A stretch of DNA of 62,220 bases, taken from NCBI GenBank assembly GCA_048882385.1, contig JBHLRQ010000005.1:1-62220 (forward strand), written 5' to 3'. The notes beneath the pieces are model-generated. The model saw nothing but the letters and a program-made list of their open reading frames with translations, searched no databases and was not told the DNA's origin. Below are positions 1 through 62,220 of the stretch, in pieces. Source of the DNA: Candidatus Thorarchaeota archaeon. GTDB taxonomy: Archaea; Asgardarchaeota; Thorarchaeia; Thorarchaeales; Thorarchaeaceae. How positions within the stretch are numbered: the first letter of the stretch is position 1; every line of letters starts with the position of its first letter. A program made the translations under genes and the position numbers.

Positions 1-1643
1 TCCGCAGCATGAAGGTTCTCAAGAATCCGTGACATTATGAATTTGACACCATGTTGAAGCTGAGAACTCAGTTGAAATTGAATCATATACTTGACATTGT
101 TGAGTAACGCAAGGGTCTTGTTTCGTAATTCTCCAACCTCTTCATCCTCTGCCTCCAGACTGAGTAATATACCCAAGCTGTTCAGACCTTCTCGAATCTC
201 ATCAAGAGCATCTGCAGGTTTGGAAGCCATTACCAACGAGGCATCATCGAGAGACTTGCTTACATCCTGAATGAGTCCAGTCTTTCTCAGGTCCTTTGCA
301 AATACAATCTGGTCAATTAAGCCACTTATTTCTGCAGCTTTTCCTCTCTTTTTCTTCAGTTGATCTCTTACGAAAGTGTAGGTTTTCATTTCTTCCTTAA
401 TTGCACTAGTCAATTCACGCGTTTTTGCAAGTTCCTCGGCCTTCTCTAGGTGCTTGAAAATATCCTTCAAGACCAGATTTGCCTCGGTCTTATTATTCAC
501 TTTAATTAATTCCTTTAGTGTCTGTACACTTGCTTCCACACTACAGAACAGGGACTGTGCTTTCTTCTGCTCTTTGTCTAGCCTAGATTGCTCAGCATTG
601 GGTTGAAGTGCAATGACCTCGCGAAAACATTTCTCCGCCCGACCAAATGCATCAGATGCTACTTGATAGAGTTTGGATGCATCCTCCAAATTGCCTGCAC
701 GCATTTGCGCATCTGCAATATCGTTGTAAGTCATCGCTAGATAGACTTCGCTGAGCCCAGCTGTATTCTGTTTCCATGATTTAATCATGGAAAGTCTATC
801 TTTGTGTTCTTTTTTCTTCTTGAAATGTGGAATCGCCTCGTTGTAGAGGTCTGTTGCCTGCTCAAAGATGAATGAACTGATGATGTCTCTCCACAATAGT
901 TCATCGAAAGGATTGAAAGCCTGTCTAAATGTACTCTCTAGTCCAATTAGCTCATTAAGGAACTCATCATAGAATTCAGCCTCAGCACTCTTATTTTTCC
1001 CTAGGATGGATGTGAGTTCATCGTCATCTGCTTCATGACTCTCTTTCAAAAGATTGTACGCCTGAACACCTAAGGCAACACGTCTGAGCTTTTGAGTGCC
1101 ATCTACTTTCTGAGGTATTGCAGAGAATGGCTTCTCAAGCATGGTATATACTGCAGCCAAGTGTTTCGAAGCGCTCTGTAATTTGTGTGCATCCTCTTCA
1201 ACGACAAATGGACCGCTCGCGGCTGCTGCTTGATGTAGCCATGCCATGACCCTTGCCATCCAAACATCTGCTAAGTTCTTCTGAGATTCTGCGAGGACTT
1301 CCTCTAGAGCATTTTCAAGCTGCTCCTTAATTTCTCCGTCACTCTGAGCAATACGATTTCGCAGATAAGCAATATCAAAGTCACCTATCATGATCTGTTC
1401 GTTGAAAGAAGCTATTGAGTTGTATAGCTCTGTAAATGCATCATGCATTTCCATTCGTTTACTTTCCAATCCTTCTCTATCATCTATGTCGTGAAGAGCA
1501 AACTCCCTAACAGCGTCTTGCGCTTTGATGTTCAGCTCAAATAGAAGACTAGTATAGATGATAGTATCATCTGTATCTAATTCAGCATCATGACTATCAT
1601 CCTTCTTCTTCTTTGAGCCTGAACCTGGCAGAACGTTACTCAA
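1..1643 (-). CDS. Large alpha-helical (TPR/solenoid-like) hypothetical protein, truncated at window start
   Basis: Absent from the ORF track because it runs off the edge. Manual minus-strand reading gives an open frame from TTG at 1643 (AGGAGA RBS 1651-1656): MSNVLPGSGSKKKKDD... to ...ILENLHAA. Helical, with a TPR-like segment AQMRAGNLEDASKLYQVASDAFGRAEKCF. Confidence 0.75.
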   Translation of the reverse strand, partial: MSNVLPGSGSKKKKDDSHDAELDTDDTIIYTSLLFELNIKAQDAVREFALHDIDDREGLESKRMEMHDAFTELYNSIASFNEQIMIGDFDIAYLRNRIAQSDGEIKEQLENALEEVLAESQKNLADVWMARVMAWLHQAAAASGPFVVEEDAHKLQSASKHLAAVYTMLEKPFSAIPQKVDGTQKLRRVALGVQAYNLLKESHEADDDELTSILGKNKSAEAEFYDEFLNELIGLESTFRQAFNPFDELLWRDIISSFIFEQATDLYNEAIPHFKKKKEHKDRLSMIKSWKQNTAGLSEVYLAMTYNDIADAQMRAGNLEDASKLYQVASDAFGRAEKCFREVIALQPNAEQSRLDKEQKKAQSLFCSVEASVQTLKELIKVNNKTEANLVLKDIFKHLEKAEELAKTRELTSAIKEEMKTYTFVRDQLKKKRGKAAEISGLIDQIVFAKDLRKTGLIQDVSKSLDDASLVMASKPADALDEIREGLNSLGILLSLEAEDEEVGELRNKTLALLNNVKYMIQFQLSSQLQHGVKFIMSRILENLHAA

Positions 1644-1734
1644 CGGACAATCTCCTGAAATTGCGACCCGTCATGTAAGGAGGTCTAACTCCCACTTAAG
1701 AGTACTTACGCCAGATGATTTGTATTAATTTAGA

Positions 1735-2112
1735 TTACTCTTCAGCTGCTCTAAATCTGATTGAACGTCCATCTCTAAACTTCACGAGATGGCCTTCTTC
1801 AACAAGCTTGTTCAGAACTTCACTGGTCCTAGAACGAGACCTTCCCCATTTCTCAGCAAGCTCAGTGGCTGTAAGACCCATATCTTCCTCGTGTAGAAGA
1901 TTGACCAATCTGTTCCAACTGACATCGCCCTCTAAAACAGAACTTCTTGTACCAAATACATTGTATTGTCCAGAATCAAATGGAGATCCTGCATCTGTTC
2001 TGTCCTTTATTCTACTCGTCAATTCAATGATAGTGTCTTTTAGTGTATACACTGTGTGTCTGAGTTCTTGTACTTCTTTTCGAAGTTCTCTCAATTCCTT
2101 TTCATCAGCCAT
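1735..2112 (-). CDS. Winged-helix (MarR/ArsR-like) DNA-binding protein with N-terminal coiled coil
   Basis: LTATELAEKWGRSRSRTSEVLNKLVEEGHLVKFRDGR is an HTH plus wing; heptad ELRELRKEVQELRHTVYTLKDTIIEL; start moved to ATG 2112 behind a GGAGG RBS. Confidence 0.75.
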   Translation of the reverse strand: MADEKELRELRKEVQELRHTVYTLKDTIIELTSRIKDRTDAGSPFDSGQYNVFGTRSSVLEGDVSWNRLVNLLHEEDMGLTATELAEKWGRSRSRTSEVLNKLVEEGHLVKFRDGRSIRFRAAEE

Positions 2113-2126
2113 TATTAGCCCTCCTC

Positions 2127-2465
2127 TCAAGTCGTTATGTAGTCCGGACGGAATTCTATATAGTTCCGCCTCTTTTTCTTTTTCTCAAAACTCTCCTTAA
2201 TATCAGCAGCTTCAAACTCCAATTTTTCTGTGGTTTGATAAGATTCCATCTCATCAAGATCTGCTGTTTTAGCTTGATCTCCAGGAAGTAAATTGGTGGT
2301 GCCATTGTTCAAATTCTTCTCAAAAGACTTTGTAGCAGACACCGAAGAAGTAAACTCAACCATCTTGTATTCTGCCTTTTCCATTTGAAGAATTTCTTCT
2401 ATAATCTCTCTTGTCTTCCTCGAACAAGATTTACGTTTATGATGATATGACACTGTGTCCGACAA
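2127..2465 (-). CDS. Hypothetical charged protein, likely co-transcribed with the wHTH gene
   Basis: 112-aa ORF ending just upstream of the wHTH RBS; no recognised motif. Confidence 0.5.
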   Translation of the reverse strand: MSDTVSYHHKRKSCSRKTREIIEEILQMEKAEYKMVEFTSSVSATKSFEKNLNNGTTNLLPGDQAKTADLDEMESYQTTEKLEFEAADIKESFEKKKKRRNYIEFRPDYITT

Positions 2466-2468
2466 CCG

Positions 2469-2492
2469 TCAACAATAATCAACAATCAACAT
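2469..2492. promoter_or_regulatory. Three TCAACA direct repeats between a TATA-like box and the start codon; candidate operator
   Basis: TCAACAAT 2469-2476, TCAACAAT 2479-2486, TCAACAT 2486-2492; minus-strand TTATAT box at about 2511-2516. Confidence 0.4.
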
Positions 2493-2543
2493 ATTAATCA
2501 TTTTTTACCCATATAAGGATATCCTTGCATGGATTTTGTGCTA

Positions 2544-3326
2544 TTAGTCCGATGATACCATGGTCCGAGCGAATGTCATATAGCCTGTATGAGCTACCAT
2601 CCACGTGGTGGGTCGCGTCTTATTCTCACGAACCATAATTTCTCGTTGAAGGACTTCGAGTGTTTTTATCATGCCCCACTTTCCATCTTGAGCAAGTGCT
2701 GAACATGTCTTCATGGTCTGCTCTATTGTAGGACTATAACTTGCAATGAAACGACTAGGTCGGAGGACCCGATGAACCTCATCAGTAAGTTCCCATGGTG
2801 TGGCCAGATCAAGTACAACAGCATCAAGGTTGTCTTCATTGATTCCATCTAGAATGTCCTGATTGTACATCGTGACATTATCGGCGAGTCCATACTTCTC
2901 AAGGTTCTTCTTTGCACCATTGTACATGTCCTCTCTGATTTCATAGGTGTACACATGCCCAGAGGGACCTACTGCTCTTGCAAGAATGCCAGTCAGTGCG
3001 CCAGAACCGGTGCCAGATTCAACGATTCTGGAGCCTGCTCCTATACCCGCCTCGACGAGAATTACCCCAGCATCTTTTGGGTACACAATCTGTGTGTTTC
3101 TTCCCATCGCGATCTGGATGTCTGTGGGACTTGGTCTATGAATTTGGAATATCGTACCTGAATGACTCTCGATCCTTATTCCATATGGTTTCCCGATGAT
3201 GTCGTCATACTTGATGATTCCTCTGTTTGAATGGAACTCCTCACCAGCAGAAACTTTACGGATCCAGTTCCGCTTGGCATCCAGGAATATGAAGACATGA
3301 CTGCCATCTTGAATCTGGTCTTGCAT
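2544..3326 (-). CDS. trmI: tRNA (adenine-N1)-methyltransferase, GCD14/TrmI family
   Basis: TQIVYPKD, ESGTGSGALT SAM motif, LDLATPW, YSPTIEQ, RP...HTGY. Confidence 0.93.
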   Translation of the reverse strand: MQDQIQDGSHVFIFLDAKRNWIRKVSAGEEFHSNRGIIKYDDIIGKPYGIRIESHSGTIFQIHRPSPTDIQIAMGRNTQIVYPKDAGVILVEAGIGAGSRIVESGTGSGALTGILARAVGPSGHVYTYEIREDMYNGAKKNLEKYGLADNVTMYNQDILDGINEDNLDAVVLDLATPWELTDEVHRVLRPSRFIASYSPTIEQTMKTCSALAQDGKWGMIKTLEVLQREIMVRENKTRPTTWMVAHTGYMTFARTMVSSD

Positions 3327-3450
3327 GAAGTGTCACTGCTGGATTCATGTTTTGAGTGTTGCTGACCCCTCTTTTTAGCGGATAAATAGAATCGCGCGAA
3401 GCTACAAAGCTTTATCCGAAGTCAGATTTGAGTCGTCTAGAGGTGCTCGT

Positions 3451-5637
3451 TTGAGAAAGCCATCCACGCCAGATGAAGATGAAATCGATGCCGCCCGTGT
3501 TGCAGACCAGCCAGTTGAACTCCTACCAAAGTCTGCTTTACCCTACCATCCACGAGTTGGCGATCAACTTGACCTTCTAGTAGACCTCAGTGTTGGTGTT
3601 GTCCTGGGTCGTTCAGAGTCATTCCACCGTAAGTACTACACAGGTGGTCTTGGAACTATTGGAGGAATCGCAGAAACTTCAGACGACATTCTAACTTCTC
3701 TCATGGGAATGCCAGTCAACCTTGACCTGATGGGTCCACATGTGATGTTTGTTGCAGGAAAGAGAGGATCAGGAAAGAGCTACACTCTAGGAATTATAGC
3801 TGAGGAGCTTGCTCTTGCTATGGAACGTAGGGAGATTGAGGTTGCAGCTGTTGTTGTTGATACTGTCGATGTCTTCAGACAAATGGTTGAGCCAAACGAT
3901 GAACAGACTGATCTTTTGAAGAAATGGGGACTTGAAACCAAGGGATTTCCAGTTGCGGTCTACATTCCTCGTCAAACATTCGTGGGGCTTCCGGACGAAG
4001 TCAAAAAGAAAGCTCGGCTATTCCCATTATCCATTGGACCCCGAGAACTTACGGTTTCAGATTGGGGTTATGTGCTCGAGAAAGGAGGTTCTCTAAGTAC
4101 TACGATGGAGAATCTCATTGGGGAAACCCTTGATAGTATTCGCAAGGGTTACACACTTGATTCAGGTGAGAAGGTGCCGCTGAAGCGTGATTTCAGTATC
4201 AAAGAAATGATCAGGTGCATTGAAACCAATCCTCAGATAATCGAGCTATACAAACCATCAACACGGACCGCATTAATTCAGAGATTGAAACGAGCTGATA
4301 GACTTGGAGTGTTTTATCCTGGAGGAACAAGCGCTCAAGACCTCGCAGTTGCTGGCCAGATAACAGTCATTGATGTTGCACCTCTGGGATCTGATGCAGA
4401 GGCTGTTCTAGCCATCCTCACTAACATGCTTTGTCGTCAAGTTCTTACATATAGGATGGCTTGGACTGATGAGGGGACAAGTGCTCGTGAGGAACTACCT
4501 CCGACTTGGCTAATCATTGATGAGGCTCATACCCTTGTTCCTAGGTCTGGACATACACCTGCAAAAGATGCCATTATTGGATATGCAAAACTTGGTCGTA
4601 GATTCGGATGCAGCTTGGTTCTGTGCACACAACAACCATCTGCAGTTTCAGATGATGCGATTTCCCAAGCGGACATCATCCTTTCACATTCGCTGTCTCA
4701 CGACAATGATATTCGAGCACTACAACAGAGAGCTCCTGCTGTAATGCCTGAACAATTCCGTGACAAAGTCTTCATTAGTAGTCTTCCACGTGGAGTGGCT
4801 CTAGTTTTTGATCAGAGTACTGAGAACAAACGTGGATTCATCATGCAGGTGAGACCTCGACTCTCACAACACGGAGGTACTGATAGACTCTCAGGTCTTT
4901 TTGAAGCTGTACGTTTACTCATCCCTGAAGATGCTGAGGAAGAATCCGAACTCGCTGAAGAAGTTGAAGTCGAACCTGAGGAAATAGTTGAAAAACTGGA
5001 GGCGGAAGTTGTTGAAGAACTCCCAGAGGTTCCGAGACCTCCCCTGAAACTCAGTAAGGAAGACTGGAAAGTTCTGGATGGATGGATGAAGGACTACATC
5101 AAGACACTCTTTGACCAGGAGAAGCAAGAGTATGACATCACTGATGAACCTGCTCCCCGCATTGAGGAACCCCCACCAGCGCTAAAGTCAACTGACATGG
5201 AATGGGACCTTGAACGAGTGCCAATCACCGAGCTTGATGTTGACCAGATACGGATTCGGAAATTCGGACCACTCTCCGCATTACTTCTCGGAAAAGCCAT
5301 GACACGACAGGTCCTGTATAGTCGTGCCTCACATGAGTTTCTGTTCTCATCAGAGAAGGATGTGCGGGAAACTCTACTGATAGAACGAGAGGGTGTCGAC
5401 TCACTTACTTTGATTGAAGACGTAACATCTGGGCTTCTCTCTGCTGGTATGTCACTGGATGAATTGATCCATGAGAGTGATTTCACCTTTGTCTGTTTTA
5501 GAATGGATGGATTGCGTGCGGCATTTACGGTGGGTATCAGTGAAGACATGGTTTCAGTACCAATTGTCGTGATTGGCGAAAATCGGAGTGCTGTTGGCAA
5601 GCTTGCTGGCCGTATCAGAGGAATTCTGCCCTCTTAG
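3451..5637 (+). CDS. HerA/FtsK-like (DUF87) P-loop ATPase with acidic linker and extra C-terminal domain
   Basis: Walker A GKRGSGKS, Walker B IIDEAH, GRRFG arginine motif, TQQPS. Confidence 0.85.
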   Translation: MRKPSTPDEDEIDAARVADQPVELLPKSALPYHPRVGDQLDLLVDLSVGVVLGRSESFHRKYYTGGLGTIGGIAETSDDILTSLMGMPVNLDLMGPHVMFVAGKRGSGKSYTLGIIAEELALAMERREIEVAAVVVDTVDVFRQMVEPNDEQTDLLKKWGLETKGFPVAVYIPRQTFVGLPDEVKKKARLFPLSIGPRELTVSDWGYVLEKGGSLSTTMENLIGETLDSIRKGYTLDSGEKVPLKRDFSIKEMIRCIETNPQIIELYKPSTRTALIQRLKRADRLGVFYPGGTSAQDLAVAGQITVIDVAPLGSDAEAVLAILTNMLCRQVLTYRMAWTDEGTSAREELPPTWLIIDEAHTLVPRSGHTPAKDAIIGYAKLGRRFGCSLVLCTQQPSAVSDDAISQADIILSHSLSHDNDIRALQQRAPAVMPEQFRDKVFISSLPRGVALVFDQSTENKRGFIMQVRPRLSQHGGTDRLSGLFEAVRLLIPEDAEEESELAEEVEVEPEEIVEKLEAEVVEELPEVPRPPLKLSKEDWKVLDGWMKDYIKTLFDQEKQEYDITDEPAPRIEEPPPALKSTDMEWDLERVPITELDVDQIRIRKFGPLSALLLGKAMTRQVLYSRASHEFLFSSEKDVRETLLIEREGVDSLTLIEDVTSGLLSAGMSLDELIHESDFTFVCFRMDGLRAAFTVGISEDMVSVPIVVIGENRSAVGKLAGRIRGILPS

Positions 5638-5703
5638 AACAGTTATGCCCTTAATGCTCGGCCTTATAAGCCCCTAAGCAAGTCTGCGTCTTGGTGCAAG
5701 GAA

Positions 5704-6063
5704 ATGACTCGGGAAGATATTCAACCTCCTGTCAACCTCAAAATCGCTACAATGACAGATTTAGCGAGAATGCTGGTGTCTTGGTCACAGAGAGACCGAC
5801 CCGCAAGCATGTTGTATTTTGAGCACAATGGAAAGCACATCTATGGGACTCTTATATCCAATCATGGTTACTTTGAACACTACGGATTACCACTCTGGGT
5901 CCATGCAGAAGGTGATGGTCCGCCAGAGGGGAGCTTCTTGGCTTATAGGGCTCGTCCGAAGGAAACCCTAGACTGGGTTGAATCCCTAGAAGGAGCTGAA
6001 CCACAGACAGTCCATCTACCAATCATCAAGCTCGCCAATAAACTTGAAATTCTTGACGTCTAA
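5704..6063 (+). CDS. Small conserved archaeal protein (resembles the 'cren protein' family)
   Basis: DLARML...YFEHYGLPLW...LPIIKL pattern recalled from that family; not verified by search. Confidence 0.5.
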   Translation: MTREDIQPPVNLKIATMTDLARMLVSWSQRDRPASMLYFEHNGKHIYGTLISNHGYFEHYGLPLWVHAEGDGPPEGSFLAYRARPKETLDWVESLEGAEPQTVHLPIIKLANKLEILDV

Positions 6064-6217
6064 AATGATTGATTATTGGTTACATGCCCTCAATTAAACG
6101 AAAACTCCCCCTCCTACCACGATTTGTCAACCCTGATGTCCACCTTCAATTTGAATCGCTAGACTCTTATCAAAGCTCATCTATATTCATGGTTGTTCGT
6201 ATTGGCGAGGGGAGACG

Positions 6218-7681
6218 ATGCCAGAAGACGAAGAAAGACCTGAAATAACTGACAAGATCCCAGCTGCGTTCAAGGAGGAATATGACCGACTAAAGGCAGA
6301 GCTTAATCGTGTCATTCCTGCAAAGAAGACGGATTCAAACATCCTGATAGCAACCTGGAACATCAAAGAGTTTGGAAGTTTCAGAGATGAATGGGTGACC
6401 AAGACCGGTGATACTCCAAAACGGAATGTGCGTTCACTGAAGTACATCACTGAGATTGTATCGAGGTTTGATGTAGTCGCAATCCAGGAGGTAACAGGGA
6501 ATCTCAGAGCCTTGAGACATATGCTTGAAGCTCTCGGTCCAGATTGGAGCCTCATGATGAGCGATGAGGTGAGAGGAACACGAGGCAACAAAGAACGCTT
6601 TGCATATGTCTTTGATACACGAAGAGTCAAACTGTCCGGTCTGGCGGGAGAGTTAGTCATACCCACCGAAACAATGACCAAAGTAGTAGAAGAGGAAGGC
6701 GAGAAGAAGAAAAAGAAGTTAGAGTTCCCAATTGAAAAGCAGTTTGCACGAACTCCGTACGCTGTTGGTTTCAAGACTCTGAACAAGACGTTCGTCTTAG
6801 TTACGTTTCACATCATCTTCGGTAAGGAGAGTGATAATGTAAAGCAGGTTAAAGAACGAGCAAAGGAGCTTCTTGTTATCGCTGAATGGCTCGCTGATTG
6901 GGCTACAAGAATTAACAAGTGGGAGCATAACTTGATAGTTCTTGGAGATTTCAACATCGACCGGGAAGGCGACAAGCTCTATGAGGCGTTCGTTGGTGGC
7001 GGATTGGACATACATCCGCACTTTCACAACCTTCCTCGAACAGTCCATGACTTAGACAACCCTCCTGACAAGAAGAAGTACTATGATCAGATAGCCTGGT
7101 TCATGGATAATGATGACAAACCAGCTCTTTCCATGAGATTCATGAAGGGCGGCTACTTTCAGTTTTGGCCCTGTGTGTTTGACAATCTCACGGAATCAGA
7201 AGTAGAGTGGCGAATGTCAGACCACTTTCCCCTATGGGCTGAATTCGAGGTGGATCCGGAAGAAGAGGAGGTTATCCCAACACTCCCCGTACCTTCTCAG
7301 GCAGATATTGACCGTAAGAAAGCAGACCGTGACGCATGGATTCGAGTGGCACAGACTTTAACTGAGCTAGAGAACGCCTATATCCTGTACATGGCTGATG
7401 CAGCAGGAAGCGGGTGGACTGTAGAACGCAAAGCGGACGAGTATCTGATGCAGTGGGTTTACAAGAAGCAAATTGTAGAGAAATTTGCTGAAATGTTGAA
7501 AGCCTCTAAGGATAATCTGAGCATCCCTTGCGACAATGCTAAGGAACTACTCTCTGTGACCAAATCGATACTTGAAGCAAAACCCGATGAAGACAAGAAA
7601 ACATTGGTGACGCTAAATGACCTGAAGACATCTATCAGACAGATGAACAAGTGGCCATTCTTGAGGAGGTGGTGTAGATAA
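6218..7681 (+). CDS. Endonuclease/exonuclease/phosphatase (DNase I-like) protein with about 140-aa helical C-terminal extension
   Basis: IATWNI, AIQEV, LGDFNID, YYDQI and SDHFPL catalytic motifs. Confidence 0.88.
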   Translation: MPEDEERPEITDKIPAAFKEEYDRLKAELNRVIPAKKTDSNILIATWNIKEFGSFRDEWVTKTGDTPKRNVRSLKYITEIVSRFDVVAIQEVTGNLRALRHMLEALGPDWSLMMSDEVRGTRGNKERFAYVFDTRRVKLSGLAGELVIPTETMTKVVEEEGEKKKKKLEFPIEKQFARTPYAVGFKTLNKTFVLVTFHIIFGKESDNVKQVKERAKELLVIAEWLADWATRINKWEHNLIVLGDFNIDREGDKLYEAFVGGGLDIHPHFHNLPRTVHDLDNPPDKKKYYDQIAWFMDNDDKPALSMRFMKGGYFQFWPCVFDNLTESEVEWRMSDHFPLWAEFEVDPEEEEVIPTLPVPSQADIDRKKADRDAWIRVAQTLTELENAYILYMADAAGSGWTVERKADEYLMQWVYKKQIVEKFAEMLKASKDNLSIPCDNAKELLSVTKSILEAKPDEDKKTLVTLNDLKTSIRQMNKWPFLRRWCR

Positions 7682-8106
7682 TGAAGGAAAAGCAACCCAA
7701 GAGTGTGGATGTAGGAGAAATATCTTGGGAGGTCTTTAGTATTGAATCGCTGGAGGACCTGTGTTTCTACGAGGCCGGTTATGTTGGTGGAATCAGAATT
7801 GGCGACAAAGTAATCTTCCTCCTAAAGTTCATTGTTGACACCAAAATATCAGTGCCAAGATTCATGCTATTCAATGCTGGAGCTGAATACCATCTTCCAC
7901 AGAATGGTACTCCCATGAGCAAGAAGGAGTTTAATGATCTTGTCAGATTCTTTTTGGGAAAGGATGGTTGGGAAGCTGTGACGAATGCAATGTTCGAACA
8001 GGTGAAGGACTTTAAGCCGTCAAAAGAAACCAGTAAGAGATGTAAAAAATATCTGGCAAGTCTATACGATTCATCTAGAGATGACAATAGTTCAACTAAG
8101 AAGTGA
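7681..8106 (+). CDS. Hypothetical protein translationally coupled to the nuclease
   Basis: Start overlaps the nuclease stop (TAATG); GGAGGTGG RBS upstream. Confidence 0.6.
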   Translation: MKEKQPKSVDVGEISWEVFSIESLEDLCFYEAGYVGGIRIGDKVIFLLKFIVDTKISVPRFMLFNAGAEYHLPQNGTPMSKKEFNDLVRFFLGKDGWEAVTNAMFEQVKDFKPSKETSKRCKKYLASLYDSSRDDNSSTKK

Positions 8107-8499
8107 CTGTTCCATATTCCATTCTATGCTGGGTTCTTTTGAACAAGCTGTAATGATTAGCACCTTTCACTCAGATCTGCACAATATCCTACCCTTGTAA
8201 ATAGAAGATGTTACAAGCTTAAGTCAAATCATCAGCCAATATCTTGCCATCTGTTACTACTAGAAAATTGACGTCAGGAATCTGTCCCTGTCAAACACAC
8301 TATTGATTATCAATTTTTTAAACATTGATTATGAACAAAATTTTTTCCGGGTTTCAAACTCTAGATTTTCTCTGTCTATTAGGCTCTCTAGATTGGATTG
8401 ACACTCTTGAATGTCTCTAACCAATGACAGATCTTTTACCAATTATTGAGATAACTCTGATATCTGAAAATCAGGATCCATAATTTCTGAATCTATTAG

Positions 8500-9234
8500 C
8501 TAGACTGAATCCGTTTTCCCAATAGGACATACATCCATGCATCTTGTGCATTCGATAAAGCTGTTTGGCGAAAGCCTAGGTTGGAGCTTCTGATCTTTTT
8601 GCCTAACAGATTCAGGAACGTCGTTTGCCGCAGGACTCTCAGAAGAGTATACAATGCAGTTGGTGATATTCAATCGATATGGTTCAATCGCTTTTGTTGG
8701 ACACGCCTTTATGCATCTCTCGCAGTCCCCGCATACATCATCCTCATATGGTGCATCGATATCAAGCAAAGCATCCGTTAGGACTGCAATCAACTTGACT
8801 CTGGGACCAAACTCTGGAGATATCAAGAGAGTGTTTTTTCCCTGGGCTCCTAGACCACACCTGACAGCCGCAGTTTTTAGCGGAATGTCGCTTGACCATT
8901 TGGCTTCAAACCCTCTCCGATGCAAGAAATCTACAATGACCCATGCCTTATTCTTCATAATTTCTTCAGAAAAGTAATAGCTCTCAAAACGAGAGTTGCC
9001 TTCAGACCCAACTGGGGCATCTACATTCAAATTAAACGTTCTATCCCAGGAATGCCATGCAAGAAGAATAACCGATTTTACGTTCTGAAGAATTTCTTCA
9101 GGTGTATCTAATTTACGAATCTCTCTAACCCAACCGTATGGCAAATTCCGGAGCATCTTCGGTGTTGAGATACCAACTGAAACGAATCCACAGTTATGTG
9201 CGATTTCTTTAAGCTCTATTGATAATGTTGACAT
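8500..9234 (-). CDS. QueG/reductive dehalogenase-like cobalamin and 2x[4Fe-4S] protein
   Basis: LKTAAVRCGLGAQGKNTLLISPEFGPRV; CGDCERCIKACP and C...CTRCMDVCP cluster motifs. Confidence 0.82.
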   Translation of the reverse strand: MSTLSIELKEIAHNCGFVSVGISTPKMLRNLPYGWVREIRKLDTPEEILQNVKSVILLAWHSWDRTFNLNVDAPVGSEGNSRFESYYFSEEIMKNKAWVIVDFLHRRGFEAKWSSDIPLKTAAVRCGLGAQGKNTLLISPEFGPRVKLIAVLTDALLDIDAPYEDDVCGDCERCIKACPTKAIEPYRLNITNCIVYSSESPAANDVPESVRQKDQKLQPRLSPNSFIECTRCMDVCPIGKTDSV

Positions 9235-9300
9235 GTTTCTCTCAAAATATTGATTTTATTTTGACTTTCAGCCGTCACATGTCGGTAGTGATAGAGTAGA

Positions 9301-10131
9301 TCAGAATCCTGTAGTTCTTGGGGCTTCTACAAGGCTGATGGCCCCTTCTGAGCAACGATTAATACAAACACCGCATCCAAAACAGGATTCCAAATCAATA
9401 GAAGCTCCAGACTCACTAGGACGTAGTGAAGCAGCATTGAAGGGACACACTGTTTCACATGTGCCGCAATCCGAGCATTTCTGTAGGTCCACCGATGCAG
9501 CATAGTGTCCCTTGTGAAAAGCACGGTCAACTTCGAATGTCACTCGTTTGAGGTAAGGCTGACAAATCTTCATATCGCAGTTACAGAGCAAACCCAAGTA
9601 TGGGACGCCAAGCGCTGAAATCGCGTGTACCGTTTTTTCACGTTCAACCATCTCATCAAGCATATGAATCGCAGTTTCTGCACTGACATAGTCATGTCCA
9701 CCTCCTAGATATTTTGGAAAGTGACGAGTATATTCATTCGTGAATGCGATACCATAGCAGTGAAGGTTTTCGTCTGAACCTGATACAACATGCCTGCAAA
9801 TGCAAGGGATTCGTACAACAGTGCGTTCATGTTCTTCTGTTTGTTCACTTGCGAGCTTTAGGATGGATTTTGCTTCATCTGTAGTGACAACTTGGTGATG
9901 GAGGTATTTTTTATACCGATGGTCTATTTTTTGACGTTCAAGCTCAAAGCTCTCAGGTGTTTTGAATTCTGGTTTCGCATCAATCTCCACTGACCCAGGT
10001 TTGACGTCTCGTCCAAAATACGAATCACAGAACTCTTTGACATACTCACTTGTAGCTAATTCTTTGGAAAAATTCCTTGCATTCTCATACCATCTCTTGC
10101 CACTACCATGTTGTACACAATATTCACACAA
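9301..10131 (-). CDS. 4Fe-4S dicluster ferredoxin-domain protein
   Basis: CSDCGTCETVCP and CFGCGVCINRC; additional CEYC, CIC, CNC motifs. Confidence 0.85.
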   Translation of the reverse strand: MCEYCVQHGSGKRWYENARNFSKELATSEYVKEFCDSYFGRDVKPGSVEIDAKPEFKTPESFELERQKIDHRYKKYLHHQVVTTDEAKSILKLASEQTEEHERTVVRIPCICRHVVSGSDENLHCYGIAFTNEYTRHFPKYLGGGHDYVSAETAIHMLDEMVEREKTVHAISALGVPYLGLLCNCDMKICQPYLKRVTFEVDRAFHKGHYAASVDLQKCSDCGTCETVCPFNAASLRPSESGASIDLESCFGCGVCINRCSEGAISLVEAPRTTGF

Positions 10132-10203
10132 TTTTCCAATCCTCCCTTATTTCTAGTCTGATATTCTCTTTAAACTTGATACAGGCACACGTCGGGTATG
10201 AAC

Positions 10204-11295
10204 TCAATAGATTTCTCTCGATGAGGCGCGTAAATAACTCACAGCTGTGAGTCCTCCATAAACGAGGAATGCAAGCCAAATAATCGCTGTAATGAGTAGT
10301 AGATCAGTTTTGAAGAACAGTTCAACCACGAGAAAGAGCCCGATCACGAAAATATTTGAAATCCCTCCTATGGTTGTGTCATTCTGCACCTTCAGTACGA
10401 ATTTTACTATGTACATGATTGCAACTATCGCCAATGAAACCCAATTGATGAACTGATTGAACAGAATAGATTGATTCATGAAATAGAGGGTTCCCAGAGG
10501 AGTTGGAATTGGTGGTAGATAGAGGTAGAGGAATATACAGAACAGAATCAACTCTCCAATTCGTATCCACTTTGTTGGAGTCCTTGTGTAGACCTCTCCA
10601 TAGAGACCCTTGTCATACTCTTGTGCTCCAAAATAAATGAAGTAGACTGGAGCACCAAAACTTAGGGCATTGACAAGGCATTGAGCAAATCCATACACAA
10701 CAGTCAACCAGAAGCTCTCCCATGTGGCCAGTATACTTTCCCATACATCGATATAGAGTGGCATGAATTCAAGCATCACGATAGTAGGAAGTATGCACAG
10801 TGCTATTGCTGCGAGTGCTACCAGCGCAGCTGCTGGCCTTCCACCTCCGAATTTGCCAACTCCAATTCTGTAGAACACAGTTCCAGCAACAATTAATCCG
10901 AGAATAATGGCTAGCGGTGGTGTGGCCATTGGAAGCACAAACAGCATGAGAATAAATGCTGCATTAGCTCCATAGAACACTCGCCATCTAAGTGGCACTC
11001 CTGCTATTGTTTCATCCATGATGTGTACAGTGTTTGCCAATCTATAACGTTGATAATAGATGAGTCCAACCCACGGTGCTGAGAAGACAATGGGCACAGC
11101 AATGTGGTGAAAGAGCAGGTCTAACATTGGATCCCCAAAAGGTGTCATCTCAGGTATGAAGAACATCAACAGGAAGAAGTAGATTGGACCAATGATAGCT
11201 AGTGCAACAACTGTGACTCGTGTAATCAACCAATCTGGACTCAATGGCACGTCTCCAACAAACCGTAGTCTCGAGTCTGATATAAGTGTGCACAA
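10204..11295 (-). CDS. Polytopic membrane protein of unknown function
   Basis: Roughly ten hydrophobic segments; true start may be TTG 11244 behind GGAG. Confidence 0.75.
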   Translation of the reverse strand: MCTLISDSRLRFVGDVPLSPDWLITRVTVVALAIIGPIYFFLLMFFIPEMTPFGDPMLDLLFHHIAVPIVFSAPWVGLIYYQRYRLANTVHIMDETIAGVPLRWRVFYGANAAFILMLFVLPMATPPLAIILGLIVAGTVFYRIGVGKFGGGRPAAALVALAAIALCILPTIVMLEFMPLYIDVWESILATWESFWLTVVYGFAQCLVNALSFGAPVYFIYFGAQEYDKGLYGEVYTRTPTKWIRIGELILFCIFLYLYLPPIPTPLGTLYFMNQSILFNQFINWVSLAIVAIMYIVKFVLKVQNDTTIGGISNIFVIGLFLVVELFFKTDLLLITAIIWLAFLVYGGLTAVSYLRASSREIY

Positions 11296-11385
11296 GACAT
11301 GACGAGAATTTATTTGGGGGGTTAGTCCATGCAGAATCGCTGCATTGCAAGTGTGGGATGTTCAATGCGGTAGGTGTGACATCGC

Positions 11386-12165
11386 GTGTATAAGAGGAAA
11401 ATTACTGCATCGAGTTTTGTGAGAAAAAGCAAGCTGATCATCGGTCTTGATCTGGTTGCTGACATGGCTGGAAAGGATGGACCTGCAATTCAGGCTGAGA
11501 AAAAACGATTGGAGGATGAAGCACTTCGAATAATCTCCGCCACAGCTGAACATGCTGTTGCATTCAAGATAAATCGACATCTTATACTTCCAGTAGGACT
11601 CTTTGAGGGAATTCCTCGAATTATTGATGCAATTCATGATGCAGGAATCACAGCAATTGCAGACATCAAACTGAACGATATTGGAAACACAAACAAACAC
11701 ATTGCGAAGTATTACTTCGATGCAGGATTTGACGCTCTAATTGTAAATCCACTTGTTGGAATGGAGGGAGGTCTTGCTAGCGTCTTTGAGATGGCCACAC
11801 TTCGAAAGCGCGGAATTATCACACTCTGCTATATGTCGCATCCCGGAGCGAAGGAAGGTTATGGTCTCTACGTGTCCCCAGATGGAAAGAAGTCAGAGCC
11901 TTTCTATCATTATTTTGCTCGCATTGCCAGGAAGTGGGATACAGATGGCGTAATCGTTGGAGCAACATATCCAGAAAAAATTGCTGAGGTCCGAGAAATT
12001 CTTGGTAATGAAATTCCCATCATAAGCCCTGGAGTTGGTGCTCAGGGAGGAGGTGCCCGAGCAGCGATTGAAGCTGGTGCAACCTTTGTAATTGCGGCTA
12101 GATCCATTGTTGATGCTGAAGACCCTGCAGCTGCAGCTGCTTCAATCAATGATGAAACTCGGTGA
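11386..12165 (+). CDS. pyrF: Orotidine 5'-phosphate decarboxylase
   Basis: IADIKLNDIGNT (DxKxxDIxNT), VGAT, SPGVGAQGG. Confidence 0.95.
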   Translation: MYKRKITASSFVRKSKLIIGLDLVADMAGKDGPAIQAEKKRLEDEALRIISATAEHAVAFKINRHLILPVGLFEGIPRIIDAIHDAGITAIADIKLNDIGNTNKHIAKYYFDAGFDALIVNPLVGMEGGLASVFEMATLRKRGIITLCYMSHPGAKEGYGLYVSPDGKKSEPFYHYFARIARKWDTDGVIVGATYPEKIAEVREILGNEIPIISPGVGAQGGGARAAIEAGATFVIAARSIVDAEDPAAAAASINDETR

Positions 12166-12308
12166 CATTTTCTCATCAAATGCACAGTATAGACGTTCAC
12201 ATTTGTACAATGCAGTTCGGAAACGTACCTCATTAACGATGTTCTTGTGGAAAAGGATTAAAGCCTATCCTCTAGTTGCATGTACAGAAGTGTGCATGCT
12301 TCATATCA

Positions 12309-12331
12309 CGAGGATTGTGCGCGAATCCTCG
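12309..12331. repeat. Perfect 8-bp inverted repeat directly upstream of the aminotransferase RBS
   Basis: CGAGGATT-gtgcgcg-AATCCTCG, followed by GGAG and ATG 12345. Confidence 0.6.
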
Positions 12332-12344
12332 GGAGCGGGTACAT

Positions 12345-13622
12345 ATGGCAAATACAATAGGTAATGGCTATAGCTTTGCTACCTGGACTACTTTTATTGA
12401 GGAATCTCAGATTAGGGCTCTTCTCAAGTACAAAGTCAAGTATTACTTTGCTGGTGGAAAGCCTGGAATAATGCCCACTGATATTTTCGCAGATATCATG
12501 GCAGATCTTAGTCAAAGGTATAAAGAGAACCCTAAGTTGGCTCTCGAAGACTTTAATTACGGACCAACTGGGGGTGAGTCTTGGTTCCTGAAGACTTTAG
12601 CCAAGCGGCTTTGTGATGTCAGGGGTATACCCATTGATTGTGAAACCGAGTGGGAGAATGTTTCAATAACTAATGGTTCTCAACAAGCACTCTATGCACT
12701 GCTTGATACGATAATTGACCCGGGTGATGTGATAATCACACCCTCTCCTGCCTATCTTGGATTCCTAGCACCTGCAGAGAAACTTGGTGGCCGTGTCATT
12801 ACTATTCCTACGGACTTGGACGGCATCATTCCGGAGGATGTTGAAAAAGCAATTGGTGTTTCAAAGGAGAAGTTTGGCAAGTGCCCTGACATAATTTATG
12901 TCGTTCCTGACTCAGACAATCCAAAAGGCACAACACTTCCGTTTAAACGTCGTCAAGCACTCTTCGATATTGCTGAAGCTGAAGACATCCTAATTATTGA
13001 GGACTCTGCTTATGCAGAGATTCAATTCAAGAAAAATCCTAAGCCCATCAAGACTCTCGACAAGGAAAACAGTCGAGTTGCCTATCTTGGTACCAGCAGC
13101 AAAGAGGCTGCAGTTCTCCGAGTTGGGTATTCGGTTCTTCCACCAGAGGTCAGAGAGCAGGTTCTCAAGGATAAAGGATACCTAGATCTGTGTACCACTA
13201 CTCTGGTTCAGCGCATTCTGGATGAATATTATCGGAATTATATTGATGAAGCCATGAGGAAAGGAATTCCACAATACGAGGTTCGTTATGAAGCAATGGC
13301 CAAGGCAATTGATGAATCATTTCCAGCCGGAGTGCGAACAGATCCCACAGGAGGATTCTTCATCTGGTGGCAGAGTGAAGACAAGAAATTTGATGCTGGT
13401 AAATTCTTGGAAAGCACTGGTATCCCTAATGACATCTTGTATGTTCCAGGAGTTGCGTTCTATCCTCAGGCTGGGTTCCGGCTTACAAAAGACAACAAAG
13501 ATGTAAGACCAAGTCTTCCAGAGCGCAACACAATGAGATTGGGTTTCTCCTATGCGCCACCTGAAATAATCTCTGAGGGAATTGCTCGTCTAGGGAAACT
13601 CCTCACTAAAGAACTCGGATAG
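12345..13622 (+). CDS. PLP-dependent class I aminotransferase (LysN/MocR-like)
   Basis: TNGSQQAL, DNPKG, IEDSAY, TSSK (PLP lysine), GGFF; start moved to ATG 12345 after GGAG. Confidence 0.88.
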   Translation: MANTIGNGYSFATWTTFIEESQIRALLKYKVKYYFAGGKPGIMPTDIFADIMADLSQRYKENPKLALEDFNYGPTGGESWFLKTLAKRLCDVRGIPIDCETEWENVSITNGSQQALYALLDTIIDPGDVIITPSPAYLGFLAPAEKLGGRVITIPTDLDGIIPEDVEKAIGVSKEKFGKCPDIIYVVPDSDNPKGTTLPFKRRQALFDIAEAEDILIIEDSAYAEIQFKKNPKPIKTLDKENSRVAYLGTSSKEAAVLRVGYSVLPPEVREQVLKDKGYLDLCTTTLVQRILDEYYRNYIDEAMRKGIPQYEVRYEAMAKAIDESFPAGVRTDPTGGFFIWWQSEDKKFDAGKFLESTGIPNDILYVPGVAFYPQAGFRLTKDNKDVRPSLPERNTMRLGFSYAPPEIISEGIARLGKLLTKELG

Positions 13623-13623
13623 T

Positions 13624-15339
13624 TCAGATTGTAAAATTGACGAACACAGTAGCACCATTCTTCATCCGTCCGGTATAGGCTCTCTGATAGGGTCCAAAAA
13701 GATCTGGAAATCCAGAGTTAATTGCCCACTCTATCCAAGACCAAGATACTTCTTGTCCAAGTTTGTTCTCTGCATATTGCCCGAAAGTCCAGCTAAGGTA
13801 CCTCTCAATATCCAATTTTAGAATCTGTAGTCTTTCATAATCCTTGCCTGAAACTACTTCAGCTTTCTTTTCGATGTCCTCATGAGCTCCAAGGAGATAT
13901 GAATGAGAGTCAATTATCATTTTATCCATTTCTTCCAAGTTTTCGTTCATCTCATCAAATCTCTGCTTCTTCCTGAACTTGGAGATCTTTCCCATTATAC
14001 TGAACATCTCTCTGCGATGGAGAACCTCCAATCCCTCTGACTCAAGTGTCTTGGCAAGGCTCTCATTCCATGGTGTGTTAAAGTAGACTCTTGGATATCT
14101 GATAAAAAGAGGAAATGGTATTTTCATTGCTTCTGCTGATGGAATCACTTGAGCATAGTATGCTGCTTCGCCTGGACCGCCTACATGCGCTACTGTCGGA
14201 ATGAGTGTATCGATGACAATCTGCCTTGAGTCCACTCGGGGTGATATGAGCAATGCAATCTCTCCCAAGAAAGGACTGTCCGCAGAAGTTTCAATCTCTA
14301 TGGGTTCAGAACAGGACGGACATTTTCCTTTCAATATTGCAGTAGATCCTCTATCCTCATAGTGAAGCTCTGTACGACTTTTGTTACAGCCTGCCTCCGG
14401 ACACTCATAGAAGAAGGGAACATAATCTGAAGTACGACGACCAATTCCTGAAGAGTAGCCACTTTCAGATATTAGGTCAGTAATCTCTCCGTGTGTTTTC
14501 AGAAAATGGTTTCTGTTTTCACGAGCAAGCATGAACTCCATTCCCTCAACCAAGAGCTCTCTAATCTCCCTGTGTGATGCCGTGAGCAAGGGTATTCCAA
14601 GGTTTCCAATAATGTTGAATAGATGACCAAGTATTTTCTGAGACCATTCTCCAAGTGTTTCTGAGGTTAAGAATGTCTTCCTGATAATAGATAGTGCCTG
14701 CTCAAGCCGTTCTTCGAATAGTAGTCGGGTGCTCCCTTCTAACACCTTGAATATTGGTCTATAGCTTGTCCGTAGATCCTCTTCGACTTGATTTAACCAA
14801 TCATTACTCGGGAGAGGCAACATACTCACAGGAGAATATTCGTAGTCTTTCGGCACGGGAAAACTCACTAGATTGCCTCCCGATCCCATGATTGGAGTCC
14901 TAATATTCGTCAACTCAGATTGAACAATATCGTAGTCCGCAACGCAGAAAAATGGAGTAAGGGGAACTCCTTTTTCCGAGCACAATGATGCAACTTGAAC
15001 GGCTGTGATTGGTTTATTCAGAATGAATGCTGGACCTCCCATCACAATTGTCTGGTGAGCTGATTCCACTGCACCTTCTGACAATGCATCAATATTCTCT
15101 CTCACCTTGGGTGTAAGAATCCCTAGATCCTTGTTGATGCTGAACAATGTCTTCCTCAGTAGAGCTGTTCTCTCAGGAATAAGCCAGAGAGTGTCTTTGT
15201 ACGAGTCTAAAAGAGCTGGAGCCCTATCAACAAGAGCATCCAAATAAATGGGTGGAGAATTGTACAATCTTTTTGCGAGGTCTGCTTTGTTTCCTTTCCA
15301 CACAAACTCTTGGTAGACATTGAATACACTAGGCTCCAT
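13624..15339 (-). CDS. bshC: BshC-like bacillithiol cysteine-adding enzyme (divergent, with Zn-ribbon insert)
   Basis: AHQ..MGGP..ILNK, FFCVADYD, SPRV, HVGGPGEAAYYAQ motifs; directly downstream of bshA; start ATG 15339 with GGAGG RBS. Confidence 0.8.
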   Translation of the reverse strand: MEPSVFNVYQEFVWKGNKADLAKRLYNSPPIYLDALVDRAPALLDSYKDTLWLIPERTALLRKTLFSINKDLGILTPKVRENIDALSEGAVESAHQTIVMGGPAFILNKPITAVQVASLCSEKGVPLTPFFCVADYDIVQSELTNIRTPIMGSGGNLVSFPVPKDYEYSPVSMLPLPSNDWLNQVEEDLRTSYRPIFKVLEGSTRLLFEERLEQALSIIRKTFLTSETLGEWSQKILGHLFNIIGNLGIPLLTASHREIRELLVEGMEFMLARENRNHFLKTHGEITDLISESGYSSGIGRRTSDYVPFFYECPEAGCNKSRTELHYEDRGSTAILKGKCPSCSEPIEIETSADSPFLGEIALLISPRVDSRQIVIDTLIPTVAHVGGPGEAAYYAQVIPSAEAMKIPFPLFIRYPRVYFNTPWNESLAKTLESEGLEVLHRREMFSIMGKISKFRKKQRFDEMNENLEEMDKMIIDSHSYLLGAHEDIEKKAEVVSGKDYERLQILKLDIERYLSWTFGQYAENKLGQEVSWSWIEWAINSGFPDLFGPYQRAYTGRMKNGATVFVNFTI

Positions 15340-15358
15340 TTGGAATTTCAATCCTCCC

Positions 15359-16519
15359 CTATGAAACTGCTTCCTCGAAAACTTTCTCATACATTGTTAC
15401 AATTTTTTCAGCAGAGAACGATTCCTCGACCCGTTTCCTACCAGCTTGTCCCAAACTCTTCCTTTTAGCATCATTCTCTAGTAGCTCAATAATAGTCTGA
15501 GCATATTCTTCTTGTTCGAATCCTTTGGTTACTGCACCATCTTTTCCTGGTCGCACAAGTTCAGGAATTCCACCTGCAGGTGTTGTCACTACTGGAAGAC
15601 TGCATGACATAGCTTCGAGGAGAACGAGTGGCATTCCCTCAAGAGTGGAATTCAGAAGAAACATATCAGCTGAACACATAATCTCTTGCATATTGCTCTT
15701 TACGCCCAAGAGGTGAACATTGTTACAGAGATCGAGAGCCTCAATTTTTCTTTCAACTTCTATTCGAGATGGGCCATCCCCAGCAATAATGAGCCTTACT
15801 TTGGGATAATGATCTGCAACGATTCTCATTATCTCTATTAATTCAACCACGCGTTTGACACCTCGGAAATTTGAAGCATGAAGCAGTATTTTTTCCTCTG
15901 GATTAATTTCCTCCGCCTCTGCATTTGTTCTCAAGCCAACACATCCGCTCTCTACGAACAATCTGACACCGTTGAGATGCTTGAACTGTGTCACATCAAT
16001 AAAATTAGGAATAACCTGGATCTCCCTCTCGATACCTAACTCCTCGTGAGCTTTCTTTTTCAGAAATTCAGAAACCGCAGTTACTGCATTTGCTTTCTCA
16101 ACTGTATGCTTTACTACTGGATTATATGCAGGATCAAGACCGAGAGTGTGCACATCAGAACCATGCAGTGTTACTACATAAGGTACACCAATGATTTCCC
16201 TGGCCATGTATGCAGACATGGCATGAGGGATTGCATAATGGGAGTGTACTAGATCCAGATTGGCATCTTTGGCTATCTTAATGATCTTAGATGTCAATGC
16301 CATAGCATATGGTGGACCAGTTGCCTTGAACAGAGGGTAGTCAAAACGATCTACTAGATCAACGTGAACGCCAGTCGTCTGCTCCCACATTAGGGAGAAA
16401 GGTCTCTGATAGGTGATGAAATGAATAATGTGCTTCCTATGTGCGAGTTGTTGACCTAAACGAGTTGCGAGGTAGCCACTACCCCCTACAGAAGGGTATA
16501 GATTTACTCCGATACGCAT
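15359..16519 (-). CDS. bshA: N-acetyl-alpha-D-glucosaminyl L-malate synthase (GT4)
   Basis: YPSVGGSG, YPLF, HSHYAIPHA, TLHGSD, HASNFRGVKRV, E-x7-E. Confidence 0.92.
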   Translation of the reverse strand: MRIGVNLYPSVGGSGYLATRLGQQLAHRKHIIHFITYQRPFSLMWEQTTGVHVDLVDRFDYPLFKATGPPYAMALTSKIIKIAKDANLDLVHSHYAIPHAMSAYMAREIIGVPYVVTLHGSDVHTLGLDPAYNPVVKHTVEKANAVTAVSEFLKKKAHEELGIEREIQVIPNFIDVTQFKHLNGVRLFVESGCVGLRTNAEAEEINPEEKILLHASNFRGVKRVVELIEIMRIVADHYPKVRLIIAGDGPSRIEVERKIEALDLCNNVHLLGVKSNMQEIMCSADMFLLNSTLEGMPLVLLEAMSCSLPVVTTPAGGIPELVRPGKDGAVTKGFEQEEYAQTIIELLENDAKRKSLGQAGRKRVEESFSAEKIVTMYEKVFEEAVS

Positions 16520-16626
16520 CCTTTCACTCTCCCTTCTCCATCCTTCCTCTGCCCCTTTAAGGCAAATGGTCTGGGAAAATACTTAGCTGCCAAACCTTGA
16601 TTAGATAGTGATAAACACGACTCTGT

Positions 16627-17295
16627 ATGAGCGGTTCAGATGAGGGAACCATTCTTGTTGTAGTTGCGCATCCTGATGATGAAACTCTCGGTGCAGGTGG
16701 TACAATAAGAAAACACACTGAGAACGGTATCCAAGTTGATGTACACTGCATGACTGGCAATGAGGAACGAAACTCTGAGCTCAAAGAGGCTTGTGGTATT
16801 CTTGGAGTTACAAATCTTTACCTGAGTGAACGTGATGATTTTGCAATTGGTCCTGATCTCACAAACGAGGTTGTAGGGGCTATTCTAAAGTCACGACCAA
16901 TGATTATCATTACGCACCACTCTGAAGACTATAACCGCAACCACCAGCAATGTGCTAGAATAGTAGATGAGGCTGCAGAATGGGCCTCACATGCAACTAT
17001 TTTTGAAAATGCACATAGAGTCGAGCGTATCTATAACATGGAGATAAACACACTGATCTCCAAACCAAATGTTCACGTCGATATAACGGAATCCTATCGA
17101 GCTGCACTGTCGGCACTCAAGAAACACAAGTCACAGACCAAAAAGGCAGATACATTCTACGAAAAGTTGTACGATGCAAGGACTCGGCTTCGAGGCGTTC
17201 AGGCAAATTGTAAACGGGCTGAAGCCTTTTCAATAACTCTTCCTCAACATGCTGGTCCATTCTATCGGGAAAATAGTGTCAATCTTTTGATCTGA
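16627..17295 (+). CDS. bshB: PIG-L/BshB-like Zn deacetylase
   Basis: VAHPDDETLGAGG, VDIT, HKSQ, RG...AEAF; divergent from bshA; second motif is NRNH instead of HxDH. Confidence 0.75.
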   Translation: MSGSDEGTILVVVAHPDDETLGAGGTIRKHTENGIQVDVHCMTGNEERNSELKEACGILGVTNLYLSERDDFAIGPDLTNEVVGAILKSRPMIIITHHSEDYNRNHQQCARIVDEAAEWASHATIFENAHRVERIYNMEINTLISKPNVHVDITESYRAALSALKKHKSQTKKADTFYEKLYDARTRLRGVQANCKRAEAFSITLPQHAGPFYRENSVNLLI

Positions 17296-17308
17296 TTGTA
17301 TTTATTTT

Positions 17309-17701
17309 CTAAGTGCCTTCAGATTTTCTTCTTCTGGCTGCAAGAAGTTGTTTGAGCTCTCCCATCATGCTCATACCTCCACCCATTGCACCAGCAGGTT
17401 TTGGAGTGGGGGCTTTTGCCATAGTTGGAATTGGTTCTCCTCCGGCTACTGCTGCAGGACCCTCCGCGGCTGCTGAAGGAGCACGCACTGCCATTGATGA
17501 CATCCTGCTCTCAAGTGCACTAACTTTACTCTCCAAATCCATGACCGAAATTTGGAGGTTAGTAATTGCCTCTGTCAGTTTTGTTGTAATTATGCTGACG
17601 ACTTCTCCAAGTTGACGAATCTTCTCTTCATTGGGGTCTTTCAGAGCCCATTCGAATTCGTCCATAATTTCTGCTTCAAGCTCTTGCTTTTCATCTGGCA
17701 T
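17309..17701 (-). CDS. Small coiled-coil protein with Ala/Pro linker and C-terminal VASP-FAB/WH2-like motif
   Basis: Heptads ..LTEAITNLQISVMDLESKVSALESRM; C-terminus GGGMSMMGELKQLLAARRRKSEGT; own TTTATA box at about 17744-17749 supports ATG 17701. Confidence 0.7.
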   Translation of the reverse strand: MPDEKQELEAEIMDEFEWALKDPNEEKIRQLGEVVSIITTKLTEAITNLQISVMDLESKVSALESRMSSMAVRAPSAAAEGPAAVAGGEPIPTMAKAPTPKPAGAMGGGMSMMGELKQLLAARRRKSEGT

Positions 17702-17760
17702 TATATTGACCCCGTGACTTAGGTTGAGAAGCTGGAGTTCCGCTATAAACCTTGTTTGCA

Positions 17761-27608: not shown

Positions 27609-28349
27609 GTGGAACCAATGATTGTACTATTGACAGATTTCGGGGTTTCCGAATATGTTGGAGTGATGAAGGGAGTCATCTACTCAATACACCCTGAGGC
27701 TCAAATTGTTGACCTTACACACTCTGTGCCTTCACAATCAATACGTGAGGGTGCTTGGATCCTGCTGCAGAGCTACAAGTATTTCCCAAGAGGAACTGTC
27801 TTTGTTTCTGTTGTTGACCCAGGTGTGGGAACAGCACGTGATGCAGTCGTCGTCGTTACTCAGAGCTATATTCACATTGGCCCCGACAATGGGTTGCTAT
27901 TTCCTGCTGCATCAGAAGACGGGATTGAACGTGTTTATAGAATCATGGTTGATGAGAGAGTATCAAAGACCTTTCACGGTAGAGATATCTTTGCGAAAGC
28001 TGCCGCATATCATGAGGTTGGAACTCTTAGTGTACTCTCCACAGAAACTAAGCCCGGTCTCGATCATGCTCTTGTCTTCTATCAGGAAGGTCGGCAAGGA
28101 GAAGTAGTTCGTATTGATAAGTTTGGAAACATCATCACAAACATTCCTCCAGCCGCAAAGAAAGACTACAGACTGTCAGTTGGAAACGAACAGCGTGATC
28201 TTCCATTTGTTGGAACGTATGAATATGGTCCTGAAAACAACATCTTTCTAGTTACGAGTAGTTACGACACATTAGAGATAGCAGCTAAGAATCGACCTGC
28301 TATTGATATTTTAGCATTAGAGGTGGGCGATCGGATCAAGATAGAGTGA
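27609..28349 (+). CDS. SAM hydroxide adenosyltransferase (DUF62, chlorinase/fluorinase family)
   Basis: LTDFG, VVDPGVGT, GPDNG, TFHGRDIF, IDKFGN. Confidence 0.92.
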   Translation: MEPMIVLLTDFGVSEYVGVMKGVIYSIHPEAQIVDLTHSVPSQSIREGAWILLQSYKYFPRGTVFVSVVDPGVGTARDAVVVVTQSYIHIGPDNGLLFPAASEDGIERVYRIMVDERVSKTFHGRDIFAKAAAYHEVGTLSVLSTETKPGLDHALVFYQEGRQGEVVRIDKFGNIITNIPPAAKKDYRLSVGNEQRDLPFVGTYEYGPENNIFLVTSSYDTLEIAAKNRPAIDILALEVGDRIKIE

Positions 28350-28351
28350 TT

Positions 28352-29077
28352 CTAGGCGGAACTTCCTTTGTAATATGGACAACTCTCTTCTTCACAATCT
28401 CTGTTTTTTGCAGAGTACTTGCATGATTTGTACTCAGGAGATTCTCCAAGGTCTATACCATAATCTTCCCTCAGAAGGTCCATTGCGGCTTTTAAACCAA
28501 GATTCGTTGCTCTCTTGCAACATCTCCTCAGACCATCTTGAGAGAGGTAGAGAGCTGTTGTTGTTGCTTTATGTGCGAATGTTCTTTCAGGACCACGGGT
28601 TGGAGTGGATCCTACATAGAGTGCAGCTGCGACTCCAGCTCCCACGCATGCACCACATGTTCCTGCATATCCACAAAAACCTCCTGGAATTTTCGAACCG
28701 CGTCTAATGCCTTCCAAAATAGCTTCGAATGTAATTGGACTTCCATCAGGTCGTTTTATTCCCCTGTTTTTCAAAGCAATCAATATTGCAGCTGGAACCA
28801 GACTATGATGTTCTGGACCATGAAATTTGAAGGATGGGTGGGAGAGTGCCTTATCTGCAACAATCTTTGGATCTGTGCTTTTGTCAACCTCAGCAAGCCT
28901 TTGTAAGAATTCGATTGCATCCTTCGAATGGCAAGCATCACAGACAAAGTGTCCCTCCGGGCAATAGATTGGCGAAGATTCAGTCTCTCCACAGTAGATA
29001 CATACCTGCTCCTTGGCACTTTTGTCATACACTAATTCAGTACCACAGACCATGCAGGCCATGTCATGCTCCGTCAT
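28352..29077 (-). CDS. Cys-rich DUF5714-like protein with N-terminal Zn-binding region
   Basis: CMVC, CIYC, CPEGHFVCDAC; HGPEHH, GGFCGYAGTCGA, RCCKR. Confidence 0.7.
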   Translation of the reverse strand: MTEHDMACMVCGTELVYDKSAKEQVCIYCGETESSPIYCPEGHFVCDACHSKDAIEFLQRLAEVDKSTDPKIVADKALSHPSFKFHGPEHHSLVPAAILIALKNRGIKRPDGSPITFEAILEGIRRGSKIPGGFCGYAGTCGACVGAGVAAALYVGSTPTRGPERTFAHKATTTALYLSQDGLRRCCKRATNLGLKAAMDLLREDYGIDLGESPEYKSCKYSAKNRDCEEESCPYYKGSSA

Positions 29078-29188
29078 GAGGAATGCTCCAGGTTAGCGTG
29101 TTGGATTTTATGACGTCAAAAACCTGCCGAAATAAACTCGGATTTACCGAGAAGTGGCCTTTACTAGAGGTTATGTTTGTGATTTCTC

Positions 29189-29851
29189 ATGTTCTATTCC
29201 TTGTTTGATTCTGCATATGGTGTCTGTGGAATTGTCTACAGAAATCTAGAAGCCCCCAGAGTTGTTCACCTTCTTCTACCAGGAACAAGGAATGAAGTCA
29301 AATCACGTATACTAAGCATGTTCCCAAATTGCGAACAGATAAACTCTCCACAAATTGATGGGTTGATATCTGATATTGTGCGGTATCTGGATGGAGCGAC
29401 GGTGACTTTAGCATTTGAACTAATGGACACATCTGTATGTTATCCATTCCAGCTGAAGGTCCTATCAGCAGATAGAACAATTCCTCGAGGGATGACAGCG
29501 ACATATAGCTGGGTGGCAAAAAAGGTAGAAGCAAAAGGAGTCCGAGTTGTTGGTAATGCTCTCGCTCGAAATCCCTTTCCGCTTGTTGTTCCATGTCATC
29601 GTGCAATCAGGTCTGACAGGACACTAGGTGGTTTTCAAGGTGGACTTGAAATGAAACGTCATCTTCTCGAGATGGAGGGTGTAAAATTCGATTCTAGGGG
29701 TCGAGTGAAACCAGAGTATATTCTATCTGACAAAAACCAACTATCTAAATATCCGGAACTCCTTCCTTATGGCTATGTCGCGAATAACAGTTCTGGGCGG
29801 TTGTGGCGTCGTTGGTTCAGTAGCAGTGAGGACACTAGTATCTGCTGGTGA
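29189..29851 (+). CDS. ogt: Methylated-DNA--protein-cysteine methyltransferase
   Basis: VGNALARNP, VPCHR active site, GGFQGG..MKRHLL. Confidence 0.9.
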   Translation: MFYSLFDSAYGVCGIVYRNLEAPRVVHLLLPGTRNEVKSRILSMFPNCEQINSPQIDGLISDIVRYLDGATVTLAFELMDTSVCYPFQLKVLSADRTIPRGMTATYSWVAKKVEAKGVRVVGNALARNPFPLVVPCHRAIRSDRTLGGFQGGLEMKRHLLEMEGVKFDSRGRVKPEYILSDKNQLSKYPELLPYGYVANNSSGRLWRRWFSSSEDTSICW

Positions 29852-30989
29852 TTTTTCAGAGATAGTCATCGGAGATATCGATCTTCAGAAGGCTAACGAA
29901 TGTGTTGCAGAAATTGGTGATGAATGTCTATCCTCATTCAAGGTTGATGCTAGTGATCCGGTGGCTATCAAAGAGGCAATCAAAGGTTCTGATATTGTAC
30001 TCAACTGCTGTGGGCCTTTCTATAAACTTGGTCCGATTGTGCTAAAAGCTGTAATCGAGTCCAAGATTGATTATGTCGATGTCTGTGATGACTATGATGC
30101 GACCAAACTGCTTCTCGAAATGGATAAAGCCGCAAAGAAGGCAGACATAACTGTTCTCACAGGAATGGGTAGTTCTCCCGGTGTGGCTAATATTCTGGTT
30201 CGTTTCTGTGCAGATCATATGTTAGATGAAGTTGATTCAATTGATATTTTACATGCTCATGGAGGAGAGCCAGTCGAAGGACCTGCAGTTGTAGCACACC
30301 GAATCCATAGCATGATATCTCCCATCCCAATGTACCTCGATGGCAAATTTACTACTGTTGATTATTTTGGAGAGAGTGGAAAGGCTCTAGAAGAAGACTT
30401 TACCTTCCACAAGGTCGGAACATACAGATGCTATCCTTATCCCCATCCTGAAACAATCACCCTTCCAAATTACATCAAATGCAAGAGAGTAACTAATCTA
30501 GGCTGTGTTATTCCTCCTGAATATTATAGTATGATTCAAGATATTGCTCGATTTGGAATTGTTGGCGAAGAACCTATCATCGTTAAAGGTCAGGAAGTGG
30601 TTCCCCTCGATTTTGCAATTGCATACATCTTAGAGAAGAGAGAAGGTATCTTGAAGAAGACGAACTTCGGAGAACAACGTGGATGTCTCAAAATCGTAAT
30701 CAAAGGAATTGAAGATGGTAAACCTCATGAGTATCACTTCTCAATGGCATCTGTTGGTCAGTCAATGGGTGAGGGTACTGGAATTCCTGCAGCCCTAGGT
30801 GCTGTTCTCATGAAGAGAGGAAAGATTACAGCTAAAGGAGTGCTACCTCCTGAGGCGTGTGTCACTCCTATGGACTTCTTAGGTATAATGCAAGAACACC
30901 TCAAGCTTGACAACATAAGCAGTGGTGAATCACCATTGATTATTGAATCTATCAGTGAGGATGGAAAAATAGAAAAATTGGAGCTCTGA
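29769..30989 (+). CDS. Saccharopine dehydrogenase-family NAD(P) oxidoreductase
   Basis: GGCGVVG Rossmann motif, NCCGPF, DYVDVCDD, GMGSSPG, HPE. Confidence 0.88.
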   Translation: MAMSRITVLGGCGVVGSVAVRTLVSAGDFSEIVIGDIDLQKANECVAEIGDECLSSFKVDASDPVAIKEAIKGSDIVLNCCGPFYKLGPIVLKAVIESKIDYVDVCDDYDATKLLLEMDKAAKKADITVLTGMGSSPGVANILVRFCADHMLDEVDSIDILHAHGGEPVEGPAVVAHRIHSMISPIPMYLDGKFTTVDYFGESGKALEEDFTFHKVGTYRCYPYPHPETITLPNYIKCKRVTNLGCVIPPEYYSMIQDIARFGIVGEEPIIVKGQEVVPLDFAIAYILEKREGILKKTNFGEQRGCLKIVIKGIEDGKPHEYHFSMASVGQSMGEGTGIPAALGAVLMKRGKITAKGVLPPEACVTPMDFLGIMQEHLKLDNISSGESPLIIESISEDGKIEKLEL

Positions 30990-31056
30990 ACGTTTCCTTT
31001 CTCCAGACGCTATTGCATATATAGCGGTTTGACTAGACAGTGGTTTGGGTTAGGAT

Positions 31057-32637
31057 ATGACTGTGGAGAAGAGTGAGAAAAAGTTCATCCTCGCTGTAGA
31101 TCATGGTACTTCTGCCATGAAGGTTGCCATCGCAGATACATGTGGTGAAGTTCTTGGATGGGAGTACGAGGATACACCACTCTATCTCTCACCAGGAGGC
31201 GGCGCTGAGCAAGATCCAGATGAATGGTGGGATGCTTTCATTAAAAGTACAAGAAAGCTCCTGAGTAAGAATATCGTATCAGTTGATGATATCGTTGGTA
31301 TTTGTATGTCAAGTCAGTGGTCTGGAACTGTCGCTGTAGATGAAAATGGCAATCATCTTTGCAATGCAATAATCTGGATGGATTCTCGTGGAGAGCCCTA
31401 TATCAAACAAGTAAACCAAGGTATCATCAATATCTCTGGGTATGGTATAATGAATATCTTCCGAGCCTTGAGAATATCCGGAGGCGCACCAGCACATGCC
31501 GGAAAGGATCCAATTGCGCATATTCTATTCCTCAAGAATGAACACCCTGACATCTATGCGGCTACCTACAAATTCCTTGAACCAAAAGACTACTTCAATC
31601 TTAGACTCACTGGGGAGTTTGTAGCAACCTATGATTCAATCATGTTGCACTGGGTCACTGATACGCGTGACATCAACAATGTCCATTACTCTCCGTATAT
31701 GATTAATAGAATGGGAATTGATGCGGACAAGCTTCCCATTCTGAAGAGTTCTGTTGATATTCTAGGACCTGTGAAACAGGATGTTGCCAGGGCACTCGGA
31801 TTAAATGAAGATACGCCAGTTATTTGCGGTTCTCCTGATCTTCAAACTGCGATAATTGGATCTGGTGCTGTTCTGGATTATGAGGGGCATATCTACGTAG
31901 GAACCAGTAGCTGGATCACATGCCATGTTCCTTTCAAGAAGACAGACATCTCTCATAACATGGCGTCTGTGCCCTCTTCAATTCCTGGTAGGTACTTTAT
32001 TGCTAATACACAGGAAACTGCAGGTGGGTGTCTCAAGTTTCTCAGAGACCAAATCTTCTACATTGATGATCCTAGTCGTGTAGAGAATCCTGAGGTCTAT
32101 CAAGAATTCGACAGAATTGCTGAGAGAGCACCACCAGGTAGTAATGGTCTAATCTTCACTCCTTGGTTGTACGGAGAGCGTACACCCGTTGAAGACCATA
32201 CAATTAGGGGCGGCTTTCATAATATGTCCCTCCATATACGGAAACAGGATGTCATTCGTTCTGTTTTTGAGGGTGTAGCCTATAACTCTCGCTGGCTGTT
32301 CGAACTGATTGAGAAGTTTATCAAAAGGAAAATGGACCCCGTAAATATAATCGGAGGCGGAGCACGATCCGATATATGGTGTCAGATCTACGCAGACGTT
32401 TTGAACCGAACAATTCGTCAAGTGAAAGATCCAATCATGGCAAATGCTCGTGGAGCGGCCTTCATTGCGGCAGTCGCTCTTGGCTTCTGCAGTTTTGAGG
32501 ACATTCCAAGACTAGTTCAATACTCCAAAACTTTCATTCCAAATCCTGACAATCGAAAATTGTACGATACGCTGTATAAAGAGTTCATCAATCTCTACAA
32601 GAATAACAAAGCAATGAGTAGAAGGCTAAACAAGTAA
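31057..32637 (+). CDS. FGGY-family carbohydrate kinase (xylulokinase-like)
   Basis: AVDHGTSAMK, IIWMDSR, GTSSW, GERTP, EGVAY, GGGARS. Confidence 0.9.
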   Translation: MTVEKSEKKFILAVDHGTSAMKVAIADTCGEVLGWEYEDTPLYLSPGGGAEQDPDEWWDAFIKSTRKLLSKNIVSVDDIVGICMSSQWSGTVAVDENGNHLCNAIIWMDSRGEPYIKQVNQGIINISGYGIMNIFRALRISGGAPAHAGKDPIAHILFLKNEHPDIYAATYKFLEPKDYFNLRLTGEFVATYDSIMLHWVTDTRDINNVHYSPYMINRMGIDADKLPILKSSVDILGPVKQDVARALGLNEDTPVICGSPDLQTAIIGSGAVLDYEGHIYVGTSSWITCHVPFKKTDISHNMASVPSSIPGRYFIANTQETAGGCLKFLRDQIFYIDDPSRVENPEVYQEFDRIAERAPPGSNGLIFTPWLYGERTPVEDHTIRGGFHNMSLHIRKQDVIRSVFEGVAYNSRWLFELIEKFIKRKMDPVNIIGGGARSDIWCQIYADVLNRTIRQVKDPIMANARGAAFIAAVALGFCSFEDIPRLVQYSKTFIPNPDNRKLYDTLYKEFINLYKNNKAMSRRLNK

Positions 32638-33152
32638 TGACGGAAAAACAATTCACCTTTGGGAGTGTGGAAAAAGCAGTAAGGAAGAAGACATTCGGTG
32701 TGCTGACCACCATAGACTCTAAGGGTCGACCACACAGCACCGGCATCATTTATGCAGTTGGACCACCAGAGTCACAATTCGCCTTCTACTGCATTACTGG
32801 AGCAAATTACGTAAAGGTGCGTAATATAAAGCATAATCCCAATGTGTCACTTGTTGTAACATTTCCACACTATTGGATCCGGTTCGCTCCAGCAAGTTAT
32901 GCCATGTTTAGAGGAGCTGCAGAGATTGCTCCCTTTAGTGATCATGACGCTCAGTGGGCTATGAATCAGACACGAATCGGACGAATGAATCTTCAGGTTG
33001 AAGCTGATGATTCAGGTATTGAATATTTATTCATCAAAATCACTCCTGAGCCTACTGTGTTCTGCTATGGACTAGGCTACGGCATTATGGAGCTAAGAAG
33101 AATGCATACTGGCGCTGCATACAAAGTCATAATTCCTGAAAGCAGACGATAG
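32637..33152 (+). CDS. Pyridoxamine 5'-phosphate oxidase-like split-barrel flavin/F420-binding protein
   Basis: LTTIDSKGRPH, KVRNIKHNPNVSL. Confidence 0.82.
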   Translation: MTEKQFTFGSVEKAVRKKTFGVLTTIDSKGRPHSTGIIYAVGPPESQFAFYCITGANYVKVRNIKHNPNVSLVVTFPHYWIRFAPASYAMFRGAAEIAPFSDHDAQWAMNQTRIGRMNLQVEADDSGIEYLFIKITPEPTVFCYGLGYGIMELRRMHTGAAYKVIIPESRR

Positions 33153-33156
33153 ACGC

Positions 33157-34152
33157 CTAACCCAGAAAACGTTTCAGAACTCTTGCCGCTCTAAGAGTTA
33201 TCCACTTAGATGGCTTGTTCTTTTCATCAATCTCACAAAGCATTTTCCCATTGAAAGTGTTCTTTAGAAGCCACCTATCATCATCCCCTTGACAGCTGAT
33301 AACATAATCTACAGCCTCCTGCATTCTACTATCCTTCACTCCAAATTTGGTCAAGACGTCTAAAACTTCGAGGATATCCGATTGATAGAAGAGTGGGAAT
33401 CCAAATCTCTTCCAACCAGCTTTTTCTTTTCTGGAACCATCTTGATTTTTCAAATATCTGAAAATTTCATTCTCAAGGATTATCTCGATTTCTTGGTCAA
33501 TTATTATATCCAATTCTGAGGAACGCCTTTCCCTGGGAATCTGTGCAAGCCCTCGTAAGAGTTTCACTGCTCCCATGTAGCAGTTCTCAGGAAAAACCTT
33601 GTTTCTATCAATTGGAAAAGCACGACACTTCCAACCACCTTTGTCCTCAGAATGATATTCAATTTGAAAATCAATCAGCTTCTCAGTCCGAGGGTCATCC
33701 AAGAAACCAAAGTGAATAAGATAGAACAGAATATTGCCGTCGAGACAGCATCCGTCAAATACCGTGCTTGCCCTTCCTCTATCTGTCTTTGGAATACTTG
33801 TAAGAAAATGTCCCGAGTCCCTCTGGAATTGGTAGAGATGTTCAATGGCTGCTTCTATCTTATTGGTTCTCTTTGCACCAAGTTCTGCAAGCAGGAGTAG
33901 ATTGTGAGTGGTTGCCACATACTTCGGTTCATACATATCGCTATATCTCCCCCAATTGCCCTCGTCCATTTGAGCTTTAAGAATCGCCTTTATGCAAGGT
34001 GTGGTCATTATTGCTTCTTGAGCTTCCTTTACATCTTTATGATCAGCCCTCCGTTCTTCCAATTGTTGCAAAGCCCAAAACCTTACACTTGGACTCTCAG
34101 GTCCTAGCAACCAGTCAATAACATCTGAGCTGACTAACTCCATCCACGTCAT
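33157..34152 (-). CDS. Prenyltransferase/squalene-oxidase-repeat-like alpha-alpha toroid protein
   Basis: QMDEGNW, QRDSGHF, QGDDDRW repeats; FGFPLFYQSD; PSKWITL. Confidence 0.65.
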   Translation of the reverse strand: MTWMELVSSDVIDWLLGPESPSVRFWALQQLEERRADHKDVKEAQEAIMTTPCIKAILKAQMDEGNWGRYSDMYEPKYVATTHNLLLLAELGAKRTNKIEAAIEHLYQFQRDSGHFLTSIPKTDRGRASTVFDGCCLDGNILFYLIHFGFLDDPRTEKLIDFQIEYHSEDKGGWKCRAFPIDRNKVFPENCYMGAVKLLRGLAQIPRERRSSELDIIIDQEIEIILENEIFRYLKNQDGSRKEKAGWKRFGFPLFYQSDILEVLDVLTKFGVKDSRMQEAVDYVISCQGDDDRWLLKNTFNGKMLCEIDEKNKPSKWITLRAARVLKRFLG

Positions 34153-34194
34153 ACTCTACATTGATAGAAAGATGCATATTAGCACTGTCCTTAA

Positions 34195-34692
34195 TTGATA
34201 GCGGAGGTTTTTGAGGTGCTAAAAGGAGTGAAACGTAGAAGAGTAGCCCTTCTTGCTTCAACTGTGTTCATTCTTTTTACATCTTTGCTAGCATTTTCCA
34301 TTTATTACTCACAACTGATGGATACTCGATATGGAGGACAAGGTTATGTTGAAGAAACGGGAGGGTTGAGTTATGTCAGTGAAAAGTATGACTCAAATGG
34401 CAATAGTACGTATTCAGTTACTTTCCATGATGTTGAATTCACCTTCAAATATTGGTACTACCCATATGGAGTGCAGGACTATCACTATACAGCATATTTT
34501 TTGATTGAGTTTCAAGACAACACAAGCGAGATCATATCACTAGCTACTGGCTCCTATTGGACAACTAGTGGAATTGTGAAACGACCTCTTTTTGCAGTCA
34601 CTACTAACCACACAAGTCCCATAGCTGGAGTTCTATCAGGAGACTACCTGGATAATCCTGTTTGTTGGCGATTCGTTGTCAGTATCGAATAA
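34195..34692 (+). CDS. Membrane-anchored hypothetical protein
   Basis: N-terminal basic stretch plus TM, beta-rich soluble part. Confidence 0.6.
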   Translation: MIAEVFEVLKGVKRRRVALLASTVFILFTSLLAFSIYYSQLMDTRYGGQGYVEETGGLSYVSEKYDSNGNSTYSVTFHDVEFTFKYWYYPYGVQDYHYTAYFLIEFQDNTSEIISLATGSYWTTSGIVKRPLFAVTTNHTSPIAGVLSGDYLDNPVCWRFVVSIE

Positions 34693-34695
34693 AGT

Positions 34696-35739
34696 TCATT
34701 CCTTCCAAGGAATAATCTCTTGTCCACGATCTTCCAATATCTTTTGAACAAAGTATGGGTCTGCTAAGAGACCTCTGCCTACACCGAGCATGTCACAGAT
34801 GTCATCTCTCTCGAATTTTCTTACCAACTTCTCATCACGGACTTCGCCTACTCCTATTACAGGAACCTTCACATGTGGCTTAATCCTTCCTGCTACAGGA
34901 ATGCATGAGTCATACGGATAGTCTTTGAGAAAATCCGGCTGAGTGGTTTCATCGAAGTAGGGCGGAAGACCTGGATTGTATGTTGCATCAACAACACATG
35001 ATATGTGGAGACAATCAATTCCTGCTTTTTCTATAATCTTGGCTATCTCAATACCTTCCTCCATCGATACGCCATCCACGACATTCTCAAATCCATTCAT
35101 TCGGAAGATGAGTGGATAGTTTCCCAACTCCTCCCTGATCATTTTGATGATATCGACAGAGAACTTCGCTTTATTCTTTGTAGAACCTCCATACTCATCA
35201 TCTCGTCGATTTGTGTAAGATGACAAGAATGAACTCAGGAGATAGTAGTGCGCACCATGAATTTCTACGCCATCAAAACCAGCTTCCCTCGCCCTGCGTG
35301 TGGCATCAACAAACCTCTGTTTGACATACTCAATTTCCTCGACCGAAATGGGTTCTGCTTTTGTGTTCTTCAGTACAGGGATATTCGATGGTCCAAGATA
35401 CCTGTCTTTTTTGAGTCCCTTCAGACCTGAATGGTTGATCTGAATGAACGATTTAGCACCATGTCTGTTGATTGCATCAGCGAGTTTTTTGAGACCAGGA
35501 ATACACTGGTCATCGTGAACACCAATGTTCTTTGACATTATTCGATGGTCCCATGTAACAGCTGCAGCCTCGACTATTATCAGCCCTACTTGTCCCTTAC
35601 TACATTCTTCATAGTGCCGAATGGCTTCCTCAGTGACCAATCCCTCTCCTGTCGCAAAGTTTCTCACCATAGGCGGCATCACATATCGATTCTTTATTCT
35701 TAGTCCAGCAAATTCAATTGGTTCTGAGAGGTCAACCAT
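34696..35739 (-). CDS. NADH:flavin oxidoreductase (Old Yellow Enzyme family)
   Basis: KNRYVMPPM, QINHSG, GFDGVEIHGAHYYL, NRRDDEYGG, GRGLLADP. Confidence 0.92.
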   Translation of the reverse strand: MVDLSEPIEFAGLRIKNRYVMPPMVRNFATGEGLVTEEAIRHYEECSKGQVGLIIVEAAAVTWDHRIMSKNIGVHDDQCIPGLKKLADAINRHGAKSFIQINHSGLKGLKKDRYLGPSNIPVLKNTKAEPISVEEIEYVKQRFVDATRRAREAGFDGVEIHGAHYYLLSSFLSSYTNRRDDEYGGSTKNKAKFSVDIIKMIREELGNYPLIFRMNGFENVVDGVSMEEGIEIAKIIEKAGIDCLHISCVVDATYNPGLPPYFDETTQPDFLKDYPYDSCIPVAGRIKPHVKVPVIGVGEVRDEKLVRKFERDDICDMLGVGRGLLADPYFVQKILEDRGQEIIPWKE

Positions 35740-35782
35740 TTTTGTATCACTCCTATTCTTAGAGAGTTCTTAGCCTATTTGT

Positions 35783-37105
35783 CTAGAAGTCTGCTCCAGT
35801 TCTTCCAGAACCCCAAGAATCCATGGCCAACTTGAGTTCCTCATGTCCCTCTTCCTTAGCATATCTACTCACTGGAATCCCCTGGATTTTTGCATCCATG
35901 GCTTGTCTGAATGCAATGGCTCCAGCACGTGGTCCATTTGGATGAGCATGGATACCAGCTCCTGTTCCAATCACAATGTCAGGACCTAAATCATCTATGA
36001 CTTCTTCAACATGTCCTGGGCTGATACCACCACTCGGCATTGGGGCGGTCTGCTCTATGTTATGTAGGGGCATAATCATATCATGTGCAACATTGAGATA
36101 TCGCTCCTTGAGGACAGGTGCTTTTCCATAGGGCGCAGGAAACACCGTGATATCAGAACCACAGATTCGCGGAAGTTTCCCTGTAACAATATTAGATGAT
36201 ATGCCAACTATGGGTGAATAGGTCATCGCTCCTGTTACATCCATATGCGCAAGTAAGGGTACTTTCGGAGCAAGATTTTCACTAACATGCCGGAATGCTG
36301 AATATCCTACAGCAAGAAAATTGATCATCAACCCGTTCGCTCCCAATTCAATAGCCTTCTCCGCATTTTCAAACATTCTTGGAAGCCTATCAGTGATATT
36401 TACTGTATAGATTGTTTTCTCACCCTTCTCAGAATCTGCCCTATCGAGTGCCTCCATAAATCGTGGAATCCGGTCTTCAAGTGTATTGAAATCAGGATTT
36501 GCCAGTAGTTCGTCATCCTTTATGATATCCGCACCGCCAGCAGCCGCCTCATATGCGAGATCAGCGCCCATCTCGCAGGAAGTATAGACACAGGGCTTGA
36601 CCATGTTGTTCAAGATAGGTCTCTTCTTAATTTTCAACAGCTTTCGTAGACCCTTGATACCATATTTTGGACCCTTGAATCCCTTGAGCCAGCTCTTCGG
36701 GAATTTCATGTCTAAACACTTGATTCTACCATAAAGGGAGATGTTACCGATGACTGTACTAAGTAACATTGGGATCTGTTGTCCGAAATTCTCCCAGGGA
36801 TATGCAACCTGCATGATATACTGTCTTCTCTCGAGGTCTTTTGGGAAACTGTATTCATATTGAGGTACCTCATAGACGCCTATCACTTTAGCAACATGTC
36901 TTCTTCGAACCGCAGGGGTTTCACCAGGCACAAGAGTCCATGTTCCTGTACTCTGTTCAACAGCTGCATCATGAGCCAAACTCCTTGCATCCATGAAAGG
37001 CGGGAGTCCGACATAGTATGTACATATCACATACTTCTCTTCATCAATAGCATCAGGTAATGCATCAGGCAATGCATCGAGTGGAAGCTCTACCATTATA
37101 ATCAA
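35783..37105 (-). CDS. RuBisCO-like protein (form IV)
   Basis: EQSTGTW, KDDE, GK loop 6, SGG. The K177 equivalent is C (VKPC) and the R295 equivalent is M (AHMD), which argues against a true RuBP carboxylase. Confidence 0.88.
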   Translation of the reverse strand: MIIMVELPLDALPDALPDAIDEEKYVICTYYVGLPPFMDARSLAHDAAVEQSTGTWTLVPGETPAVRRRHVAKVIGVYEVPQYEYSFPKDLERRQYIMQVAYPWENFGQQIPMLLSTVIGNISLYGRIKCLDMKFPKSWLKGFKGPKYGIKGLRKLLKIKKRPILNNMVKPCVYTSCEMGADLAYEAAAGGADIIKDDELLANPDFNTLEDRIPRFMEALDRADSEKGEKTIYTVNITDRLPRMFENAEKAIELGANGLMINFLAVGYSAFRHVSENLAPKVPLLAHMDVTGAMTYSPIVGISSNIVTGKLPRICGSDITVFPAPYGKAPVLKERYLNVAHDMIMPLHNIEQTAPMPSGGISPGHVEEVIDDLGPDIVIGTGAGIHAHPNGPRAGAIAFRQAMDAKIQGIPVSRYAKEEGHEELKLAMDSWGSGRTGADF

Positions 37106-37164
37106 CTATACTGCAGGATGGGAATCCGTCTTATGTTCTTTTGGAGAGCATCACGGTGCTATAA

Positions 37165-38346
37165 TTATCTTCGAACACGTAAAATAATCGTTACAACAGC
37201 AATACCAGCAATCGCAACACCGCCAACTATGATATAGGGAATATACTGTGGAACATCTGTTGGATCTGGGTAATTATTCGTGATTGCATTAATCACTTGG
37301 CCTACCCACGAGTCATATTGCCACGCTCCAGTATTGTCAGAGGAAAAGACAACCACAACATCATGCTCTGGAACGACGTAGATGAGCTGACCATTATACC
37401 CTCTCGCTGAATACCAATTCTGATAATCGTTAATCCACCACTGATATCCATAGCTGGTGCCTCCGTAAGGAGTTGATGGACCATGGTTCGACCTATTGAC
37501 CCAATCTGATGACACTATTTGTTGAGTATCCCACGTTCCATTGTTCATGTAAAGCAAACCAATCTTAGCCATGTCCCTCGGCCTTAGTGCCAAATCTGAA
37601 CCACCAAAACTGACACCATAGGGGTCTGGTAGCCACCCTCTGCTGGTGATTCCCAATGGACCAAATAGATATTGATCTGCAAAGGCAAGCGGAGTCATTC
37701 CGGTTGTCACATTGATTATAGTGGCTAAAAGGTGAGAGTTTCCACTATTGTAGTAGAAATGAGACCCTGGTTCATGTTCCATCGGTTTATCAAGAACATA
37801 CTGAGCCCAATCAGCAGCATCTTTCATTCCAAAGTAGTCGTTGTACGTATCGTATCCATCCTCATCCCATTCAAATCCTGACCTCATCCTAAGTACATCT
37901 TCCAGAGTGATGTTATCTTTCCATGCACTGGGGTTGGCGATTGTTCTATCTGGAAAGAAGTCGAGTAGAGGTTGACTTGTGTTATCGATGAAGCCCTTAT
38001 CGATGGCTATCCCAATCAGACAAGATACAACGCTTTTCGTTACTGAGAACACGATGTGTGTAGTGTTAACATCATAAATCTGGGGTAAGAAATACTCCTC
38101 CGCAACTAAATAGCCATGTCTTACAACAAGAAGACTACGAATATTCGCACCAGCTTCTCTGACATGTTCATATACCTCATCGAGAAGAGCGGAATCCATG
38201 CCTTGCTGTTCAGGAGAGGTCGTTGTCCATCCGTTTGTTGGCCATTCTTCAACAGGTCTGTCAGCATTCACTTCTGATGGGAATACAAGAACCGTAGAAA
38301 CTAAAATCAGAATGATAGCTAGTGTGATCAAACCTCGTGTCTTCAT
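37165..38346 (-). CDS. Membrane-anchored serine hydrolase (beta-lactamase class C/PBP fold)
   Basis: Signal peptide, FSVTKS (SxxK), FYYNSG, ARG, C-terminal TM plus RVRR. Confidence 0.88.
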   Translation of the reverse strand: MKTRGLITLAIILILVSTVLVFPSEVNADRPVEEWPTNGWTTTSPEQQGMDSALLDEVYEHVREAGANIRSLLVVRHGYLVAEEYFLPQIYDVNTTHIVFSVTKSVVSCLIGIAIDKGFIDNTSQPLLDFFPDRTIANPSAWKDNITLEDVLRMRSGFEWDEDGYDTYNDYFGMKDAADWAQYVLDKPMEHEPGSHFYYNSGNSHLLATIINVTTGMTPLAFADQYLFGPLGITSRGWLPDPYGVSFGGSDLALRPRDMAKIGLLYMNNGTWDTQQIVSSDWVNRSNHGPSTPYGGTSYGYQWWINDYQNWYSARGYNGQLIYVVPEHDVVVVFSSDNTGAWQYDSWVGQVINAITNNYPDPTDVPQYIPYIIVGGVAIAGIAVVTIILRVRR

Positions 38347-38478
38347 ATCCTCTTCTCTTCATGGAGCTCAATTAAGTGTGATAATCAACGCAAGCGGTTT
38401 TTGCCAGAGAGCTTCTTTTATCAGTGTGTGATGAAACGAGAGGTGTGTTTGATAATCGATGGGTGAGTTGTAGATACG

Positions 38479-40080
38479 ATGAAACTAATAACCGAAGTAG
38501 CAAAAGATGCTGGAATCGATGAGAAACACCTCGAGAATTATGGAAGATATATGGCAAAAATAAATCTCAATGTTCGAAAAGAATTGGGCAAACGAAAAGG
38601 CAAACTGATTCTTGTAACAGCAACAAATCCTACCCCTGCTGGTGAAGGAAAAACAACCAATTCAATCGGTCTTTCTATGGCATTGAACGCGTTAGGACAC
38701 AATGCAGTTGTCACACTTAGGCAACCCTCTTTGGGTCCTGTTTTTGGTATAAAGGGTGGAGCAGCAGGTGGTGGCAAGTCTACAGTTGAGCCTTTTGAGC
38801 AAATCAACCTGATGTTTACTGGGGACTTTCCCGCAGTATCCGCAGCTGGAAATCTGCTTTCAGCAATGATTGACAACTACATTCACCACGATAAACAACC
38901 TGAGCTAGATGTCAGGAGAACCTATTGGCCGCGAAATTTGGATATGAATGACAGAGCTCTCCGGAAAGTGATTATAGGTCTAGGAGGTAGGTTTGACGGA
39001 TTCCCCAGAGAAGACAGCTTTGTAATAACTTCTGCTTCTGAGGTCATGGCAATCCTAGGTCTCTCAATGGACTATAAAGAACTGAAAGAGCGTCTGGGAA
39101 AAATCCTTGTCGGAAGGTCTGAACAACTCGAGGATATGTTCGCGAGGGATTTAGGAGCAGAGAAAGCAATGGCTGTGATTCTCCGAGACGCACTCAAACC
39201 AAATATTGTTCAAACACAAGAAGGGACTCCTGCCATGATTCATTCTGGTCCTTTCGCAAACATTGCTCACGGTACTAGCTCAATCATTGCTACAGATATT
39301 GCCTTGAAACTGTTTGATTACGTTGTGATAGAAGCTGGATTTGGAGCAGACTTGGGTGCTGAAAAGTTCTTCAACATAGTGACCAGAACCGGTAACTTTG
39401 ATGTTGATGCTTGTGTTGTTGTCACAACAATTCGTGCGCTCAAATATCATGGCTGTGATGATCTTGAGGCTGGATTCCCAAACCTTGAGAAGCACGTAGA
39501 GAATGTCAACAACTTCGGTGTGCCAGCTGTTGTCGCACTCAATCGATTTCCAGACGATACCGAAGAAGAGATTGACCTACTCCGTCAGTTCTGTAAAAGC
39601 AAAGGTTGGAGGATGGAAGTATCGGAGGTCTTCGCCAAGGGTAGTGAGGGTGGAAAGGCTTTGGGTGAAGCTGTCATTGAGGCAATCGCCAATCGTACTA
39701 GTAAGGGTATCAACTATACGTACGACCTGAAAGATCCTATCAAGACCAAGATTCTGAAGGTGGCTCAACAAATCTATGGGGCTGATGATGTTGACTACAC
39801 GACTGGTGCTAGTGGAAGGATACGGTCCTTCGAAAAACGAGGATATGGAAACCTACCCATATGCATAGCCAAGACCCAATTCAGTCTGTCCGACACAAGA
39901 AGTCTGAGATGTCGACCTTCACATTTCGATGTTGAGGTTAATGGTGTTGATGTAAGTAACGGTGCTGGATTCATTGTGGTGTATATGGGTGATATCAATC
40001 TCATGCCCGGGCTCCCAGAAGAACCAGCAGCCTTAGGAATGGATGTAGATGATGATGGGAACATTAGTGGAGTCTTCTAA
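38479..40080 (+). CDS. fhs: Formate--tetrahydrofolate ligase
   Basis: TPAGEGKTT, GIKGGAAGGG, GPFANIAHG, EAGFGADLGAEKF, AKTQ. Confidence 0.96.
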   Translation: MKLITEVAKDAGIDEKHLENYGRYMAKINLNVRKELGKRKGKLILVTATNPTPAGEGKTTNSIGLSMALNALGHNAVVTLRQPSLGPVFGIKGGAAGGGKSTVEPFEQINLMFTGDFPAVSAAGNLLSAMIDNYIHHDKQPELDVRRTYWPRNLDMNDRALRKVIIGLGGRFDGFPREDSFVITSASEVMAILGLSMDYKELKERLGKILVGRSEQLEDMFARDLGAEKAMAVILRDALKPNIVQTQEGTPAMIHSGPFANIAHGTSSIIATDIALKLFDYVVIEAGFGADLGAEKFFNIVTRTGNFDVDACVVVTTIRALKYHGCDDLEAGFPNLEKHVENVNNFGVPAVVALNRFPDDTEEEIDLLRQFCKSKGWRMEVSEVFAKGSEGGKALGEAVIEAIANRTSKGINYTYDLKDPIKTKILKVAQQIYGADDVDYTTGASGRIRSFEKRGYGNLPICIAKTQFSLSDTRSLRCRPSHFDVEVNGVDVSNGAGFIVVYMGDINLMPGLPEEPAALGMDVDDDGNISGVF

Positions 40081-40084
40081 TTAG

Positions 40085-40978
40085 GTGATTGTAATGTCTG
40101 AAGAAGTTGAACTAAAACCAATCTGCGAGGACCATGTCATCAAGGGTCGTAGACTATCGAACCGTCTGAGGAACGAGGTCAAAGATGAGGTTGAAAAACT
40201 CGTTAAGAAACACAAAGTTCCTCCCAAACTCGTTACAATTATCGTAGGTGAGGATCCGGGCTCAAAGATGTACGTCAAGATGAAACATAAGGCGTCAAAC
40301 AAAGCTGGTATCCTCTCTGAAAACTATGACCTGCCTGAATCCACAACTCAGAAGGAACTTCTCAAGCTACTCTCCAAACTCAATGATGACAAGAGGGTCC
40401 ATGGGATTCTTGTTCAACTGCCCCTCCCCAATCACATCGATGAGAAAACGATCATAGGGGCAATTGATCCTCTGAAGGATGTTGATGGCTTCTCTCCAAC
40501 AAACGTATACCGTCTCTTCTATGGAGAGGAGGATCTCAGCGCAGCGACACCTCATGGTATTGTCACAATACTTGATCGGATCGGTTGGAATGACCTATCC
40601 GGTAAGCATGCTGTTATCATCAATAGATCCAATATTGTTGGTAAACCTCTCATCATGCTTCTCTTGAACAGAAACGCGACTGTGACAGTCTGTCATTCAC
40701 GGACAAAGGATCTCTCATCCTTCACAAGACAAGCCGATGTTCTTGTGACTGCGATTGGTCGACGAACAAGCGATGGGGATCCATTCTTCATCACTGAAGA
40801 TATGATTAAGAAGGACTCGGTGGTGATAGATGTTTCAACTCCACATGGCGATGCAGACTTCGAGAAAATCAAGGAAAAGGCCATTTGTATCACGCCAGTA
40901 CCTGGCGGCGTTGGACCAATGACCATCGCAATGCTGCTAAAGAATGTCCTTGCTGCCTACATAGCACAGATTTCATGA
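40085..40978 (+). CDS. folD: Methylenetetrahydrofolate dehydrogenase/cyclohydrolase
   Basis: YVKMK, GILVQLPLP, KDVDG, RSNIVGKP, TPVPGGVGPMT. Confidence 0.95.
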   Translation: MIVMSEEVELKPICEDHVIKGRRLSNRLRNEVKDEVEKLVKKHKVPPKLVTIIVGEDPGSKMYVKMKHKASNKAGILSENYDLPESTTQKELLKLLSKLNDDKRVHGILVQLPLPNHIDEKTIIGAIDPLKDVDGFSPTNVYRLFYGEEDLSAATPHGIVTILDRIGWNDLSGKHAVIINRSNIVGKPLIMLLLNRNATVTVCHSRTKDLSSFTRQADVLVTAIGRRTSDGDPFFITEDMIKKDSVVIDVSTPHGDADFEKIKEKAICITPVPGGVGPMTIAMLLKNVLAAYIAQIS

Positions 40979-41049
40979 AGTGAATGATTTATCTCAAAGG
41001 TATGTTGTAGTCTAATGCACTATCCTTTGTATGGGGAAGTGGTTTCAGA

Positions 41050-42099
41050 ATGGAGATTGATATCAAACCAATTGACTTTCGAAGCGCTACAAGAGATGAG
41101 TGGAAACTGTATCATACATATCGCAGAAAGCAAATGGCCGAAGAGTTTCCTGGTGATCCAATTCTAGATGATGAACAAACAGAAGTTTGGATGCAATCTG
41201 ATTACGATGACTTTGAGGTCTTCTCCTATTCAATTACAAGACATGATAATCCTAACGAGATGATTGCCTATCTTAGATTGAGATATGTAAGCGAAGGTGC
41301 ACCATCATATCCTGGAAATGAGAACATCATGCGAATGATGTTGTATGTTCTCAAAGACTACCGAAGAGAAGGCATAGGTAGAAAACTGCTGAAACTTGCT
41401 GCTAACCTTGCCAAAGAACATGGAAAGGCAATCATGTCAACTGGAACGACCCAAGAAGATGGGCGGAAAGCCCTGAAAAAACTAGGCGCTAAGGAAGCCC
41501 TCACCATGAGGGAAACTCGTACTAATCTTGAAGAAATTGATTGGGCGATGGTCAACACATGGAAAGATGAGGGTCCCAAGCGGTCACCAGATTCAAAGTT
41601 GGAATTCTATACGAAAATTCCTGATGAGATCCTTGAAAATTATTGCAGGGTGTATACTGAGGTTTTCAATCAGGCGCCTATAGACGAATTACAGAGAGGT
41701 GATATTGTCTTCACCCCTGAAAAATGGAGAAAAGATGAAGAGAAGGCAGAAAAAACTGGAATAACATGGATAACAGCGATGGTTCGGGAAAAGAACGGTG
41801 ATATTGCTGGATTGACAGATGTGTATTATGAGCCCAAACATGCACCACTCATGTATCAAGCACTCACTGGAGTTCCGGAGAAATATCGTGGTAGTGGAAA
41901 GGGTAAATGGCTCAAAGCTGCAATGCTTCTAAAAATCAGTGAAGACTTTCCTGATATCAAAATTATTGCAACACAAAATGCAACCTCAAATGCTCCAATG
42001 CTTGCTATTAACGATCGCCTCGGATTCAAGGTTCATATGCAGCACTTCAGTTGCCAGATTGAAACAGAGGAGGTTGTAGATTATCTGAAAAAGAAATGA
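41050..42099 (+). CDS. Tandem GNAT acetyltransferase
   Basis: YRREGIG and YRGSGKG acetyl-CoA motifs; NAPMLAINDRLGF. Confidence 0.85.
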   Translation: MEIDIKPIDFRSATRDEWKLYHTYRRKQMAEEFPGDPILDDEQTEVWMQSDYDDFEVFSYSITRHDNPNEMIAYLRLRYVSEGAPSYPGNENIMRMMLYVLKDYRREGIGRKLLKLAANLAKEHGKAIMSTGTTQEDGRKALKKLGAKEALTMRETRTNLEEIDWAMVNTWKDEGPKRSPDSKLEFYTKIPDEILENYCRVYTEVFNQAPIDELQRGDIVFTPEKWRKDEEKAEKTGITWITAMVREKNGDIAGLTDVYYEPKHAPLMYQALTGVPEKYRGSGKGKWLKAAMLLKISEDFPDIKIIATQNATSNAPMLAINDRLGFKVHMQHFSCQIETEEVVDYLKKK

Positions 42100-42160
42100 T
42101 TGTGTAGTTCAGATTCAATAATAATGAACGTGCCCAAACGCTTTTGTAGACTGTCATCCC

Positions 42161-43744
42161 GTGCGGGCATCGGTGAATCTTGTGAAAGTAGTTGAGTGTG
42201 TACCCAACTTTTCAGAAGGACGAGACAAGAAGGTAATTGACGCGCTCTCAGAAGCCATCAAGAGTGTCGAGGGAGTCCGACTTCTTGATGTTGAATTTGA
42301 TCCAGATCATAACCGATCTGTCTTCACGTTCATTGGCGAACCGCAGCCAGTGAAGGAGGCTGCCTTGAAGGCTGCTGAACTTGCTGTTGAAAAGATCGAC
42401 CTGACCAAACATGAGGGTGCCCATCCACGAATGGGCGCTGTGGATGTGGTGCCATTCATTCCACTCCATGGTGTAACGATTGGGGAGTGCATTGAGCTTT
42501 CAAAGCAGTTTGGTGAGGAGTTCTCCAAGAAGTGCAATGTTCCCGTGTTCCTTTATTCAAAATCTGCGACACGACCAGACAGAGTTGATCTTCCAAACAT
42601 CCGAGAAGGCGAGTTTGAAGCTCTCAGAGAACAGATTGGTCAAGTCCCAGAAAAGGAACCCGACTTCGGACCAAACAAGATACACCCAACTGCAGGAGCT
42701 ACAGCCACTGGTGCTCGAAACTTTCTCATTGCAATAAACTTCAATCTGAACACAACGAACCTTGAGGTTGCGAAGATATGCGCTGATGCAGTTCGTGGCT
42801 TGACTGGTGGCTTTGTTAATGTGCAGGGCATTGGTCTTGACTTACCTGCAAAGAAATGTGTACAAGTATCAACAAACCTGACACATCCTCGAAGGACGAA
42901 GATTCACCAAGTGTTGGAGGTTGTAAAGAACGAAGCTCGTCGTTTTGGTGCCACTGTCGTTGAAACTGAGATTATAGGAATGGTCCCGCTCTTTGCACTC
43001 CTTGATGCACTCAGATATTACATCCAACCTGAGAGGCTTGATGAGGATATGATCCTAGACCTTTACTATCTGGGTGGAGGATCCGATCCAACTAAGAAGA
43101 CATTCACTGAGATGTCTATGATTGAGTTTGGCAACCAAGTCCGTCGAGCACGTGCGACCCCTGGTGGAGGAAGTGTTGCCGCAGCTCTTGGATCATTTGG
43201 AGCTGGTCTAGTTTGTATGGTCACTGGATTGTCAATCTCAGGTCGTAAGTTCGCTGGTATTAAAGAGGAAATGCGCGAACACAGGCACGCATGTGAATAC
43301 GACCGTGGAGTTCTAATGGACAACATCGAGAAAGACTCTGAAGCTTTTGATGTCGTGATGGAAACATTCAGGATGCCTGAGGAAACAACTGCTGAGAAGA
43401 AGAAGAAAGAGGTTGCTACCCAGAAAGCAACAATCGAAGCTGCCAATGTGCCTTTAAACACAATGCAGCATTCCTTCAACGCATTAACACATGCCAAAGT
43501 GGCTGCTGAGAAGGGGAATATCAACGCAATCACTGATGCTGGAGTTGCAGCTCATGCCCTCATGGCTGCAATAGAAGGAGCAGCACTGAATGTACGGATA
43601 AATCTCGGTAACATTACGGACAAGTCATTTGTTGATAAAACATCAAAAGCAGTAGAGAAACTGCTCACAGATGGTGCTAAGATTAAGGCTGAGATCCTAG
43701 AGGTTGTAGAAGCTCGTATGAAGAAGCTTGCTGATAACAATTAG
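42161..43744 (+). CDS. ftcd: Fused glutamate formiminotransferase / formiminotetrahydrofolate cyclodeaminase
   Basis: ECVPNFSEGR, DHNRSV, HPRMGAVDVVPF; C-terminal cyclodeaminase TPGGGSVAA, GNINAITD, LNVRINL. Confidence 0.93.
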   Translation: MRASVNLVKVVECVPNFSEGRDKKVIDALSEAIKSVEGVRLLDVEFDPDHNRSVFTFIGEPQPVKEAALKAAELAVEKIDLTKHEGAHPRMGAVDVVPFIPLHGVTIGECIELSKQFGEEFSKKCNVPVFLYSKSATRPDRVDLPNIREGEFEALREQIGQVPEKEPDFGPNKIHPTAGATATGARNFLIAINFNLNTTNLEVAKICADAVRGLTGGFVNVQGIGLDLPAKKCVQVSTNLTHPRRTKIHQVLEVVKNEARRFGATVVETEIIGMVPLFALLDALRYYIQPERLDEDMILDLYYLGGGSDPTKKTFTEMSMIEFGNQVRRARATPGGGSVAAALGSFGAGLVCMVTGLSISGRKFAGIKEEMREHRHACEYDRGVLMDNIEKDSEAFDVVMETFRMPEETTAEKKKKEVATQKATIEAANVPLNTMQHSFNALTHAKVAAEKGNINAITDAGVAAHALMAAIEGAALNVRINLGNITDKSFVDKTSKAVEKLLTDGAKIKAEILEVVEARMKKLADNN

Positions 43745-43745
43745 T

Positions 43746-44825
43746 TCATTCTATCTTCGTAAGGGTGGCCCCATTGCCCACCATCACGATATAGGCAGTT
43801 CCACCCGCAAGCTCAATCGCATTAGCTACCTTCCTCTCTATTCCTGACGCATAAGCCATCATAGATCCACCCCCTCCACTTCCATTAATCTTGCAACCAG
43901 TCGCTCCTGCATCCAGAGCTGCATTAATGAGACTCTCAATCTTCGGAGTTGACCTGTATAAGTCATCTCTCAATATTTCATGATGTTCTTGGATCATATC
44001 ACCCAAGTCGAATGCGTCTGGACTTTCTTGATTCAGTAGCTCGAGAGCTCTATAGGTGAGGTCTCTGTTTCGTAGTGTAGCTTCTGCCATCAACCGTTCT
44101 TTGCTAGGGTTCCTCTTACTAATCTCATAGACCATGTTTGCTGGTGTCGTTCTCCGGTTGAATGAACTGATTCTCTTTGTTATTGCATCGTATTCTCTTT
44201 CTACGGTGGTTCTAATAAAATGCAGGTCTCCGACAGTGTCTTTCTTTTTCTCTCCAGAATCTCCTATAACAAATGAACCAAGTTTGGCAGGCAGATTTGT
44301 GATCTCATGACTCTCCATATCGACGTGAATCACTCCTCCCATGACAGAGGCGAAGTGGTCCATAGTTCCACCACTCTCTCCAAATTCCGTAACTTCTGCA
44401 TCATAGGCCGTCAAAGCAACTTCCTCTTTTGCCATCTTCTTTCCAGACATCTCTACAACTGTCATAATGGCTGCTACAGTCATAGCTGATGAACTGGATA
44501 ATCCAGCAGATAATGGAATGTTACCACTTACTTTCAAATTCCATCCGTTTTTGGGCTTGAAACCATTTCTTGACATAACATTGAATGAGCTTCTGATGTA
44601 GTCCCTCTTTTTTCGGTATTCCACCTTAGAATCCAGAGAGAACTCGTCTACTTCTCCCAAATCACTATAGTCCACATGGATCTTATTATCATCACGCGGA
44701 GTAGCAATGATTTCAACAACTAAATCAATTGCTGCAGCAATCACGTCTAGACCCAAGTAATCACTATGTTCGCCAAAAAGACACACGCGACCTGGAGCAC
44801 TCACTCGAAAAGCCATTTCTCTCAC
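43746..44825 (-). CDS. GHMP kinase (galactokinase-like)
   Basis: APGRVCLFGEHSDY, PLSAGLSSSSA, GTMD, GSGGGG. Confidence 0.88.
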   Translation of the reverse strand: MREMAFRVSAPGRVCLFGEHSDYLGLDVIAAAIDLVVEIIATPRDDNKIHVDYSDLGEVDEFSLDSKVEYRKKRDYIRSSFNVMSRNGFKPKNGWNLKVSGNIPLSAGLSSSSAMTVAAIMTVVEMSGKKMAKEEVALTAYDAEVTEFGESGGTMDHFASVMGGVIHVDMESHEITNLPAKLGSFVIGDSGEKKKDTVGDLHFIRTTVEREYDAITKRISSFNRRTTPANMVYEISKRNPSKERLMAEATLRNRDLTYRALELLNQESPDAFDLGDMIQEHHEILRDDLYRSTPKIESLINAALDAGATGCKINGSGGGGSMMAYASGIERKVANAIELAGGTAYIVMVGNGATLTKIE

Positions 44826-44899
44826 CGAATTCTTGTATGAACACCTTATTGCATCTTTGTGAAACAGCGCATCCTCGATTAGGTCTGGTGTTCAAGAGA

Positions 44900-45994
44900 T
44901 TACTTCTGTTCAAAAGCCAACTTAACTGCAGTTTCGATATCTTCTGGAGTGACACCTGGTGACTCGATGTTGTACTTTGAATAGGCCTCTTTTGCTTTAT
45001 CAAGAATATTGCCATTCTCAGTTTTTGCTCCTATGAGTGTCTTCTCTAGATTTGAAATCGCATCCATTGGCAACATAAAGAAGTCACCACTTATGACAAC
45101 TTCATTCAGTTTGCCTTCAACTTCTTCAGCAGTGACTCGCATCAGACCGCCGGGTGCTTTGAAGTTGGATGTTCCAACACGTGTAGTTGCTGATATTCTA
45201 ACAGTTCTGGCATCAAGCCTTCCACCTCTTCTCCAGTGAAGCCACTCATCTGACATGTACTTGGGTTTGAGTTCGTTTACTTTGTCAATCTCCCATTTAT
45301 TGAACCTACCAGGGACTAGTTCGATGTCGAGGGTTTCTTCATAGAGTCGCAAGAGGTCCTTCTTTACTTCGGTTCTGTTTGGCATTGAACCAGTTTCTTG
45401 AAGAATTGTCGACATTCTCTCTCTCAGACTTTGTGCGATTTTGTCTCTGAATTTCTCATCTGGGACTCGAAGAACCTTTACCATCATATCAAAATTGAAA
45501 TCAAAGATAAGGTTTCCAACGAGAATTCTTGCGTCACCGATATCTCCAGCACCATTTCCTGAGATCTTCTTTCCATTAGCTATGATGTCATTCACTGGTT
45601 TGAATTCTGCAGGAATTCCAAGATTCCTATAGGCTTGTACAGGAGCCTCAAGAAACTTGACATAATAATCATCAATTCTCTTCGGAGTGGTAGGGCTGTC
45701 CTGTCGTCCAATCAATTGATAGAACATCTGCCCGTCATCTAGATAGACTCCACCTCCGCCAACAGTTCGACGTGTATAGAATATGTCATTCTCTTGACAA
45801 AACTTTGTGTCGATATCCGCCTCGATCTCTTGAAAGTAACCAAGACTCACTAGAGGTTTTGCAGGCCAACATATAATGAGAGTATTCTCAGACTCTCCCT
45901 CAGTGATTCCTTGAGCAATCATATCATAATTAATCTGGGTCTCGATAGGTGCTATTGGTCCTAGATCGAGAAGCCTCCAACTCTCTAGTGTCAT
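44900..45994 (-). CDS. lplA: Lipoate--protein ligase A family protein
   Basis: RRTVGGGGVY, NDII..GKKISGNG, C-terminal KAPGGL..ISGDFF domain. Confidence 0.88.
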   Translation of the reverse strand: MTLESWRLLDLGPIAPIETQINYDMIAQGITEGESENTLIICWPAKPLVSLGYFQEIEADIDTKFCQENDIFYTRRTVGGGGVYLDDGQMFYQLIGRQDSPTTPKRIDDYYVKFLEAPVQAYRNLGIPAEFKPVNDIIANGKKISGNGAGDIGDARILVGNLIFDFNFDMMVKVLRVPDEKFRDKIAQSLRERMSTILQETGSMPNRTEVKKDLLRLYEETLDIELVPGRFNKWEIDKVNELKPKYMSDEWLHWRRGGRLDARTVRISATTRVGTSNFKAPGGLMRVTAEEVEGKLNEVVISGDFFMLPMDAISNLEKTLIGAKTENGNILDKAKEAYSKYNIESPGVTPEDIETAVKLAFEQK

Positions 45995-46074
45995 AACTCA
46001 TCTGTCCATGTGTTTGTCTTATATCCGTTACCAAATGTAAGTAGTAGAGATGCCAAGGAATAAATGTGCTCTAG

Positions 46075-46860
46075 TTGGAACTAGGAGTGATTTTAATGAT
46101 ACAAGCCTTTGGACTGACAAAGAAGTTCAGCGAGTTCATTGCAGTTGACAACCTATCATTTCAAGTCAATCCTGGCGAGATCTACGGTCTCTTAGGACCT
46201 AACGGATCTGGTAAGTCCACAACAATGCGAATGCTTCTTGGTCTTTTGAAACCCACTGAAGGAACTGCAAAAATAATGGGTTTTGACATCAAAGATCAGA
46301 TAGTGGACGCGAAACGCGTCATGGGCTACGTACCAGAAGAACCAGTTCTTCCTGAACGCCTGACTGGCTGGGAATACGCGAACTATGTAAGTGACATTTG
46401 GCGAGTTCCTCGAGGAGAGAAAAGGGAGGAAGAACTAGATGAGCTTCTGACTCTACTTGATATTAAGGATGCGAGTGATGACATCATTGAAACCTACTCC
46501 AAGGGAATGTCAAGAAAAATCAGTCTCGTAGCTGCGTTGATTCATAATCCGAAAGTATTGATTCTTGATGAAATGCAAGCAGGGATTGACCCAAGAGGAG
46601 CTGCGACCATCAAAGAGATACTCAATGGACTAAGAGGTCGTGGAGCTACAATTCTCATGTCCACTCATATTCTTGAGATTGCAGAACAAATCTGCGATAG
46701 GATTGGGATTATTAACGCGGGTAAGATGGTTGCAGAGGGGTCGATGGAAGAGCTTCGAAAACAGGCAAAGGGTCAGAAGTCTCTGGAAGAGATATTTCTG
46801 TCTTTGACAGGCGGACCCGATATGCAGAAGATTGCAGAATACCTTGGTGAAGTAGAGTGA
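46075..46860 (+). CDS. ABC exporter ATP-binding subunit
   Basis: GPNGSGKS, YSKGM signature, LILDE, STH. Confidence 0.93.
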   Translation: MELGVILMIQAFGLTKKFSEFIAVDNLSFQVNPGEIYGLLGPNGSGKSTTMRMLLGLLKPTEGTAKIMGFDIKDQIVDAKRVMGYVPEEPVLPERLTGWEYANYVSDIWRVPRGEKREEELDELLTLLDIKDASDDIIETYSKGMSRKISLVAALIHNPKVLILDEMQAGIDPRGAATIKEILNGLRGRGATILMSTHILEIAEQICDRIGIINAGKMVAEGSMEELRKQAKGQKSLEEIFLSLTGGPDMQKIAEYLGEVE

Positions 46861-48572
46861 CTCTTTCTGATCTTATTGTTTTACTCAGACAGGACTTGGC
46901 TCAGAGTTTCAGAGTTACGAAAGTAAAAGGTAAAAGAACTGAAAAGAAGAGTCTGTTTCGTCGTCTTCTCTATCCTATAGCTGCAATTCTCATCGGTTTC
47001 ATCATCGTTTGGGGCGTAATTGCTATCACACCCTTGATTGGATGGAATACAATTGCTCTTCTTCTCTATCAAAGTATAGACGCTGGTGCAACCCTGTTCA
47101 ATTTCCTCTTAATCTTCTCATTTATTGGTTCAATCATGATTAGTGCAACCACTGTTGGTAACTCATCAAGAATGGAGTATCTCATGACAATGCCTATCTC
47201 CCTCAGAACGTTGTTTTTGGAGAAGATGATTGTTGTCATCATCTACAACTCCTTAGTTTGGCTCATCATTGGAACTCCTATTTTCATTGGGTTAAGCATC
47301 ACATCAACAGCTTACTTGGCATTCTTCTCCATTCCTACATTCATTTTCATGATGCTTGTCTTGACCACTCTTGGAGTATCAATGGGAGGTCTCATGGGAC
47401 TTTTCTTCTCGCGTCTGCTTGCTGGTCGGCGTCGTCTCAAAAATATAGGCTGGTTTGTTGGAACCACTGCAACAATTCTTGCTGGTGCGGTGTACTATTT
47501 TACCATAATCAGTTCTGATGGATTCGGGCAGATATTCGATTTCATTTTTGAGATTGCAGCGGCTCTAGGATTTTCTTCTGGTATAAGTCCTGGTTATGCA
47601 ACAAGTGCAATAACTCTTGGATTATTGGTTGGAGCTCCACTTCAAACATCCGATGTTTTATTGACAATTATCTTCATAGTCCTTGGACTTGTGCTGTTAA
47701 ATCTGAACGCCACAGTCAGTGAGAAAGCCCACTATAATGGATGGCTTGCCAGTGGGTCAAAGAGATCATCAAAGAACGCTGTACCAATATCGCATGGTAA
47801 ATGGGATCCTCAACCAATTCCTAGGATTAAATTCAACACCACAATCAGTGTATCAATCTGGTATAATCTTGCCAACATCCGTCGAGAAGGAAGAGTTCTT
47901 GCCCAATATCTTGTTGGTCCGGTGCGAATGTCAATTTTCTTCATCTTTCCAATGTTTACACTTGGAGAGGATTTCTTTTTCCTCACTCCATTATTAATTG
48001 TCTATGTGCTTGTGCCATTTGCGATATCCTATGGTGTATACTTTGCTGGATATGAGACAGTCTATGAGGGTAGAAATCTCATGAACCTTCAATTATCACA
48101 GTTGAGCATGAATGACTATATCCTTGGGAAAGTCTATAGTGCTGTACCATTCGCAGTAGTAGTCAGTGTTGTAATCTCAATTATTGCCGCAGTACTGTTT
48201 CCAAGTTTTCTAATCTATGTTCCAGCAATAATTCTCTCTGCTGCATTCATCAACTTGGCGGCTGGTGGAATTGCAGCAAATGCAGCAGCTATTGGGGGCG
48301 ATTTCAGAGCCGAGCGGATGATAACACGGCAGAGAGGTTCTGCAGTACAGATGCCTATCCGAGGTTGGTCGATGTTGCGCGCACAAATGATCCCGTATCT
48401 AATTGGTTTTGGGGGGCTCTCAGCCATCTTGGGCATAGGCACCTTCTTGGGTCCTCTATATTCCTACGCTGCTTTGTTGGTTTTCGGATTGCTCTCAATC
48501 AGAATCGCCAAGCACTATGCTCAGAGTGCTGGGCGCAGGTTGTCTCAGATTGAAGCTTCAGAGTATCTCTGA
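46857..48572 (+). CDS. ABC-2 type permease (double-length)
   Basis: More than ten TM segments; 4-bp overlap with the ABC ATPase. Confidence 0.82.
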   Translation: MTLSDLIVLLRQDLAQSFRVTKVKGKRTEKKSLFRRLLYPIAAILIGFIIVWGVIAITPLIGWNTIALLLYQSIDAGATLFNFLLIFSFIGSIMISATTVGNSSRMEYLMTMPISLRTLFLEKMIVVIIYNSLVWLIIGTPIFIGLSITSTAYLAFFSIPTFIFMMLVLTTLGVSMGGLMGLFFSRLLAGRRRLKNIGWFVGTTATILAGAVYYFTIISSDGFGQIFDFIFEIAAALGFSSGISPGYATSAITLGLLVGAPLQTSDVLLTIIFIVLGLVLLNLNATVSEKAHYNGWLASGSKRSSKNAVPISHGKWDPQPIPRIKFNTTISVSIWYNLANIRREGRVLAQYLVGPVRMSIFFIFPMFTLGEDFFFLTPLLIVYVLVPFAISYGVYFAGYETVYEGRNLMNLQLSQLSMNDYILGKVYSAVPFAVVVSVVISIIAAVLFPSFLIYVPAIILSAAFINLAAGGIAANAAAIGGDFRAERMITRQRGSAVQMPIRGWSMLRAQMIPYLIGFGGLSAILGIGTFLGPLYSYAALLVFGLLSIRIAKHYAQSAGRRLSQIEASEYL

Positions 48573-48576
48573 TTGT

Positions 48577-49296
48577 CTAAAGCTTAAGGTCACCTATGAC
48601 CTTTGCAGGTGGCAATAGCATATCACAGTCAAAGTATTGACCTATCATCGGAGTTTCAATCTTGACTGCACTCAGATCATCCCGAGGCCCACCATTGATC
48701 TCAATCTTGACATCTCCCGATCGCCCGTTCTTTATTGTATACTCAAGATAGGCTGCTGTCAGTACTGCTAAATCGTATCCCTCATTCGATGGACTTGGAA
48801 TGACCTTTGCATTGACATTGGGTCCACTATCAATCCACGCTCCCTCATCTACCATCTTACAACTAGCTTTGTATATCGTGGTCTTATCTCTCACAACTTT
48901 GCCTGTAATTGTATCGTTTCTCCAATTCAATGAGATTTTAGCCAGTTTTCTTGGATACCCCCATATCTCACGACCCGATGTCACTGCAACATCAGTATCA
49001 GCATAATTTAACGCGAAAAATACTCCAACCTCTTCCTCTTCTGTTTCTGGATTGTCAAATATACACTGTACCAACAAAGCAGACTCCATGAAGGTACCCG
49101 TTTCATTACAGGGCATCTCTCCAAACATCAGCGCAGCCAGCGGCATCTGGGATGGTCGTAATGGGGGTGGCAATAGGTCTTGGATCGCATCTTCAGGTGG
49201 ATTGAACATCGCCAAGAAGAGCCTAGAGTCAACATAGTGGTAGGGTGGTCTTGGGTATGTTGGTGACAATAGTGGTGAACTCTCTCCTTTTGTCAT
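48577..49296 (-). CDS. Acetoacetate decarboxylase family protein
   Basis: PPYHY, GREIWGYPRKLA Schiff-base motif. Confidence 0.85.
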   Translation of the reverse strand: MTKGESSPLLSPTYPRPPYHYVDSRLFLAMFNPPEDAIQDLLPPPLRPSQMPLAALMFGEMPCNETGTFMESALLVQCIFDNPETEEEEVGVFFALNYADTDVAVTSGREIWGYPRKLAKISLNWRNDTITGKVVRDKTTIYKASCKMVDEGAWIDSGPNVNAKVIPSPSNEGYDLAVLTAAYLEYTIKNGRSGDVKIEINGGPRDDLSAVKIETPMIGQYFDCDMLLPPAKVIGDLKL

Positions 49297-49349
49297 AATA
49301 TATCAACTACCCCCTGTGTGAAACCTGATTATTGAATCTGTCGTGACCA

Positions 49350-50228
49350 TCAAAGATTTACCTTCTTGAAAATGAATGGCCAAACAAATATTCCCACAAC
49401 CGTAGCTATGAGATATCGTGTCATTCTCAACCAAATTTCTTCAGATGGAAGAAGTGGTGAGAGCCCCAGAATAAGACCAACAACTAGTATCAAGCCAATG
49501 ATAGTACGAAGTACAAGTCGCCAATTTTGCCCTTCATGTGGTTCTACCGAGAAGTTCACAAATCTCATTTCTAATATGAGTCCGAGAGCAAGACCAATCG
49601 TCATTCCACCATATGAACCAAAGTTGTCATTTGGCGGTGGAGGAAGCATTGATCCAACCAGAGTCATAAGAAATCCGAGAATTGCTAACACAACTAGTAG
49701 ATACTCAGTCTTGTATCGCGAGAGGTATTCTCTCAATGGGCTTTCGAGGTAGACAAAAACAATCACTGTAACGATTCCAATTCCCCATCCAAGTAATACA
49801 TCACCTAGAAAATGAACACCTATGTAAATTCGCGAGATTCCAATTAGAATTGTGAGTATGGTTGCAATGAGTGCCATCCACCATGTCTTCGTTTTAGCTG
49901 TAATCCACCCATAGAGTGTTGCAGAATTCTGAGCATGTGCACTTGGAGTACTATAGTTTGGAGCCTCTGCACCTGGTATCCAATTACTAGCTGGAGGTCT
50001 ATCACTTGCAATCATGTACTTTAACCAATAGTTCGATAGGACTGATGTAACGAGAACATATGTTGCAAGTATAGCCTGTTTCTTGTTATACACCCAGAAT
50101 CCAACAAGTAACAAACCAATAAAGAGTAGTTCGCCACCAATTTGAGATATCAGGAGGAACAAGTCTCCTAAACCTGGAAGTGTATTTCTTAGCACGTCTG
50201 TGATTCCTGGATCAAATAGCAATCTCAC
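49350..50228 (-). CDS. PAP2-family membrane phosphatase
   Basis: K-x6-RP, PSAH, SRIYIGVHFLGDV. Confidence 0.9.
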   Translation of the reverse strand: MRLLFDPGITDVLRNTLPGLGDLFLLISQIGGELLFIGLLLVGFWVYNKKQAILATYVLVTSVLSNYWLKYMIASDRPPASNWIPGAEAPNYSTPSAHAQNSATLYGWITAKTKTWWMALIATILTILIGISRIYIGVHFLGDVLLGWGIGIVTVIVFVYLESPLREYLSRYKTEYLLVVLAILGFLMTLVGSMLPPPPNDNFGSYGGMTIGLALGLILEMRFVNFSVEPHEGQNWRLVLRTIIGLILVVGLILGLSPLLPSEEIWLRMTRYLIATVVGIFVWPFIFKKVNL

Positions 50229-50346
50229 TTTTTCTCCTTATGTTAGAAGGAAAACTGGAATGTCTTCGTGGGAAAAAAATCTACTTGTTCAATGACAAAA
50301 CCTTATAGTGCCGCTCAGAATCTCACTACTCTGCGGTGGCACTCTT

Positions 50347-51849
50347 ATGGTCCTTGAGAACTTAGAGCCCAAACTTGTTTGGGAGATATTTGAAGAAGTC
50401 TTCACCAAGACTCCACGTGAGTCCAAAAAAGAAGACAAGATTCGAGAGAAACTGAAGAACTGGATACCCGAGCGTGCAAAAGCGCTAGGAATGGACATTC
50501 AAATAATCGAAGATGATGCTGGAAATCTCCTCGTAAAGAAAGGTTCTACAAAAGGAATGGAGTCCGTGCAATCTCTCCTTTTACAAGGACATATGGATAT
50601 GGTCTGCGAAACCGATAGACCTGATGGATTCGACTTTGATAATAATCCAATACCTGTCCGGATTCAGGACAATGGCGAATGGGTAGATGCTGATGGAACC
50701 ACACTCGGTGCAGACAATGGAATTGGGACTTCCCTTGGTCTTGCTCTAATGCTTGACTCAACTGTTCAACACGGACCACTCGAACTGCTTATCACAGTGG
50801 ATGAGGAAACTGGACTTGTTGGTGCTTTTGCTCTAGATCCCAGAAAGATGGGTATAAAGAGTAAACTCATGATTAACATTGATTCTGAAAAGATGGGAGT
50901 AATCACGATTGGTTCTGCAGGAGGTGGGGATACCACGCTCAGCAAGAATTTACAGATCAAGGATGTCACTGGAGAAGCTACATTCTATGAACTGACAGTT
51001 TCAGGTCTTTTTGGAGGTCACTCGGGAATAGATATTGACAAGCAGCGCGCCAATGCGAATAAACTAGTCGCTCGAACACTCACGACTATAGTTAATGAAA
51101 TGAATGTTCACCTATGTCGTTGGAATGGAGGGAGCAAACACAATGCGATACCACGTGAAGCAAATGTCAAATTTGCAGTTGAAACAGGGAAAGCATCTCG
51201 AACAGAAGAGCTCCTCGAAGCAGCTCGAGAACATCTCATGACATACTATAAGGAACTGGAGCCTGATATTCAGATTATATGGGAGAAATCAACTGCAGAG
51301 CCAGCGTTCTCACTAGAAGAATCCAACAAGATAATCCAGTCAATCAACATCATTCCTCATGGACCAATAAGATTTTCACCGAGCGTTGAAGGTCTTGTTG
51401 AAACCTCAAACAATATGGCTGTTGTCAAGACTGACCAGGCTGAAATCTCAGTTCTTCTCTCCACAAGAAGCAGTGTCGACTCTGAACTTGATGCTTTCAG
51501 ACAGAGTCTCTCTGATATAGCGAAACTGAGCAGCTGGAGTGCGGAAATGAGCACATCCTATCCTGGATGGAACCCTGAACCAAAGAGTCTGTTTCTTTCG
51601 TTTGTAAGGTCTCATTTCGAGAAGACGACTGGAAGAAAGGTTGAAGTAAAGGCAATTCATGCAGGACTCGAGTGTGGTATAATTGGTTCAAAGATACCTG
51701 GGATTCAAATGGTTTCAATTGGACCAATGCTAAAGAATGCGCATACACCAGATGAAAAAGTTCAGATCATAGATGTTGAGATTCTCTATAATCTTCTGAA
51801 GGAAATCGTCGAGGACCTTCCGAAACTAAAGAAGCTTGTACTCAGGTGA
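50347..51849 (+). CDS. pepD: Aminoacyl-histidine dipeptidase (M20C)
   Basis: QGHMDMV, TLGADNGIG, DEETG, NIDSE, GGHSG, HAGLEC, HTPDE. Confidence 0.92.
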   Translation: MVLENLEPKLVWEIFEEVFTKTPRESKKEDKIREKLKNWIPERAKALGMDIQIIEDDAGNLLVKKGSTKGMESVQSLLLQGHMDMVCETDRPDGFDFDNNPIPVRIQDNGEWVDADGTTLGADNGIGTSLGLALMLDSTVQHGPLELLITVDEETGLVGAFALDPRKMGIKSKLMINIDSEKMGVITIGSAGGGDTTLSKNLQIKDVTGEATFYELTVSGLFGGHSGIDIDKQRANANKLVARTLTTIVNEMNVHLCRWNGGSKHNAIPREANVKFAVETGKASRTEELLEAAREHLMTYYKELEPDIQIIWEKSTAEPAFSLEESNKIIQSINIIPHGPIRFSPSVEGLVETSNNMAVVKTDQAEISVLLSTRSSVDSELDAFRQSLSDIAKLSSWSAEMSTSYPGWNPEPKSLFLSFVRSHFEKTTGRKVEVKAIHAGLECGIIGSKIPGIQMVSIGPMLKNAHTPDEKVQIIDVEILYNLLKEIVEDLPKLKKLVLR

Positions 51850-53662
51850 GATTCAACAATCCAAGTTTCTCTAGTTTATCATTCGGTGGATGTCCAGACT
51901 TTCTGTCCCAACCTCGGTATTCATACCAGGTTTTTAGCTGAGTCTCAATATCAGGAACGTGTCCTTCTGTAGCACCTTCCATAGGTCGCAATACGAGTTC
52001 TGGAAGTCCTTCGTTCTTGGGGTCATAGCCAAGCTTGAGGTTGAGAAGTCTCATCATGGTGAAGATTCTCTCACCTGTTTGAACCAGTTCCTCGATTGTA
52101 ATATTCCAACCAGTTGCCAATTGAATCAATTTTAGGAGTTGGTCACCATCTGCTGGATAGAAGTTGCACATTACAGATGAATTTGTCAATGCTCGAAAGT
52201 TTTGCAGTCTAGCAACCAGCTCTGCTTCATTGGCAAATCTATCCTCGCTCTCTATGTTGAACGCTTCATTTGGTTGCCCCATTTGCACGTTGTACATGTC
52301 CGCTGACATATGGCATGCTCCACGTGGAGAAGTTGCATAGCCTATGGCATGTCCTGAGAAACCTCTTGGATCATGCATAGGCAACTCAAGACCATTCACA
52401 TGAACAGCAAGATTGGAAACACCAAACTTCTCTCCGAATTGAGCTGCTCCTTCTGCCATTAGATCTCCAATGCCCTCTCGGTTGGCTATCTTCTCAGCGA
52501 GGACTATCGCTGATTCAACTTCTCCCCACTCTGGAGTAATACCATCAATGTCATCCTTTGAAATCTTACCCTCTTTGAATAGATAGTATGCAAAGGCTAT
52601 TGTATTTCCACCAGAGATTGTATCTATTCCAAGCATGTTGAGTATCTTGTTTGCATATGCAACAGCTTCCACGTTGTTATTGAGAATTAGAGATCCCATA
52701 GTTCCAGTTACTTCGAGTTCTGGTCCTGCATAGCTTTCCATTTTGTATTTGCCTTGAGGAATCTCTATCACTCGTCCACAACCAATAGGACATCGATAAC
52801 ATGCGGATTTCCCAGTTAGAATGGTTTCCCGTACAGTAGTCCCACTTAGATTATATGTGTCAAAATCCGGGACTATATAATAACCCGCAGGTAGTGACCC
52901 CCACATCATACTTGCCATATCTGTGAACCCTGCAGTACCTAGGTCAGAATACATGCGAAATGTGGGATCCTCAGTCTTATCCTCATTCAGTTCTGATGCA
53001 TATTCACGCATACCTTCCGCATCTGCAACAGGAACCTTTCGATCAGAACCGTGGATTACAATAGCTTTCAATTTTTTAGAACCCATTACAGCTCCTTGTC
53101 CTGTGCGTCCAGCAGCTCTGTGATGGTCCACAATTATACTGGCATATTTGACAAGATTCTCACCTGCAACACCAATCCTAGCTATCCCCGCATTCCTATG
53201 ATCTGTTTCTTTCTTCAGAATCTCCCAGACTTCTATTGTGTCCTTTCCCCAAAGATGGCTGGCATCTCTGATTTCGACATCCGAGTTCTCAATGAGGAGG
53301 TATGATGGTTTCTTAGCTGCTCCACTTATGATAATACCATCATATCCTGCGAACTTCAAGTCTGCTCCTAAGTGGCCTCCAACTGTACTGTACCCAAAGA
53401 TTCCTGTCTTTGGAGATTTAGAACAGAATGTTGACTTACTGCCTGTTGGTGCCATTGTGCCGCAGAGCGGACCAGTGAGATACAGCAGTGGATTATCCGG
53501 TCCGAGTGGGTCAGTGTCCTTGTCAATCATGTCATACAACAAGCGTGCGCCTAGTCCTGCTCCTCCAATGAAACTCTTTAGGAGACCTTCATCGAGAGAT
53601 GTGACAGATGTTGAACCTGCACTCAAGTCAACTCTTAGTATCTTTCCTCGGTAGCCATTCAA
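51842..53662 (-). CDS. aor: Tungsten-type aldehyde:ferredoxin oxidoreductase
   Basis: ILRVDL, GGAGLG, AAGRTGQGAVMGSKKLK, CYRCPIGC, DTIS, HDPR, RGACH. Confidence 0.92.
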   Translation of the reverse strand: MNGYRGKILRVDLSAGSTSVTSLDEGLLKSFIGGAGLGARLLYDMIDKDTDPLGPDNPLLYLTGPLCGTMAPTGSKSTFCSKSPKTGIFGYSTVGGHLGADLKFAGYDGIIISGAAKKPSYLLIENSDVEIRDASHLWGKDTIEVWEILKKETDHRNAGIARIGVAGENLVKYASIIVDHHRAAGRTGQGAVMGSKKLKAIVIHGSDRKVPVADAEGMREYASELNEDKTEDPTFRMYSDLGTAGFTDMASMMWGSLPAGYYIVPDFDTYNLSGTTVRETILTGKSACYRCPIGCGRVIEIPQGKYKMESYAGPELEVTGTMGSLILNNNVEAVAYANKILNMLGIDTISGGNTIAFAYYLFKEGKISKDDIDGITPEWGEVESAIVLAEKIANREGIGDLMAEGAAQFGEKFGVSNLAVHVNGLELPMHDPRGFSGHAIGYATSPRGACHMSADMYNVQMGQPNEAFNIESEDRFANEAELVARLQNFRALTNSSVMCNFYPADGDQLLKLIQLATGWNITIEELVQTGERIFTMMRLLNLKLGYDPKNEGLPELVLRPMEGATEGHVPDIETQLKTWYEYRGWDRKSGHPPNDKLEKLGLLNLT

Positions 53663-53674
53663 TCTGATTCCCTC

Positions 53675-54862
53675 CTAGAAATCGATAATTGTTCCGTCAT
53701 ACATGTATTTGTAGATCCTACGAATCTCTTCACTGTCGAGGTTTCTTGGATTCATGGTTAGACTTGTATCCATCATCGCGAAATCAACCAAGGTATCTAG
53801 AGCTGCATTGAAGTCTTTCTTCTTGATGCCTGCCTCTTTGAAACTCTGAGGGCATCCAATCTTTGCCATAAATTCACGTATTGCATCTGCAAATTTTAGA
53901 GATACAGTTTCAGGTTTCTTCCCTGCTATGCCAATCATTCGTGCCAGCTCCATGTATAGCTTCGCTGTTTCTTCATTCTCCTTACCTCTACAGTTGAACT
54001 CGATTGTGTAAGGCAGGGCCATTCCTACAGACATCCCATGTTGAGTCCTAAGCACTGAACCTACGCTGTGACCAAGTGAATGAGCAAGTGCTGCTTGTGA
54101 GTTACCAAAGGACATGCCAGCAAGACAAGCAGCAATTTGCATCTTTTCTCTAGCCTCAAAATCAGAGAGATCATCAAGAGATTTGGGTAGCCACTCAAAG
54201 ATCATTTTTACTGCTTTCAATGAGCACCCGTCTGAGAAGTCGTTCTTCCATACACAGACATACCCTTCCACAGCATGAGTGAGTGCATCCATAGCAGTAT
54301 ATACAGTCATCTCCTTAGGTAACCCCACAACAAATTCAGGATCTAAGATTGCCATATCTGGATGCAATTCCCTATTTATAGTCCCAAACTTTCTTCCAGT
54401 TTCATCCTCGCGTATGACAATTGCCTTTGTCGCTTCTGAACCGGTACCCGTGGTTGTTGGAATACATACTAACTTTGCTTTTGCACGCAGACCTAGTACA
54501 TCAAATGGAGTCAGAGCAGGTAGTTCAATATTCGGATTCTCATATAGTATCCAAGAAGCTTTTGCTGTGTCCATGACACTACCTCCACCAACGGCAATAA
54601 TCCAATCTGCTCCGAACCTCTTTATTGCCTCCGCCGCAGACTTTACAGTAGAAATCTTTGGGTCGGGTTCAACACCATCCCATATCGCCACTTCCCACTG
54701 ACGCTCTATCAATATTGAACAGACCTTTTCAGCTAGACCAAGACTGTTGATTATCTTGTCAGTCACAATGAAGGCTTTCTTTCCTTCAATCGTTTCAAGC
54801 TCAGATAGAGCATCTTCACCAAACACAATGTTTGGTGTGTAAAACCACCAGACCATTCCCAT
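53675..54862 (-). CDS. Iron-containing alcohol dehydrogenase
   Basis: GGGSVMD, PTTTGTGSE, DALTHAVE, HSLGH, HG. Confidence 0.92.
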   Translation of the reverse strand: MGMVWWFYTPNIVFGEDALSELETIEGKKAFIVTDKIINSLGLAEKVCSILIERQWEVAIWDGVEPDPKISTVKSAAEAIKRFGADWIIAVGGGSVMDTAKASWILYENPNIELPALTPFDVLGLRAKAKLVCIPTTTGTGSEATKAIVIREDETGRKFGTINRELHPDMAILDPEFVVGLPKEMTVYTAMDALTHAVEGYVCVWKNDFSDGCSLKAVKMIFEWLPKSLDDLSDFEAREKMQIAACLAGMSFGNSQAALAHSLGHSVGSVLRTQHGMSVGMALPYTIEFNCRGKENEETAKLYMELARMIGIAGKKPETVSLKFADAIREFMAKIGCPQSFKEAGIKKKDFNAALDTLVDFAMMDTSLTMNPRNLDSEEIRRIYKYMYDGTIIDF

Positions 54863-54932
54863 CTCTCCTCGGAATATTATCTACTTCCACACAATAGGAA
54901 CGGGCCCCTTTATTTCCTCGCACTAACAGTTC

Positions 54933-56042
54933 TCAATCCTTAGAAACGAAATTTGGAACTTTACCGAGAATATCTGATGCCTCGATTATTATTCCTTCAA
55001 TGAGTTCAGATGTCGAGGGCAGGTTTCTGATACGACCAGCCACCTCTCCACCAAACATTAGCGCAGTATCCTTTTTCTCATCCATGAGGTCTACAAAACC
55101 AGTCCTTTCAAGATCCAAAATCTTCTCATTTGAGTCGAGTGGCTCCCCAAGATAGAAGTTTGGAAGGTCTTTCAAGGTCTGTTCAACAATCTCCTCTGCT
55201 CTTCTGTTTCTCAGGAACCTCATTGGACCAAAAAGACCCCTGCCAACAAGTGTTTGGCGTTCTTCTCTTTCCAAGATGGATTGTTTCCACATAGGCTCGA
55301 AGTCGCTCTCCTTTGTGGCGATGAATCGTGTCCCCATCTGAATACCTACCGCACCCAGACAAAGAGCTGCTGCAAGTGTTGAGCCATCACAAAATCCGCC
55401 AGCACCGACCACTGGAGTCTTCACAGCTTTTGCTACTTCTGGAACAAGTACCATTGAATGGACCGGATCCCAACTCACATGGGCTCCACCCTCATGACCT
55501 GAGGCTACAATTACATCTGCTCCTGCAGCTTCCGCCTTTTTAGCATGATACACTGAAGGAACAACGTGAATCCAAATTAATCCCTCATCCTTGAGAACTG
55601 ACCAAGGTTTTGGATTTCCTGCCGATGTTACAACGACTCGTAGTGAACGTTCAGTGTCTGAATTTGTTTTGCACGATTCTATTGTCTGTTCAACGAACAT
55701 CTTTGAGGCAAGAACGAACTCTGAAGCCACTGGTACATTTACTCCGAAGACTCCTCCTGATGTCCGGGTTCTTTTTGTGACCTCTTCGATTGATTTCTCG
55801 AGAATTACACTAGGTGGGTCTGAACCAAACAACCTCGCCGCATCAAGTGGGGCAGCTTCAGGTATGAGGGTAGCTGCCATTCCAATACAACTGATTATGC
55901 CCAAAGCACCAGCATTCGCTACAGCAATCGCCAAATCTTCAGTCTTATACGGTCCCATGCCGCCTTGAAGTATCGGATGTTTGATTCCAACTATGTCACA
56001 GAGTTCCGTGTGAATACGAGTCATATCCTCTGCTCCTACCAA
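54933..56042 (-). CDS. Nitronate monooxygenase / FabK-like FMN oxidoreductase
   Basis: PILQGGM, GHEGGAH, AGGF.DG, QMGTRF. Confidence 0.88.
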   Translation of the reverse strand: MVGAEDMTRIHTELCDIVGIKHPILQGGMGPYKTEDLAIAVANAGALGIISCIGMAATLIPEAAPLDAARLFGSDPPSVILEKSIEEVTKRTRTSGGVFGVNVPVASEFVLASKMFVEQTIESCKTNSDTERSLRVVVTSAGNPKPWSVLKDEGLIWIHVVPSVYHAKKAEAAGADVIVASGHEGGAHVSWDPVHSMVLVPEVAKAVKTPVVGAGGFCDGSTLAAALCLGAVGIQMGTRFIATKESDFEPMWKQSILEREERQTLVGRGLFGPMRFLRNRRAEEIVEQTLKDLPNFYLGEPLDSNEKILDLERTGFVDLMDEKKDTALMFGGEVAGRIRNLPSTSELIEGIIIEASDILGKVPNFVSKD

Positions 56043-56058
56043 TCTGTGATTTAAGTTT

Positions 56059-56484
56059 CTACTCGTCGAGATATTTCGTTGGAACCTGCCGTGTTGTGGC
56101 TACAAGTTCAAGGGCGGCTTTTGTATAACGCATGACCTTGCCCATATCGCCATCAAGTTTGAACTTTCGTGCCATAATTCCCTTTATTGGGTCGATCTTT
56201 CCTTCGAATAAGAGTTTCCAGTTTTTATAAGGTCCTGAATATGTGAACTCTGCAGTATCGCCTTCTTCCGCCATTCTTGCAGTCCTACATTTACCATGCC
56301 AGAGGTCCATGTAGAATCTGATTGGTTCTTCTATGGCTTCTCCATCAGCAGTGATTTCGAAGACAAAGTCTCCTTCCCAAGTCTTAGCAGCGTCTTCATA
56401 GCGGTCATTCTTATTCAAGAGTTCCATGTATAATTTGATCCACTCATCTGAGGGGAAAATGAGTTCGTCACCCATGATTGTCAT
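56059..56484 (-). CDS. SCP2 sterol/lipid-binding domain protein
   Basis: FPSDEW, WKLLFEGKIDPIKGIMARKFKLDGD. Confidence 0.85.
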   Translation of the reverse strand: MTIMGDELIFPSDEWIKLYMELLNKNDRYEDAAKTWEGDFVFEITADGEAIEEPIRFYMDLWHGKCRTARMAEEGDTAEFTYSGPYKNWKLLFEGKIDPIKGIMARKFKLDGDMGKVMRYTKAALELVATTRQVPTKYLDE

Positions 56485-56529
56485 CTCCGATAGTACTGCA
56501 CTAGGATTCGTGAGAGAAAAGCATTCCGA

Positions 56530-57195
56530 CTAAATCTTGAGTTCATTAAATTGGACAATAGGTAGTTCCATACTAGAGGCAATCTTGTACTGGAAGTGAA
56601 GTCTGCCTACAGTAGTAACCTCATGTGAATCACTTCCAAGCGAGAAGACACAGCCTGCAGATTTAGCCAGTGCAAAGAAGTCAGTGTTTTCAATCTTGTA
56701 TCTACCATTGAGTTCAACAGCAACATTCGCATCGCCAAGTGCTTCTACTACTATCTCCCCATCCTCCTCCATATACGAGGAGAGGTATCCATCCCAGTGT
56801 CCAAGAATCTGAAATTCCTTTTTCCGTGCTGCTTTTACAACAGCTGAAGCCCAATTTCTAGAATCGGTATACCAGTGAAATGATCCAATGATTAAATCAA
56901 ACTGTTCCAGACCACCGGCAACTGGAGCCAGTTCACCATTTGATTGAATGTCCACTTCTACACCATCGAGGATTGTAAGTTCTGGATAGTCTTCTCTACA
57001 GGTTAGTATCTCTTGACGTCTCTGTTCAATGAGATTCTTGCCACCATGTCGAGAACCCCTGGAAGGCCAGAAGTGGTCGGTTATTGCAACCGTCTTGAGT
57101 TCTAGAGATACCGCTCTTCGCACTATTTCATCTATACTAGACATACCATCTGAGTATCTAGAATGAATGTGCAAATCTTCAAGTCCATGAACCAT
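56530..57195 (-). CDS. PHP-domain phosphoesterase
   Basis: DLHIHS..SDG, ITDH, GVEVD, SFH, GSDSH. Confidence 0.9.
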   Translation of the reverse strand: MVHGLEDLHIHSRYSDGMSSIDEIVRRAVSLELKTVAITDHFWPSRGSRHGGKNLIEQRRQEILTCREDYPELTILDGVEVDIQSNGELAPVAGGLEQFDLIIGSFHWYTDSRNWASAVVKAARKKEFQILGHWDGYLSSYMEEDGEIVVEALGDANVAVELNGRYKIENTDFFALAKSAGCVFSLGSDSHEVTTVGRLHFQYKIASSMELPIVQFNELKI

Positions 57196-57291
57196 TTCAC
57201 TTTCTACGAATCATGAGTCAATTTAACTCAACCCCTCGAACAAAGACTATTGTTTTATGTTGGGTCTGAAGAAAGAAAATCTGTGTTTTAT

Positions 57292-59073
57292 ATGACTAAG
57301 TCAGAAGTATCATGGGATCTTTCACCTATGGTGAATGGGAAATCCCCCGAAGAAGTGAAAAAACTCTACGACAGTTTAGTCAAAGAGGCTGAAGAATTCG
57401 CTACGAAGTATATGGACCGGATTTCCTCGATGGACGTATCTGAAATCAAGAAGATGCTTACTGAGTATGAAGTCTTCTCAGTCAAGGTGCAGGACGCTTC
57501 AGGGTATGGAAAACTTAGATTCAGCGCCCAGTCAACTGATAAGGAGGCAGCTCAGCTTAATGATTGGTCCAAGGAAACAACCAGCAAAATCGACCAGATG
57601 CAAAAACCTCTTTTTCTGAAACTGGGTCAGCTGGTGCAAGAAAGACCTGAACTCATCGATGACCAAACACTTGGGTCGTACAAACACTATCTGGAACGGT
57701 TGAAGGCCCACGCTCCATATAGACTCTCAGAAGCTGAGGAACGTGTCATTATCCAGAAAGATCTCTATGGTATCCAGCTTGTTTCACAGATGCGTAACGC
57801 TTGGGTGTCAGAAAAGTTGTTTGATATTGAGCTCGACGGTGAAAAGAAAACAATGCCTTTTCCCCAACTTGATGCTTTGAGGATGCATCCTGACAGAGAG
57901 GTCCGCAGGATGGCAACAAGAGTTCTGTATAAGAGTTTGGCTGATGACAAACTGCTCCATGGGAGTGCGCTCCGTTCGATTTGTGCTGATCATGTGAGCA
58001 TGACCAAGCTTCGCGGCTACCCAAATCCTATGTCTAAAGCACTTCTTGACCAAGATGTTGATGAAGAAACTGTTCACTCACTTCTATCAACCATCGAAAA
58101 CACTTCTGATCGGTTCCGTGAGTTCCTTTCTCTAAAGACCAAATTCATGGGGGTTGACAAGCTTGAGGGCTCTGATCTCGTAGCGCCATTCACTGAAGAC
58201 CTTGTTTGGAAGTTCAACTGGCAAGAGGCGAGGAAGATAATTGTTGAGTCCTTTGGTTCATTTGATCGTGAAATTGGAGTAATTGTGGACAACATGTTCA
58301 AAGAGAAACGAATAGATGCTGCAAACCGTAGCGGGAAAACCTACGGTGCCTTCTGCTCCCGACATGTCGGTGCAAAGAGCACGTTCGTTCTAACATCCTA
58401 CAATGACACGATGTCAGACCTCTATACTCTGGCACATGAACTCGGCCATTCAGTACAGAATCACCTCACATTTCACAAACAGACTCCTCTGAACTATTCT
58501 ACATCCTCATGTCTTGCTGAGATGGGATCGATTTTTGGCGAACTTCTCCTGACAGATACGATTCTCAAAATATCTGAGTCGAAGGAGCAAAAGGTGGAAA
58601 TACTAGCTCATGTCCTTGGAACCTTCTTTTACATCGTTTACTACGTAGGTGTGCGAGCTCTCTTCGAAACAAGTCTCTATGATACAATTCTAGATGGCAA
58701 GTTTTTGGATGCAGACACTGCCTGTGAGGTGTGGAAAGAAGCCAAGAAACGTATCTGTGGAGACAGTGTGGTCTGGAACGAGTTTATGGAGATGGAGTGG
58801 GCTCGATTCGGCCACACATTCATACCCAACTACAGATACTACAACTTCAGCTATAGTTTTGCTCAGCTTCTCGTGTTCGCACTCTACGAGTTGTATCAGC
58901 AAGAAGGAGAGAGTTTTGTCGTTAGATTCAAAGAGCTCCTCGCTGGAGGTAACACAAAGAGTGTCCGAGAACACCTCTCAGACTTTGGATTTGATATCAC
59001 AGATCCTGGATTCTGGGAGCTTGGGGCAAAACAGGCAAACCGGTTTCTAGATGAGTTCAAGAAACTGATATAG
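57292..59073 (+). CDS. pepF: M3B oligoendopeptidase F
   Basis: WDLS, GKTYGAF, TLAHELGH, LAE..S, YNFSY. Confidence 0.92.
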   Translation: MTKSEVSWDLSPMVNGKSPEEVKKLYDSLVKEAEEFATKYMDRISSMDVSEIKKMLTEYEVFSVKVQDASGYGKLRFSAQSTDKEAAQLNDWSKETTSKIDQMQKPLFLKLGQLVQERPELIDDQTLGSYKHYLERLKAHAPYRLSEAEERVIIQKDLYGIQLVSQMRNAWVSEKLFDIELDGEKKTMPFPQLDALRMHPDREVRRMATRVLYKSLADDKLLHGSALRSICADHVSMTKLRGYPNPMSKALLDQDVDEETVHSLLSTIENTSDRFREFLSLKTKFMGVDKLEGSDLVAPFTEDLVWKFNWQEARKIIVESFGSFDREIGVIVDNMFKEKRIDAANRSGKTYGAFCSRHVGAKSTFVLTSYNDTMSDLYTLAHELGHSVQNHLTFHKQTPLNYSTSSCLAEMGSIFGELLLTDTILKISESKEQKVEILAHVLGTFFYIVYYVGVRALFETSLYDTILDGKFLDADTACEVWKEAKKRICGDSVVWNEFMEMEWARFGHTFIPNYRYYNFSYSFAQLLVFALYELYQQEGESFVVRFKELLAGGNTKSVREHLSDFGFDITDPGFWELGAKQANRFLDEFKKLI

Positions 59074-59192
59074 ACGGGCCATACTTCGGCCAATCTGGCC
59101 GTAGCTTTGCTTCTTTTCCAAACCTATTACACCTAATTTTGAGGTGTTAATATACAAAAATAATCGATTAGAGTATAGGAGAGGAGGAGTAT

Positions 59193-60428
59193 TTGTCAGA
59201 TAAACCGTTTCTTACCGTGCGTAGTGCCAGGGAACCGTTGATAGATTATCATTTCATTTTCAAAACTCCTGCTGATGAAGGTAGTAATTTCCATCAAAGA
59301 AAATCGAATCTTGAGTGGGTAGAAGAAATTGACAAAGCAGTACGAATTGATATCAGCTCTAACTGGTTGACAGAGGTTGACCTGAGTCCATTGACATCAT
59401 GTAAGGGTCTTGAATATCTCAGTCTTGCTGTGAATAGACTTCAAACGATAGATCTTACACCTTTACAAAACTGTAAGCGTCTCAGACATCTGGATTTGTC
59501 TCATAACAATTTGACAGAAATTGATCTCACACCTCTCGCAGAGTGTGAAAGCTTAGTGTATCTATACATGCAGGAGAATAGGTTCAGCAGAGTCAATATT
59601 GCGCCTCTTCTAAAACTTAAGTATCTAACAACTGCTGTAATTCAACTCACGCATCGTGGTCCTCGACCTAAAATCATCATTGACTCTTTCATGAGTAACA
59701 AGCCTCCTCACCTCAATGATGTTCTTTTTGCATTTATAGCTGGAAGGAAAGCTAATTTTGTGCCAGAGTGGCTCTATGACAAGAGCGCTGAGGTTGAATA
59801 CTCACCACAATCATATGCTGAGCTCGTGGCCAAATTTGGATGGAGAGTTGTAAAGGAACATCTCTTAGCTCTATCAAAAACTTTGAAGATTGAGAATGAA
59901 TTTTCCAGTCAGAACCTCCTTCTAAAGGAATTTGGATTTCCCGAACTGGCCTGCTATGATGGAAAACTGCGTGACATCGTCAAACTTCTACCAACTAAAG
60001 GAACCTATGAAACTGGAGTTCATTTATTAAAATCAAGGATAGTGTCACTGCTGGAAAAACAGCTAGAAACAGGAGGAAGTACACTCTATTTCGATATGGA
60101 AATACTTGCAACTACATGCGGTAGCGTTCTAATCCCCTCACTTCTCAAACGACGCGAGAGTGAAATGCGCGATGTCACACTTTTCGATCGAAAAGGAACA
60201 GTGGACTTGCTTCCTTTGTGGGCTACCAGTTATGGACACAAGATTCTCAGAGCTCTAGCTGTTGGGAGACGAATCAATTCTTCTAGACTCCCTGCTATTG
60301 AAAAAGCTCTCAATGAGGTTAATCATGATCTCCAAGTTGAGAAGGTGGTCTATGACGCGCGAAAACACAATAATGAGTCATCCTTACGTAGTGTCATTCT
60401 CAGTCATCTTAACAAATCATTAAAATAA
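59193..60428 (+). CDS. Leucine-rich repeat protein with unnamed C-terminal domain
   Basis: About four 24-aa repeats of the form IDLTPL..C..L..L.L..N.L at about 59340-59630. Confidence 0.88.
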   Translation: MSDKPFLTVRSAREPLIDYHFIFKTPADEGSNFHQRKSNLEWVEEIDKAVRIDISSNWLTEVDLSPLTSCKGLEYLSLAVNRLQTIDLTPLQNCKRLRHLDLSHNNLTEIDLTPLAECESLVYLYMQENRFSRVNIAPLLKLKYLTTAVIQLTHRGPRPKIIIDSFMSNKPPHLNDVLFAFIAGRKANFVPEWLYDKSAEVEYSPQSYAELVAKFGWRVVKEHLLALSKTLKIENEFSSQNLLLKEFGFPELACYDGKLRDIVKLLPTKGTYETGVHLLKSRIVSLLEKQLETGGSTLYFDMEILATTCGSVLIPSLLKRRESEMRDVTLFDRKGTVDLLPLWATSYGHKILRALAVGRRINSSRLPAIEKALNEVNHDLQVEKVVYDARKHNNESSLRSVILSHLNKSLK

Positions 60429-60471
60429 GTCAATGAGGGACTCCAGCATTTTTAGAAATGATTGTCTTCTT

Positions 60472-60515
60472 AAAAGGTAATTTTCCGAACCTTGAGGTTC
60501 GGAATTTTACGTTTT
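60472..60515. repeat. Long imperfect palindrome in intergenic DNA
   Basis: Core TTCCGAACCT-tg-AGGTTCGGAA (60483-60504), extended by GTAA/TTAC and AAAA/TTTT arms. Confidence 0.7.
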
Positions 60516-60603
60516 TCACTAATCTACGTGACAAAATCCGCATTTGCTTAGTTCAACGGAATGATATTCAATCAAACCATTATTTGCCATAACAAGCATA
60601 CGC

Positions 60604-60981
60604 TTGGAGGTATTCGCATTGGTTAAGAAAGACATAGCTATCCAAAGAAAACCTACCAGCAGTTTGGTGTCTCCAACCTATACAAGCTTGACATCCTCCG
60701 GTGGAGTTGGTCGAACACGTCTAGTTGGATTCTTTGCCTTTGTTGGTTTACTTGGATCGCTGTTAATCTTGACCGTTCTGCCAGGACTACTGATATTCAT
60801 AATCCCGGGACAGATATATCTGGCAGGAAAGGCCTATGACGGAATTACCTGTGGAAAGGACCCTGAGCCTTATTGTCCAGCATGTCCTATGACAAAACCA
60901 GTACGCGAACTTGCGGAACTGACAACTGACAGCGATCGCACTAGTGTAGAACACCGCGGTCATTATCCATATACCGCATAG
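60604..60981 (+). CDS. Small membrane protein with CxxC motif
   Basis: Hydrophobic central segment, C..YCPAC; GGAGGT RBS favours TTG 60619. Confidence 0.55.
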   Translation: MEVFALVKKDIAIQRKPTSSLVSPTYTSLTSSGGVGRTRLVGFFAFVGLLGSLLILTVLPGLLIFIIPGQIYLAGKAYDGITCGKDPEPYCPACPMTKPVRELAELTTDSDRTSVEHRGHYPYTA

Positions 60982-60999
60982 CTTTCCGACTTCGATTTT

Positions 61000-61035
61000 G
61001 GGAGTCCCATCATCCTCCCGGATTTTGGGGCTCCC
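61000..61035 (+). terminator. GC-rich hairpin followed by a pyrimidine run, downstream of the small membrane gene
   Basis: GGGAGTCCCA..ATCC-tccc-GGAT..TGGGGCTCCC then CTCCTTCATTTT. Confidence 0.4.
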
Positions 61036-61123
61036 CTCCTTCATTTTCTCAAGCGTTTCGCCTAGTTAGCAATGCATAAATCGTTGATTATAGACCTGCG
61101 AATTGTAATTCGCTGTGAGCTAG

Positions 61124-62041
61124 GTGGATGTGTATTCTTTGGATGAAATCGATAAGAAAATCCTCTATGATGTACAAGACAACTGTAGGATTAGTTACCA
61201 GGAGCTCTCGCGTAAATATGGAATCTCAGCAAATGCTATCCGAAGACGCATCTTGAATCTAGAAGAATCTGGTATAATCCATGGTTACTCAATCATTCTC
61301 TCCCCAGAAATGACTGGCACAGAATATCTCTTCGGGCTACTTACTACGGACGGTTCACGCGACGAAGTCGAAATGGTTGAAGAGATTGGTTCGAGTAAGA
61401 ATGTGATTGCCGCAGCAGCATATACAGATGGGATGTATGCATTGGTTGCTGAATACCATGGTGCTGAGGAACAGCTAGAAGTCGGGTCTTTTCTACGTCG
61501 AATTGAAAGTGTTGAGAAATCTGAGCTTCATACTATAGTACGAAGCTGGGGGGAAAAGATGAAACTTACAAAGACTCATCTCCGAGTGCTGGAGCCATTG
61601 CTTGAAGATCCCCGAATGCCCATTGTCGAAGTAGCTAAACGAGCGGGCTTGACTGCTCGCCGCGTACGTAGATTGGTCAAGGAACTTGAGGAAGGAGGAG
61701 GTCTCCGTTTTGTAGCACTCCTCGAGCTTGGTGCAGGCTCTAGTATCCCTTTCATTGTTCGAATCCGCTGGAATGAGAAAGAATATGAGTACTCTACAAC
61801 CCTCAACTGGATCAAGAAGGAGTATCCGCTGCACCATTGGGAATCATATGTTTCAGCCTCCGAGCCACTACTCTATGTTCTCCTTGTTGCAGATGATCTC
61901 ACTCAATTGACTGAGATCGTTCGTTCAATACGTAGCAACAAATTCGTGACCCATGTCCAGGCTTTGATTGGAGCCTATCACAAGTTTTTCTCTAGCTATA
62001 GACGTGAGAAGTTGATTGAGATGGTCCGTTCTGTTTCTTAG
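61124..62041 (+). CDS. Tandem Lrp/AsnC-type transcriptional regulator
   Basis: Two HTH units: LDEIDKKIL..CRISYQELSRKYGIS..RRRILNLEESGII and DPRMPIVEVAKRAGLTARRVRR. Confidence 0.88.
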   Translation: MDVYSLDEIDKKILYDVQDNCRISYQELSRKYGISANAIRRRILNLEESGIIHGYSIILSPEMTGTEYLFGLLTTDGSRDEVEMVEEIGSSKNVIAAAAYTDGMYALVAEYHGAEEQLEVGSFLRRIESVEKSELHTIVRSWGEKMKLTKTHLRVLEPLLEDPRMPIVEVAKRAGLTARRVRRLVKELEEGGGLRFVALLELGAGSSIPFIVRIRWNEKEYEYSTTLNWIKKEYPLHHWESYVSASEPLLYVLLVADDLTQLTEIVRSIRSNKFVTHVQALIGAYHKFFSSYRREKLIEMVRSVS

Positions 62042-62220
62042 TCAAACCTTCCTTCATCCTTTGTTTGTAAGTTTGATAGTTGTTGAAACGTTTGATGTTT
62101 GACGTATATCAAACAATTTATAAGCATTTGAGTCTAATTTTGATATGTGCCAAACGTTCAGCACGCCTGGAAGTTTGGCGATATTGCAAGGTGTCAATAA
62201 TGTCTACAAATTACAACACA

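Follow-up and report, generated by a model that had tools for sequence, protein, structure and literature searches.

Analysis of the window, a stretch of 62,220 nucleotides, reveals a locus at which a predicted glycosyltransferase gene and a BshC-like gene share one strand, a deacetylase gene lies on the other, and an archaeal glmM gene follows beyond it. The features are as follows:

13624-15339, minus strand: BshC-like gene, 571 aa from the ATG at 15339; the longest open reading frame, 13624-15390, has 588 aa
14311-14403, minus strand: Cys-rich, zinc ribbon-like insert of the BshC-like protein with C313, C318, C340, and C343 (571-aa numbering)
15359-16519, minus strand: bshA, 386 aa, a retaining GT4 glycosyltransferase and predicted (N-acetyl)hexosaminyl-malate synthase
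15629-15640, minus strand: residues E294-G295-M296-P297 (EGMP) of BshA, holding the first Glu of EX7E and a variant form of the sugar-contact motif that reads ESFG in canonical BshA
16520-16626, no strand assigned: 107 bp of intergenic DNA separating the divergent bshA and PIG-L genes, read directly from the sequence
16627-17295, plus strand: BshB-like deacetylase of the PIG-L/LmbE family, 222 aa, predicted GlcNAc-malate deacetylase
17309-17761, minus strand: 150-aa open reading frame between the PIG-L gene and glmM, not assigned to the pathway
17761-19158, minus strand: archaeal glmM (phosphoglucosamine mutase; TIGR03990)

The two minus-strand genes are co-oriented, the PIG-L gene diverges from them across the 107 bp that presumably serve as a shared promoter region, and the 3′ end of glmM lies 466 bp past the PIG-L stop, in agreement with the layout described by an earlier sequence-only reading. 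GlmM scored 522 bits against Arch_GlmM (TIGR03990; cut-off 439) in the family scan. The ATG at 15339, located 19 nt after the bshA stop and with GGAGG 13 nt upstream, is the probable start of the BshC-like gene; it yields 571 aa, as in the protein called for the window and in most of the listed relatives. The 150-aa reading frame, which gave no Pfam or NCBIfam match, has a coiled-coil N-terminal half and a tail rich in Ala, Pro, and Gly, and its position is kept in two other genera of the family, with 145 aa (locus L040) and 142 aa (L041).

The contig is that of an Asgard archaeon with Thorarchaeota-labelled relatives, and the closest BshC-like proteins and loci bear the labels Candidatus Thorarchaeota or Promethearchaeota. 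Bacillithiol (BSH) is chiefly bacterial, and two of the BshC-like relatives come from bins labelled Patescibacteria and Desulfaltia, which could hint at bacterial contamination of the bin or at a very recent transfer without a role in the archaeon. We consider this hardly credible. Besides the archaeal GlmM, the 62-kb contig carries genes for a Ras-family GTPase and a RuBisCO-like protein, along with others that fit an archaeal origin, and its G+C content is even over the window (0.41-0.47). Moreover, 74 of the 76 further genomes sampled from the window's family contain the BshC-like gene, and the archaeal-type BshC sequences form a clade apart from the bacterial-type sequences (SH-aLRT 99).

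BshA is the most firmly identified member of the set. It scored 373.4 bits on TIGR03999, against an equivalog cut-off of 273.7, and is the sole match above that cut-off in the genome; the solved BshA structures 2JJM, 3MBO, and 5D00 matched it with E values of 1e-75 to 1e-72. The EX7E catalytic motif was found (E294...E302), and the LHGSD, NFID, and SNFRGVKR segments align with LHGTD, NFID, and SNFRKVKR of Bacillus anthracis BshA, with one T-to-S change in the first. PIG-A-type enzymes are also GT4 glycosyltransferases and the deacetylase family takes its name from PIG-L, so that the pair could instead belong to a PIG-A/PIG-L-type pathway to a GlcN-inositol-phospholipid resembling a GPI anchor, with the BshC-like gene unrelated; a second GT4 and PIG-L pair does exist on another contig of the genome. 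Such a pathway is very improbable at this locus, given that the window's GT4 scored just 60.8 bits on MshA and 67.8 bits on GlcNAc-phosphatidylglycerol synthase, and that the BshC-like gene is co-transcribed with bshA in the window, the two also being linked in several families as well as in a second phylum. The second pair, whose GT4 reached 55.7 bits on BshA, is a better candidate for a lipid pathway of this kind.

The sugar-contact region of BshA is where it departs from its canonical relatives. In a study of Staphylococcus aureus BshA, H118, T120, N171, K209, and E288 are reported as important and the ESFG motif is described as contacting GlcNAc (PMC10361700). We infer that these five residues map onto the LHGSD, NFID, SNFRGVKR, and EX7E motifs, and the positions aligned to the S. 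aureus H/T, N, and K read H, S, N, and K in the window's protein. However, ESFG itself is absent, with EGMP aligned to the "esfg" of B. anthracis BshA. The variant is shared by 46 of 54 Thorarchaeota-like BshA proteins, while family f12 has EGAP and 10 of 11 Bathyarchaeia proteins have ESAP; among canonical BshA relatives with a readable motif, ESFG occurs in 111 of 118 and Pro in none of the 118. The same source states that, in the GT4 domain of the Neisseria meningitidis W capsule polymerase, whether Pro or Gly occupies this position decides between UDP-Gal and UDP-Glc (PMC10361700).

These differences raise the possibility of a product akin to bacillithiol but of different chemistry, carrying another hexosamine (e.g., GalN from UDP-GalNAc), another hydroxy-acid aglycone, or an added modification. 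The divergent BshA motif, the deacetylase, and the zinc-ribbon BshC would then reflect different substrates; this is a mechanistic subcase of the explanation preferred below, differing in the product alone. The separate archaeal BshC clade speaks for it, as do the known BSH-recycling enzymes that were searched for and not found in the genome (below). On the other hand, BshA lies 100 bits over its equivalog cut-off with its key positions reading as given above, the neighbouring glmM fits UDP-GlcNAc, and the Pro/Gly rule stems from a different GT4 enzyme. In addition, families f5, f14, and f26 pair an archaeal-type BshC with a canonical ESFG BshA, so the peculiarities of the two proteins are not coupled. 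We therefore hold a distinct thiol to be possible, but not the expected outcome.

The description of the cluster as complete holds at the level of protein families, but only BshA clears its NCBI equivalog cut-off, the other two proteins falling far below theirs; these are assigned putatively, by fold, conserved residues, and gene linkage. The PIG-L protein scored 74.8 bits on PF02585 (cut-off 28.2), 84.6 on TIGR04001 for BshB1 (182.5), and 58.7 on TIGR04000 for BshB2 (195.25). Its best solved relative is Bacillus cereus BC1534 (2IXD; E 9e-16), followed by BshB1 (6P2T) at E 3e-9. Its AHPDDE segment, which contains the AHxDD metal/catalytic motif, aligns with AHADDV of BC1534, and its "nrnH" segment aligns with "hpdH". 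A second PIG-L paralogue on another contig scored slightly higher on the BshB models (99.9 bits), so it is linkage by itself that singles out the window's gene as the pathway deacetylase.

The BshC-like protein scored 77.1 bits on TIGR03998, against a cut-off of 265.8 that is reached in none of the 76 genomes of the window's family. The N-terminal Rossmann-like domain PF10079 was detected across residues 76-430 (66 bits; gathering cut-off 27). Pfam did not detect the C-terminal coiled coil PF24850, which it did find in the BshC of family f27; the model nevertheless has long helices at residues 443-519, and its alignment with Bacillus subtilis BshC (4WBD) spans residues 2-569. The AlphaFold model has a pLDDT of 96.4, and 4WBD is its best structural match (Z 38.3, rmsd 2.9 Å, 470 residues aligned, ∼17% identity in the structural alignment), with a Foldseek E value of 2.4e-21 and TM scores of 0.69/0.73. 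Class I LysRS (1IRX) is second (Z 23.8, 299 residues), a match of the catalytic core only at 16% identity with nothing to suggest tRNA charging, whereas other aminoacyl-tRNA synthetases (aaRSs) reach Z ≤13 and MshC (3C8Z) reaches Z 10.8. The protein, which has a Rossmann fold like that of class I aaRSs, is predicted to add cysteine.

Conservation was assessed over 66 archaeal-type and bacterial-type sequences and numbered on the window's protein. Thirty of the 66 are weak-hit representatives of BshC length, mostly bacterial-type, although at least two of these have the Cys motif and fall among archaeal-type sequences in the tree. Q96, K109, D137, and G388 are invariant over the set and all kept in the window's protein, and G102, P129, E142, R322, E391, Y394, P410, Q529, and E530 show conservation of at least 90%. 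In the zinc-ribbon insert, C313, C340, and C343 do not vary among 27 archaeal-type representatives, and among 12 closer ones C318 reaches at least 90% conservation; none of the bacterial-type BshC representatives has a Cys at the insert position. The model places short beta strands across residues 309-352 of this region.

The gene set was then compared at 64 Thorarchaeota-like species loci, taken with up to 5 kb on each side of the BshC-like gene and in many cases cut by contig ends. bshA is present at 54 of them, the PIG-L gene at 50, and glmM at 46, so the arrangement is not due to chance. At 14 Bathyarchaeia loci, the corresponding counts are 11, 13, and 0; hence the placement of glmM beside the cluster stands within the window's family but does not extend to Bathyarchaeia. 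Linkage of the PIG-L gene to the pair of bshA and BshC-like genes is seen in families f1, f12, and f26 and in Bathyarchaeia, and in f12 and f26 it adjoins the pair. The bshA and BshC-like genes are codirectional in f1 and convergent in f5, f12, f18, and f26. In f22, the BshC-like gene occurs in 19 of 21 genomes and BshA-like matches in just two, both weak. Thus, the synteny across Asgard genomes that the sequence-only reading had named as a check was found in several families and also in Bathyarchaeia. The outcome of another check it had named, by family models and phylogeny, was divided: BshA scored above the cut-off, but the BshB-like and BshC-like proteins scored below it, and the latter belongs to a separate archaeal clade.

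Potential users of a low-molecular-weight thiol were also searched for. In the 95.3%-complete genome, no match was obtained for BrxA/B or BrxC/YtxJ (TIGR04191, TIGR04019), and the best score for the bacillithiol-disulfide reductase YpdA/Bdr (TIGR04018) was 81 bits against a cut-off of 339.9. The same genome has 11 DinB_2 genes above the Pfam cut-off. In Bathyarchaeia, between one and three DinB_2/mycothiol-S-transferase-like genes come after the clusters, and a thioredoxin-like gene lies within one cluster. Among the 30 Asgard family codes sampled, 13 have BshC or a BshC-like protein, 13 have DinB_2, 12 have both, and 16 have neither, a pattern to be read with caution, since DinB proteins also serve other purposes and relatedness makes the genomes nonindependent samples. 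Likewise, four of the five f9 genomes with a BshC-like gene are among the five with DinB_2.

The missing Brx and Bdr matches would also suit a product that is not a redox thiol, in which case the BshC-like protein would add another amino acid or act elsewhere, and the hexosamine-malate or a derivative would be a compatible solute or cell-envelope precursor. The low identity of the protein to B. subtilis BshC leaves room for this, its substrate not being readable from sequence, and we know of no reconstitution of cysteine ligation by a purified BshC, even the bacterial one. Nevertheless, the retention of the family-invariant residues, the co-distribution of DinB_2 with BshC or its relatives across Asgard families, and the S-transferase-like and thioredoxin-like genes within Bathyarchaeia clusters argue against a nonthiol product, which we regard as unlikely.

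Comparison with known systems helps to frame the locus. As in Bacillus, Staphylococcus, Deinococcus-Thermus, and Bacteroidota/Chlorobiota, the three enzyme families of BshA-BshB-BshC are found in one locus, with an above-cut-off GT4 enzyme, an LmbE/PIG-L deacetylase, and a BshC-fold protein in a genome rich in DinB-superfamily genes. Unlike these bacterial systems, the window has a zinc-ribbon BshC of archaeal type, a sub-cut-off deacetylase, and EGMP in place of ESFG, and its genome gave neither a BrxA/B or BrxC match nor a YpdA match at the cut-off. Mycothiol synthesis by MshA-MshB-MshC follows a common logic, in which a GT4 enzyme, an LmbE-family deacetylase, and a class I aaRS-like cysteine ligase act in turn and DinB-type S-transferases use the thiol; however, the MshA score of the window's GT4 is low, and the mycothiol aglycone is inositol phosphate rather than malate.

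Within the Asgard phylum, family f27 carries a canonical bshC-bshB-bshA operon with all genes above their equivalog cut-offs (380, 228, and 413 bits), so the pathway is also present there in canonical form. The f27 operon, which serves the same three functions, lies in an Asgard context with Roadblock/LC7 neighbours, and proteins nearly identical to those it encodes carry labels such as Heimdallarchaeota and Asgard group. Unlike the window's archaeal type, the f27 BshC nests among bacterial-type sequences, and the nearest bacterium-labelled matches of the f27 BshA are mostly from Bacteroidota (45-49% identity). The f27 operon looks like a separate acquisition from bacteria, and the window's type like an older archaeal lineage.

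Taken together, the cluster is real and conserved, and it probably encodes an archaeal version of the bacillithiol pathway that makes a BSH-type protective thiol. The family-level gene identities, fold, conserved residues, linkage, and phyletic patterns described above are observations; from them we infer which substrates are used, in what order the steps run, and what product results. BshA would transfer an N-acetylhexosamine, presumably GlcNAc from UDP-GlcNAc, onto L-malate, and the neighbouring GlmM may help to supply the UDP-GlcNAc precursor. The divergent PIG-L/LmbE zinc deacetylase would then remove the acetyl group, and the BshC-like enzyme, with its class I aaRS-like fold and Cys-rich zinc ribbon, would add cysteine to the free amine to give a Cys-HexN-malate low-molecular-weight thiol. 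The main users of this thiol would probably be the genome's many thiol S-transferase-like proteins of the DinB superfamily rather than a Firmicute-type bacilliredoxin/Bdr system. The proposal of a bacillithiol-like thiol in this archaeon thus remains the best reading, but because Brx and Bdr were not found in the genome and the GlcNAc-contact motif of BshA is altered, the product may differ from bacillithiol itself.

A broader view, which we put forward only tentatively and consider doubtful as a whole, is that an ancient archaeal BSH lineage is shared by Asgard archaea (Thorarchaeota and several other families) and Bathyarchaeia, with a zinc-ribbon BshC sister to all bacterial BshC and structurally near class I LysRS. 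The variant E-x-x-P BshA of Thorarchaeota, f12, and Bathyarchaeia would make a thiol distinct from bacillithiol, for example with another hexosamine. This would be the main low-molecular-weight thiol in these organisms, working with DinB-type transferases and an unknown reductase.

Asgard Bsh homologues are themselves not new, as the sequence-only reading had guessed: BshA and BshC homologues were reported from InterPro hits in a 2020 review (Rawat & Maupin-Furlow 2020), and the BshC-like proteins already go by the name "bacillithiol biosynthesis BshC" at NCBI. BSH has so far been detected in no archaeon (PMC7278568), and a 2025 RefSeq BLAST survey places the pathway in no archaeon (PMC12719100). 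The disagreement between the 2020 and 2025 accounts may arise because the archaeal BshB-like and BshC-like proteins are too divergent, and their genomes too largely MAGs, for the thresholds of the 2025 survey. The genes by themselves are an expected kind of find. What is added here is the archaeal zinc-ribbon BshC clade, the variant sugar-contact motif of BshA, the same cluster in Bathyarchaeia beside thiol-transferase-like genes, and the phyletic link to DinB proteins. The locus offers a concrete three-gene set for expression and assay of an Asgard low-molecular-weight thiol, which, if confirmed, would bear on the redox biology of the lineage nearest to eukaryotes.

The ORF map and family scans confirmed the gene layout claimed by the sequence-only reading, in which bshA and bshC are co-oriented, a PIG-L deacetylase is divergent from them, and glmM lies close by. 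The features of the window that bear on the cluster and its host are as follows:

12276-13622, plus strand: class I/II aminotransferase, convergent with the BshC-like gene
13624-15390, minus strand: BshC-like ORF (longest form), downstream of bshA on the same strand
15359-16519, minus strand: bshA, 386 aa
16627-17295, plus strand: PIG-L/LmbE deacetylase, divergent from bshA with 107 bp between them
17309-17761, minus strand: 150-aa ORF between the deacetylase gene and glmM, without a family match
17761-19158, minus strand: archaeal-type glmM (TIGR03990, 522 bits versus a cut-off of 439)
25210-25758, plus strand: Ras-family small GTPase, elsewhere in the window
35783-37105, minus strand: RuBisCO large-subunit-like protein, elsewhere in the window
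38479-43744, plus strand: formate-THF ligase, FolD, and formiminotransferase-cyclodeaminase (folate-pathway C1 enzymes), elsewhere in the window
41050-42099: GNAT-family gene among the folate C1 genes

The likely start of the BshC-like gene is its second ATG at 15339, which lies 19 nt past the bshA stop and is preceded by GGAGG 13 nt upstream. With this start the protein has 571 aa, as does the one called for the window, and most of the relatives listed are equally long. The end of glmM is 466 bp past the deacetylase gene, and the 150-aa ORF in this interval combines a coiled-coil N-terminal half with a tail rich in Ala, Pro, Gly, and Met; its position between the PIG-L gene and glmM is kept in two other genera of the window's family (loci L040 and L041). 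The scan of the window for RNA genes returned no tRNA and no Rfam family, and the G+C content is even (0.41-0.47).

The window corresponds to contig 5 of a genome that totals 3.7 Mb in 256 contigs (95.3% complete, 4.9% contamination). Among the matches listed, the closest BshC-like proteins are 57-81% identical and carry the depositor labels Candidatus Thorarchaeota or Promethearchaeota, as do the loci nearest to the BshC-like locus. The remaining genes of the window, which also include aldehyde:ferredoxin oxidoreductase and LRR proteins, were taken to fit an Asgard archaeon. Because of these labels and this gene set, we regard the cluster as archaeal and reject a stray bacterial contig as its source.

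When the proteins were compared with the curated equivalog models, only BshA of the three cleared its cut-off. BshA scored 373.4 bits against a cut-off of 273.7 and was the sole match above cut-off in the genome, whereas the deacetylase reached 84.6 of the 182.5 bits required by NCBI for BshB1 and the BshC-like protein 77 of 265.8 bits. BshA also aligns end to end with the solved BshA of B. anthracis, B. subtilis, and S. aureus (E = 1e-75 to 1e-59), and at the sequence level its assignment is solid. The deacetylase is clearly a PIG-L/LmbE protein, with a PF02585 score of 74.8 versus 28.2 and an AHPDDE motif; among solved structures it comes closest to B. cereus BC1534 (2IXD, E = 9e-16), and BshB1 (6P2T) was matched at 3e-9. 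On contig 223 of the same genome (L004:238-2626, minus strand), a second GT4 protein (378 aa, 55.7 bits on the BshA model) stands beside a HIT-family protein and a second PIG-L deacetylase of 278 aa, which scores 93.9 bits on BshB2 and, at 99.9 bits on BshB1, slightly outscores the deacetylase of the window. This pair may belong to a separate pathway from GlcNAc-X to GlcN-X, lipid- or GPI-like, or its deacetylase may be a BshB2/amidase-type paralogue.

The BshC-like protein matched the Pfam BshC Rossmann-like domain (66 versus 27), and direct sequence comparison with solved BshC gave a marginal hit (E = 0.002). When 1.84 billion cluster representatives were searched exhaustively, 933 relatives were recovered at E ≤ 1e-3 and just 48 at E ≤ 1e-30, with proteins of bacterial BshC length turning up only at about 1e-13 to 1e-8. 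The predicted model (pLDDT 96.4, pTM 0.94, 66 aligned sequences) matched B. subtilis BshC (4WBD) with a Foldseek E of 2.4e-21 and TM scores of 0.69/0.73, and VIA-align superposed 470 residues, spanning model residues 2-569, with Z = 38.3 and an rmsd of 2.9 Å. In an alignment of 66 sequences, made up of the archaeal-type proteins and 30 weak-hit representatives of BshC length that are mostly bacterial-type, Q96, K109, D137, and G388 (numbering of the window's protein) are invariant, and the columns conserved at ≥90% include G102, E142, R322, E391, and Y394. By its predicted fold and conserved core, the protein is a BshC, yet one of a distinct lineage. By far the closest non-BshC structure was 1IRX, a lysyl-tRNA synthetase of class I that aligned over 299 residues with Z = 23.8, against Z ≤ 13 for all other aminoacyl-tRNA synthetases and 10.8 for MshC, which hints that the BshC family derived from a LysRS-I-like ancestor.

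The archaeal-type BshC stands out by a segment rich in Cys that spans residues 313-343 (CPEAGC...CPSC). Across 27 archaeal-type representatives, C313, C340, and C343 never vary, and C318 is kept in the closer ones, whereas the aligned bacterial-type sequences have no cysteines at this position and just 3 of 75 contain two CxnC motifs anywhere. The model places short beta-strands at the segment, which we read as a putative zinc ribbon that would bind metal. A quick maximum-likelihood tree inferred from 83 sequences (LG+G4, SH-aLRT only, unrooted, many rows skewed in composition) separates the 36 archaeal-type rows from the bacterial-type rows at a branch with support of 99; the branch that places four further Cys-bearing representatives on the archaeal-type side as well has support of 100. 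Archaeal-type genes with 36% identity were also seen at L119 and L121, two loci on short contigs from bins labelled Patescibacteria and Desulfaltia, with a DinB_2 gene directly after the BshC-like gene in L119. These are probably mis-binned archaeal contigs, although they may reflect bacterial occurrence.

The canonical pathway is present in the same phylum as well. In family f27 and one genome of f20, the three products of a bshC-bshB-bshA operon all exceed the equivalog cut-offs (380, 228, and 413 bits), and canonical BshC was found above cut-off in 10 of 301 sampled genomes but in none of the 76 of the window's family, f1. In the tree, the f27 protein nests among bacterial-type sequences, whereas the window's BshC falls on the other side; the nearest bacterium-labelled matches of the f27 BshA are mostly from Bacteroidota, with 45-49% identity. 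From this separate canonical form, we infer at least two acquisitions of the pathway by Asgard archaea, with the type seen in the window appearing to be the older, archaeal one.

The BshC-like protein was matched in 170 of the 301 genomes, a count that includes five weak cross-hits, one in f16 and four in f27. By family, it occurs in 74 of 76 genomes of f1 (without the window's genome), 27/28 of f5, 17/19 of f12, 11/11 of f14, 19/21 of f22, 4/7 of f24, 3/3 of f26, 2/2 of f29, 1/1 each of f18 and f25, and 5/68 of f9. BshA above cut-off is present in 134 of 301, distributed over f1, f5, f12, f14, f18, f25, f26, and f27. Synteny across Asgard genomes bears out a linked cluster, as bshA and the BshC-like gene are neighbors in several families and in rearranged form: co-directional in f1, convergent in f5, f12, f18, and f26, and 3-6 kb apart in f14, with the PIG-L gene adjoining them in f12 and f26. 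Around the BshC-like gene of 64 Thorarchaeota-like species, many of these loci ending at contig ends, the fetched flank contained bshA in 54, PIG-L in 50, the aminotransferase in 59, and glmM in 46. Archaeal-type BshC with 35-38% identity was also found in 14 loci labelled Bathyarchaeota or Bathyarchaeia, with PIG-L in 13 and BshA in 11 (276-413 bits in the five scanned). No other evidence for a joint function of the three genes is as strong as this linkage, which is kept through rearrangement across families and in a second archaeal phylum.

The aminotransferase was rejected as a specific pathway member. Its orthologue occurs in 177 of 301 Asgard genomes, including the BshC-less families f2, f4, f6, f8, f11, f15, f16, f17, and f20, and it is located elsewhere in f5, f12, and f27; in f22, a 52% identical protein is likewise encoded convergently with the BshC-like gene. 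Family f22 has BshC-like proteins but no BshA above cut-off and only weak BshA-like matches in 2 of 21 genomes, so at least one lineage must use another partner, which may be another glycosyltransferase. There, the BshC-like gene lies near genes for ArgRS and an LPG_synthase_TM protein (L035:8155-11135, L036:5921-8960), and DinB_2 reaches 13 copies. Other neighbors include the f12 gene for a 406-aa transglutaminase-core (Cys-protease-fold) protein (L030:4997-6217), which shares 4 nt with the start of the BshC-like gene and seems to be transcribed together with it. Among the Bathyarchaeia clusters examined, three encode an Amidohydro_2-family protein of about 315 aa between PIG-L and the BshC-like gene (L109:3957-4907, L110:4018-4980, L115:3975-4922).

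The distribution of DinB_2 genes bears on whether a thiol is made. In the Bathyarchaeia loci examined, one to three tandem DinB_2 genes, which also match the mycothiol-S-transferase family more weakly, follow the BshA or BshC-like gene, and in one locus bshC and bshA are separated by a thioredoxin-like gene. The window's genome contains 11 DinB_2 genes, and the family was detected in 171 of 301 sampled genomes, with a profile search that matched just 5 of 14 control genomes (B. subtilis, Thermus, Deinococcus, Bacteroides, and Synechococcus). BshC of either type occurs in 13 family codes (f1, f5, f9, f12, f14, f18, f20, f22, f24, f25, f26, f27, and f29), and DinB_2 in the same list with f13 replacing f20, that is, 12 shared and 16 with neither. 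Within f9, BshC-like genes are found in genomes G243, G249, G264, G270, and G276 and DinB_2 in G207, G243, G264, G270, and G276. This near-copy of the BshC pattern supports a thiol product but is not proof, as related genomes are non-independent and the patterns were compared after being seen. DinB proteins also have other roles.

The BshA motif and the recycling enzymes call for caution, and the thiol may be something other than bacillithiol itself. As described in PMC10361700, the ESFG motif of S. aureus BshA touches GlcNAc, and its Gly position decides between Gal and Glc donors in another GT4 enzyme. At this functionally named site, the window's BshA deviates from the canonical sequence, with EGMP in place of ESFG, as do 46 of 54 Thorarchaeota-like BshA; f12 has EGAP, 10 of 11 Bathyarchaeia have ESAP, and f5, f14, f26, and f27 have ESFG. 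The motif was readable in 118 canonical relatives; it is ESFG in 111 of them, and Pro occurs in none. In addition, profile searches of the 95.3%-complete window genome gave no match to the bacilliredoxins BrxA/B (TIGR04191) and BrxC/YtxJ (TIGR04019), and the model for the bacillithiol-disulfide reductase was matched with 81 bits at best, far below the cut-off of 339.9. We consider a different thiol a real, though less likely, possibility. In f14, the BshC-like gene is divergent from a gene for a flavoprotein of 303 aa that resembles thioredoxin reductase (L033:8301-9212, L039:8401-9315), with oxoprolinase/hydantoinase A and B genes between the latter and bshA; this is a candidate thiol-recycling neighborhood. 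Considered as the missing disulfide reductase, the flavoprotein has an ordinary CAVC site; a close orthologue was not found in the window's genome, where the best match is only 28-30% identical.

The suggestion that Asgard homologues might already have been noted proved right: in the InterPro hits of Rawat and Maupin-Furlow (2020, PMC7278568), BshA and BshC each have 39 archaeal entries, mostly Asgard. In the RefSeq BLAST survey of the 2025 NmbA paper (PMC12719100), which used Chlorobaculum queries with thresholds of E 1e-20, 80% coverage, and 25% identity, no archaeon had BshA, BshB, and BshC together; the divergence measured here and the status of the genomes as MAGs may explain that result. 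Among the papers listed for bacillithiol with Asgard, Thorarchae, or Bathyarchae, we saw none beyond PMC7278568 linking bsh genes to these archaea; PMC8261052, also among them, speaks of Thermus. NCBI already names archaeal proteins "bacillithiol biosynthesis BshC". The basic idea of Asgard Bsh genes is therefore already in print and in database annotation. In the searchable literature, we did not find the archaeal BshC clade with its putative zinc ribbon, the three-gene cluster complete with its deacetylase, the Bathyarchaeia cluster beside DinB genes, the variant BshA motif, or the co-distribution of DinB with BshC.

Overall, the cluster is real and strongly conserved, and it most likely serves to make a bacillithiol-type thiol through an archaeal version of the pathway. 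Its value lies in giving a simple reconstitution experiment a well-defined target.

Follow-up and report, generated by a model that had tools for sequence, protein, structure and literature searches.

A Thorarchaeota protein family with a VASP-like C-terminal motif: a candidate component of the archaeal cytoskeleton

In passages of a 2024 review (PMC12050087) and of a preprint from December 2025 (10.1101/2025.11.30.690169), profilins and gelsolins are the only regulators of Asgard actin to be named, and Thorarchaeal gelsolins and a Thorarchaeal profilin act on rabbit actin (PMC7444086, PMC8410842). The F-actin-binding block (FAB) of human VASP comprises residues 259-276, and bundling by VASP needs both this block and tetramerisation (PMC10340426). 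Mutation of the VASP RRRK cluster abolishes filament binding, and the interaction with F-actin is strong for tetrameric VASP, with none seen for the monomeric or dimeric protein (PMC3003327). For the VASP FAB itself, a WH2-like nature has been proposed, and the Dictyostelium GAB and FAB "differ substantially" from their mammalian counterparts (PMC3034019). Because the FAB is not conserved even within Ena/VASP, a FAB-type motif is not an ancient actin-binding signature.

Arcadin-2 of Pyrobaculum, which is archaeal and lineage-specific, contacts actin solely through a short C-terminal peptide that docks into a hydrophobic groove of crenactin (PMC5173319). In baculovirus P10, an N-terminal coiled coil is followed by a proline-rich middle part and then by a C-terminus that is basic. 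The protein associates with host tubulin and forms fibrils; aggregation is driven by the coiled coil, and fibrils require the basic C-terminus (bioRxiv 10.1101/2025.06.19.660566).

Our analysis concerns a 62,220-nucleotide stretch of Thorarchaeota DNA, hereafter the window, which carries on its minus strand the coding sequence of a 130-aa protein, P0001 (17309..17701, with ATG 17701 and the stop codon at 17309-17311). A preliminary description of the locus presented this protein as a possible VASP-like actin regulator, and translation of the minus-strand ORF yields exactly the protein described, including its linker APSAAAEGPAAVAGGEPIPTMAKAPTPKPAG (residues 74-104) and its tail GGGMSMMGELKQLLAARRRKS. 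On the basis of sequence comparison, we regard it as a candidate new archaeal cytoskeleton protein.

The gene is preceded by an archaeal promoter (17744..17759, minus strand), in which a conserved, BRE-like GCAAACAAGG stretch stands before a TATA box, TTTATA, at 17744-17749. The distance from this box to the ATG is 48 nt. When 90 nt upstream were scanned in related loci, a TTTATA-type box was found in 58 of 61, mostly 46-50 nt 5' of the ATG and within conserved surroundings ACAAnnTTTATAGC, and the other three carry TTAATA at the equivalent place. The early proposal that the gene has its own TATA box is thus borne out by its relatives. A Shine-Dalgarno-like GGGGT (17709..17713, minus strand) lies 9-13 nt 5' of the ATG; elements of the GGGGT/GAGGT/GGAGC type about 10-14 nt 5' of the ATG recur in related loci, as judged by eye and uncounted. 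A longer ORF of 150 aa, beginning at ATG 17761, was rejected. Because its extra codons cover the conserved promoter, ATG 17701 is likely the start codon.

An antisense ORF of 100 aa (17313-17615) was also discarded, as conservation tracks the minus-strand frame. In related loci, 54-57% of the identical residues in the N block and C motif described below are encoded by differing codons, and therefore selection acts on the protein. Neither tRNA genes nor Rfam matches were found in the 62-kb window. A scan for bacterial-type promoters and terminators has no relevance to archaeal DNA. We tentatively view the gene as separately transcribed and Thorarchaeota-specific, with an adaptor protein as its possible product.

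From the N-terminal side onwards, a helix-turn-helix N block is followed by a heptad coiled coil, then by an Ala/Pro/Gly linker, and last by a C-terminal helix that is basic and amphipathic. Conservation was counted per position in an alignment of 65 family sequences, termed A2. The N block (residues 12-47; 17561..17668, minus strand) comprises a helix, an invariant D-P turn and the beginning of a long helix (..F-E-W-A-L-x-D-P..R.LGEVVSIIT.KL.EAI). Its 36 residues are free of indels in 65/65 sequences, with a mean pairwise identity of 0.74, and A2 shows no variation at F16, W18, L20, D22 or P23; five further loci beyond A2 carry S, L or K at position 17. A search of the PDB with an N-block profile returned no relative (best E=0.081).

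Periodicity and heptad composition define a parallel-type coiled coil, basic at g and acidic at e, over residues 28-72 (17486..17620, minus strand). Hydrophobicity in A2 has a period of 3.5-3.6 over these residues, and the observed power was matched by none of 2000 column shuffles. Heptads are continuous and hydrophobic at a (70% Ile/Val) and d (76% Leu), whereas e is acidic or Gln and g is Arg/Lys in 47% of cases. The heptad coil that the preliminary description placed at the N-terminus is therefore confirmed as a coil, but it is central, following a short helix and the invariant D-P turn.

The continuation of the conserved N block into a heptad coil of parallel type makes oligomerisation very probable, and the predicted assembly is most likely a dimer or a trimer. 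Beta-branched residues at a together with Leu at d would favour a dimer. The pattern R-h-x-x-h-E is a trimerisation motif, and it is present in 20 of the 65 members. In a PDB profile search, the best 60 matches are confined to profile positions 17-110; those with names are coiled-coil proteins or designs, and many are trimers. One relative is fused to a Peptidase_S74 chaperone domain. The mostly trimeric PDB matches and this fusion would favour a trimer.

The coiled coil is joined to the C-terminus by a flexible linker (residues 73-108; 17378..17485, minus strand), recognized by its composition across the family (Ala 31%, Pro 19%, Gly 14%, Ser 10%) and by its variable length, which ranges from 2 to 51 residues. 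Within it lies a conserved mini-motif, M-A-K-A-P-T-P (residues 94-100; 17402..17422, minus strand), with A95 in 52/65, A97 in 60/65, P98 in 64/65 and P100 in 47/65 sequences of A2.

The C motif, GMSMMGELKQLLAARRRK (residues 109-126; 17324..17377, minus strand), consists of a Gly run, an amphipathic helix and a basic cluster, and resembles the VASP FAB. Its mean pairwise identity in A2 is 0.78. L116, L120 and R123 occur in all 65 sequences, M113, E115, K117 and A122 in 64, R124 and K126 in 63, L119 in 62 and G114 in 61. The hydrophobic face of the helix is formed by M112, M113, L116, L119 and L120, and is followed by the basic cluster R-R-R/K-K. This layout matches the three parts (coiled coil, linker and C-terminal motif) recognized beforehand, and conservation of the motif alongside a linker that varies in length is the outcome of a check proposed at that time.

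A hydrophobic face beside a basic cluster could also be that of a membrane-targeting amphipathic helix, comparable to the C-terminal helices of MinD and FtsA, that anchors a coiled-coil scaffold on the inner membrane face. Peripheral binding would be the only route to the membrane, since the protein has no transmembrane segment, signal peptide or Cys (maximum 19-residue hydropathy 1.54). We consider such anchoring improbable. The hydrophobic moment is modest (<=0.34 in 11-residue windows), aromatic residues are absent, and conservation is nearly residue-exact, G114 and E115 included, whereas lipid-binding helices usually conserve character and not sequence. The near-invariance of a dozen tail positions suggests instead a specific protein contact and not a loosely defined membrane helix.

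The resemblance of the tail to VASP was examined by using the C-terminal 43 residues of family member L047 to search approximately 5.8 billion proteins, limited to lengths of 229-2000 aa. L047 was picked as the query for being the most VASP-like member, and just 78 word-sharing candidates were scored. The one candidate with E<=10 is a fish "vasodilator stimulated phosphoprotein a" (26 bits), at an E-value of 2.0, for which about two such matches are expected by chance in that database. This protein carries WH1 and VASP_tetra domains and is aligned at its FAB; BLASTP identities to it are 9/17 for L047 and 6/14 for the window protein. With hhalign, 27 columns of the 65-sequence alignment were placed onto GGGGGGGGLMGEMSAIFARRRKVADTP of the fish protein (probability 75.8%, pairwise E=2.3e-05), and the FAB stretch alone was aligned.

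A 29-position HMM of the C motif scores fish VASP at 27.0 bits. Among 20000 shuffles of the whole VASP protein, none reached its best-domain score of 19.1 bits (maximum 7.6), and likewise 0/20000 shuffles of the 27-residue VASP segment reached that segment's 26.7 bits (maximum 14.7). When the Gly run and RRRK were held fixed and only the middle ten residues were shuffled, 6 of 20000 attained the segment score. Of 12435 stop-to-stop ORFs taken from the window and the 72 loci, none outside the family scored above 7.2 bits.

Searches from other directions returned less. The reciprocal search, with the VASP block against proteins of 30-198 aa, gave three candidates, none at E<=10, and did not recover the family. 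A query of the C-terminal 31 residues had no PDB matches, residues 91-130 gave no usable named match in a language-model atlas, and homology between the family and VASP is undetectable beyond approximately 20 residues. As judged from these comparisons, the likeness of the tail to the VASP FAB appears real but statistically borderline. The VASP block given in the preliminary description agrees with human VASP 259-278 as printed (PMC10340426). Its claim of a VASP-like tail stands in that VASP is the sole match and is aligned at that very block, and is weakened by the E-value, by a query picked for likeness and by the empty reciprocal search. Convergence is a more likely explanation than shared descent.

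What the Thorarchaeota protein and the EVH2 region of Ena/VASP have in common is a Gly run leading to an amphipathic helix and an RRRK-type cluster. In both, this block belongs to a coiled-coil oligomer and lies in a disordered stretch rich in Pro, Ala and Gly. The pattern of the Ena/VASP block is a Gly run, LM.EM..(M/I)(L/F)A and RRRK. The Thorarchaeota protein has its modules in the opposite order, as had been proposed, with the coiled coil N-terminal to the motif. Several Ena/VASP parts are missing. EVH1 (WH1, PF00568) has no match in P0001 at E<=10; the fish VASP control scores 120 bits. The central polyproline stretch by which Ena/VASP recruits profilin has no counterpart, the longest Pro run across the 65 members being three; the absence of both EVH1 and a true polyproline run was noted correctly at the outset. 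A WH2-like G-actin-binding site of the KLRK type, searched as L-[KR]-[KRHN]-[TV], is found in 0/65 members, and the linker mini-motif M-A-K-A-P-T-P bears no resemblance to such a site. The VASP tetramerisation domain (PF08776) was matched neither in P0001 nor in per-member Pfam searches. The Thorarchaeota coil is an ordinary heptad, in contrast to the right-handed coil of VASP (PMC10340426).

The tail also shares with WH2 and thymosin-beta a short amphipathic helix followed by basic residues, with hydrophobic residues at relative positions 1, 2 and 5 as judged by eye. However, Ala precedes the basic pair in 64/65 members, at the place where Leu is expected for WH2, and an LKKT/V-type motif is present in 0/65. 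The Pfam WH2 profile (PF02205) matches none of P0001, L047 and P0127, and it does not match the VASP control either, so FAB-type motifs escape this profile. We rejected membership of the Ena/VASP or WH2 families, since the protein lacks EVH1, polyproline, a site for G-actin, LKKT and the tetramerisation domain of VASP. The WH2-like motifs of Asgard gelsolins (LRRV, LKHV, LVDV) differ in that they lie between gelsolin domains (PMC9433394). Arcadin-2, the archaeal precedent for a short C-terminal peptide as actin contact, differs, in a comparison by description only, in being encoded in the crenactin (arcade) cluster, in sequestering monomers and thereby causing depolymerisation, and in the dependence of its peptide on tryptophan (PMC5173319).

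Our best single guess, although a tentative one, is that the 130-aa protein binds actin. The conserved tail would serve as a short motif for docking on acidic protein surfaces, and its likeliest target would be the filament sides of the organism's own eukaryote-like actin, as is the case for the Ena/VASP FAB. Lone tails would bind weakly and chiefly by charge, whereas several tails on one coiled-coil hub would gain avidity and could bundle filaments or cross-link them. Should the N block have a different partner, the protein might tether it to actin instead. Elongation activity has no basis, since a site that recruits G-actin or profilin is missing; a role as an elongation factor was rejected for lack of a monomer-recruiting site. 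Thus, of the two activities first suggested, bundling and elongation, the second falls away, and only side binding, bundling or tethering would fit. A more elaborate version, in which the EVH2 half of Ena/VASP has a minimal Thorarchaeota counterpart, of independent or very old origin, whose coiled-coil hub and FAB-bearing arms bundle or tether Asgard actin, is rather doubtful.

The family was found only in Thorarchaeota-type genomes, while actin occurs throughout Asgard archaea; its invariant neighbours are GlmM and bacillithiol-type enzymes, of sugar and thiol metabolism, none of them cytoskeletal; and basic amphipathic helices bind many acidic targets. These observations speak against the actin reading. 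With the borderline and non-reciprocal VASP match, the narrow range and the lack of an actin-related neighbour gene also agree with the possible, if still uncertain, explanation that the architecture is as described but the tail docks on another acidic partner, such as a different polymer of the cytoskeleton or of membrane remodelling (FtsZ/tubulin-family, ESCRT-III), the ribosome or nucleic acid, and resembles VASP by chance, both being basic amphipathic helices. A hub, an Ala-rich hinge and a conserved tail also make up the layout of ribosomal stalk proteins, and a weak single-sequence PDB match to bL12 runs through the Ala-rich hinge (E=0.2). However, no positive pointer to another partner was found, and the sole specific database match of the tail is an actin-binding block. 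An ESCRT-III MIM1-type tail was rejected, with 3/6 positions fitting the MIM1 pattern by eye.

Baculovirus P10 has the same three-part layout as the Thorarchaeota protein and is similarly small, but it is viral and its partner is tubulin (bioRxiv 10.1101/2025.06.19.660566). The family has no match in phage records. NPV_P10 (PF05531) gives weak, sub-threshold matches in 9/65 members, with a best E of 0.022; for P0127 the score is 15.4 bits and the cut-off 29.8. By analogy with P10, the basic tail of one oligomer could bind the acidic N block of another to produce fibrils, a meshwork or condensates. Complementary charge (net -7 for residues 1-30, net +3 for residues 109-130), a conserved and near-consensus promoter, and the fact that the N block and the tail are the two most conserved parts are consistent with such self-assembly, which we nevertheless think unlikely. 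The P10 matches represent sub-threshold coiled-coil similarity, and two conserved ends are equally expected if each has a separate partner.

A total of 287 related proteins were found at E<=0.01, and the family occupies 72 genomic loci, all in Thorarchaeota-type genomes. No homologs were found outside Asgard-type genomes, including by tblastn against phage and plasmid records. A wide occurrence of homologs in lineages that lack actin, named beforehand as an outcome contrary to the actin reading, was accordingly not encountered. Single-sequence searches of Pfam, NCBIfam and the PDB gave no family match, only weak coiled-coil or low-complexity noise, and Pfam searches of each of the 65 members likewise gave weak coiled-coil-type noise only. 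When the whole protein was searched against a protein atlas, every cluster returned consisted of hypothetical Thorarchaeota/Promethearchaeota proteins. We class the family as an orphan. In the literature searched, neither the family nor any VASP-like protein of Asgard archaea is described.

The gene glmM lies immediately upstream on the same strand in 70/70 loci that include the gene start, a PIG-L/BshB-like gene is convergent downstream in 71 of 72 loci, and a BshA neighbour scores above its curated cut-off. This association might mean that the protein acts with its neighbours as a scaffold or regulator of GlmM or of a bacillithiol-type thiol pathway, which we regard as very improbable. The gene has its own conserved promoter, and we know of no coiled-coil partner in GlmM or bacillithiol-type pathways. 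In addition, collinearity across the clade extends over the entire 12-kb neighbourhood and takes in genes of unrelated function (OMP decarboxylase, an aminotransferase, a Ras-like GTPase), and gene position therefore carries little functional information. No actin gene was detected with Pfam in the 62-kb window.

The family bears on the question of how filaments in Asgard archaea become bundled or cross-linked, or are attached to other structures. If the actin reading is true, this would be the first Asgard actin-binding protein beyond the profilin and gelsolin families. It would mean that archaea had a motif-based control of actin architecture driven by avidity, and that short linear actin-binding motifs acting through oligomer avidity are not a eukaryotic invention. 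A soluble protein of 130 aa with an 18-residue motif is a cheap candidate, and rabbit-actin assays exist from the work on Thorarchaeal gelsolins, with which a GFP-fusion assay in eukaryotic cells has also succeeded. Even if the actin reading is false, the family is a strongly conserved, separately transcribed and clade-defining orphan whose conserved ends point to specific partners.

Some members bear the name of Braun lipoprotein, Lpp, in JGI records. Their coiled coil, like that of Lpp, is short and has a high content of Ala, Ser and Leu, and PF04728 (Lpp) gives weak matches in 15/65 members (best E=0.00062). Identity with Lpp was rejected: Cys occurs in 0/65 members, so there is no lipobox, a signal peptide is lacking, no member starts with a hydrophobic segment and the N-terminus is acidic. 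The archaeal host is also without murein. The Lpp name is a coiled-coil artefact.

The preliminary description had read a coiled coil, a linker and an Ena/VASP-like tail as a candidate Asgard actin bundler or elongator. Our analysis confirms the underlying observation. The gene is real and separately transcribed, and it encodes a strongly conserved orphan protein that is specific to Thorarchaeota and built as hub, linker and motif. The family belongs to neither Ena/VASP nor WH2.

The gene occupies the reverse strand from ATG 17701 to the stop codon at 17309-17311, and its 130-residue translation contains, letter for letter, the linker and C-terminus originally quoted. An alternative 150-aa reading begins at ATG 17761, overlapping the stop codon of the gene upstream. 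Among 61 related loci, a TTTATA-type box within 90 nt upstream is present in 58, mostly 46-50 nt before the start codon and in a conserved context (ACAAnnTTTATAGC), with TTAATA at the same place in 3 more. The same comparison reveals a GGGGT/GAGGT-type element 10-14 nt before the ATG. The corresponding reverse-strand elements in the window are a TATA box at 17744-17749 and GGGGT at 17709-17713. The extra 60 bases of the 150-aa reading are thus a noncoding, conserved promoter, so that ATG 17701 is the likely start, and conservation of the box among these loci bears out the proposal that the gene has its own TATA box.

At E<=0.01, a word-indexed search returned 287 proteins. The top 120 of them measure 111-158 aa, share 65-100% identity with the query and, where named, are "hypothetical protein" of Thorarchaeota or Promethearchaeota, except for one partial Bathyarchaeota-labeled record and a few JGI records named "Lpp". 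Exhaustive HMMER scanning of 1.84 billion cluster representatives of any length produced only 11 proteins at E<=0.001, all of 85-161 aa, and detected no longer fused form. By these searches, the family is small. Scanning one genome per species located the gene in 72 loci, titled Thorarchaeota (50), Promethearchaeota (7), Hermodarchaeota (1), "uncultured archaeon" (12) or "archaeon" (2), and no family matches were found in phage or plasmid records. Both conserved modules are intact in 67 of the 72; three others are cut by contig ends, one is N-masked, and one (L053, 10131-10424 of a Thorarchaeota genome) is frameshifted within the linker, with the C-terminal motif (..NLMGELKSLLSARRKK..) readable in the next frame. 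The L053 frameshift may be a sequencing error or mark a decaying gene.

An alignment of 65 sequences resolves five parts. The acidic N-terminus (residues 1-11) is variable, with a mean pairwise identity of 0.37 and a length of 6-17 residues. The N block that follows (residues 12-47; identity 0.74) is 36 residues long without indels in 65/65 sequences, and F16, W18, L20, D22 and P23 are invariant; position 17, E throughout the alignment, is replaced by S, L or K at five additional loci. The rest of the coil (residues 48-72; identity 0.34; length 18-29) keeps its heptads despite sequence drift. Over residues 28-72, hydrophobicity has a period of 3.5-3.6, with a power reached by 0 of 2000 shuffles. 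Heptad positions a (70% Ile/Val), d (76% Leu), e (acidic or Gln) and g (47% Arg/Lys) form the pattern of a coil whose helices run parallel and are joined by g-e' salt bridges.

The linker (residues 73-108; identity 0.42) consists largely of Ala (31%), Pro (19%), Gly (14%) and Ser (10%), and encloses a conserved M-A-K-A-P-T-P island at residues 94-100, in which P98 occurs in 64/65 sequences. The C motif (residues 109-126; length 16-18) carries L116, L120 and R123 in 65/65 sequences, M113, E115, K117 and A122 each in 64, R124 and K126 in 63, L119 in 62 and G114 in 61. A conserved motif beside a varying linker, the pattern that the preliminary description had proposed to look for, is therefore present: identity in the motif is 0.78, whereas linker length ranges from 2 to 51 residues. 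Different codons are used at 54-57% of identical residues in the N block and C motif; thus, it is the protein that selection has conserved. Residues 1-30 carry a net charge of -7, and residues 109-130 one of +3. Cysteine, proline runs longer than three, hydrophobic windows of transmembrane grade and LKKT-type motifs are absent from all members scanned.

Searches of Pfam, NCBIfam and PDB with a single sequence gave no significant match, and running all 65 members individually against Pfam turned up nothing beyond weak similarity, for the most part to coiled-coil families. The N-block profile found no significant relative in PDB (best E 0.081). With the full-family profile, 447 PDB sequences were matched at E<=10. 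The best 60 of these all align inside profile positions 17-110; known trimers are numerous among them, including an archaeal S-layer stalk (8qox_B, E=2e-07), reovirus sigma-1, P22 gp26, Lpp, hemagglutinin HA2 and GCN4-adhesin fusions. In one distant relative (P0126, a 161-aa cluster representative), the N module (residues 1-88, 59% identical) is followed not by linker and tail but by a "chaperone of endosialidase" domain, Peptidase_S74 (28 bits, cut-off 22); such an arrangement may have arisen by natural domain swapping or may be an assembly chimera. Peptidase_S74 domains act on trimeric fibers. Because of this fusion and the many trimeric PDB matches, we lean toward a trimeric coil. By general coiled-coil rules, the a/d residue pattern would fit a dimer. 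Both the oligomer state and the fold of the N block are what we infer.

The VASP block originally quoted is accurate against human VASP 259-278 as printed in PMC10340426, which places the F-actin-binding block (FAB) at 259-276 and reports that bundling needs both FAB and tetramerization. From LM to K, by eye, the window protein matches human VASP at 6 of 14 positions ungapped; allowing one gap raises this to 8 of 14. The C-terminal 43 residues of L047, a member picked because it looked most VASP-like, were searched against proteins of 229-2000 aa, scoring word-sharing candidates only. Of 78 candidates, a single one reached E<=10, a fish protein that carries WH1 and VASP_tetra domains and is named "vasodilator stimulated phosphoprotein a" (26 bits); its E of 2.0 means that chance would be expected to give such a match about twice in that database. 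In the reciprocal direction, with the VASP block as query and 30-198 aa proteins as targets, 3 candidates came up, none at E<=10. BLASTP against the fish protein found 9/17 identities for L047 and 6/14 for the window protein, and hhalign with the whole family alignment matched the FAB stretch only (27 columns, probability 75.8%, pairwise E=2.3e-05).

A hidden Markov model of the C motif scores 27.0 bits on the fish protein, with a best domain of 19.1 bits. The gene model holds two near-identical copies of a segment with the FAB-like block and repeated "DIIL.IQLSVSA" stretches, which looks like an annotation or assembly artifact; the two copies inflate the total score. None of 20000 whole-protein shuffles reaches 19.1 bits (maximum 7.6). 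The 27-residue segment alone scores 26.7 bits, reached by 0 of 20000 shuffles (maximum 14.7), and when the Gly run and RRRK are fixed and the ten middle residues shuffled, 6 of 20000 reach the real score. Among 12435 stop-to-stop ORFs from the window and loci, the best nonfamily score is 7.2 bits. Therefore, the likeness is specific in residue order, beyond composition alone. The Pfam WH2 model matches neither the window protein nor the VASP control, and this comparison is thus uninformative. Dictyostelium and mammalian FABs "differ substantially" (PMC3034019), so FAB is not an ancient signature. This fact, coupled with the restriction of the family to Thorarchaeota, makes convergence more plausible than common descent as the source of the likeness.

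Filament binding by VASP requires its RRRK cluster, and monomeric or dimeric VASP had no detectable binding in assays described in PMC3003327 where the tetramer bound strongly. These two requirements, a basic cluster and a coiled-coil hub, are both conserved in the family. Among Thorarchaeal proteins, gelsolins and a profilin are active on rabbit actin (PMC7444086, PMC8410842), to which LokiActin is 58% identical (PMC12050087). Archaeal precedent for a short C-terminal helix docking onto an actin homolog comes from arcadin-2 and crenactin (PMC5173319).

The tail might instead be a membrane-binding helix; however, its hydrophobic moment is modest (at most 0.34), and its near residue-exact conservation argues for a protein contact over generic lipid binding. 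That contact may be with another acidic partner. Alternatively, the tail might bind the acidic N block in head-to-tail self-assembly, as modeled for baculovirus P10 (10.1101/2025.06.19.660566); weak matches occur in 9 of the 65 members. Actin is our leading guess for the target, and docking onto it would predict binding to filament sides, with bundling or tethering. Elongation, the other activity first suggested, is disfavored because the family has no site recruiting monomer or profilin. It is a tentative and rather doubtful proposal that the family works like the FAB-plus-oligomerization half of VASP.

We found no published description of the family, including under members' public locus tags, although supplementary tables may list the gene; nor is it described in literature on Asgard archaea with WH2 or VASP or on Thorarchaeota actin bundling and coiled coils. 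The relevant passages of recent texts mention no Asgard actin regulators other than profilins and gelsolins (PMC12050087; 10.1101/2025.11.30.690169).

Immediately upstream lies archaeal phosphoglucosamine mutase (GlmM; 17761-19158, reverse strand; 522 bits, cut-off 439). Downstream are a BshB1-like PIG-L deacetylase on the opposite strand (16627-17295, forward; 85 bits, below 182) and, on the reverse strand, BshA (15359-16519; 373 bits, above 274) and a BshC-like gene (13624-15390; 77 bits, below 266). Window 13624-19158 thus places a bacillithiol-type gene set beside GlmM in an Asgard archaeon, collinear across Thorarchaeota loci. The glmM gene is directly upstream on the same strand in 70/70 loci that include the gene's start, and the deacetylase is convergent downstream in 71/72 (orientation checked in 69/69). 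A role alongside GlmM and the Bsh enzymes is conceivable, but collinearity extends to unrelated genes (aminotransferase, OMP decarboxylase, Ras-like GTPase). Gene order is fixed throughout the region in this clade and the gene is driven by its own promoter, so its location is a poor guide to what it does. The 62-kb window contains no cytoskeletal gene. Each of the four alternatives (another partner, self-assembly, membrane binding, GlmM/Bsh) lacks positive evidence of its own, yet together they outweigh the actin reading. The actin question is cheap to test, and the outcome would matter.

The Ras-family small GTPase (25210-25758, forward; Pfam Ras, E=1.8e-49) shows 78-93% identity among the 54 loci reaching that far, is more conserved than neighboring enzymes, and is followed by a 193-aa ORF (25821-26402) with no family match. 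Most related genomes lack, at the equivalent position, the ~5 kb of 19954-24845, a stretch that may be a variable island. Within it lie a 416-aa ORF (matched once among the 72 loci, at 30%), an MBL-fold protein (5/72) and an 843-aa ORF (0/72); the 416-aa and 843-aa ORFs have no Pfam, NCBIfam or PADLOC match. A HerA-like ATPase (3451-5637; PADLOC HerA and mad8 models, E about 1e-17) opens a forward-strand run at 3451-7681 that could be a repair or defense module; a 119-aa ORF comes next, and then a protein of the endonuclease/exonuclease/phosphatase family (6218-7681). Window 35783-43744 includes a RuBisCO large-subunit homolog (35783-37105, reverse strand) near genes for formate-tetrahydrofolate ligase, FolD and formiminotransferase-cyclodeaminase (38479-43744).
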